Part shown: positions 1 through 21,158 of the stretch, piece after piece
Position numbering within the stretch: the stretch's first letter is position 1
Layout of the letters: the number at the start of each line of letters is the position of its first letter
NCBI GenBank assembly: GCA_013140805.1
Contig: JABFRW010000215.1
Location: 1-21,158, forward strand
Length of the DNA stretch: 21,158 nucleotides
Source: Candidatus Eiseniibacteriota bacterium
GTDB lineage: Bacteria > Eisenbacteria > RBG-16-71-46
Reading direction: 5' to 3'
The notes under the pieces: generated by a model
Seen by the model: only the letters and a program-made list of their open reading frames with translations
What the model was told of the DNA's origin: nothing
The model's database searches: none
Position numbers and translations under genes: made by a program

Positions 1-212
1 AGACACTCGATCGTCTCGAACATTTCGCCGCGGCCATGGAGACGATCGCGCGCGAGGCCGCCGAGAATCCGGAACAGCTGCGCCTGGCCCCTCACACGAC
101 GCCGGTGAGCCGGCTCGACGAGGGCCGCGCGGCGCGCGACCTGGTGCTCCACTGGCGCGCCACTCCGAGGCGCCCCGCCGCGGTCTCGCAGAGCGCGTCG
201 AGCCGCTCGTGA
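1..212 (+). CDS. gcvP: Glycine dehydrogenase (decarboxylating) P-protein, C-terminal fragment (5' partial; frame 3, stop TGA 210-212)
   Basis: The frame-3 translation ...AAAMETIAREAAENPEQLRLAPHTTPVSRLDEGRAARDLVLHW... resembles the conserved GcvP/GcvPB C-terminus that I recall as (..NPLxNAPHT....YWPxVxRLDdvyGDRNL..). The ORF is open to the window edge. Confidence 0.45.
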   Translation, partial: TLDRLEHFAAAMETIAREAAENPEQLRLAPHTTPVSRLDEGRAARDLVLHWRATPRRPAAVSQSASSRS

Positions 213-628
213 TGCCCGACTCGGTCGAGTGGTCGTTTCGTCCGTGGCGCGATCGACCCGCGGTGACCTGGCGTGCACTCGCGGCCGCGACCGCTTCGGT
301 CGCACTGGTGTGGTTCGTGGTGGGTGAGACGCCATTGCGCGTGGCGCTCGGCATCGTGGTTGCGGCGAGTTTCGTTTCGGCGTGCCTGCCGGTGCATTGC
401 CGCATCGATGCCGACGGGGTTTCCTATCGCAACGCGCTCGGAATGGCGCGTCGCGGCTGGAATGAAGTCCGGCGCGCGACGATGTTCGTGGGTGGAGTAC
501 GCCTCTCTGCCTACTCGGGGCGGCATTGGCTCGCGGGGTTTCGCGACCTCGATCTGCCGCTGCCGCTCGCGGACCGCGATCGGCTGGTCGAGCGCATCCG
601 GCCGGTTCTGGCGGCCCATGGCCTCTGA
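209..628 (+). CDS. Hypothetical small membrane protein (139 aa; two predicted N-terminal TM helices)
   Basis: GTG 209 start forms a GTGA overlap with the upstream stop. There are hydrophobic stretches (ALAAATASVALVWFVVG and LGIVVAASFVSACL). The gene is coupled to the next gene by an ATGGCCTCTGA overlap. No family was recognised. Confidence 0.45.
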   Translation: MMPDSVEWSFRPWRDRPAVTWRALAAATASVALVWFVVGETPLRVALGIVVAASFVSACLPVHCRIDADGVSYRNALGMARRGWNEVRRATMFVGGVRLSAYSGRHWLAGFRDLDLPLPLADRDRLVERIRPVLAAHGL

Positions 629-929
629 TCCGATCTTGGATTCGGACGACGCGCGGCTGCTCGAGCGACTCGCCGAACGCGTGGTGGAATTGCGACTCGA
701 GACGCCGGCCCTGCTGGCGATCGAGAGCGCGCGACCTCTCGCGTTCGTGGCGTCTCAGGCGCTGGTGTTCTTCCAGCCGTTCGTCGCGATGTGGATGCCG
801 GTCGGGGCCTACGAACGCTTCGCGTTGCTCATGCAGGACCGCCGCAATGTGGACGCGCTGGCCGAGCACATCGAGTCGCGAGCCGCCGCTCGACCGCGCA
901 CCGCCGCCCGGCCGGGCCCCAAGCCATGA
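618..929 (+). CDS. Hypothetical protein (103 aa)
   Basis: ATG 618 lies in frame 3. The stop TGA 927-929 overlaps the ATG 926 of the next gene (ATGA coupling). The reading frame is the same as the real C-terminal half of track ORF 273..929. Confidence 0.45.
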   Translation: MASDPILDSDDARLLERLAERVVELRLETPALLAIESARPLAFVASQALVFFQPFVAMWMPVGAYERFALLMQDRRNVDALAEHIESRAAARPRTAARPGPKP

Positions 930-2734
930 GCGCGCCGCCGCTGGTTCGATCGATCCTCGCCACCGACTGCGGCTCGACCACCACCAAGGCGATCCTCATC
1001 GAGCGCGGCGAGTCCGGCTACCGCCTGGTATCGCGTGGTGAAGCACCGACGACCGTGGAAGCGCCGTTCGAGGACGTCACACGAGGGGTCCTGAACGCGG
1101 TCAGGGAGATCGAGGAACTGCGCGGGCGCCGCATGCTGGATGGCGATCGCATCCTCACACCGCAAAACGGCGACGAGGGCGTGGATCTGTACGTTTCGAC
1201 CTCGAGCGCGGGCGGCGGGCTGCAGATGATGGTGTCGGGGCTGGTGCTTCAGATGACGGGGGAGAGCGCCCAGCGAGCCGCGCTCGGCGCGGGAGCGATC
1301 GTCATGGACGTGATCGCGCTCAATGACGGCCGGCGACCTCACGAAAAGATCCAGAGACTTCGTCAGCTGCGCCCCGACATGATCCTGTTGTCGGGCGGCA
1401 CCGACGGCGGCGATACGCTGCGCGTGGTCGAGATGGCCGAGATCCTCGCGGCCGCCGATCCCAAGGCGCGGCTCGGCGCCGGCTACGAACTACCCGTGAT
1501 CTTTGCCGGCAACCAGGCCGCGGTGCCGATGGTGCGCGAGTGCCTCGAGAAGCGCACCGCTCTGCTGGTCGTGCCGAACCTGCGACCGACACTCGAACGC
1601 GAGAACCTGCGGCCGGCCCGCGATGCGATCCACGAGTTGTTCATGGAACACGTGATGGCGCACGCGCCGGGTTACAAAAAGCTCATGACCTGGTCGCGGG
1701 TCCCGATCATGCCCACGCCCGGGGCGGTCGGGCTCATCATCGAGAAGATCGCGAAGCGCGATTCGATCGCCGTGGTGGGAGTCGACATCGGCGGTGCAAC
1801 GACCGACGTGTTCTCCGTGTTCCAGGAAGTCTTCAACCGCACGGTCTCGGCGAATCTCGGCATGAGCTATTCGGTTTCGAATGTCCTGGCCGAAGCGGGG
1901 ATCGAGAACATCCTGCGGTGGGTGCCGTTCGACGTCGACGAAGTCGAGCTGCGCAATCGGATCAAGAACAAGATGATCCGGCCCACGACGATTCCGCACA
2001 CGCTCGAGGATCTGGTGATCGAGCAGGCGATTTCGCGCGAGGCGCTGCGGCTCGCCTTCGAGCAGCACAAGCAGCTCGCAACCGGCCTCAAGGGCATCCA
2101 GACCGAGCGCACGATCTCCGACATCGTGAATCAGAGCGAGAGCGGCGCATCCCTGGTCGACCTGCTGCAGCTCGGTCTGCTCGTCGGCTCGGGCGGCGTG
2201 CTGTCGCATGCACCGAGACGCGTCCAGTCGGCCCTCATGATGGTCGATGCGTTCCTCCCCGAAGGCGTCACCGAGCTGGCGGTCGACAGCATCTTCATGG
2301 CGCCGCAGCTCGGCGTGCTTTCGACGGTCCATGAGGAAGCCGCGACGCAGGTGTTCGAAGCCGACTGTCTGATCCGGCTGGGCTCGGTCGTGGCGCCGAT
2401 CGGCGCGGCGCGTGAAGGCCAGCCGTGCGTGACCGTGCAACTGACAGGCCCGGGAGTCGACGCCTCGCCGCGTCGCGTCGCGTTCGGCGAGCTGGTGGTG
2501 CTGCCATTGCCGGCCGACGGCAAGCTGCGGCTCACCGCCACACCCGAGAAGGGCTTCGACCTGGGTGCCGGCAAAGGCCGCCCGATCGAGACCGAGATCC
2601 GCGGCGGCGTGGTCGGCCTGATCGTGGATGCGCGTGGCCGCCGACCCTTTCAGCTTCCGTCCACGACCGCCGAGCGCATACGACGCCTGCGGGCGTGGAA
2701 TGCGGCCCTGTCCGTCTACCCCCGGGAGGTCTGA
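926..2734 (+). CDS. GlmL/MutL-family ASKHA (actin-like) ATPase, 602 aa, with a ~130-aa C-terminal extension
   Basis: ATG 926 (MSAPPLVRSILATDCGSTTTKAILIE) carries a phosphate-1 motif DxGSTxTK at the N-terminus. A second ASKHA motif, VGVDIGGATTDVFSV, lies mid-protein. This is the pattern of glutamate-mutase component L, EutA and PduG-like two-domain ATPases. The ORF track extends the frame upstream to 791, but ATG 926 with ATGA coupling is the likely start. Confidence 0.55.
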   Translation: MSAPPLVRSILATDCGSTTTKAILIERGESGYRLVSRGEAPTTVEAPFEDVTRGVLNAVREIEELRGRRMLDGDRILTPQNGDEGVDLYVSTSSAGGGLQMMVSGLVLQMTGESAQRAALGAGAIVMDVIALNDGRRPHEKIQRLRQLRPDMILLSGGTDGGDTLRVVEMAEILAAADPKARLGAGYELPVIFAGNQAAVPMVRECLEKRTALLVVPNLRPTLERENLRPARDAIHELFMEHVMAHAPGYKKLMTWSRVPIMPTPGAVGLIIEKIAKRDSIAVVGVDIGGATTDVFSVFQEVFNRTVSANLGMSYSVSNVLAEAGIENILRWVPFDVDEVELRNRIKNKMIRPTTIPHTLEDLVIEQAISREALRLAFEQHKQLATGLKGIQTERTISDIVNQSESGASLVDLLQLGLLVGSGGVLSHAPRRVQSALMMVDAFLPEGVTELAVDSIFMAPQLGVLSTVHEEAATQVFEADCLIRLGSVVAPIGAAREGQPCVTVQLTGPGVDASPRRVAFGELVVLPLPADGKLRLTATPEKGFDLGAGKGRPIETEIRGGVVGLIVDARGRRPFQLPSTTAERIRRLRAWNAALSVYPREV

Positions 2735-3855
2735 TGGCGCACTCGTACACGCCGGGGCTGCGCGTGACCTCGCACGCGGAGTTGATCCGCGAACGCCGGC
2801 TCCCGCTCAAGGGGGACGTGCTGGTGCAGGCGGGCGATGCAGTCGAGGCTCGGACGGTGGTCGCGCGGACCGACCTGCCTGGCAACGTGCAGACGGTCAA
2901 TCTCGCCGCCAAGCTGTCGCTCGATCCGGCGAAGGTGCCGTCCGCGCTGGCACGACCGCTCGGGAGCGCGGTGCGAAAGGGCGAAATCATCGCCGAGGCG
3001 AAGGGGCTGTTCGGACTCATGAGCCAGAAGGTCGAGGCGCCGTCCGACGGCACGCTCGAGAGCGTCTCATCGATCACCGGTCAGCTCATTTTTCGCGAAC
3101 CCCCACTTCCGATCGAAGTCGAAGCCTACGTGCGTGGCGTGGTCGACGAAGTGTTGCCAGGCGAAGGCGTGAGAATTCGAACCGAGGGAGCCTTCCTGCA
3201 GGGCATTTTCGGCGTAGGGGGCGAGACGCACGGACCGGTCGCGATGGTCTCGAGCGGCCCCGAAGCGGAGCTCACCGCCGATCTGCTGCGACCCGAGCAT
3301 CGCGATCACGTGGTGGTCGGTGGGTGCTACGTTTCGCACGCGACGCTGATGCGCGCGCGGGATCTCAGAGTGGCGGCGGTGGTGGTCGGTGGCTTCGACG
3401 ATCGCGACCTGCGCCAATTGCTGGGCCGCGACCTCGGAGTCGCGATCACGGGTTCTGAGACGCTCGGATTCACGCTCATCCTCACCGAGGGCTTCGGTCG
3501 CATCGCGATGGCGGCGCGCAGCTGGAATCTGCTGGCCGCCCATGTCGGCGAGCTGGCGTCGGTGAGCGGCGCGACGCAGATTCGCGCGGGCGTGATGCGC
3601 CCCGAAATCATCATTCCCCGCATCGGGGAGATGAGTGCTCCGGCGGCTGAAATGGGGAGCGGATTCGAGCTCGGCGCCCACATCCGGGTGATTCGGGCGC
3701 CCTACTTCGGACGCATCGGTGCCGTGAGCGCCCTGCCCCCCGAGCTTCACGATCTCGACAGCGGAACGCGGGTCCGCGTCATGCACGTGCGCTTCACCGA
3801 CGACGGCAGCGAGGCGCTGGTGCCGCGCGCGAACGTCGAGCTGATCGAGCGATGA
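2735..3855 (+). CDS. Hypothetical protein (373 aa), translationally coupled partner of the ASKHA ATPase
   Basis: ATG 2735 immediately follows stop TGA 2732-2734. SD GGGAGG sits 6 nt upstream. Motifs GDVLVQAGDAV and KGEIIAEAKG suggest a biotinyl/lipoyl-like barrel-sandwich fold at the N-terminus. No family was recognised. Confidence 0.55.
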
Positions 3856-3879
3856 AATGCCGCGTGGGACCCATTTCCG

Positions 3880-3914
3880 TTGACACTGCGGGAAACGTGT
3901 TGCTAGCGTCCGTC
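3880..3914 (+). promoter_or_regulatory. Candidate sigma70-like promoter (TTGACA -18- TAGCGT) upstream of the membrane-protein operon
   Basis: TTGACA at 3880-3885 and a TAnnnT hexamer 18 nt downstream lie in the 113-bp gap before ATG 3969. The -10 element is weak. Confidence 0.2.
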
Positions 3915-3968
3915 CTCAATCGGTTTCTCGGCACGGCTCGACCGGGGTCGTGCGGAGGGTGCAGGACC

Positions 3969-5183
3969 ATGGAGGTTCGTTTGCGACCTTTCCGCCTACC
4001 CGACCCGCTGCGTGTCGTTGCCCTGCTGGCGTGGGTCGTGTGTGCAGTCGCATTCGCCGGGTCCGCCGGAGCACAGGACTCCACCGGGGTCGCGCAAATC
4101 GCCCCGGCAGCGCCGTCCGGCCTCACGGTCTCCGACGTCGCCAACGACGCGGGCCGCCAGCTCGAGCTCAACTGGAAGCGTTCTCCCGACGATCGCACGG
4201 GCTCGACGCTCGTCACCTTCTATCAGATCGAACGTGCCGATCAGCCCGGCGGTCCCTGGGAGGTCGTCGACTCGGTGGCGATGGCGACCGAGTCCTACGT
4301 CGACCAGTCGGTGCGACGCGAGCAGTCCTATTTCTATCGCGTGTCCTCGATCGGGCCGGGCGGGCTGACCCCGGCGCTCAGCGTCACCGGACCGGCGGTC
4401 GCAACCTCGCAGTTCTTCAATACGGCGCGGTGGAGCGTGCTCGTCTACACGCTGGGCTTCTTCGCATTCGTGATGTTCTTCATCGCTCGAGCGCAGAGCG
4501 GACAGAAGACCTTCCTGCGTCGCATTCCGGGCGTGGATGCGATCGAGGAGGCGATCGGTCGCGCGACCGAAATGGGCCGGCCGGTGCTCTACATCCCGGG
4601 CATCCTCGACATCGACGACATCCAGACCGTGGCGGGACTCGTGATTCTCGAGAGCGTCGCCAAGCTGACGGCGCGCTACCAGACCGCGATCCGGGTGCCG
4701 GTGACGTACCCGATCCCGTTCGCGATCGCGCAGGACATGGTGAAGAACGGTTACCTGAGCGCGGGACGCCCCGACGCTCACGATCCCGATGCGGTGCAGT
4801 TCGTTTCGCCGGAACAGTTCGCCTACGTCGCGAACGTGGGCGGCATCATGCTGCGCGATCGGCCGGGCGCCCACATCTTCATGGGTGCGTTTTACGCCGA
4901 ATCGCTCCTGCTGGCGGAGACCGGCTTCCAGACCGGTGCGATCCAGGTCGCGGGCACCGCGAACGTGCATCAGCTGCCGTTCTTCGTCGTGGCCTGCGAC
5001 TACACGCTGATTGGCGAGGAATTGTTCGCTGCCGGCGCCTACCTGAGCGGAGATCCCAAGCTGGTCGGAAGCCTCAAGGCCATCGACCTCATGAAGATCA
5101 CGCTTCTTCTCACCATCCTCGTCGGCTGTGCGCTCGAAACTCTGGGCCACCACGGCTTCACGAATTGGATGGCAACCCAGTAG
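3969..5183 (+). CDS. Secreted/membrane protein with N-terminal signal peptide, FN3-like domain and C-terminal membrane-associated domain (404 aa)
   Basis: ATG 3969 with SD GGAGGG ~10 nt upstream. The signal peptide is LRVVALLAWVVCAVAFAGSAGAQD. The FN3-like segment (PSGLTV...LNWKRS...TFYQIER...WEVV...SYFYRVSSIGPGGLTPALS) ends with the Y-x-R-V motif. Hydrophobic TM segments follow (WSVLVYTLGFFAFVMFFIA and a C-terminal LMKITLLLTILVGCAL). Confidence 0.55.
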   Translation: MEVRLRPFRLPDPLRVVALLAWVVCAVAFAGSAGAQDSTGVAQIAPAAPSGLTVSDVANDAGRQLELNWKRSPDDRTGSTLVTFYQIERADQPGGPWEVVDSVAMATESYVDQSVRREQSYFYRVSSIGPGGLTPALSVTGPAVATSQFFNTARWSVLVYTLGFFAFVMFFIARAQSGQKTFLRRIPGVDAIEEAIGRATEMGRPVLYIPGILDIDDIQTVAGLVILESVAKLTARYQTAIRVPVTYPIPFAIAQDMVKNGYLSAGRPDAHDPDAVQFVSPEQFAYVANVGGIMLRDRPGAHIFMGAFYAESLLLAETGFQTGAIQVAGTANVHQLPFFVVACDYTLIGEELFAAGAYLSGDPKLVGSLKAIDLMKITLLLTILVGCALETLGHHGFTNWMATQ

Positions 5184-5191
5184 GAGCCCGA

Positions 5192-5854
5192 GTGAAGCGC
5201 GAGATTCCTCTGCTGCTGACGGGTGCGCTGGGATTGCTCATGATCCTGTCGTTCTTCGTACCCCATCAGTGGATCAGCGTGCCGGCAGATTTCATGCAGG
5301 CGAGCGCGATCGTGCTGGTGGCGTTCGGCTACGTGCTGGGAGGTGCGAACGTCCTGCGCGTGAACTTCAGCGCGATCATCAAGCAGAAGTCGGGCTGGCC
5401 CTACAACCTGGTGCTGGTGCTCGGACTGATCGCGACGCTTGCGATCGGTGCGGTCGACGGGTGCGCGAATCGGGGCGGATTCCTGAACGAGGGCACCACC
5501 TCGAAGTGGATCTACGACCAGCTCTACTCGCCGATGGCCTCCACGATGTTCGCGCTGCTCGCGTTCTACATCGCCTCGGCCGCGTTCCGGGCGTTTCGCA
5601 TCCGGACGTTCGAGGCCGGCCTGCTGGCGGTCGCGGCGCTGATCGTGATGCTCGGCCGCGTGCCGCTCACCAACGCACTGACGACGTGGGCCCCGGAGTG
5701 GATGCGGCTCCAAGCATGGCAGGAGTGGATCATGGATGTGCCGCAGAATGCCGCGAAGCGCGCGATCCTGATCGGTGCCGCACTCGGGGTGATGGCGACC
5801 GGGCTTCGCGTGATCCTCGGCATCGAACGAACCTACCTCGGCGCGGAGGAGTGA
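5192..5854 (+). CDS. Hypothetical polytopic membrane protein (220 aa)
   Basis: GTG 5192 follows SD AGGAG. There are multiple hydrophobic helices. The gene is in an operon with its neighbours, with a 4-bp gap to the next ATG. Confidence 0.5.
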   Translation: MKREIPLLLTGALGLLMILSFFVPHQWISVPADFMQASAIVLVAFGYVLGGANVLRVNFSAIIKQKSGWPYNLVLVLGLIATLAIGAVDGCANRGGFLNEGTTSKWIYDQLYSPMASTMFALLAFYIASAAFRAFRIRTFEAGLLAVAALIVMLGRVPLTNALTTWAPEWMRLQAWQEWIMDVPQNAAKRAILIGAALGVMATGLRVILGIERTYLGAEE

Positions 5855-5858
5855 GCCG

Positions 5859-6695
5859 ATGACCCTGCTCGACCGCCTCGCCCACATCGATCGCCGCTGG
5901 ATCTTCCTCGCCATGGGCATCCTGGTGCTGATCCCGCTGCTGTTCCCGCTCGCACTGCCGATCTTCGCCGGCAAACCGGTGCGCGATTTCAATGCCGCGA
6001 TGGAAACGATTCCAGCCGGCTCGACGGTGCTGATGCCGTGCGACTACGACCCCGGCGCGATTCCCGAGCTGGTTCCCATGACGAAAACGGCGCTACGCCA
6101 GCTGTGGGACAAGAACTGCAAGGTGGTGATTCCGGTGCTGTGGCCCGGCGGGCCTGGGCTCGTGGACCGCGTCGTTCGCGAAGTCGCGGCGGAGCCGCGC
6201 TACGCGAGCAAGCGTTATGGCGTCGACTGGGTGAACCTGGGCTACAAGGCGGGCAATGAGGCGGTGATGGTGCTGATGGGCCAGGGAGTCGCAAATGCGT
6301 TCCCGACCGACTTCCGGGGCACTCCGACTCGCGGCATGCCGATCATGGCCAAGGTTCGTGACTACTCGAGCTTCCCGATGCTGGTGAACATCTCGGCCGG
6401 CTATCCCGGAACCAAGGAGTGGGTGCAGCAGGTTCAGGCGCGCTTCCACATCCCGATGGTCGCCGGAGTCACCGCGGTGAGCGCTCCCGAGTTCTATCCG
6501 TACCTGCAATCCAAGCAGCTGCTCGGATTGCTCGGCGGCATGGCGGGCGCCGCGGAATACGAGAAGATCCGCAACGAGAAGGGTACGGCGACCAGCGGAA
6601 TGGACGCGCAGTCGCTCGCTCACCTGTTCGTGGCGCTGTGCATCGTGCTCGGCAACGTGGTCATGCGCCGGCGCGTCGGAGGGAGCGCCTCGTGA
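5859..6695 (+). CDS. Hypothetical membrane-anchored protein (278 aa)
   Basis: ATG 5859 has SD GGAGGAG 7 nt upstream. There is an N-terminal TM segment (WIFLAMGILVLIPLLFPLALPIF), then a soluble domain, then a C-terminal hydrophobic segment. Confidence 0.55.
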   Translation: MTLLDRLAHIDRRWIFLAMGILVLIPLLFPLALPIFAGKPVRDFNAAMETIPAGSTVLMPCDYDPGAIPELVPMTKTALRQLWDKNCKVVIPVLWPGGPGLVDRVVREVAAEPRYASKRYGVDWVNLGYKAGNEAVMVLMGQGVANAFPTDFRGTPTRGMPIMAKVRDYSSFPMLVNISAGYPGTKEWVQQVQARFHIPMVAGVTAVSAPEFYPYLQSKQLLGLLGGMAGAAEYEKIRNEKGTATSGMDAQSLAHLFVALCIVLGNVVMRRRVGGSAS

Positions 6696-7381
6696 GCCCG
6701 CACTGGTCGACCGATCCCGGCGTGTGGATTGCCGCCGCACTCACGATGTTCATCTTCAGCTTCCTCTACAAGGACAACCCGTTCTACAAGTTTGCCGAGC
6801 ACCTGTTCGTCGGAGTGTCGGCCGGTTACTGGATCATCCTCAACTTCTGGACCGTCATCGTGCCGAACCTGTGGACGCCGCTCGTGAACGGATTCGCGGG
6901 CCGGGGCACGGTGGCCGCGAACGTCGGACCACTCAACGTGTCCCAGGGCGACTACCGGGTGTTGTGGGTGATTCCTATGATTCTCGGCGTGATGCTGTTC
7001 GTGCGATTGCTGCCGAAGGGCGGGTGGATTTCGCGTTGGCCGCTCGCGGTGATCCTCGGGGTGTACGCCGGCATCAAGACCACCGGCTTCGCGCAGGGCG
7101 ACTTCGTCGCACAGGTGCAGGCGAGTCTTCAGCCGCTGTGGACCGGGCAGTTCGGCAGCAGCCTCAACGCCGTGATCTTCACGGTCGGCCTCGTGACCTC
7201 GTTGTTCTTCTTCTACTTCAGCCTCGAGCACAAGGGCGGGCTCGGCATCGCCTCCAAGATCGGCATGGCGTTCCTGATGGTCGGCTTCGGCGCGGGCTAC
7301 GGCTACACGGTGATGTCGCGCGTCTCGCTGCTGATCGGGCGCTTTCAGTTCCTGCTCGGCGATTGGATCGGACTCCGCTGA
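6692..7381 (+). CDS. Hypothetical polytopic membrane protein (229 aa)
   Basis: GTG 6692 forms a GTGA overlap with the upstream stop (6693-6695). SD GGAGGGAG lies 7 nt upstream. Several TM helices are present (IAAALTMFIFSFLY, VLWVIPMILGVMLFV, IFTVGLVTSLFFFYF). Confidence 0.5.
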   Translation: MSPHWSTDPGVWIAAALTMFIFSFLYKDNPFYKFAEHLFVGVSAGYWIILNFWTVIVPNLWTPLVNGFAGRGTVAANVGPLNVSQGDYRVLWVIPMILGVMLFVRLLPKGGWISRWPLAVILGVYAGIKTTGFAQGDFVAQVQASLQPLWTGQFGSSLNAVIFTVGLVTSLFFFYFSLEHKGGLGIASKIGMAFLMVGFGAGYGYTVMSRVSLLIGRFQFLLGDWIGLR

Positions 7382-7443
7382 ACGCGCTCCCCGCCACGGG
7401 GCCCGAGTTGCGTTGTGAAGCGCCGGGCGACGCTCCCGAGCAG

Positions 7444-8235
7444 ATGTTGCGCGATCGCGCGTTGCTCGATGAAGTGGAGAAGTCCGGAGCGATCGTCATG
7501 CGGATCTACCGCTTTGCACCCGCCGGCATCACGCTGGGCGCCCACCAGGACCCGCAACGCGAGCTCGACCTCGAACGCTGTGAGCGAGACGGAGTGCGGT
7601 GGGCGGTGCGTCCGACCGGCGGCCGCGCGATCTTTCACGACGACGAGTGGACCTATGCGTTCGCGGCGCCGATCGATCATCCCGAGTGGGGCGGAGGCTT
7701 GCTCGAAGCGTACGATCGAGTCAGCCGGGTGATCGTGAGTTCGCTGCTGCGCCTCGGAGTACCTGCGAGTCTGGCGCGTTCGGGAGGCGCGCGCGCCGGG
7801 ACGGCATCGCGCGCGGAGGTTGCCGCTCCGTGCTTCACTTCGACGGCCCGCCACGAGATCGTCGTGGCGAATCGCAAGCTGGTCGGCAGCGCCCAGCGCC
7901 GCACCGCGACCGTCTACCTGCAGCAGGGCAGTGTCCTGCTCGGCGAGGGTCATTTGCGCCTGGTCGACTACCTCAATCTCGAACTCGAGGCACGCGAGCG
8001 AGAGCGCCAGGCGCTCACCGGCGCGGCCGTCAGTGCGCGGCGCTGGCTCGGCGAACGTGCACCCCTCGAACGTTGGGCCGAAGCGCTGCGAGCGAGCTTC
8101 TCGGTCCCCGGCGAGCCGGCCTGGAGCGGTGGATCGCGCTCCCGATTGGCCCTCGAAAAACCGCCTTCCTATACTGTGTCAAACGTTGTCCCCGAAATGG
8201 CCCGCCTCCGCACTCCGGGAGAGACCCACTCATGA
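7444..8235 (+). CDS. Lipoate-protein ligase / octanoyltransferase family protein (BPL_LplA_LipB catalytic domain)
   Basis: Motifs ITLGAHQ, RPTGGRAIFHDDEWTYAF and NRKLVGSAQRR (the catalytic Lys region) are typical of the LplA/LipB family. The start may instead be TTG 7408, because RCEAPGDAPEQMLRDRALL aligns with the family N-terminus WRLxxSGxxxxAxNMAxDEAL. Confidence 0.55.
   Translation: MLRDRALLDEVEKSGAIVMRIYRFAPAGITLGAHQDPQRELDLERCERDGVRWAVRPTGGRAIFHDDEWTYAFAAPIDHPEWGGGLLEAYDRVSRVIVSSLLRLGVPASLARSGGARAGTASRAEVAAPCFTSTARHEIVVANRKLVGSAQRRTATVYLQQGSVLLGEGHLRLVDYLNLELEARERERQALTGAAVSARRWLGERAPLERWAEALRASFSVPGEPAWSGGSRSRLALEKPPSYTVSNVVPEMARLRTPGETHS
8146..8175 (+). promoter_or_regulatory. Candidate sigma70 promoter (TTGGCC -18- TATACT) for the ABC transporter operon, lying inside the 3' end of the upstream gene
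   Basis: There is a local AT-rich patch with a near-consensus -10 hexamer TATACT at 8170-8175 and a TTGxxx -35 at 8146-8151. It is ~55 bp upstream of the SBP ATG 8232. Confidence 0.25.
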
Positions 8236-10061
8236 TCATCGCGCGCATTCGAACCGTTTCGCTGCTCGCCCTCGGCCTGCTGTTGCTCGCGCTGGCGACC
8301 GGCTGCGGCGGCAGCACCGGAGTCGCCGCTTCGAGCTACAAGGATCCGTTCCCGCTCCCTCGCGACACCATGCAGTTCGTGGCGAAGGAAGTCGGCCGCC
8401 ACGGCGGGCGCTTCGTGATCGGACAGACCTCGGCGCCCAAGTCTTTCAACGCGATCATGGCGAACGAGACCTCGTCCACCGACCTGACGCAGTTGTTGTT
8501 CGTGGGGCTCAGCGAGTACGACAACGGCCGGCAGGTCGAGATCCCGATGGTGGCCAAGAGCTGGGACCTGAGCGAGGACGGCCGTCGCTGGACCTATCAC
8601 ATGCGGCGCGGCGCGGCGTTCTCGGACGGGCACCCGATCACCTCGGCGGACGTGCTGTTCTCGTTCGAGGTGACCTATGACGAGACGCTCCATCCCTCGA
8701 TGCAGGAACTCATCAAGGTGAATGGAAAGCCGTTTCAGATCAGCGCACCCGATTCGTACACCGTCGTGTTCGACATTGCCGAGCCCTACGTGCTCATGAA
8801 TGCGGTCGTGGGTTCGGTCCGCATCATGCCGAAGCACATCCTGGAGCCCGCGTTTCGCGGCGGCAATTTCGCAGCTGCCTACAACTCGAACACAGCTCCC
8901 GAGAGCCTCGTGACGAGTGGGGCCTGGAAGCTCAAGAGCTTCGTGCCGGGCGAGAAGACGGTGCTGACGCGCAATCCGTACTGGTTCGGCGTCGACTCGA
9001 AAGGGCAGCGCCTCCCGTACCTCGACGAACTGACATTCGTGATCGTGCCGGATCAGAACACCGCATTCCTCAAGTTCCAGGCCGGCGATCTCGACGCGCT
9101 CGACAACGTCAAGCCCGAGGACTACAAGACCTACGAAGACATGCAGAAGTCGCATGACTTCACGCTCCACGAGATCGGACCGAGCCTCAACACGAATTTC
9201 TTCTGGTTCAATCTCAACCGGGTGCACGAGCCGAAGCCGGGCCGCAAGCTGGGCTCGACTTACCTCGACGCGACCAAGTACGCCTGGTTCAGCGACGTGC
9301 GCTTCCGGCGCGCGGTGTCGATGGGGATCGATCGCGAAGCGATGATCCGCGGAGTGTTCTTCGGAGACGCGGTCAAGAACTGGGCGACGTACACCGCCGG
9401 CAACAAGCTGTGGTACGACCCGACCATCACGGGCGCCGACTACGATCCCGAAGGCGCGAAGCGGCTGCTCGCGGAGGCCGGCTTCAAGGATCGCGACGGC
9501 GACGGCGTGCTCGAGGACGCGAAGGGCCACACCGTTTCATTCACGATCAAGACGAACGGCGACAACGTGACGCGCGTGCAGATGGCGAACTTCATCAAGG
9601 ACGACCTGGCGAAGATCGGCATCAAGTGCATTCCGACCCCGGTCGACTTCAACACCTTGATCACGAATCTGCGCCAGGACTTCCAGTACGAAGCCTTGCT
9701 TCTGGGGCTGTCTTCCGCGGTACCGCCGGACCCGGGCATGGGGCAGAACGTGTTCCGCTCGAGCGGTCTCACGCACTACTGGAACATCAAGCAGCCCCGG
9801 CCCGAGACGCCCCAGGAGGTCGAGATCGATCGCCTGATCGGCGAGAATGTCGGGACCTTCGACATGGCGATCCGCAAGGCCACGCTCCATCAGATCTTCG
9901 AGATCTGGAATCGCGAGGTCTACACGGTGTGGCTTCCGACTGTGATCATGAAGCTCCCGGTGAGCAATCGCTTCGGTAACACCGAGCCGGTGCCGATTCC
10001 GCATCGCATCCTGTGGAACATCGACCGGGTGTTCGTGAAGTCGCCCGGTCGACCGGCGTGA
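8232..10061 (+). CDS. ABC transporter substrate-binding lipoprotein, family 5 (peptide/oligopeptide/nickel type), 609 aa
   Basis: ATG 8232 forms an ATGA overlap with the upstream stop. The lipoprotein signal is LLALGLLLLALATGC. Length and motifs fit SBP_bac_5. It is followed by cognate permease and ATPase genes. Confidence 0.8.
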   Translation: MIIARIRTVSLLALGLLLLALATGCGGSTGVAASSYKDPFPLPRDTMQFVAKEVGRHGGRFVIGQTSAPKSFNAIMANETSSTDLTQLLFVGLSEYDNGRQVEIPMVAKSWDLSEDGRRWTYHMRRGAAFSDGHPITSADVLFSFEVTYDETLHPSMQELIKVNGKPFQISAPDSYTVVFDIAEPYVLMNAVVGSVRIMPKHILEPAFRGGNFAAAYNSNTAPESLVTSGAWKLKSFVPGEKTVLTRNPYWFGVDSKGQRLPYLDELTFVIVPDQNTAFLKFQAGDLDALDNVKPEDYKTYEDMQKSHDFTLHEIGPSLNTNFFWFNLNRVHEPKPGRKLGSTYLDATKYAWFSDVRFRRAVSMGIDREAMIRGVFFGDAVKNWATYTAGNKLWYDPTITGADYDPEGAKRLLAEAGFKDRDGDGVLEDAKGHTVSFTIKTNGDNVTRVQMANFIKDDLAKIGIKCIPTPVDFNTLITNLRQDFQYEALLLGLSSAVPPDPGMGQNVFRSSGLTHYWNIKQPRPETPQEVEIDRLIGENVGTFDMAIRKATLHQIFEIWNREVYTVWLPTVIMKLPVSNRFGNTEPVPIPHRILWNIDRVFVKSPGRPA

Positions 10062-10083
10062 TCGGCGCATGAACGTGCGGCCC

Positions 10084-10130
10084 CGTGGCGCGTCCACTCC
10101 CGATCGGGAGCGGCGCGCTCGCCGCGCCAC
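10084..10130. other. Nested inverted repeats (CGTGGCGCG...CGCGCCACG enclosing GCGGCG-cgct-CGCCGC) in the SBP-permease spacer; possible intra-operon attenuator or stabilising hairpin
   Basis: The 9-bp arms at 10084-10092 and 10122-10130 are exact reverse complements. An inner 6-bp stem with a 4-nt loop sits between them. No T-run follows. Confidence 0.3.
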
Positions 10131-10137
10131 GTGACCC

Positions 10138-11106
10138 ATGCGGACCTTCATCCTCCGGCGCATTCTGCAGACCATCCCGCTTCTGATCGGGATCTCGGCG
10201 CTCACGTTCCTGTTGCTCCAACTCGCGCCGGGCGACTTCCTCAACACCATGGCCGAGAACCCCGGCATCTCAGCCGAGAGCATCGAGGCGATGCGCCGGC
10301 GTTTCGGACTCGATCAGCCCTGGTACCTCCAGTACGGCATCTATCTGAAGAACGTCTTTCTGCATTTCGACTTCGGCGAGTCGTTCTCGCGTCATCAGCC
10401 GGTCTTCACAGTGCTGAAGGAGGGCCTCCTCAACACCCTGCTGCTTGCGACCTCGGCGGCGGTGGTGACGTGGGGCCTCGCGATTCCGCTCGGCGTCTGG
10501 GCGGCGGTTCGTCAGTACGGCGCAGTCGACAAGACGCTCTCGCTGATGGCATTCGTCTGGCTATCGATCCCCGAGGTGTTGTCCGGGCTCTTGCTGCTGT
10601 TTCTCGCCGCCAAAACCGGGCTGTTTCCAGTCGGCGGGATGCGTTCGCTGGACTGGGAGACCATGGATCTGGGCGCGCGTCTGTTCGATCTCGCCCACCA
10701 CCTCGCACTGCCGGCGCTGGTGACCGGACTGATCCCTCTCGCCAGCCGCATGCGACAGATGCGCGGCAATCTGCTCGACGTGCTGCGCCTGGACTACATC
10801 ACGACCGCGCGTGCCAAGGGGCTCTCGGAACGCACCGTGATCTTCAAGCATGCCGCGCGCAACGCGCTCAACCCGCTCATCACGCTGTTCGGTTTCACGC
10901 TCGGAGCGCTGGTGTCGGGAGCGTTCGTGTCCGAGATCATCTTCGCGTGGCCGGGCCTCGGACGTATCACGCTCGAAGCGATCCAGACCCAGGATCAGTA
11001 TCTGGTGCTCGGATCGGTCCTGATGGCATCGGTGGTGCTCGTGGTCGGGAATCTGATCGCCGACCTGCTGCTCGCGGTCGCGGATCCGAGGATCAGCTAT
11101 GACTGA
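10138..11106 (+). CDS. ABC transporter permease (DppB/OppB-like, BPD_transp_1)
   Basis: The N-terminus MRTFILRRILQTIPLLIGISALTFLLLQLAPGDF is the classic DppB/OppB start. There are six or more hydrophobic helices. Confidence 0.85.
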   Translation: MRTFILRRILQTIPLLIGISALTFLLLQLAPGDFLNTMAENPGISAESIEAMRRRFGLDQPWYLQYGIYLKNVFLHFDFGESFSRHQPVFTVLKEGLLNTLLLATSAAVVTWGLAIPLGVWAAVRQYGAVDKTLSLMAFVWLSIPEVLSGLLLLFLAAKTGLFPVGGMRSLDWETMDLGARLFDLAHHLALPALVTGLIPLASRMRQMRGNLLDVLRLDYITTARAKGLSERTVIFKHAARNALNPLITLFGFTLGALVSGAFVSEIIFAWPGLGRITLEAIQTQDQYLVLGSVLMASVVLVVGNLIADLLLAVADPRISYD

Positions 11107-12261
11107 TCCACGTACGTCGACGCCGGCGGCCGCCAGCGCAGCGGCCGACCCGTCCGCGCTCGAGATCCTTGCGAAGCCGCCCGAAAGTCCGGCGCGCATT
11201 TTCTGGCAGCAGTTCCGCAAAAGCCCGGTCGCGGTGACGGGCGGCGCCATTCTGCTCGCGCTGTACGGCCTCGCCCTGTTCGCGCCGTTCGTCTCGCCCT
11301 ACTCGCCGGAAGAGATGGATCGGAATCGCTTCTACCACGCACCTCAGGCTCTGCACTTTCGCGACGCCTCCGGCCGGTTCTCGGCGTGGCCGCACGCGTT
11401 CCCGACCCGCATCGCCGATCCGCGCGCGTTTCGGTATGAAGAAGATCCGGCCGGCGCGACGCCGCTGCGGCTGTTCGTGAAGGGCGCGCGTTACCACTGG
11501 CTGGGCGTGATTCCGATGGATCGGCATCTGTTCGGAGTCGATGCGCCGGTGCGGTTCTACCCGTTCGGCACCGATCCGAATGGACGAGATGTGCTGTCGC
11601 GGTTGCTCTACGGCGCCCAGATCTCGCTCACGGTCGGACTGATCGGCATTGCGATCTCGTTCACGCTCGGCCTGCTGCTGGGCGGTATCTCGGGGTACTT
11701 CGGGGGCTGGGTGGACTCGATCATCATGCGATTCACGGAATTGCTGCTCAGCATCCCCGGCCTCTACCTGCTGATCGCGCTGCGTGCCATCTTCCCCGTC
11801 GACCTTCCGAGTCAGCAGGTGTACCTGGGCATCGTGGTGATTCTCGCGCTGATCGGCTGGGCCGGCCTCGCGCGCATCATCCGCGGCATGGTGCTCTCGA
11901 TCCGACGCGCGGAGTACGTGGCCGCGGCCGAGGCGCTCGGCATGAGCCGACTGCGGATCATCGCGCGACACATTCTGCCGAACACCATGTCGTTCGTGAT
12001 CGTCGCGGCGACCATCTCGATTCCCGGCTACATCCTTGGTGAAGTCGTGCTGTCGTTTCTGGGGCTCGGCGTGCAGGAGCCGGCCGCCTCGTGGGGCAAC
12101 ATGCTGGCGCAGGCTCGCAGTCTTCGCGTGCTCACGTCGTTCCCGTGGATGCTGCTGTTCCCCGGCAGCGCGATCTTCGTGACGGTGCTGGCATTCAACT
12201 TCCTCGGTGACGGACTGCGCGACGCGCTCGACCCGCGCCGCGTGCTCGGAGGCAAGACCAC

Positions 12262-12265
<4 letters not shown>
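11099..12265 (+). CDS. ABC transporter permease (DppC/OppC-like) with an extended N-terminal region, 388 aa
   Basis: ATG 11099 overlaps the upstream stop by 8 nt. Core motifs [17 protein letters not shown] and the EAA-loop region ([21 protein letters not shown]) are present. Confidence 0.85.
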
Positions 12266-14311
<2,046 letters not shown>

Positions 14312-14840
14312 CACCCCGGCCGCTTCGAGCGATCGCGAGCGACTTTCCCCATCCATGCCGAATGCTCGGGCGAATTGACCCCCTGCGCGAGACCGGGAAC
14401 TACAATCGCCCGACGCTGGATCTACTCCACTGGCTGAGATCACGAAGGCAATGATCTGCAAAGCAACGAATTGCGCGGACGGGGTCGAGCTGAAGTGCTG
14501 GCTTCGAGCAGCGTGGCACCTGGCTTGCGGTGTTAGTTCCTCGAACGCCGATCCGGCGGTTGCGGACCGGCAACGACATCGCAACACCAGGTTGTTCCCT
14601 GTTCGACTCGTGATTGGCCGGCTGTGGGCTGATCCCCCTATCGCGAGCGAAGGAGTCTTACGGACCGGTACACGGTCGATACGGGGAACTTTTTAGGGCT
14701 CCGCCAGCGGCACATGCCTCCCAGCTAGACACCCGAGGCCGCAGCGGAGCCCATGACTTTTCGTCCGGAGTTCGTCGAGGTGCGTGTTCGTTCCGCGCCT
14801 CCGATGTCCGCGGTCGCTCGAGACCTCCGGCTCTCGCGCG

Positions 14841-14869
14841 TTGATTCGCTCCGCAAGCCCTGTTAGCTT
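14841..14869 (+). promoter_or_regulatory. Candidate sigma70 promoter (TTGATT -17- TAGCTT) ~80 bp upstream of the BMC operon
   Basis: The hexamers at 14841-14846 and 14864-14869 have an exact 17-nt spacer. This is the only good match in the leader close to the first BMC-H start. Confidence 0.3.
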
Positions 14870-14949
14870 CGCAGCTTCCATGGGATCCGGTGCGGCTCGG
14901 CCGGGCCGCCTTTCGGGTCGCACCCTTGCGGAGAGCGAGCGAACCTCAC

Positions 14950-15231
14950 GTGCCACGCGAAGCCCTGGGACTCATCGAGACCCGTGGGCTGATCGCCGCC
15001 ATCGAGGCGGCGGACGCGATGTGCAAGACGGCGTCGGTCCGTCTGGTTCGCTACGAGAAGATCTCCGGAGCGCTCGTGACCGTCTGCATTCGGGGCCCGG
15101 TGGCTGACGTCGAATCCGCGGTGGAGGCCGGCGCGCGAGCGGCGGCGCGGTTGGGAGCGGTCGTCGCCCACCACGTCATTCCGGCACCCGATCCGCAACT
15201 CGAAGACCGACTCGCGGGACCCGCGCGCTGA
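14950..15231 (+). CDS. BMC-H shell protein (Pfam00936 single BMC domain), divergent paralog
   Basis: [58 protein letters not shown] is a canonical BMC-domain sequence. The start is chosen as GTG 14950 to give the usual ~93-aa size. In-frame ATG 14890 would add a 20-aa extension. Confidence 0.85.
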
Positions 15232-15265
15232 ACGGCGGCCCGATTCCACTGGCAGGGAGGGCGGC

Positions 15266-15565
15266 ATGCAGGAAGAGGCTCTGGGACTCATCGAGACCCG
15301 CGGGTTCGTGGCGATGGTCGAGGCGACCGACGCGATGGTGAAGGCGGCACGGGTTCAGCTGGTGCATTACGAAAAGATCGGCGGCGGCTACGTGACCGCC
15401 GTGGTACGCGGTGACGTCGCCGCAGTTCGCGCCGCGACCGAAGCAGGTGCCGCCGCCGCCGCCCGCGTGGGTGAGGTGGTTTCGGTGCACGTGATTCCGC
15501 GCCCGCACGGCCAGCTCGAGGACGCGCTGCCGATCGGCCGCGCCGCCGCTCCGGCCAAGAAGTAG
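15266..15565 (+). CDS. BMC-H shell protein (canonical hexamer paralog)
   Basis: The sequence [81 protein letters not shown] fits the PduA/EutM/CcmK pattern. SD GGGAGGG lies 5 nt upstream. Confidence 0.9.
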
Positions 15566-15571
15566 CGTTCG

Positions 15572-15877
15572 ATGATTCTCGCGCAGGTGCTGGGGACCGT
15601 CGTCTCCACGCGCAAGGACCGCGGCCTGGTGGGGCTCAAGCTGATGCTGTGTCGCGAGCTCGACGCCACGCTGAAGCCGCTCGGCAACTACGTCGTGGCG
15701 GTGGACGCGGTCGGTGCCGGCACCGATGAAGTCGTGCTGGTCGCGAGTGGTTCGTCGGCGCGCCTCACGGAAGCCTCAAAGGACAAGCCGGTCGACGCCG
15801 TGATCACGGGGATCGTGGACGTGGTCGAGGTCGGGGGTCGCGACGTCTACTCGAAGCGTGAAGGTGTGACGGCGTGA
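15572..15877 (+). CDS. BMC-P vertex (pentamer) protein, EutN/CcmL/PduN family
   Basis: MILAQVLGTVVSTRKD...VAVDAVGAGTDEVVLVASGSSAR...DAVITGIVD matches the Pfam03319 pattern. Confidence 0.85.
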   Translation: MILAQVLGTVVSTRKDRGLVGLKLMLCRELDATLKPLGNYVVAVDAVGAGTDEVVLVASGSSARLTEASKDKPVDAVITGIVDVVEVGGRDVYSKREGVTA

Positions 15878-17310
15878 GCCGCGAGACGCTCGGCACCGCG
15901 CTCGATGCCCGCCGCATCAGCGGGATCGTCGCCGAGGTGCTCGAAAAGCTCGATCGAGGCTCGGCGTCCGCCGGCGGGAGCGCACCGCTCGGAATTCATC
16001 CAGACCTCGACACGGCCGTCCGCGCCGCGCGCGATTCGTTCAAAGCCTTCGACGAGGTGCCGCTCTCGACCCGTCAGGCGGTGATCGACTCGATCCGCTC
16101 CACGCTCGCCACCCAGTATCGGACGCTCTCCGAGCTCGCGGTCGAGGAAACCGGGTTGGGGCGCGTCGACGACAAGATTCTCAAAAACCGCCTCGTCACC
16201 GAGAAGACGCCGGGCACCGAGGACCTCGCGCCGATCACCTGGACGGGTGACCACGGCCTGACGCTTGCCGAGCGGGCACCCTATGGCGTCATCGCGGTCA
16301 TCACGCCGGTCACCAATCCGAGTGAGACCGTGATCAACAACGGCATCTCGATGATCGCGGGCGGCAATACCGTGGTGCTGTGCCCACACCCGAACGCGCG
16401 CCGGGTCTCGAATCTGACCGTCGATCTCATGAATCGTGCGGCGCGCAAGGCCGGTGCTCCGCTGCCGCTGATCCACTCGGTCGACGAGCCGACACTCGAG
16501 GTCGCTCAGGCGTTGCTGCGCTACAAGGGTATCCGACTGAACGTGGTCACCGGCGGTCCCGCAGTGGTGCGCGAGGCGCTGGCCGCGAGCAAGAAGGCGA
16601 TCACCGCGGGGCCCGGCAATCCGCCCGCGGTGGTGGACGAGACCGCGGACCTCGAGAAGGCCGGACGCGATCTGGTGATGGGCGGCTCGCTCGACAACAA
16701 CATCATCTGCACCGACGAGAAGGAGATCGTGGTGGTTTCGGTCATCGCCGATCGTCTCAAGGAAGCGATGGCGCGCGCGGGTGCGGTGATCCTCGCGCCG
16801 CATCAGATCGAAACGCTGCGCCGGGTGGTGTTCGAGAAGGAGCAGGGGCCGCGAAAGTACGCGATCATCCAGCGTCGCTTCGTCGGCAAGAACATCGACG
16901 TGATCCTGCGCGAGGCCGGAATCCCGTGCGATCCGACCAAGCGCATGGCGGTGTGCGAGGTCGACGCCGATCACCCGTTCCTGTGGACCGAGATGATGAT
17001 GCCGATCATGCCGCTCACGCGGGTCCGAACCGCCGACGACGCGATCGATTTCGCGATCGAGGTGGAACAGGGCAATCGGCACACCGCTTCGATGCACTCG
17101 CGCAACATCGAAAAACTCTCGCGCATGGCACGCGAGTGCGACTGCTCGATCTTCGTCAAGAACGGTCCGAATGCCGCGGGACTGGGCTTCGGGGGCGAGG
17201 GACCGACCAGTTTCACGATCGCGAGCCCCAGCGGCGAGGGCATGACCACGGCGCGCAGCTTCACGCGCTTCCGTCGTTGCAGTCTGATCGACTCGTTCCG
17301 GATCGTGTGA
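15874..17310 (+). CDS. CoA-acylating aldehyde dehydrogenase (PduP/EutE-like) with N-terminal encapsulation-peptide-like extension
   Basis: GTG 15874 forms a GTGA overlap with the BMC-P stop. The Rossmann region is GVIAVITPVTNPSETVINNGISMIAGGNTVVLCPHP. The catalytic Cys context is NNIICTDEKE. The N-terminus contains the amphipathic helix RISGIVAEVLEKL followed by the G/S/A linker DRGSASAGGSAPLG. Confidence 0.85.
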   Translation: MSRETLGTALDARRISGIVAEVLEKLDRGSASAGGSAPLGIHPDLDTAVRAARDSFKAFDEVPLSTRQAVIDSIRSTLATQYRTLSELAVEETGLGRVDDKILKNRLVTEKTPGTEDLAPITWTGDHGLTLAERAPYGVIAVITPVTNPSETVINNGISMIAGGNTVVLCPHPNARRVSNLTVDLMNRAARKAGAPLPLIHSVDEPTLEVAQALLRYKGIRLNVVTGGPAVVREALAASKKAITAGPGNPPAVVDETADLEKAGRDLVMGGSLDNNIICTDEKEIVVVSVIADRLKEAMARAGAVILAPHQIETLRRVVFEKEQGPRKYAIIQRRFVGKNIDVILREAGIPCDPTKRMAVCEVDADHPFLWTEMMMPIMPLTRVRTADDAIDFAIEVEQGNRHTASMHSRNIEKLSRMARECDCSIFVKNGPNAAGLGFGGEGPTSFTIASPSGEGMTTARSFTRFRRCSLIDSFRIV

Positions 17311-17864
17311 TGAACGTCTCCATTGCAGCCATCGAAACCAGCTCCATCGCACAAGGTGCGGTGGTGGGCGACGCGATGGTCAAAACCGCCGAAGTCGAGC
17401 TGATCGAGGCCCGCACGCTCTCGCCCGGCAAGTTCTGGGTCCTGATCGGTGGGGGTGTGGCCGAAGTTCGCGCAGCGCACCGGCGCGGACTCGACGCGGC
17501 GGCCGAGACGCGACTCGACGATCTGCTCATTCCGCAGCTTCATCTGGATGTCATGCCGGCGCTCAAGGGACGTGTGACGGGCCCCGATCACGACGCGCTG
17601 GGCGTGATCGAAACCCTGACCGCAGCGGCCACGATCGTGGCCGCCGACCGAGCCAGCAAGACTGCCGGCATCCTGTTGCGCGAAATTCGGCTCGCGAACG
17701 GTCTCGGGGGCAAGGGCTTCGTGACGCTGTCGGGCGATGTCGCGAGCGTTCAGGCTGCGGTCGAGGCCGGCAAGTCGGAGGCGCAGCGTGGCGGGCTGCT
17801 GGTGCGCGCGGTCGTGATTCCGCGACTTCACGAGCAGATGAAGTCGCGGCTGTGGGTGCGGTGA
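17310..17864 (+). CDS. BMC-T shell protein (tandem BMC domains, PduT-like, 184 aa)
   Basis: ATG 17310 shares its A with the upstream TGA. There are two BMC-domain repeats (IAAIETSSIAQGAVVGDAMVKTAEVELIEA... and DALGVIETLTAAATIVAADRASKTAGILLREIR...). The protein contains no cysteine, so a PduT-type Fe-S site is not possible. Confidence 0.8.
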   Translation: MNVSIAAIETSSIAQGAVVGDAMVKTAEVELIEARTLSPGKFWVLIGGGVAEVRAAHRRGLDAAAETRLDDLLIPQLHLDVMPALKGRVTGPDHDALGVIETLTAAATIVAADRASKTAGILLREIRLANGLGGKGFVTLSGDVASVQAAVEAGKSEAQRGGLLVRAVVIPRLHEQMKSRLWVR

Positions 17865-17868
17865 CGCC

Positions 17869-18159
17869 ATGCACTTCGCGCGCGTGATCGGCACCGTCGT
17901 CTGCACCGAGAAGGTGCCTTCGTGGCGCGGCCAGCGACTCCTGATGTTGCAGCCGACGACGCCCGGCGGTGAAGACCTGGGCCGCCGCGTGGTGGCAATC
18001 GATCTGGTCTCGGCCGCGCCGGGTCAACAGGTGTTCTACGTGCGCGGCCGCGAAGCAGCGACCGCGCTTGCGAACCCCGACAATCCCGCCGACGCCGCGA
18101 TCGTGGGTATCGTCGATCAGGTCAGCGAGTCCGATGCTCCGGCGGGAGCTCGAGCCTGA
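17869..18159 (+). CDS. BMC-P vertex protein (second paralog)
   Basis: MHFARVIGTVVCTEK...VVAIDLVSAAPGQQVFYVRGREA...DAAIVGIVD matches the EutN/CcmL family pattern. Confidence 0.8.
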   Translation: MHFARVIGTVVCTEKVPSWRGQRLLMLQPTTPGGEDLGRRVVAIDLVSAAPGQQVFYVRGREAATALANPDNPADAAIVGIVDQVSESDAPAGARA

Positions 18160-18428
18160 TGCAGATCGCGCGCGTCATGGGGGAGGTGGTCGCGACCACT
18201 CACCACCGCGATCTGGATGGGCGCAAGCTGTTGCTCGTGCAGCCGGAGAATCCCGACGGCTCCGCGCGTGGGGGCCGCGTGATCGCGGTCGACGCGTCTC
18301 AGGCGGGGGTCGGGGATCGGGTGCTGGTCGCCGACGAGGGGAATGCCGCCGCCCAGGTGCTGGAACGTGGCCGCGGTGCGATCCGCACCGTGATCGTCGG
18401 GATCATCGACGATGTGGCCGGGGGATGA
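18159..18428 (+). CDS. BMC-P vertex protein (third paralog)
   Basis: MQIARVMGEVVATTHH...VIAVDASQAGVGDRVLVADEGNAA...RTVIVGIID matches the family pattern. The TGATG junction overlaps the previous stop. Confidence 0.8.
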   Translation: MQIARVMGEVVATTHHRDLDGRKLLLVQPENPDGSARGGRVIAVDASQAGVGDRVLVADEGNAAAQVLERGRGAIRTVIVGIIDDVAGG

Positions 18429-18536
18429 GGTCCGTGCTACTGTCCCCGGCCGAATCGCGCTCCGCCGCGCCCCCGATGCGGCGCGGAGCGATTGCTCCGC
18501 GCAGTGACTCAGCGTTCTGACCGGGAGGGCCGCACC

Positions 18537-18839
18537 ATGACCAAGGCTGACCTCGTCGAGCAGATCGCCATTGATACGGGCGTTTCGAAGAATCACACCG
18601 CCCTGATCGTGGACGGAATGCTCGACGCCATCTGCCGTGCGTTGAGCGACGGGAAGCATCTCGAAATCCGGGGATTCGGCACCTTCAAGGTGCGCGAGCG
18701 CCGCGCTCGCCGAGCGCGCAATCCGCGCAGCGGTACCGAAGTCATGGTGCCCGCGAAACTGGTGCCCGTTTTCAAGCCGAGCAAAGAACTCAAGGCTCAC
18801 GTGGTCGAAGTCGAGACCCCCGAGCCGGTCGCAAGCTAG
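18537..18839 (+). CDS. HU/IHF-family nucleoid-associated DNA-binding protein (100 aa)
   Basis: MTKADLVEQIAIDTGVSKNHTALIVDGMLDAICRALSDGKHLEIRGFGTFKVRERRARRARNPRSGTEVMVPAKLVPVFKPSKELK fits the HU/IHF pattern, including the GFGTF..R.AR.ARNP..G arm. SD GGGAGGG lies 7 nt upstream of ATG 18537. Confidence 0.8.
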   Translation: MTKADLVEQIAIDTGVSKNHTALIVDGMLDAICRALSDGKHLEIRGFGTFKVRERRARRARNPRSGTEVMVPAKLVPVFKPSKELKAHVVEVETPEPVAS

Positions 18840-18859
18840 ACCCCTAGGGAGGAGTTGGA

Positions 18860-18955
18860 ATGGGATCGGGTAAGAAGCGCAAGCGTAAGAAAATCGCGAC
18901 GCACAAGCGTAAGAAGCGCCTGCGGAAGAACCGCCATAAGAAGCGCGTCCGCTAG
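18860..18955 (+). CDS. bS22-like small ribosomal protein (31 aa, extremely basic), not present in the ORF track
   Basis: ATG 18860 has a strong SD GGGAGGAG 6 nt upstream. The translation is MGSGKKRKRKKIATHKRKKRLRKNRHKKRVR. This closely resembles the actinobacterial/Bacteroidetes 30S protein bS22, which I recall as [33 protein letters not shown]. The stop is TAG 18953-18955. Confidence 0.6.
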   Translation: MGSGKKRKRKKIATHKRKKRLRKNRHKKRVR

Positions 18956-18989
18956 TGATCGTCGCGCCGGCTCCCCGGAGGAGCCGGCG

Positions 18990-20705
18990 CTGCGCCTCGT
19001 CGGCCGCGCGTGGGAGACGCGCGGCCGATGGATCTTCGAGCCCTCCAAACGCAGTCGCAGTGGTGTGCGCGAATTGCGCTGGCCGGGGCGTCAGCCGCCC
19101 GATCCCGGGGACTTCTGTGTCGCCGAGCTCGACGAGGAGGGGATCTACCACCTCGTCGAGTTGCTGGGTGCCGATGATCGACCCGCGTGGGACGACGTGG
19201 CGGTGGTCTCGCAATTTCGACTGCCGACCCGCTTTCCGCGCGAGGTCCTCGATGAGGCGTCCGCGTTTCAGGAACCCGACGATGCGGAGCGCCAGGGTCG
19301 CGAGGACCTGCGCGACTCCTGGTGCGCGACCATCGACCCCGAGGACGCACGCGATCACGACGATGCCCTCTCGCTGACGCCCATCGGGCGCGGGCGTTCC
19401 GAGGTCGGCATCCACATCGCCGACGTCTCGCACTACGTCCGCCCCGACACGGCGCTCGACCGCGAGGCGCTCGCGCGTGGAACCAGCTGCTATCTGCCGG
19501 GCGGTGTCGTGCCGATGCTCCCCGAACACCTGTCGTCGGAATTGTGCTCGCTGCTGCCCGATCGAGATCGGCTCGCGGTGTCGGTGTTCGTGACGCTCGA
19601 CTCGAAGGGTGAACTGCACGGAGTTCGGTTCGCCGAAACCGTGATCCGGAGTCGCCAGCGGCTCGACTACGGCCGCGTTCAGGCGGCCCTGGACGGGAAG
19701 CAGCCGCTTACGGCCGAAGTTCAGGAGCCGATCGAGGGCCTGATGGAACTGGCTCGAGCGCTCCGCCGTCGGCGCTTCGCCAATGGGGCATTGGCGCTCG
19801 AAGTTCCCGAGGTCAAGGCGTGGGTCGACGAGCAGGGCATGCCGGTTCGAATCGAACGCCGCCCGCACCTCGAAAGCCACGAGCTGATCGAGGAGTTCAT
19901 GTTGCTCGCGAATCGTTGTGTGGGCGTCGAAGGCGCTGCGCGCGCGAGCGGACTGCTCTACCGAGTCCACGAACGCCCGCACGAGCGCAAGCTGGTGGAC
20001 CTCGACCGCATGCTCAAGACACTCGGCCTGCCGCGGCCGGCGCGGACGGACGACCCGGCGCAGGCGCTCCAGGCACTGTTACGCGTGAAACTCGATCCGC
20101 CTCATCGACGCCTGCTGCATCGCCTCGTCCTGCGAACGTTGCCACGCGCCCGCTATCTGGAACGCGATCTCGGTCACTTCGGACTCGCAACCACGCAGTA
20201 CGCGCACTTCACGTCGCCGATCCGGCGCTATCCGGACCTCCACAATCACCGACGGGTGAAGGAGTGGGTCCGCGAACAGCGCAGCGCGGCGTGGGATCCG
20301 CATGCGCTCGAGCGACTCGCGGATCGCTGCAGCGCCACGGAGCAGAACGCGACCGATGCCGAGCGCGAGGGGGTGAGGGTCAAGAGCTTGCGCTCACTCG
20401 AGGGGCGACTCGGAGAGCAGGCTTCGGGTATCATCACCGGCCTGATTCCTCAAGGCTTCTTCGTGGAGCTGGAAGACGCGCCGGTGGATGGCTTCGTACG
20501 CCCGTCGCAATGGCTCGACGATTATTTTCTACTGGATCCCTCGGGCGTTCGATTGGTGGGCCGCCGCACGCGTCGAAGCTTCAGTCTCGGCGATACCGTG
20601 CGTGTGACGGTGGCTCGCGTCGACGTACCGGCTCGCGAGTGCGACTTCGCACTCGATGCACCGATGTCGCGCCGGCGTGTCCGCGCGCGAAGGAGACACG
20701 GATGA
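18990..20705 (+). CDS. RNase II/RNase R-family 3'-5' exoribonuclease (RNB domain + C-terminal S1 domain); start uncertain, proposed CTG
   Basis: The RNB catalytic motif is IDPEDARDHDDALS. An N-terminal cold-shock-like strand is RLVGRAWETRGRWIFEP. The C-terminal S1-like segment is GIITGLIPQGFFVELE...GDTVRVTVARVD. After the bS22 stop, the only in-frame start-like codon with an SD (GGAGGAG, 6 nt upstream) is CTG 18990. The track ORF from TTG 18855 would overlap bS22. Confidence 0.7.
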   Translation: MRLVGRAWETRGRWIFEPSKRSRSGVRELRWPGRQPPDPGDFCVAELDEEGIYHLVELLGADDRPAWDDVAVVSQFRLPTRFPREVLDEASAFQEPDDAERQGREDLRDSWCATIDPEDARDHDDALSLTPIGRGRSEVGIHIADVSHYVRPDTALDREALARGTSCYLPGGVVPMLPEHLSSELCSLLPDRDRLAVSVFVTLDSKGELHGVRFAETVIRSRQRLDYGRVQAALDGKQPLTAEVQEPIEGLMELARALRRRRFANGALALEVPEVKAWVDEQGMPVRIERRPHLESHELIEEFMLLANRCVGVEGAARASGLLYRVHERPHERKLVDLDRMLKTLGLPRPARTDDPAQALQALLRVKLDPPHRRLLHRLVLRTLPRARYLERDLGHFGLATTQYAHFTSPIRRYPDLHNHRRVKEWVREQRSAAWDPHALERLADRCSATEQNATDAEREGVRVKSLRSLEGRLGEQASGIITGLIPQGFFVELEDAPVDGFVRPSQWLDDYFLLDPSGVRLVGRRTRRSFSLGDTVRVTVARVDVPARECDFALDAPMSRRRVRARRRHG

Positions 20706-21158
20706 CCCCAGCTCCGCGGAAGCTCGAACGTCGCGTCAGTACGCGCGCCGATGCGCAACTCAGCATGCGACTCGGTGGCGCGGTCGGAATGACGGAAGCC
20801 CCGGCGTTCGTGACCGAAACGCAGAACGTGTCGTCGAGCGGTGTGTACTGTCTGTCGCCCCACTACCTCGCGCCACTTTCGAAGGTCGATCTCACGCTCG
20901 TGCTTCCGCAGGCGGCCGGCGCTCGCAAGGGCGAGAAGCTGCTCAAGTGCGAGGCGGTGGTCGTTCGGTGCCTTCAGACCGCTCACGCCACCCGGGATGC
21001 GCGATTCGAGCTGGCGTGCAGTTTCCTCGGACTCGAAGAAGCGCATCGGCGCATGCTCGAAGAGTTCGTGACCTATCGGAATCTCAAGGCGCTCGCGAAC
21101 GCGACGCGCGGGGTCGGTCGTGGCTCGACCGCCGTGCGCCGGCCGGCCAGCGCCAGGT
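20702..21158 (+). CDS. PilZ domain-containing protein (putative c-di-GMP receptor), 3' partial
   Basis: ATG 20702 forms an ATGA overlap with the RNase stop. The translation MTPAPRKLERRVSTRAD...TQNVSSSGVYC carries the RxxxR and [D/N]xSxxG PilZ motifs. The ORF is open to the window end. Confidence 0.5.
   Translation, partial: MTPAPRKLERRVSTRADAQLSMRLGGAVGMTEAPAFVTETQNVSSSGVYCLSPHYLAPLSKVDLTLVLPQAAGARKGEKLLKCEAVVVRCLQTAHATRDARFELACSFLGLEEAHRRMLEEFVTYRNLKALANATRGVGRGSTAVRRPASAR

Follow-up and report, generated by a model that had tools for sequence, protein, structure and literature searches.

A conserved structured RNA with a putative sigma-54 promoter upstream of a bacterial microcompartment operon in Candidatus Eisenbacteria

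The spacer between the peptide transporter and the microcompartment operon

The window (the whole stretch of DNA that was analyzed, 21,158 nucleotides) contains an Opp-type peptide ABC transporter followed on the same strand by a microcompartment (BMC) operon with an aldehyde dehydrogenase gene, and a gene for HU and then an RNase II/R-like gene are located downstream of this operon (Table 1). The spacer between the OppF-like gene and the first BMC-H gene was found to be 638 bp in length (14312-14949), and the limits given for this stretch of about 640 bp in a first-pass annotation of the same DNA were exact. A lower GC content had also been reported for the spacer. A small dip does exist, with 63.8% for the spacer compared to 66.3% for the window and a minimum of 57% in 120-nt windows (14350-14469) or 60% in 200-nt windows, although the difference had been overstated as the window does not have the roughly 69% GC that was attributed to it.

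The aldehyde dehydrogenase of the window is 70-80% identical to those of about fifty loci in Candidatus Eisenbacteria metagenome-assembled genomes, and the gene order OppD-OppF-spacer-BMC-H-BMC-H-BMC-P-AldDH is kept in these loci. The orthologous spacers are 360-1190 bp long and have the GC content of their own locus or genome. A long spacer is therefore a conserved property of this locus whereas a low GC content is not. The most upstream part of the spacer, where the GC content is lowest, is presumed to be the site for a sigma-54 activator or for DNA bending. A search for a shared activator site upstream of the -24 element returned clade-specific motifs only.

No convincing open reading frame had been seen in the spacer in the first pass, and our analysis agrees with this. 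Codon-position GC periodicity is absent across 14320-14700, while the flanking genes have GC3 values of 0.8-0.95, and a Pfam search with the seven ORFs that overlap the spacer gave no match at E<=1. No ORF is common to the orthologous spacers, and the long ORFs present there differ between relatives. The possibility of a gene hidden in the orthologous spacers, which was prompted by their genome-level GC content, was rejected because these long ORFs are not shared. The only conserved block of the spacer gives equal tblastx scores in all six frames and contains single-base indels. No tRNA or tmRNA genes were found in the window.

Table 1. Positions of the genes, promoters and RNA segments annotated in and around the spacer.
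Feature	Position	Strand	Details
Opp-type peptide ABC transporter	ends 14311	+	family-5 binding protein, two permeases, two ATPases
Stop codon of the OppF-like ABC ATPase	14309-14311	+	TAG
Upstream part of the spacer	14312-14513	+	lowest GC (57-62%); unalignable between relatives (blastn, nhmmer)
Sigma-54-type promoter	14514-14528	+	TGGCAC (-24) N5 TTGC (-12); predicted start near 14540
5' leader of the RNA	14540-14593	+	variable predicted hairpins, then A-rich motif; 5' end placed from promoter geometry only
Core rod hairpin	14594-14689	+	GUUCCCUG...CGGGGAAC; 96 nt; invariant CGUG/CACG helix and apical 32-mer
3' hairpin	14696-14752	+	GGGCUCCGC (14696-14704) pairs with GCGGAGCCC (14744-14752); predicted in both MFE and centroid structures
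Conserved AUGA, then U-run	14753-14763	+	AUGACUUUUCG; candidate 3' end of the RNA, with predicted termination
Sigma-70-type promoter of the BMC operon	14841-14869	+	-35 TTGATT, 17-nt spacer, extended -10 TGtTAGCTT
5'UTR of the BMC operon	14876-14949	+	about 75 nt; RBS GGAGAG at 14930-14935; start placed from the -10 element
First BMC-H	14950-15231	+	GTG start at 14950; PF00936, E 8e-29
Microcompartment operon	14950-18428	+	BMC-H, BMC-H, BMC-P, aldehyde dehydrogenase, BMC-T, BMC-P, BMC-P; PF00936, PF03319, PF00171

Conservation and structure of the RNA element

The spacer almost certainly contains a conserved structured RNA element. The predicted RNA occupies positions from about 14540 to 14762 (approximately 220 nt, plus strand) and is absent from Rfam 15. 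When the spacer of the window was compared with 45 orthologous spacers, the region from about 14590 to 14760 was the sole block that could be aligned, with 80-94% identity, and the rest of the spacer was unalignable. The RNA and both of the promoters described below are conserved in about fifty Candidatus Eisenbacteria genome loci and in 108 metagenome instances. The 96-nt rod core has a mean nucleotide identity to the window of 87%, compared to 71-82% for the OppD, OppF, BMC-H1, BMC-H2, BMC-P and AldDH genes, which makes the RNA the most conserved DNA of its neighborhood. Within the rod, the apical 32-mer GGGCUGAUCCCCCUAUCGCGAGCGAAGGAGUC (14626-14657) is letter-identical in about 30 of the 45 genomes. 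The A-rich motif of the leader (GACAUCGCAACA at 14575-14586, consensus GACAACYGAAUA) recurs before the rod in all subtypes.

Each locus has one copy of the RNA, always on the strand of the operon, with the exception of one locus (L034) in which two copies occur in tandem. The window scores 160.7 bits with covariance model R1 (14586-14757) and 112.5 bits with the rod model R2 (14584-14699). At least four subtypes of the rod were distinguished, differing in their apical 17-24 nt. A model search of the related microcompartment loci of Calditrichia, Acidobacteriota, Verrucomicrobiota, Anaerolineae and Gemmatimonadota found no homologues of the RNA beside them.

The consensus structure of 44 instances predicted by RNAalifold consists of the rod hairpin and a second, 3' hairpin, with 34 pairs of which nine are compensatory. 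When 48 instances were aligned to the model, 98.6% of the cells were paired and double (compensatory) changes were observed in 14 of the 34 pairs, compared to 5.1 +/- 1.3 in shuffled alignments, none of which reached fourteen in 500 trials. Controls in which the pairing was slid by one to three columns gave only 2-8 pairs with double changes. The alignment of the orthologous spacers that had been proposed in the first-pass annotation did reveal compensatory changes in the conserved block. Covariation extends across the subtypes, as an alignment of 49 rods from at least four of them gave 25 pairs with eleven compensatory, and two adjacent rod pairs alternate almost evenly between G-C/A-U and U-A/G-C. 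In the 3' hairpin, four of the five modelled pairs covary (GGGCCCCG/CGGGGCCC and GGGCCCUG/CAGGGCCC, with GGGCUCCG/CGGAGCCC in the window). The apical helices of the rod are invariant, and are uninformative on pairing as they never vary.

The predicted fold of the rod, which the covariation supports, is a continuous helix interrupted by a GAUC(C) bulge of 4-6 nt and capped by an apex of 17-24 nt, and the fold of the window transcript has a z-score of -2.65 relative to shuffled sequences. Several invariant pairs are U-G or G-U and would be C-A mismatches on the opposite strand; the RNA is therefore read from the plus strand.

Promoters, 3' end and genomic linkage

The motif TGGCAYN5TTGC has a single match in the 21 kb of the window when both strands are counted, compared to an expectation of 0.07, and this match lies upstream of the RNA. 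Of the 49 genome-derived instances, 47 carry the related pattern GGCAY-N5-TTGC at a distance of 35-120 nt before the rod, and the remaining two are one-base variants. The pattern is also present in most of the metagenome instances across all subtypes, and in the locus with tandem copies each copy of the RNA is preceded by its own sigma-54 promoter motif. Both this promoter and the conserved RNA had been missed in the first pass, which was nevertheless right that a regulator gene is lacking: a search of the window and of 10 kb on either side of 80 related loci found no gene for a sigma-54 activator (AAA+ enhancer-binding protein).

The promoter of the microcompartment operon is located about 80 nt downstream of the RNA. 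Every one of the 46 loci has the pattern cgTTGACC-N17-ccTGnTAGCGT/TAGCTT between 75 and 100 nt upstream of BMC-H1, with one occurrence per locus that is always positioned before BMC-H1. Where genes intervene between the RNA and the operon (L013 and L081), the promoter stays with BMC-H and not with the RNA. A sigma-70 promoter had been proposed at this position (TTGATT-17-TAGCTT) and its conservation at the corresponding position of all orthologous loci bears this out, although the sequence is not recovered by a generic consensus scan. The 5'UTR that would result is poorly conserved, differs between clades, and contains neither a conserved RNA motif nor an Rfam match.

At the other end of the RNA, the conserved AUGA and U-run form a probable 3' end or weak intrinsic terminator in the clade of the window, where GCCCAUGA is followed by UUU(U). 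A generic terminator scan called no terminator in the window, where only a hairpin with AUGACUUUU is present, in which UUUU occurs four bases past the hairpin. Read-through into the operon is thus possible, given that no canonical terminator was detected here. Another clade has a 12-17-bp GC hairpin with a T-rich tail directly 3' of the RNA (14 of 46 loci compared to 3.8% of shuffled sequences). These extra hairpins differ in sequence from locus to locus and show no complementarity to the conserved RNA. Other arrangements include rod-U6-hairpin-U5 in L081 and, in the low-GC subtype, a rod lengthened to about 19 closing pairs and followed by AUUUGUNUUU. In this subtype (subtype B), the U-rich tail of the rod is positioned about 20-40 nt before the -35 element of a pduL-BMC promoter.

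The first set of loci had been fetched through the aldehyde dehydrogenase and was biased for this reason. A search that starts from the RNA was therefore carried out, in which metagenome contigs were collected by the RNA pattern alone and 108 instances were confirmed with covariance models. A total of 81 contigs extend for 700 nt or more past the RNA, and in 69 of these the first downstream gene belongs to a BMC operon (BMC-H or pduL): BMC-H within 700 nt in 54 contigs, pduL and then BMC-H in eleven, and BMC-H after a larger gap in four. The first gene in the remaining contigs encodes a large secreted protein with a FlgD_ig domain (seven contigs) or a secreted S8 protease (three contigs), or was not recognised (two contigs). 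The gene upstream of the RNA in the pduL-first contigs is RACo-like and not Opp. BMC genes occur further on in two of the seven contigs with the large secreted protein, and the three contigs with the S8 protease (L129, L135 and L149) have an intact RNA and no BMC genes. The operon comes first downstream of the RNA with either Opp or a RACo-like gene on the other side. The RNA is therefore linked to the start of the operon rather than to the Opp genes, and the link is strong but not obligatory.

At least five different genomic contexts were observed, and in all of them the RNA points in the direction of the gene that follows it. In subtype C (L078, L082, L110 and L142), only 70-95 nt without a recognisable promoter separate the rod from the gene for the large secreted protein. 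An HU gene follows in one of the three contigs with the S8 protease, as it does after the microcompartment operon of the window.

Interpretation and comparison with known RNAs

The best reading of these observations, and on balance a probable one, is that of a free-standing, sigma-54-dependent small RNA located beside a separately promoted operon. The spacer would consist of two tandem transcription units. The first would run from the sigma-54 promoter and produce a stand-alone RNA of about 220 nt comprising the leader, the rod and the 3' hairpin with its U-run. The second would start from the extended -10, sigma-70-type promoter and express the microcompartment operon with a 5'UTR of about 75 nt. 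The conservation, structure and strand of the RNA, the two promoter motifs and the genomic linkage are shown by the sequences. From the sequence motifs we infer that the element is transcribed, where its ends lie and that it depends on sigma-54; that the two units are independent, and that the RNA is active in any way, are likewise put forward as inferences. The product would most likely be a regulatory small RNA whose synthesis requires that an unlinked sigma-54 activator be turned on. Protein binding or base pairing with targets elsewhere, in either case via the invariant apex and bulge, is its probable mode of action. Its retention beside the operon might reflect a single nutritional response in which peptide uptake, secreted proteases and aldehyde-handling microcompartments take part.

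The free-standing RNA is favored on account of its own promoter, the free evolution of its terminators, the conserved operon promoter that intervenes between it and the operon, the tandem copies in L034 with a promoter each, and its survival where the operon has been replaced. The points that count against it are the lack of a nearby activator gene and of a canonical terminator in the window, the constant co-direction with the downstream gene, and the layout of subtype C. Two ideas on the role of the apex were tried and rejected. Pairing of the apex with the 5'UTR of BMC-H was no better than in shuffled controls (mean z -0.35), and the duplexfold predictions used are unreliable in GC-rich sequence. 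As a mimic of the -10 region of the adjacent operon promoter, the apex gave best ungapped matches of 7-9 of 12 positions (z -1.3 to 2.0), which are not significant.

The first-pass annotation had suggested a long structured 5'UTR, a riboswitch or a small RNA for this spacer. The third of these suggestions is supported by the conservation of the RNA above that of the flanking genes, its covariation and strand specificity, and its own putative sigma-54 promoter. The first is not supported, as the operon promoter follows the RNA, and what remains as 5'UTR is short and poorly conserved. The position of the RNA speaks against a riboswitch as well, and no family reached threshold in the Rfam/Infernal covariance-model scan that the annotation had recommended, either at gathering or at relaxed thresholds. 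Scans with Rfam 15, at gathering thresholds for the whole window and at relaxed thresholds for the spacer and 29 related loci drawn from 31 source entries of which some were scanned twice, returned nothing except sub-threshold matches to 6S RNA.

The main rival, which we regard as possible but rather doubtful, is a cis-acting leader or attenuator. Transcripts from the sigma-54 promoter would then pass through the rod, which would act as a terminator or processing element under the control of a ligand or protein and would gate the downstream genes (the BMC operon, the protease or the large secreted protein), and the sigma-70-type promoter would provide basal expression of the operon only. In every context, the RNA indeed shares the strand of the next gene and immediately precedes it, and the invariant nucleotides of the bulge and loop (GAUC, CGUG/CACG) resemble a specific recognition surface. 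The absence of a canonical terminator in the window, the promoterless gap of subtype C and the closeness of the U-rich tail to the pduL-BMC promoter in subtype B also suit a leader. However, a conserved independent promoter separates the RNA from the operon in all BMC-linked loci, and each of the tandem copies in L034 has its own promoter. Many loci carry a strong extra terminator that varies freely and has no complementarity to the RNA, unlike the expression platform of a riboswitch, and no riboswitch family was matched.

Two further readings concern 6S RNA, which is by resemblance the closest known relative of the element. Matches to RF00013 were found on the rod of five distant-subtype instances with 39.7, 37.4, 26.7, 26.7 and 23.3 bits (best E = 6.7e-6), all below the gathering score of 46.4 bits, whereas no match was obtained for the window or for the further close-type loci scanned, even at E<=10. 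The alignments cover the closing stem and an internal stem, where they match most of the strongly conserved residues, and delete 83-91 central positions of the model, which are taken to be the central bubble and the terminal stem of 6S. These features would fit a 'half-6S', derived from the upstream, closing-stem half of 6S or mimicking it by convergence, in which the bubble and the terminal stem have been lost. Such an RNA would be made only under sigma-54 activation and would bind RNA polymerase or a sigma/anti-sigma-type factor, and in this manner sigma-70-type promoters, among them the microcompartment promoter 80-200 nt downstream, would come to respond to a sigma-54 signal. This proposal is improbable on present evidence; if true, it would represent a new kind of regulatory link, with one sigma regulon adjusting another.

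The possibility that the element is the true 6S RNA (SsrS) of this lineage, a promoter mimic sequestering the housekeeping RNA polymerase holoenzyme, appears more improbable still. It could account for 6S being the only Rfam family that recurs on the element, for the match to most of the highly conserved closing-stem residues, and for the length of the distant subtype (about 150 nt), which is near the size range of 6S. Nevertheless every score is sub-threshold, and the central model positions are skipped, and the rod contains nothing larger than its 4-6-nt bulge and 17-24-nt apex. According to truncation work on the 6S-1 RNA of B. subtilis, the functional core of 6S consists of the central bubble and two short arms (PMC8876501). 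This bubble is taken to lie in the stretch that the alignments skip. The reciprocal comparison of rod model R2 with E. coli ssrS (L202, 984-1166) also failed, with a best overlap of 3.5 bits (E 1.7, filters off), although this is a weak test in which the long apical insertion is heavily penalised. A sigma-54-driven 6S gene was not found in our search of the literature, and we know of none; neither was a paper linking sigma-54, small RNAs and microcompartments. The element is not filed as 6S on account of the sub-threshold scores, the missing bubble and terminal stem, and the failed reciprocal recognition.

It is scarcely credible that the block acts at the level of protein or DNA, as a small coding gene (ORFs 14451-14696 on the plus or 14693-14956 on the minus strand), a double-stranded DNA binding site or a repeat: ORFs of 81 and 87 aa do overlap the region, and the minus-strand ORF has a faint codon-position GC bias over 14700-14950, but neither has a Pfam match, conservation is equal in six frames, restricted to the RNA block and interrupted by single-base indels, base pairing is obeyed at the conserved positions, with G-U wobbles that fit a single strand, nothing but the promoter motif is conserved where the minus-strand ORF lies, and a dispersed repeat would not be expected as a single copy per locus at a syntenic site.

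To our knowledge, the control of microcompartment operons is understood for a few model systems and not for the aldehyde-dehydrogenase type of uncultured soil phyla. Both promoters of the operon region were identified here from sequence alone. The analysis also identifies what appears to be a previously uncatalogued RNA family, apparently restricted to Candidatus Eisenbacteria and close relatives, with predicted sigma-54 wiring and a link to the start of the operon that is kept while the upstream genes change. A defined RNA, a promoter pair and a covariance model together provide a handle on regulation in the Eisenbacteria phylum.

Compared with known RNAs, the free-standing small RNA favored here shares with 6S the rod shape and a likeness of the stem (UCCCUG...GUUCGU...GGGCUGAU / ...GUUUCA...ACGGCA...GGGGA). 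It differs from 6S in having a putative sigma-54 promoter, in the extra 3' hairpin found in the clade of the window, and in not presenting a mimic of an open promoter. Should the resemblance of the closing stem reflect function, it would bear on the evolution of polymerase-binding RNAs.

Riboswitch and attenuator leaders are likewise conserved structured RNAs located upstream of, and co-directional with, an operon, with a U-tract after a long hairpin. Unlike in such leaders, a conserved promoter separates the RNA from the operon, the terminators vary freely without an alternative-pairing partner, and the RNA persists upstream of unrelated genes.

EutX and Rli55 are riboswitch-containing small RNAs in the ethanolamine-utilisation loci of Enterococcus and Listeria, respectively (PMC5821096). 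As with these, a small RNA gene in a microcompartment locus lies in the orientation of the operon and plausibly ties its expression to a signal. The element has no match to the cobalamin or any other riboswitch, however, and no paired hexaloop hairpins of the ANTAR type were seen in the alignment by eye. The promoter type is different, and the microcompartment has an aldehyde dehydrogenase with or without PduL and no ethanolamine lyase.

Sigma-54-dependent small RNAs include GlmY and GlmZ in enterobacteria, the Qrr RNAs in Vibrio, and CrcZ, CrcY and NrsZ in Pseudomonas. The element has no sequence or Rfam relationship to any of these, and unlike CrcZ and CsrB it does not contain repeated protein-binding motifs. 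What it has in common with them is a predicted discrete, structured non-coding RNA behind a -24/-12 promoter, which would require a distant activator, and the tandem duplication seen in L034 has its parallel in Qrr and CrcZ/CrcY. It is distinguished from the known sigma-54-dependent small RNAs by its position immediately upstream of a microcompartment operon and by its occurrence in a candidate phylum.

Genes found 3' of the RNA

The microcompartment (BMC) operon of the window (14950-18428) is composed of H, H, P, AldDH, T, P and P genes and has neither pduL nor a signature enzyme, whereas in the low-GC relatives (oriented loci L127, L092 and L156) pduL is the first gene of the operon and a RACo-like Fe-S protein is found upstream in place of Opp.

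Three related loci (L129, L135 and L149) share the OppF-RNA arrangement of the window and lack the microcompartment operon. A secreted Peptidase_S8 with a C-terminal FlgD_ig domain comes 3' of the RNA in these loci, where the operon appears to have been exchanged for the protease. The gene that follows the protease in L129 is HU, which also follows the operon of the window.

One subtype of the RNA, subtype C, has as its next gene one encoding a secreted protein of ~1090 aa with a FlgD_ig domain (L078, L081, L111, L142, L130, L185 and L192). This gene lies 70-95 nt from the rod, the core hairpin of the RNA, with no recognisable promoter in between, and the BMC genes are found 3-5 kb beyond. Pairs of tRNA genes accompany the RNA in two contigs of this subtype.

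Coordinates of the RNA and of neighbouring genes in related loci
Feature	Locus	Position	Remark
RNA	L129	1617-1789	oriented copy
RNA	L135	559-727	oriented copy
RNA	L149	108-281	oriented copy
Large secreted FlgD_ig protein gene	L078	5967-9239	
Large secreted FlgD_ig protein gene	L081	5032-8331	
Two tRNA genes	L111	2710-2782, 2964-3047	few hundred bases 5' of RNA
Two tRNA genes	L142	767-850, 1013-1085	few hundred bases 5' of RNA

Upstream elements and promoter motifs

In many relatives (e.g., L003, L005, L010 and L016), a GGGGGAAAGCCCCC-type hairpin lies in the orthologous spacer no more than ~40 nt past the OppF stop codon and is probably the opp terminator; its counterpart in the window is only a weak version near 14369-14384. 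Clade-specific motifs occur 30-55 nt 5' of the -24 element of the sigma-54-type promoter: one clade carries the inverted repeat CGCATTCGCAGCGACATGCG, a different clade TGTAACAC (L020, L029, L038, L039, L042, L048, L051; L105, L145, L160, L161). Both are candidate activator or IHF sites, and neither is shared by the window.

The operon-type extended -10 promoter motif is matched exactly at one more site in the window, TTGACACTGCGGGAAACGTGTTGCTAGCGT at 3880-3909 (0.01 expected). As this motif falls just inside the ORF at 3852-5183 (DUF6754), the true start of the gene may be located further downstream.

Taxon labels and additional copies of the RNA

Six contigs labelled as Saccharimonadaceae, Limnocylindria, Udaeobacter, Methylomirabilota, Polyangiaceae or Verrucomicrobiia are probably mis-binned. 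Five of them (L006, L010, L024, L035 and L048) have the Eisenbacteria-type gene order and the RNA, and the sequence of the sixth (L045) ends at the aldehyde dehydrogenase (75% identical), short of the RNA region.

L034 carries the complete RNA twice in tandem (8116-8290 and 8641-8825), with a separate GGCAC-N5-TTGC promoter in front of each copy, and weak second matches were observed 3' of the main copy in L010 (4795-4923), L097 and L126. In L013, a copy at the contig edge (1-120) precedes two ORFs (1003 aa and 448 aa); beyond these come a second copy limited to the 3' half of the RNA (4655-4805), the BMC promoter (6019) and then BMC-H (6111). This arrangement resembles the outcome of a ~4.5-kb insertion in which the 3' half of the RNA gene was duplicated, in the manner of integrating elements at tRNA or tmRNA genes.

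Follow-up and report, generated by a model that had tools for sequence, protein, structure and literature searches.

The window analysed here comprises a full contig (21,158 bp) from a Candidatus Eisenbacteria MAG. It carries, at 14950-18428 on the + strand, an operon of BMC shell genes and one aldehyde dehydrogenase (AldDH) gene in the order BMC-H, BMC-H, BMC-P, AldDH, BMC-T, BMC-P, BMC-P. Families were called for the seven ORFs from Pfam and NCBIfam profile matches judged against curated cut-offs, and all seven scored far over the cut-offs for their families. The genes and the elements next to them are as follows.

14841..14869, + strand: putative sigma-70-type operon promoter, inferred from conservation
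14950-15231, + strand: BMC-H1, PF00936 (E=8e-29), 93 aa, GTG start
15266-15565, + strand: BMC-H2, PF00936 (E=3e-30), 99 aa
15572-15877, + strand: BMC-P1, PF03319 (E=5e-30), 101 aa
15874-17310, + strand: AldDH, PF00171 and NCBIfam PRK15398 (608 bits, cut-off 403), 478 aa
17310-17864, + strand: BMC-T, two PF00936 domains (E=1e-37), 184 aa
17869-18159, + strand: BMC-P2, PF03319 (E=4e-25), 96 aa
18159-18428, + strand: BMC-P3, PF03319 (E=1e-23), 89 aa, last gene of the operon
18458..18490, + strand: inverted repeat rich in G+C, CGCTCCGCCGCG..GCGGCGCGGAGCG, in the BMC-P3/HU intergenic gap, read from the sequence

A preliminary description of this DNA had proposed seven contiguous, translationally coupled genes, and the coordinates, strand and junctions agree with it: the intergenic distances, between +34 and -4 nt, are in order +34, +6, -4 (GTGA), -1 (TGATG, in which the BMC-T ATG overlaps the AldDH stop codon), +4 and -1 nt. 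The PF00936, PF03319 and AldDH profiles placed every ORF in the family named there, bearing out both the shell set of two BMC-H, one BMC-T and three BMC-P and the CoA-acylating AldDH as the lone enzyme. Among the other window ORFs scanned with Pfam and NCBIfam, none matched a further enzyme to accompany it, a PTAC, an ADH or a regulator, in line with the proposed lack of a signature enzyme, phosphotransacylase, alcohol dehydrogenase and regulator. The profile matches confirm the prediction that the seven genes encode a complete protein shell and a single aldehyde-oxidising cargo enzyme.

The two BMC-H proteins are 63% identical to each other. BMC-H1 carries the edge motif IPAPDP instead of IPRPH, its pore loop is non-canonical and variable among ~50 orthologues, and its identity to its own orthologues is 54-74%; these features mark it as a predicted specialised hexamer protein. 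BMC-H2 meets the NCBIfam cut-off for EutM and is 82-93% identical across the clade, with DAMVKAARV and YEKIGGGYV invariant and IPRPH kept in 51 of 53 orthologues. Its nearest solved structure is the BMC-H of Haliangium ochraceum (HO; 5DJB/5V74, E=9e-39, ~75% identity counted from the alignment), and it is probably the standard hexamer protein that makes up the major facet. BMC-P1 likewise has an HO protein, the BMC-P of 5V74, as its nearest solved structure. BMC-P2 is 38% identical to both BMC-P1 and BMC-P3, and BMC-P3 38-39% identical to the other two, suggesting that the three are anciently diverged pentamer (vertex) paralogues. The best NCBIfam match of BMC-T is PduT, under its cut-off, and its nearest structures are 3NWG and PduT (3N79, 3PAC). 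Ser takes the place of the cysteine in the PduT 'CPGK' motif and is invariant in ~50 orthologues, so that BMC-T is of the PduT-like, single-trimer kind without the Fe-S pore cysteine. The operon thus encodes the full parts list of an icosahedral shell: a standard and a specialised hexamer, a PduT-like pseudohexameric trimer and three pentamers.

The AldDH (NCBI protein NOT35734.1) matches PRK15398, the EutE/PduP-type aldehyde dehydrogenase profile, and among solved structures it is closest to 5JFL, a BMC-associated aldehyde dehydrogenase (E=1e-122). When aligned with 5JFL, its catalytic Cys falls within LDNNIICTDEKE and is invariant in 55 orthologues. Ahead of the region alignable to PDB chains lie a helix (~residues 8-27) and a linker (~residues 28-40); in the homologues aligned, the helix RIxxIVAEVLERLE is kept together with a variable Gly/Ala/Pro linker. 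We read this amphipathic, conserved N-terminal segment as a putative encapsulation peptide.

The flanking genes are those described earlier, namely a peptide-type ABC importer upstream and an HU / bS22-like / RNase R / PilZ block downstream. The importer is of the Opp/Dpp type (SBP_bac_5, two permeases and two ATPases). Downstream, RNase R is preceded by an HU/IHF-like protein and by a basic ORF of 31 aa, MGSGKKRKRKKIATHKRKKRLRKNRHKKRVR, which we take to be bS22-like and for which there was no NCBIfam match; the PilZ gene follows RNase R in orthologous loci, and the window copy runs off the contig end. The putative promoter, ~80 nt 5' of the BMC-H1 start codon, combines a -35 element TTGATT with a -10 element TAGCTT; the 17 nt that separate them end in TGt, an extended -10 feature. 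It was not called by a generic promoter scan of the window. The motif TTGACC-N17(..CCCTGnTAGCGT) recurs in 28 related loci, where it lies ~95-115 nt ahead of the point at which the BMC-H1 match begins. Just upstream of the operon there is also a conserved structured small RNA with no Rfam match; one related locus, L003, has the promoter motif though it lacks this RNA. The inverted repeat downstream of BMC-P3, which may be the operon's 3' hairpin, is not followed by a U-run and was not called by the terminator scan.

The preliminary description had assigned the locus to the incomplete-core metabolosomes, and comparison with the published catalogue of BMC types (Sutter et al. 2021, Nat Commun 12:3809, PMC8217296, Supplementary Data 2) sharpened this class, by feature match and synteny, to 'metabolosome with incomplete core 7' (MIC7), every item of which matches. 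MIC7 comprises six catalogued loci from Candidatus Latescibacteria and Candidatus Eisenbacteria (PMC8217296). It shares with the window locus the phylum, an AldDH that bears an N-terminal encapsulation peptide and is the sole enzyme, one standard and one specialised BMC-H, a BMC-P triplet and a BMC-Ts without pore cysteine or PduS; there was no substantive difference in the features compared. In the catalogue tree, a BMC-P of Ca. Eisenbacteria RBG_16_71_46 is labelled MIC7 (PMC8217296), and its length, 101 aa, equals that of BMC-P1. Synteny links the window locus to that of this exemplar (L025): the gene order is the same, the AldDH is 74% identical, and the Opp genes lie on the upstream side and HU/RNase R on the downstream side. 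On this sequence comparison, the window locus is very likely a MIC7 orthologue; the call is based on the catalogue's description, gene content and synteny. The architecture in Eisenbacteria was thus already catalogued in 2021, and the locus is a re-discovery of a known type. Our literature search found no follow-up paper on MIC7 after that catalogue.

We fetched 55 related Eisenbacteria loci from genomes and metagenomes, including two duplicates and a few cut by contig ends. The H-H-P-AldDH-T-P-P order was identical in every locus uncut by contig ends, and the AldDHs were 69-80% identical to that of the window. The best 120 AldDH matches in the protein database were all at least 74% identical, and the MIC7 clade is accordingly much larger than the six catalogued loci. 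No aldehyde-producing or CoA/NAD+ recycling enzyme was found within 10 kb in the 55 loci. Four orthologous contigs of 0.2-1.2 Mb showed only housekeeping genes, and no signature enzyme, within 10 kb on either side, which removes the possibility, raised earlier, of an ordinary complete PDU/EUT/PVM-type locus continuing just beyond the window. In some close relatives the corresponding genomic site is without the operon, indicating that it is accessory rather than essential.

The relatedness of the AldDHs was assessed with a neighbour-joining tree of the fetched relatives and their gene context within 10 kb. The MIC7 AldDHs formed a single clade with no signature enzyme nearby. All other fetched relatives but four had, within 10 kb, either a class II aldolase or a BMC-Tdp, the latter nearly always accompanied by an RpiB-DeoC fusion; one of the four exceptions is sister to the MIC7 clade, and three are cut short by contig ends. 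The absence of a signature enzyme that nearly all sister clades possess, together with the empty sites in some close relatives, could be taken to mean that the operon descends from an SPU3- or HO-like locus and is now decaying and non-functional. However, the seven ORFs are present in every uncut locus even though the intergenic DNA no longer aligns between genomes, conservation extends to the catalytic Cys, the encapsulation peptide and the edge and pore motifs of the shell proteins, BMC-H2 has stayed highly similar across the clade, and the promoter motif recurs in the related loci. The remnant reading is therefore strongly disfavoured.

The gene order had also been described as reminiscent of PVM-like or HO-like loci. 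A PVM or PVM-like (fucose/rhamnose) microcompartment would agree with the three BMC-P paralogues and two BMC-H, and in other Eisenbacteria lineages a class II aldolase does accompany a related module. Nevertheless, neither the window nor the 10-kb flanks of its orthologues contain a class II aldolase, PTAC, acetate kinase or lactaldehyde reductase, the AldDHs of the aldolase-type Eisenbacteria loci are distant and occupy another place in the genome, and the catalogue puts the MIC7 AldDH beside SPU3 (PMC8217296). We consider the PVM reading unsupported and extremely improbable; the closest fuller system by AldDH and BMC-T type is SPU3, and the HO likeness stands for the shell only.

Taken together, the best explanation is a self-contained MIC7 operon that forms a shell around its AldDH (probability roughly 0.8), and this AldDH-containing shell probably acts on an aldehyde. 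From established BMC biology, the N-terminal peptide would target the AldDH into the shell lumen, where it would convert a small toxic or volatile aldehyde, with CoA and NAD+, into acyl-CoA and NADH. Since the AldDH and the P-AldDH-Ts-P-P module are closest to SPU3, in which a deoxyribose-5-phosphate aldolase serves as signature enzyme, acetaldehyde is the likeliest substrate. This remains a tentative suggestion, because the AldDH identity to SPU3-type relatives (56-61%) is barely above that to aldolase-type relatives (52-55%). The enzymes that produce the aldehyde and recycle CoA and NAD+, being missing from the locus and its 10-kb surroundings, would be encoded elsewhere or dispensed with. 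Two points weigh against this mechanism: the AldDH alone could not regenerate CoA and NAD+ inside a closed shell, and these loci have neither a PduS/PduT electron conduit nor a large-pore BMC-Tdp.

The difficulty of cofactor recycling by a lone AldDH favours an ordinary complete metabolosome whose main locus lies here and whose other parts, a signature enzyme with an encapsulation peptide (DERA/RpiB pair or class II aldolase) and possibly a PTAC, an ADH and a BMC-Tdp, are held in chromosomal satellites. HO type I, with shell genes and AldDH in the main locus and the aldolase on a satellite, is a precedent in the catalogue, whose MIC7 entry names a satellite BMC-Tdp (PMC8217296), and a signature enzyme or BMC-Tdp partner adjoins the P-AldDH-Ts-P-P module in nearly all related AldDH clades. 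On the other hand, the catalogue found no satellite with an enzyme for MIC7, and Eisenbacteria have no entry in its BMC-Tdp tree (PMC8217296). The main locus includes all three BMC-P, which is not so in HO type I, and both high-G+C aldolase homologues whose context was checked (2/2) sit in a different main locus that contains the aldolase, not in a satellite. We give such a division slightly less than an even chance. Dispensing with partners altogether, a minimal single-enzyme organelle would trap cytosolic or imported aldehydes without a dedicated signature enzyme, and CoA, NAD+ and products would cross the shell, perhaps via the unusual BMC-H1 pores, whose loop is non-canonical and variable. 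The constancy of the seven-gene set across the 55 fetched loci, with only housekeeping synteny otherwise kept alongside, and the behaviour of the operon as a self-contained cassette, present or absent at one site, are consistent with this. But no known metabolosome operates in this way, and the pores of typical BMC-H and BMC-Ts proteins are regarded as too narrow for CoA or NAD(H), making such an organelle unlikely.

Among known systems, SPU3 has the AldDHs most closely related to those of the MIC7 clade, and shares with the window locus the H-P-AldDH-Ts-P-P module, the BMC-P triplet, the AldDH N-terminal encapsulation peptide and a BMC-Ts without PduS and without the pore cysteine. MIC7 has the additional specialised BMC-H, whereas SPU3 carries, next to the module, its signature RpiB-DeoC (DERA) enzymes and a CcmP-like BMC-Tdp, neither of which is in the window locus; DERA has been demonstrated as the SPU signature enzyme (PMC11585597). 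The HO system, with its model shell (PDB 5V74), resembles the window locus in BMC-H and BMC-P sequence, and HO type I main loci likewise hold only shell genes and an AldDH with an N-terminal encapsulation peptide. In contrast, HO loci are mostly from Deltaproteobacteria, their AldDH groups with SPU5 and SPU7, and their satellite carries two BMC-P and a class II aldolase. They also have BMC-Tdp proteins, HO-T2 being one, whereas the window locus has one BMC-Ts and no BMC-Tdp; in total, three BMC-T belong to the H. ochraceum shell. The Eisenbacteria aldolase-type loci (L081, L084, L085 and L087) share the phylum, the same six-gene module H-P-AldDH-Ts-P-P and the AldDH encapsulation peptide, but have a single BMC-H and lie beside rpsT, purN, purC and purH. 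Their class II aldolase has a Cys-rich tail; of five sequences read, three also terminate with an amphipathic helix resembling a C-terminal encapsulation peptide. Finally, the window locus shares with the PDU/EUT systems of Salmonella, the experimental paradigm, a PduP/EutE-family AldDH, encapsulation-peptide targeting and a shell of PduA/EutM-like, PduT-like and EutN/PduN-like proteins; it differs from them in having no B12-dependent signature enzyme, PduL/Pta, alcohol dehydrogenase, reactivase or regulator, and a BMC-T without an Fe-S ligand.

The seven bacterial microcompartment (BMC) genes that the preliminary description had placed at 14950-18428 on the plus strand were borne out, in coordinates and families, by Pfam and NCBIfam, and the PF00936, PF03319 and aldehyde dehydrogenase profiles all matched the ORFs concerned. 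Since the window has a G+C content of 64-70%, mechanical ORF lists were crowded with spurious frames, and coding frames were therefore chosen by third-position G+C.

Genes of the BMC operon and their family matches
14950-15231, plus strand, BMC-H1, hexamer shell protein (Pfam PF00936)
15266-15565, plus strand, BMC-H2, hexamer shell protein (Pfam PF00936)
15572-15877, plus strand, BMC-P1, pentamer shell protein (Pfam PF03319)
15874-17310, plus strand, AldDH, CoA-acylating aldehyde dehydrogenase (Pfam PF00171; NCBIfam PRK15398)
17310-17864, plus strand, BMC-T, trimer shell protein (two BMC domains, Pfam)
17869-18159, plus strand, BMC-P2, pentamer shell protein (Pfam PF03319)
18159-18428, plus strand, BMC-P3, pentamer shell protein (Pfam PF03319)

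The six shell genes matched PF00936 or PF03319 with E-values of 1e-23 to 1e-37 (Pfam), and in NCBIfam the AldDH reached 608 bits for the EutE/PduP-type subfamily PRK15398, whose cut-off is 403. The gene junctions measure +34, +6, -4, -1, +4 and -1 nt, and the AldDH shares 100% identity with NOT35734.1, a protein from a Ca. Eisenbacteria metagenome-assembled genome. Among the other ORFs of the window that were scanned against Pfam and NCBIfam, none was a signature enzyme, phosphotransacylase (PTAC), alcohol dehydrogenase (ADH) or regulator, in line with the earlier view of the AldDH as the sole enzyme of the operon, and no PduS-like gene was found in the window by the Pfam scans.

The original reading as an incomplete-core metabolosome is essentially correct, and is better stated as membership of a catalogued type, MIC7 (metabolosome with incomplete core 7). 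The BMC catalogue describes MIC7 from six loci in Ca. Latescibacteria and Ca. Eisenbacteria, with an N-terminal encapsulation peptide on the AldDH, a standard BMC-H alongside a more specialised one, a BMC-P triplet, a BMC-Ts (single-type trimer) of the "drab" kind, which in four of the six loci lacks both the pore cysteine and a PduS partner, and a BMC-Tdp in a satellite location (PMC8217296). In the catalogue's BMC-P tree, a 101-aa protein of Ca. Eisenbacteria RBG_16_71_46 is labelled MIC7, and its BMC-Tdp tree contains no Eisenbacteria entry (PMC8217296). The RBG_16_71_46 locus itself (L025, MFFQ01000037.1) came from our scan of species-representative genomes, in which the closest matches were mostly labelled Eisenbacteria. 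Its AldDH is 74% identical to that of the window, and its seven genes have the same order and the same flanks, so that comparison with the published catalogue places the operon with MIC7.

The individual proteins were consistent with this description. The AldDH has an N-terminal helix, RIxxIVAEVLERLE, which is kept across homologues and is followed by a variable Gly/Ala/Pro-rich linker; its alignment to PDB chains begins at residue 30, after the helix. The helix, with the linker behind it, is the predicted encapsulation peptide of the MIC7 description. All orthologues keep the catalytic cysteine (LDNNIICTDEKE), which in the alignment coincides with the one in 5JFL, a BMC aldehyde dehydrogenase. 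In BMC-H2, DAMVKAARV and the YEKIGGGYV pore (GGG loop) are invariant, and 51 of 53 orthologues retain IPRPH; the edges of BMC-H1 are instead of the IPAPDP type, and its non-canonical pore loop varies among orthologues. The pair thus appears to supply the standard (BMC-H2) and specialised (BMC-H1) hexamers that MIC7 requires. The three PF03319 paralogues in the operon share 38-39% mutual identity. BMC-T is PduT-like, with a Ser at the position of the PduT "CPGK" Fe-S cysteine in the window and in all of the ~50 orthologues. Judged by sequence, the MIC7 shell appears closest to the structurally solved Haliangium ochraceum (HO) shell: BMC-H2 is ~75% identical to the HO BMC-H, and the best PDB match of BMC-P1 is the HO BMC-P. 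Taken together, we assign the window operon to the MIC7 type with a probability of about 0.93. MIC7 is already known, having been catalogued in 2021 without functional characterisation, and a literature search found no published follow-up.

We then considered how far the operon is conserved with its surroundings. Close AldDH homologues are very common in metagenomes, and the best 120 matches listed were all 74-80% identical. Four of these sit on long contigs (216 kb to 1.16 Mb) with one common gene order, in which unknown genes, an LplA-like gene and an Opp importer are followed by H, H, P, AldDH, T, P, P and then by HU, the 31-aa ORF, RNase R, PilZ, aroA, cmk, plsC, rpsA and mutS. Likewise, 55 Eisenbacteria loci with AldDH identity of at least 69% (two of them duplicates of earlier-fetched loci) have two tandem BMC-H genes and the remaining genes in constant order wherever the contig is long enough. 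No other metabolosome enzyme lies within 10 kb of the operon on the four long orthologous contigs or in the 55 loci; the signature enzyme, PTAC and ADH whose presence just outside the window would have made this an ordinary complete locus are absent on those four contigs. Given this conservation, decay of the operon is strongly disfavoured. The flanks were found in the window as described, with PilZ after RNase R seen on the four long contigs.

Flanking genes in the window
Before the operon, Opp/Dpp-type ABC importer, five genes (Pfam / NCBIfam)
After the operon, HU/IHF-like protein, 31-aa basic ORF and RNase R (family scans; the 31-aa ORF has no NCBIfam match)

Between the Opp ATPase gene and the operon lies a gap of ~640 nt (14312-14949) that contains a conserved RNA and a promoter-like motif.

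Non-coding features around the operon
14593-14753, plus strand, conserved RNA block of ~160 nt
14841-14869, plus strand, promoter-like motif TTGATT..TGtTAGCTT with extended -10
18458-18490, plus strand, strong G+C-rich inverted repeat

Of 55 related Eisenbacteria loci, 49 contain the RNA block, and five of the other six are cut off upstream. Its sequence is 77-98% identical over these 49 loci, although the intergenic DNA around it cannot be aligned. The fold consists of an irregular hairpin of 97 nt, whose apical core GGCTGATCCCCCTATCGCGAGCGAAGGAG is invariant, and behind it a second, G+C-rich hairpin with GGGGCCCATGA at its end. When covariation was tested on 44 distinct sequences, 98.2% of cells were paired and 11 of 37 pairs had compensatory changes; none of 500 shuffles reached the observed values, and slid controls were 36-50% paired. 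The conserved G-U pairs point to the plus strand. Rfam 15 gave no match to it, even at E<=10. The promoter-like motif recurs in 28 loci as TTGACC-N17 with TGnTAGCGT, ~95-115 nt before the start of the BMC-H1 match. A generic promoter/terminator scan returned no promoter, and terminator-like sites only on the minus strand, inside genes. The inverted repeat, which stands after BMC-P3 and before the HU gene (likely start ATG 18537) and has no U-run behind it, may act in termination or attenuation, or may form a stabilising hairpin.

A metagenome scan anchored on the 29-nt core of the conserved RNA yielded 119 stretches. BMC-H genes lie at most 1.5 kb away in 68 of the 78 stretches with at least 900 nt downstream of the anchor, and several of the other ten have Opp upstream and HU/RNase R downstream with no BMC operon. 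One of the metagenomic stretches (L204) reads Opp, conserved RNA and then HU, in two others (L108 and L133) a gene for a protein of 650-690 aa stands where the operon would be, and in L177 and the genome locus L016 inserted, unrelated genes separate the RNA from the operon. The L016 insert includes a 448-aa ORF that, judged by eye only, may be an HNH/DUF222-like endonuclease. Since operon-less relatives have the same flanks, the BMC operon is an accessory presence/absence cassette between the conserved RNA and HU, at a fixed chromosomal site in a syntenic housekeeping region. A riboswitch or leader of the operon was rejected as an identity for the RNA, which lies upstream of the putative operon promoter, is missing in one genome locus that keeps the operon (L003) and persists in operon-less loci. 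Its position and persistence argue that it is probably an independent small RNA, for which it is a candidate. A functional tie of the Opp importer or the LplA-like gene to the BMC was likewise discarded as unsupported, because vertical synteny explains the linkage: BMC-less relatives keep Opp, RNA and HU, and L016 and L177 have their unrelated insertions; with the operon a cassette at a fixed site, the flanking importer is no evidence on the BMC substrate.

Several other genes of the window were annotated by comparison with the orthologous loci.

Other ORFs of the window
791-5183, plus strand, GlmL/MutL-family ASKHA ATPase, then an ORF without family match, then a DUF6754 protein
5128-7381, plus strand, three consecutive ORFs of ~244, 278 and 229 aa, without Pfam or NCBIfam match
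6724-8235, plus strand, mechanical ORF, LplA-like
7599-10061, plus strand, mechanical ORF, solute-binding protein
18860-18955, plus strand, 31-aa very basic ORF (MGSGKKRKRKKIATHKRKKRLRKNRHKKRVR) between HU and RNase R
18855-20705, mechanical RNase R ORF, 616 aa

The GlmL-like ATPase, 12 kb upstream, is related to accessory proteins of B12-dependent mutases. It matched PF13941 with E=3e-125 but fell under the NCBIfam GlmL cut-offs; no B12-dependent mutase lies near it, and nothing was found to tie it to the BMC. With its score below the family cut-offs and no adjoining mutase, it was set aside as a lead to a signature enzyme. Ahead of the LplA-like gene, orthologous loci have ORFs of ~275 and 230 aa at the corresponding place, again without Pfam match. 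The mechanical LplA-like and solute-binding-protein ORFs overlap by more than 600 nt, and the lengths of their orthologues (257-270 aa and 608-621 aa, respectively) indicate true starts near 7465 and 8220-8240. A 31-aa gene is found in orthologous loci as well; we take the basic ORF to resemble ribosomal protein bS22. Because the mechanical RNase R ORF overlaps this gene, RNase R itself probably begins near 19070.

From what is established for BMCs, one would expect hexamers together with the trimer to tile the facets and pentamers to cap the vertices, the N-terminal peptide to recruit the AldDH into the shell, and the enclosed enzyme to convert aldehyde, CoA and NAD+ to acyl-CoA and NADH. The MIC7 locus holds no PTAC, ADH, PduS/PduT Fe-S conduit or BMC-Tdp, and in incomplete-core metabolosomes the aldehyde supply and the recycling of CoA and NAD+ by the enclosed AldDH are an acknowledged open problem. 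Partner enzymes might be encoded elsewhere in the genome, making MIC7 a split locus, and we put the chance of this only a little short of even. The catalogue offers a precedent in the HO type I loci, where the aldolase is on a satellite (PMC8217296), and high-G+C class II aldolase homologues with encapsulation peptides exist; however, both high-G+C homologues whose context was checked come from other lineages of Eisenbacteria, where the aldolase is part of a main locus of another kind. A protein search with the SPU3-type BMC-Tdp (Verrucomicrobiota) listed as matches only close relatives, at least 71% identical. It is also conceivable, and in our judgement rather unlikely, that MIC7 is a true single-enzyme organelle, in which a self-contained cassette builds a shell around the AldDH as a general aldehyde trap with no dedicated signature enzyme. 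CoA and NAD(H) would then pass in and out of the shell, with the non-canonical BMC-H1 as one possible route, and such an organelle would represent a new operating mode for metabolosomes.

The locus adds no new kind of system. The MIC7 clade is large and tightly conserved, is common among Eisenbacteria of soil and groundwater, and extends beyond the six catalogued loci. With seven genes in ~3.5 kb, the operon is a compact candidate for heterologous shell and cargo experiments and allows a clean test of whether one enzyme is enough for a working microcompartment.

To place MIC7 among other BMC types, we compared it with loci carrying related AldDHs. Relatives with 51-61% identity occur in Calditrichia, Verrucomicrobiota, Acidobacteriota and Anaerolineae, most of them with an H-P-AldDH-Ts-P-P module. 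In an unrooted neighbour-joining tree of 84 sequences, the MIC7 AldDHs formed one clade, placed next to SPU3, and the nearest non-MIC7 loci (AldDH identity 56-61%) have the RpiB-DeoC fusion, BMC-Tdp and cysteine-less BMC-Ts of the SPU3 description. Two relatives read in detail, L064 and L069, encode an RpiB-DeoC fusion and a CcmP-like BMC-Tdp, with an Fe-ADH in L069 too. Five Eisenbacteria-related loci (L078, L081, L084, L085 and L087; AldDH identity 52-55%) have one BMC-H and the same module, and then a class II aldolase with the Cys-rich tail motif GCGGCxxC; in three of the five aldolase sequences read, the last stretch is an amphipathic helix that resembles a C-terminal encapsulation peptide. 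This aldolase-type locus adjoins rpsT and purine-biosynthesis (pur) genes, a chromosomal site different from that of MIC7.

Aldolase-type sister locus
L081, 12552-13343
L084, 12556-13260
L085, 10001-10747
L087, 10001-10837

No RpiB-DeoC fusion, BMC-Tdp or aldolase was found within 10 kb in any MIC7-clade locus, the first two having been sought by tblastn with an RpiB-DeoC fusion and the BMC-Tdp of L069 as queries. Of the other relatives fetched, all except four carry nearby either an aldolase or a BMC-Tdp, the latter almost always together with RpiB-DeoC; the exceptions are three loci shortened by contig ends and L062, which branches as sister of the MIC7 clade. Because the clade has no signature enzyme whereas nearly all of its relatives have one, MIC7 looks like a SPU3- or aldolase-type shell-plus-AldDH chassis without the signature enzyme and with an added specialised hexamer. 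In L062 (2966-4768, on a high-G+C contig of 7.4 kb without shell genes), the AldDH is 58% identical to that of the window and has an amphipathic N-terminal stretch.

Deoxyribose-5-phosphate aldolase yields acetaldehyde. The SPU signature enzyme is an active aldolase of this kind (PMC11585597), and this activity, along with the relatedness to SPU3, makes acetaldehyde the likeliest substrate of the MIC7 AldDH that we can name, a tentative and rather doubtful proposal. MIC7 is nevertheless distinct from SPU3, whose locus contains pfam01791 (DeoC/DERA) and pfam02502 (RpiB), neither of which is in the window, and a CcmP-like BMC-Tdp, which by tblastn is absent from every MIC7-clade locus. As for the PVM-like or HO-like character suggested in the preliminary description, the PVM part did not hold, since the class II aldolase (pfam00596), PTAC and acetate kinase are absent from the window and from the orthologue flanks. 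HO loci, described as having an AldDH close to those of SPU5 and SPU7 and as occurring mostly in Deltaproteobacteria (PMC8217296), contain several BMC-T including BMC-Tdp and a satellite with two BMC-P and the aldolase, whereas the window operon has a single BMC-Ts, lacks a BMC-Tdp and keeps its three BMC-P together in the main locus. The operon is thus no member of the HO type, and its likeness to HO stands for two shell proteins only, BMC-H2 and BMC-P1.

Follow-up and report, generated by a model that had tools for sequence, protein, structure and literature searches.

The window analysed here is a 21,158-nt stretch of DNA in which the gene of an aldehyde dehydrogenase (AldDH, CoA-acylating, 478 aa; 15874..17310, + strand) is flanked by six microcompartment (BMC) shell genes, namely two for BMC-H, one for BMC-T and three for BMC-P proteins, all on the same strand. 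On the 5' side lie BMC-H 1 (14890..15231; PF00936, E=1.5e-28), the more divergent hexamer, BMC-H 2 (15266..15565; PF00936, E=3.3e-30), a canonical EutM-like hexamer scoring 139.8 bits against the NCBIfam EutM model (cut-off 133), and BMC-P vertex pentamer 1 (15572..15877; PF03319, E=5.4e-30). The domain of BMC-H 1 begins at residue 25 of the ORF and its homologues are 100-102 aa long; its true start is probably TTG 14926 or GTG 14950. On the 3' side follow a tandem-domain, PduT-like BMC-T of 184 aa (17310..17864; two PF00936 domains, eut_PduT E=1.6e-31), the ATG of which overlaps the AldDH stop, and vertex pentamers 2 (17869-18159; PF03319, E=4.2e-25) and 3 (18159-18428; PF03319, E=1.1e-23), the two completing a BMC-P triplet. 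The BMC-T translation shares 69% identity with the 'Ts_drab' protein (182 aa) of the MIC7 exemplar and contains no cysteine, which is consistent with a Ts_drab protein.

Pfam and NCBIfam scans of all ORFs between 14890 and 18428 identified AldDH as the sole enzyme within the shell operon; a signature enzyme, a phosphotransacylase and an alcohol dehydrogenase are absent from the locus, which encodes no aldehyde-generating enzyme. The operon is bordered by an Opp-type ABC transporter on one side and by HU and RNase II-family (RNB-domain) genes on the other. The transporter was considered as an importer of the compartment substrate and rejected, as the backbone of transporter, RNA, HU and RNB persists in shell-free relatives. 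Across the recovered loci the gene order around AldDH is H,H,P,AldDH,T,P,P, and in all 80 GTDB species-level loci shell genes lie on both sides of AldDH wherever the contig permits. The counterexample envisaged in the first-pass annotation of this DNA, a BMC-free AldDH with the same N-terminus, was thus not encountered, none of the species-level loci being shell-free (0/80).

AldDH matches PF00171 (E=5.9e-34) and, with residues 12-478 aligned to profile positions 3-465 of 465, scores 607.8 bits against the EutE-subfamily model (IPR012408 / NF011927, EutE-PduP), for which the curated cut-off is 403 bits. It is 100% identical to the database entry 'aldehyde dehydrogenase EutE [Candidatus Eisenbacteria bacterium]', and its top structural matches are the BMC propionaldehyde dehydrogenases 5JFL, 5JFN and 4C3S over about 437-441 columns, with Foldseek TM values of 0.80-0.88 for 5JFL and 4C3S. 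The catalytic Cys279, invariant in the 64 homologues compared, pairs in the alignment with the acylated cysteine of 5JFN, and mean column identity across AldDH homologues is 80%. Family score, catalytic cysteine, fold and N-terminal encapsulation peptide (EP) all point to a type II, BMC-associated CoA-acylating AldDH. The EP extension is N-terminal and not C-terminal; at its C-terminus (...RRCSLIDSFRIV) the protein stops with the fold, level with where profile and structures end in the alignments.

This extension falls within positions 15874-16020, which are codons 1-49 of the GTG-initiated ORF 15874-17310 (+). In the translation start region (15860..15877, +), no start codon lies between the in-frame stop and GTG 15874, which follows a Shine-Dalgarno-like GAAGGTG (15860-15866) by 7 nt and shares bases with the TGA that ends the preceding BMC-P gene (GTGA), an arrangement typical of translational coupling. 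Ahead of the fold the reading frame offers just one further start, the GTG codon of V22 (15937), use of which would truncate the conserved helix. Were translation to begin there, the extension would be an annotation artefact and the full helix would never be made, and four database homologues are indeed annotated from inside the helix (MAEVLERLE..., VLERL...). However, of 59 loci 12 have a codon 22 that ends in C, A or T and, because GTC, GTA and GTT are not start codons, the GTG of V22 is not a conserved start. Moreover, the codons of I15, I18 and V19, which lie 5' of V22, keep their first two positions and vary at the third, and most homologues carry an ATG 7 codons ahead of the motif. Against this evidence, and against the initiation signals at GTG 15874, a start at V22 is hardly credible. 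The correct AldDH start is of value for annotation, as several database entries use the internal GTG instead of the equivalent of GTG 15874.

Inspection of the letters alone had led to the claim that residues 14-26 (RISGIVAEVLEKL) show the hydrophobic periodicity of an amphipathic helix and that residues 27-40 (DRGSASAGGSAPLG) form a Gly/Ser/Ala-rich linker. Residues 14-26 have a hydrophobic moment of 0.58 on the Eisenberg scale (0.58-0.63 over the helix), with a sharp peak at 100 degrees per residue, and the hydrophobic face of I15, I18, V19, V22, L23 and L26 spans an arc of about 140 degrees. By itself the amphipathicity statistic is modestly significant (p about 0.02-0.04): shuffles of the same residues reach the observed moment in about 3.5% of cases for residues 14-26 and about 2% for residues 12-26, and the segment ranks 38th of the 465 13-mers in AldDH. 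The decisive evidence for the helix is comparative conservation together with the AlphaFold2 model, and not the hydrophobic moment alone. AlphaFold2 places a helix at residues 12-28 (15907..15957, +), with a pLDDT of only about 63, followed by coil at 29-40 and the fold from residue 41. The core motif ISGIVAEVLEKL (residues 15-26; 15916-15951, +) is kept as [IVL]xx[IV]VxxV[LIM]xx[LI] in 116 of the 120 closest homologues, the remaining four being start-codon miscalls; V19 and V22 are invariant and I18, L23 and L26 conserved at 97-98% in the alignment. Column entropy of the motif, at 0.7 bits vs 0.5 bits for the fold, makes its conservation comparable to that of the catalytic core. The codons of the hydrophobic residues are fixed at positions 1-2 and drift at position 3, which shows that the helix is translated and that selection acts on the protein. 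Loci labelled Gemmatimonadota, Deltaproteobacteria or Proteobacteria keep the helix too, at 52-60% identity. The AldDH of the window departs from its family in having 7 extra, non-conserved N-terminal residues before the usual start, and in carrying Ser, Gly and Lys at helix positions 16, 17 and 25 vs the consensus Glu, Ser and Arg. The amphipathic helix was hence borne out to the exact sequence, although its limits of 14-26 had been drawn too narrowly, the real span being roughly residues 11/12-28.

The flexible linker that follows, RGSASAGGSA (residues 28-37; 15955..15984, +), has a mean column entropy of 2.6 bits vs 0.5 for the fold, and pLDDT falls below 50 at residues 30-34 in the AlphaFold2 model. 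The catalytic fold starts at P38-L-G-I-H, and because P38-L39-G40 are conserved and part of this fold start, the truly variable linker amounts to only about 10 residues. Counted from where the motif stops up to the conserved xG[VI]H, linkers in the family span 10-19 aa and are 58% Ala/Gly/Pro; in distant relatives they reach about 60 aa. The description of a flexible, Gly/Ser/Ala-rich linker is accordingly right for this protein, but not its extent of 27-40. In the family as a whole, Ala, Gly, Pro, Arg and Glu predominate rather than specifically Gly, Ser and Ala. The unusually short Gly/Ala/Ser linker adds a natural EP variant for engineering.

The proposed resemblance to PduP and EutE proved to be more than one of style, as alignment shows the helix to be homologous to both N-termini. 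Residues 5-17 of EutE from E. coli/Salmonella EUT1 (DIEQVVKAVLLKM) align by phmmer with residues 14-26 of the window AldDH; all six hydrophobic positions match, at an overall identity of about 43%, and both proteins satisfy NF011927. EutE takes acetaldehyde made by EutBC of the same operon, whereas the window encodes no such partner. In PduP of the Salmonella/Citrobacter Pdu system, which belongs to the same enzyme family and bears a helix and then a disordered linker at the same terminus, L6, L9, I10, I13 and L14 are required for encapsulation (PMC4594438) and correspond to I15, I18, V19, V22 and L23 here. The two proteins differ in the salt-bridge pair E7/R11 of PduP, reported to be important for EP self-assembly (PMC12339742), which is S16/A20 in the window (at the first position the consensus of the family is Glu), and in the linker, which is Pro/Gln-rich in PduP and Gly/Ala/Ser-rich here. 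Furthermore, PduP acts within a complete propanediol pathway and its targeting was demonstrated experimentally, whereas the window locus lacks a signature enzyme and targeting of its AldDH is predicted from sequence. More widely, 45 of 52 full-length representatives of 50%-identity clusters carry the N-terminal extension and 7 of 52 start directly at the fold; a hxxhhxxhh motif is present in 38 of the 45 extended representatives, including EutE (MNQQDIEQVVKAVLLKM) and a PduP-like protein (MNTAELETLIRTILSEKL). With profiles and structures of AdhE, SauS, SucD and type I ACDH, alignment sets in only at query residues 45-81, which implies starts at about query residues 30-40; taken together, the non-BMC relatives AdhE, SauS and SucD and the crystallised cores begin at query residues 30-50.

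We read residues 11-37 of AldDH as a canonical N-terminal EP of a type II AldDH, consisting of a ~17-residue amphipathic helix and a short disordered linker, with a probability of roughly 0.85. Under the definition of Kinney 2012 / Aussignargues 2015 (PMC4594438), an EP is recognised by an extension missing from non-BMC homologues, an amphipathic helix of ~17 aa, a poorly conserved linker and a gene within a shell operon, and each of these features is present. The claim that the enzyme is marked as cargo is thereby supported at the sequence level, and AldDH is probably the lumen cargo of a MIC7-type compartment; its physical encapsulation, binding partner and metabolic role we infer. By analogy with PduP, the hydrophobic face of I15, I18, V19, V22, L23 and L26 would be expected to bundle with other EP helices, in line with the bundling and condensation described for EPs (PMC12339742), and so condense the enzyme into a core. 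Alternatively or additionally, the same face would be expected to dock on the luminal side of the shell tiles, other EPs having been reported to sit in the groove between tiles (PMC11157265), and either route would place AldDH inside a shell built from the six flanking gene products. Two observations from other systems temper this picture. Native EPs on foreign cargo often load poorly, hence an EP-like sequence is no guarantee of efficient packaging (PMC6787980), and the EP of the R. palustris AldDH caused no aggregation (PMC5311937), hence bundling may play no part here. A second terminal EP-like hxxhhxxhhxxh was not found in any window protein or in the six reading frames; because the other matches of this pattern are only transmembrane segments and internal BMC-P strands, the window holds no second EP-tagged cargo.

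Could the helix instead be intrinsic to the enzyme, serving oligomerisation, regulation or solubility, with shell co-occurrence reflecting shared ancestry only? The helix belongs to the NF011927 profile and has been passed down throughout the type II clade, so phylogenetic inertia could account for it. Yet the EP region is without density in the solved structures of relatives and lies outside the fold and the subunit interfaces (PMC5311937), a hypervariable linker of 10 to >60 aa is incompatible with a fixed structural role, shell-free homologues lack the extension, and the homologous helix of PduP is both sufficient and necessary for targeting (PMC4594438). We consider an enzyme-intrinsic role quite improbable, and slightly more so the notion that the EP is genuine by origin and the compartment a decaying or non-functional remnant in which the peptide no longer marks active cargo. 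Such decay would fit a locus without signature enzyme, phosphotransacylase and alcohol dehydrogenase, as well as the absence of the whole operon from some relatives that have the same backbone; it does not fit seven genes that are intact, tightly packed and syntenic in >60 species-level genomes, an AldDH that keeps its catalytic cysteine and its high column identity, or EP hydrophobic positions under purifying selection.

The reading of the N-terminus as an EP is not new. Type II AldDHs bear N-terminal EPs (PMC8217296), and Sutter et al. 2021 (Nat Commun 12:3809, PMC8217296, Supplementary Data 2) catalogued one on the MIC7 AldDH of Ca. Eisenbacteria. The exemplar, Ca. Eisenbacteria RBG_16_71_46 (L026 in our set), is of the same phylum and has the order BMC-H, BMC-H, BMC-P, AldDH, BMC-Ts, BMC-P, BMC-P; its AldDH is 74% identical to that of the window and its shell proteins 65-86%, and its 101-aa BMC-P and 182-aa BMC-T correspond to the catalogue entries A2W00_06480 and A2W00_06470. 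Shared with MIC7 are AldDH as the sole enzyme, two kinds of BMC-H, the BMC-P triplet and a PduT-like BMC-T without pore cysteine. The window represents a different MAG and contig, with no functional difference of kind. MIC7 loci belong to Ca. Eisenbacteria or Latescibacteria. Judged by gene content, Ca. Eisenbacteria origin and collinearity with the exemplar, the locus matches the MIC7 type. The same local order of BMC-H, BMC-P, AldDH and BMC-T occurs in HO loci (Haliangium ochraceum-type), which have in common with the window the BMC-P triplet and the N-terminal EP on AldDH (PMC8217296); the window differs in having neither an aldolase nor a BMC-T(dp), and the MIC7 AldDH is nearest to that of SPU3, not HO, in the catalogue (PMC8217296). 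The HO layout is shared by the distant relatives L070-L082 (52-60% identity), among which L072 has a class II aldolase after the pentamers, as in HO type II loci.

Given that type II AldDHs are well known, at textbook level, to carry N-terminal EPs, the EP of the window is a correct but ordinary annotation and raises no new question. The real problem is which aldehyde the one-enzyme MIC7 compartment handles and where it is made, and the EP addresses neither point.

Directly upstream of the BMC operon lies a conserved structured RNA (14595-14688) that is previously undescribed and highly conserved. No Rfam family matched, either across the whole window at gathering thresholds or within 14500-14900 at E<=10; a by-eye comparison with 6S and SRP RNA was unconvincing, and neither a sigma-70 promoter nor an intrinsic terminator was found in 14200-15000. 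The RNA also occurs in relatives without the microcompartment operon, and the retention of the transporter-RNA-HU-RNB backbone in relatives without shell genes weakens the idea of a BMC-specific riboswitch. Here we speculate, while regarding it as unlikely, that the seven-gene operon is a presence/absence cassette and the RNA a ligand- or protein-responsive leader for whatever occupies the slot, which may be the BMC operon, a secreted protein of ~660 aa or the HU gene. If this were true and the RNA responded to a metabolite, it would give a lead on the substrate of MIC7, whose only EP-tagged enzyme is AldDH.

In the window, which has a G+C content of 66% and reads almost entirely on the + strand, Pfam and NCBIfam scans revealed a complete set of shell genes (hexamers, trimer and pentamers) in an operon whose sole enzyme is the CoA-acylating aldehyde dehydrogenase AldDH (15874-17310, + strand). 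Two BMC-H genes (14890/14926-15231 and 15266-15565) and a BMC-P gene (15572-15877) precede AldDH, while a PduT-like, tandem-domain BMC-T gene (17310-17864) and two further BMC-P genes (17869-18159 and 18159-18428) follow it, with an HU gene and then an RNase II-family (RNB-domain) gene 3' of the last BMC-P. Upstream, a gap of ~600 nt separates the first BMC-H from an Opp-type ABC transporter consisting of a solute-binding protein, two permeases and two ATPases (about 8230-14311). Where the first BMC-H gene begins is ambiguous (14890-14950): the open reading frame opens with GTG at 14890, but as the BMC domain starts at residue 25 of that frame and homologues are 100-102 aa long, TTG 14926 or GTG 14950 is the likelier start.

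The GTG start codon of AldDH shares bases with the TGA stop of the gene before it (GTGA), and GAAGGTG lies 7 nt upstream. The 478-aa AldDH product begins M/V-SRETLGTALDARRISGIVAEVLEKLDRGSASAGGSAPLGIHPDLDTAV... and is 100% identical to the database entry of its own contig. The first-pass annotation had described an amphipathic helix and a flexible linker at this N-terminus (15874-16020, codons 1-49) and proposed that they act as an encapsulation peptide (EP); the residues it quoted agree with the translation, and the observation of helix and linker is confirmed by our analysis. The Eisenberg hydrophobic moment, 0.58 for residues 14-26 and 0.63 for residues 12-26, is reached by only 2-4% of same-residue shuffles and peaks sharply at 100 degrees per residue; I15, I18, V19, V22, L23 and L26 lie within an arc of ~140 degrees. 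By itself this statistic is modest, the 14-26 segment ranking 38th among the 465 13-mers of AldDH. An AlphaFold2 model (64-sequence alignment, pTM 0.81) has a helix at 12-28, followed by coil at 29-40 (pLDDT <50 at 30-34); from residue 41 onward the fold opens with its first strand and helix. The linker proper comprises only ~10 residues, as P38-L39-G40-x-H42 is conserved among homologues and belongs to the fold.

Comparison with homologues is decisive. Among the 120 closest database proteins (74-80% identity), 116 carry the motif [IVL]xx[IV]VxxV[LIM]xx[LI] (consensus IESIVAEVLERL), usually 7 residues past the Met, and the other four are start-codon miscalls, since their sequences begin within the helix. 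Conservation is complete at V19 and V22 and reaches 97-98% at I18, L23 and L26; entropy averages 0.73 bits over the motif, 2.6 bits over residues 28-37 and 0.54 bits over the fold. The linker ranges from 10 to 19 aa in the family, with Ala, Gly and Pro making up 58% of its composition. The codons of the hydrophobic helix residues keep their first two bases and drift only at the third (GTC/GTG 39:20 at V19; CTC/CTG 28:31 at L23, for example), so the segment is translated and selected as protein rather than as nucleic acid.

These four public homologues (P0030, P0033, P0038 and P0073) are annotated with starts inside the EP helix (MAEVLERLE..., VLERL...); gene callers evidently chose an internal GTG or ATG, so that the targeting helix is missing from the annotated protein. 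An in-frame GTG at V22 (15937-15939) sets the same trap in the window.

The architecture is shared with PduP and EutE, as had been suggested. When ~15 billion proteins were searched as one representative per 50%-identity cluster, 45 of the 52 full-length representatives were extended at the N-terminus by 18 aa or more, and 38 of these 45 carried an hxxhhxxhh motif at residues about 6-9, including EutE (MNQQDIEQVVKAVLLKM...) and a PduP-like protein (MNTAELETLIRTILSEKL...). By phmmer, query residue 14 pairs with EutE residue 5, and the NCBIfam EutE-subfamily model NF011927 aligns from residue 12 (607.8 bits, cut-off 403). The PduP residues needed for encapsulation according to mutagenesis, L6, L9, I10, I13 and L14 (PMC4594438), map to I15, I18, V19, V22 and L23 of AldDH, whereas the PduP E7-R11 salt bridge is replaced by S16/A20. 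Non-compartment relatives (AdhE, SauS, SucD, type I ACDH) and crystallised cores, in contrast, start at about query residue 30-50, and Foldseek against 5JFL, 5JFN and 4C3S aligned only ~437-441 columns, a span that covers the fold and excludes the extension. In the 5JFN crystal, density is absent for the EP region (PMC5311937).

Scanning one genome per GTDB species yielded 80 loci encoding AldDH relatives, and in all 80 the gene has shell genes on either side, arranged (H,)H,P,AldDH,T,P,P as far as the contig extends; no shell-free locus, and hence no BMC-free AldDH with the same N-terminus, was found among them. Loci labelled Gemmatimonadota, Deltaproteobacteria or Proteobacteria encode relatives of 52-60% identity that keep the helix (IDAIVARVLERM, LESVVAQVLARI, LDSLVEKVLSRL), with Pro/Ala-rich linkers of up to ~60 residues. 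In L074 (AldDH N-terminus at about 9770-10000), the same EP helix (IDAIVRRVLERLA) precedes an exceptionally long Pro/Ala-rich linker of ~60 or more residues, which shows that linker length varies freely in the AldDH clade. These 52-60% loci (L070-L082, labelled Eisenbacteria/Eiseniibacteriota, Gemmatimonadota, Deltaproteobacteria or Proteobacteria) are arranged H,P,AldDH,T,P,P and lack the HU/RNB neighbours. In L072, a class II aldolase (PF00596; 12556-13260, + strand) directly follows the pentamer pair, resembling HO type II loci.

Together, the conserved motif, the EutE/PduP homology and the 80/80 shell loci support, at the sequence level, the interpretation of the extension as an EP that would mark AldDH as BMC cargo. 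N-terminal EPs on type II AldDHs (IPR012408) were reported by Sutter et al. 2021 (PMC8217296), who described the MIC7 locus type as having two kinds of BMC-H, a triplet of BMC-P and a BMC-Ts that lacks a pore cysteine. In the MIC7 exemplar RBG_16_71_46 (L026), the 101-aa BMC-P and the 182-aa BMC-T match the catalogue entries. As this locus is collinear with the window and 65-86% identical in its proteins, and as the window BMC-T likewise has no cysteine, the EP is a correct rediscovery of a feature catalogued for MIC7. By homology, the EP helix is expected to form bundles with further EP helices, to dock on the tiles of the shell, or both (PMC12339742, PMC4594438, PMC11157265), and the disordered linker would leave the tetrameric enzyme free within the lumen. 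The EP of the R. palustris AldDH did not drive aggregation (PMC5311937), and EPs often load foreign cargo inefficiently (PMC6787980). No second EP-bearing protein was found in the window.

The ~600-nt gap 5' of the shell operon contains a single conserved block (14595-14688; 75-94% identity across >60 related loci), a candidate RNA whose fold is an unbranched 28-bp rod; its internal loops are invariant in sequence (GGGCUGAUCCCCCUAUCGCGAGCGAAGGAGUC). In this rod, 98% of cells are paired and nine pairs show compensatory changes; none of 500 shuffles reached any of five measures, and slid-partner controls gave 37-55% pairing. Conserved G-U pairs assign it to the + strand, and a second hairpin (14696-14753) with a short T-run lies 3' of it. 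Rfam gave no match, even at E<=10, while a covariance model matched in almost all Eisenbacteria-type loci. Tandem copies occur 5' of the shell operon in L040 (8111-8232 and 8636-8758) and L013 (4594-4717 and 4790-4911, where the second copy scores far lower, 37.7 bits).

Scanning metagenome contigs for exact matches to the RNA returned 120 stretches, most of them with the last ABC ATPase upstream and BMC-H downstream. Ten extend at least 750 nt downstream without BMC-H there, and five of these (L103, L128, L131, L162 and L200) read ATPase-RNA-(nothing or a ~660-aa secreted protein)-HU-RNB, with shell genes absent. The presence of the RNA in these shell-free relatives shows that it is not compartment-specific, and in the comparison of window positions 14312-18500 with the five contigs the seven-gene BMC operon behaves as a presence/absence cassette within a conserved backbone. 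The Opp transporter was considered as a clue to the compartment substrate and rejected: its linkage is backbone synteny, kept in the same five contigs, and since the backbone persists without the shell operon, the transporter is no evidence on the substrate. Further upstream, 5' of an LplA-like gene, lies a poorly characterised run of genes (791-7381, + strand). Its products include a 'MutL' protein (PF13941) resembling the glutamate-mutase-associated ATPase, one protein with DUF6754, and several without a Pfam match that are membrane or hypothetical proteins; the related locus L001 also has unannotated open reading frames upstream of its LplA-like gene.
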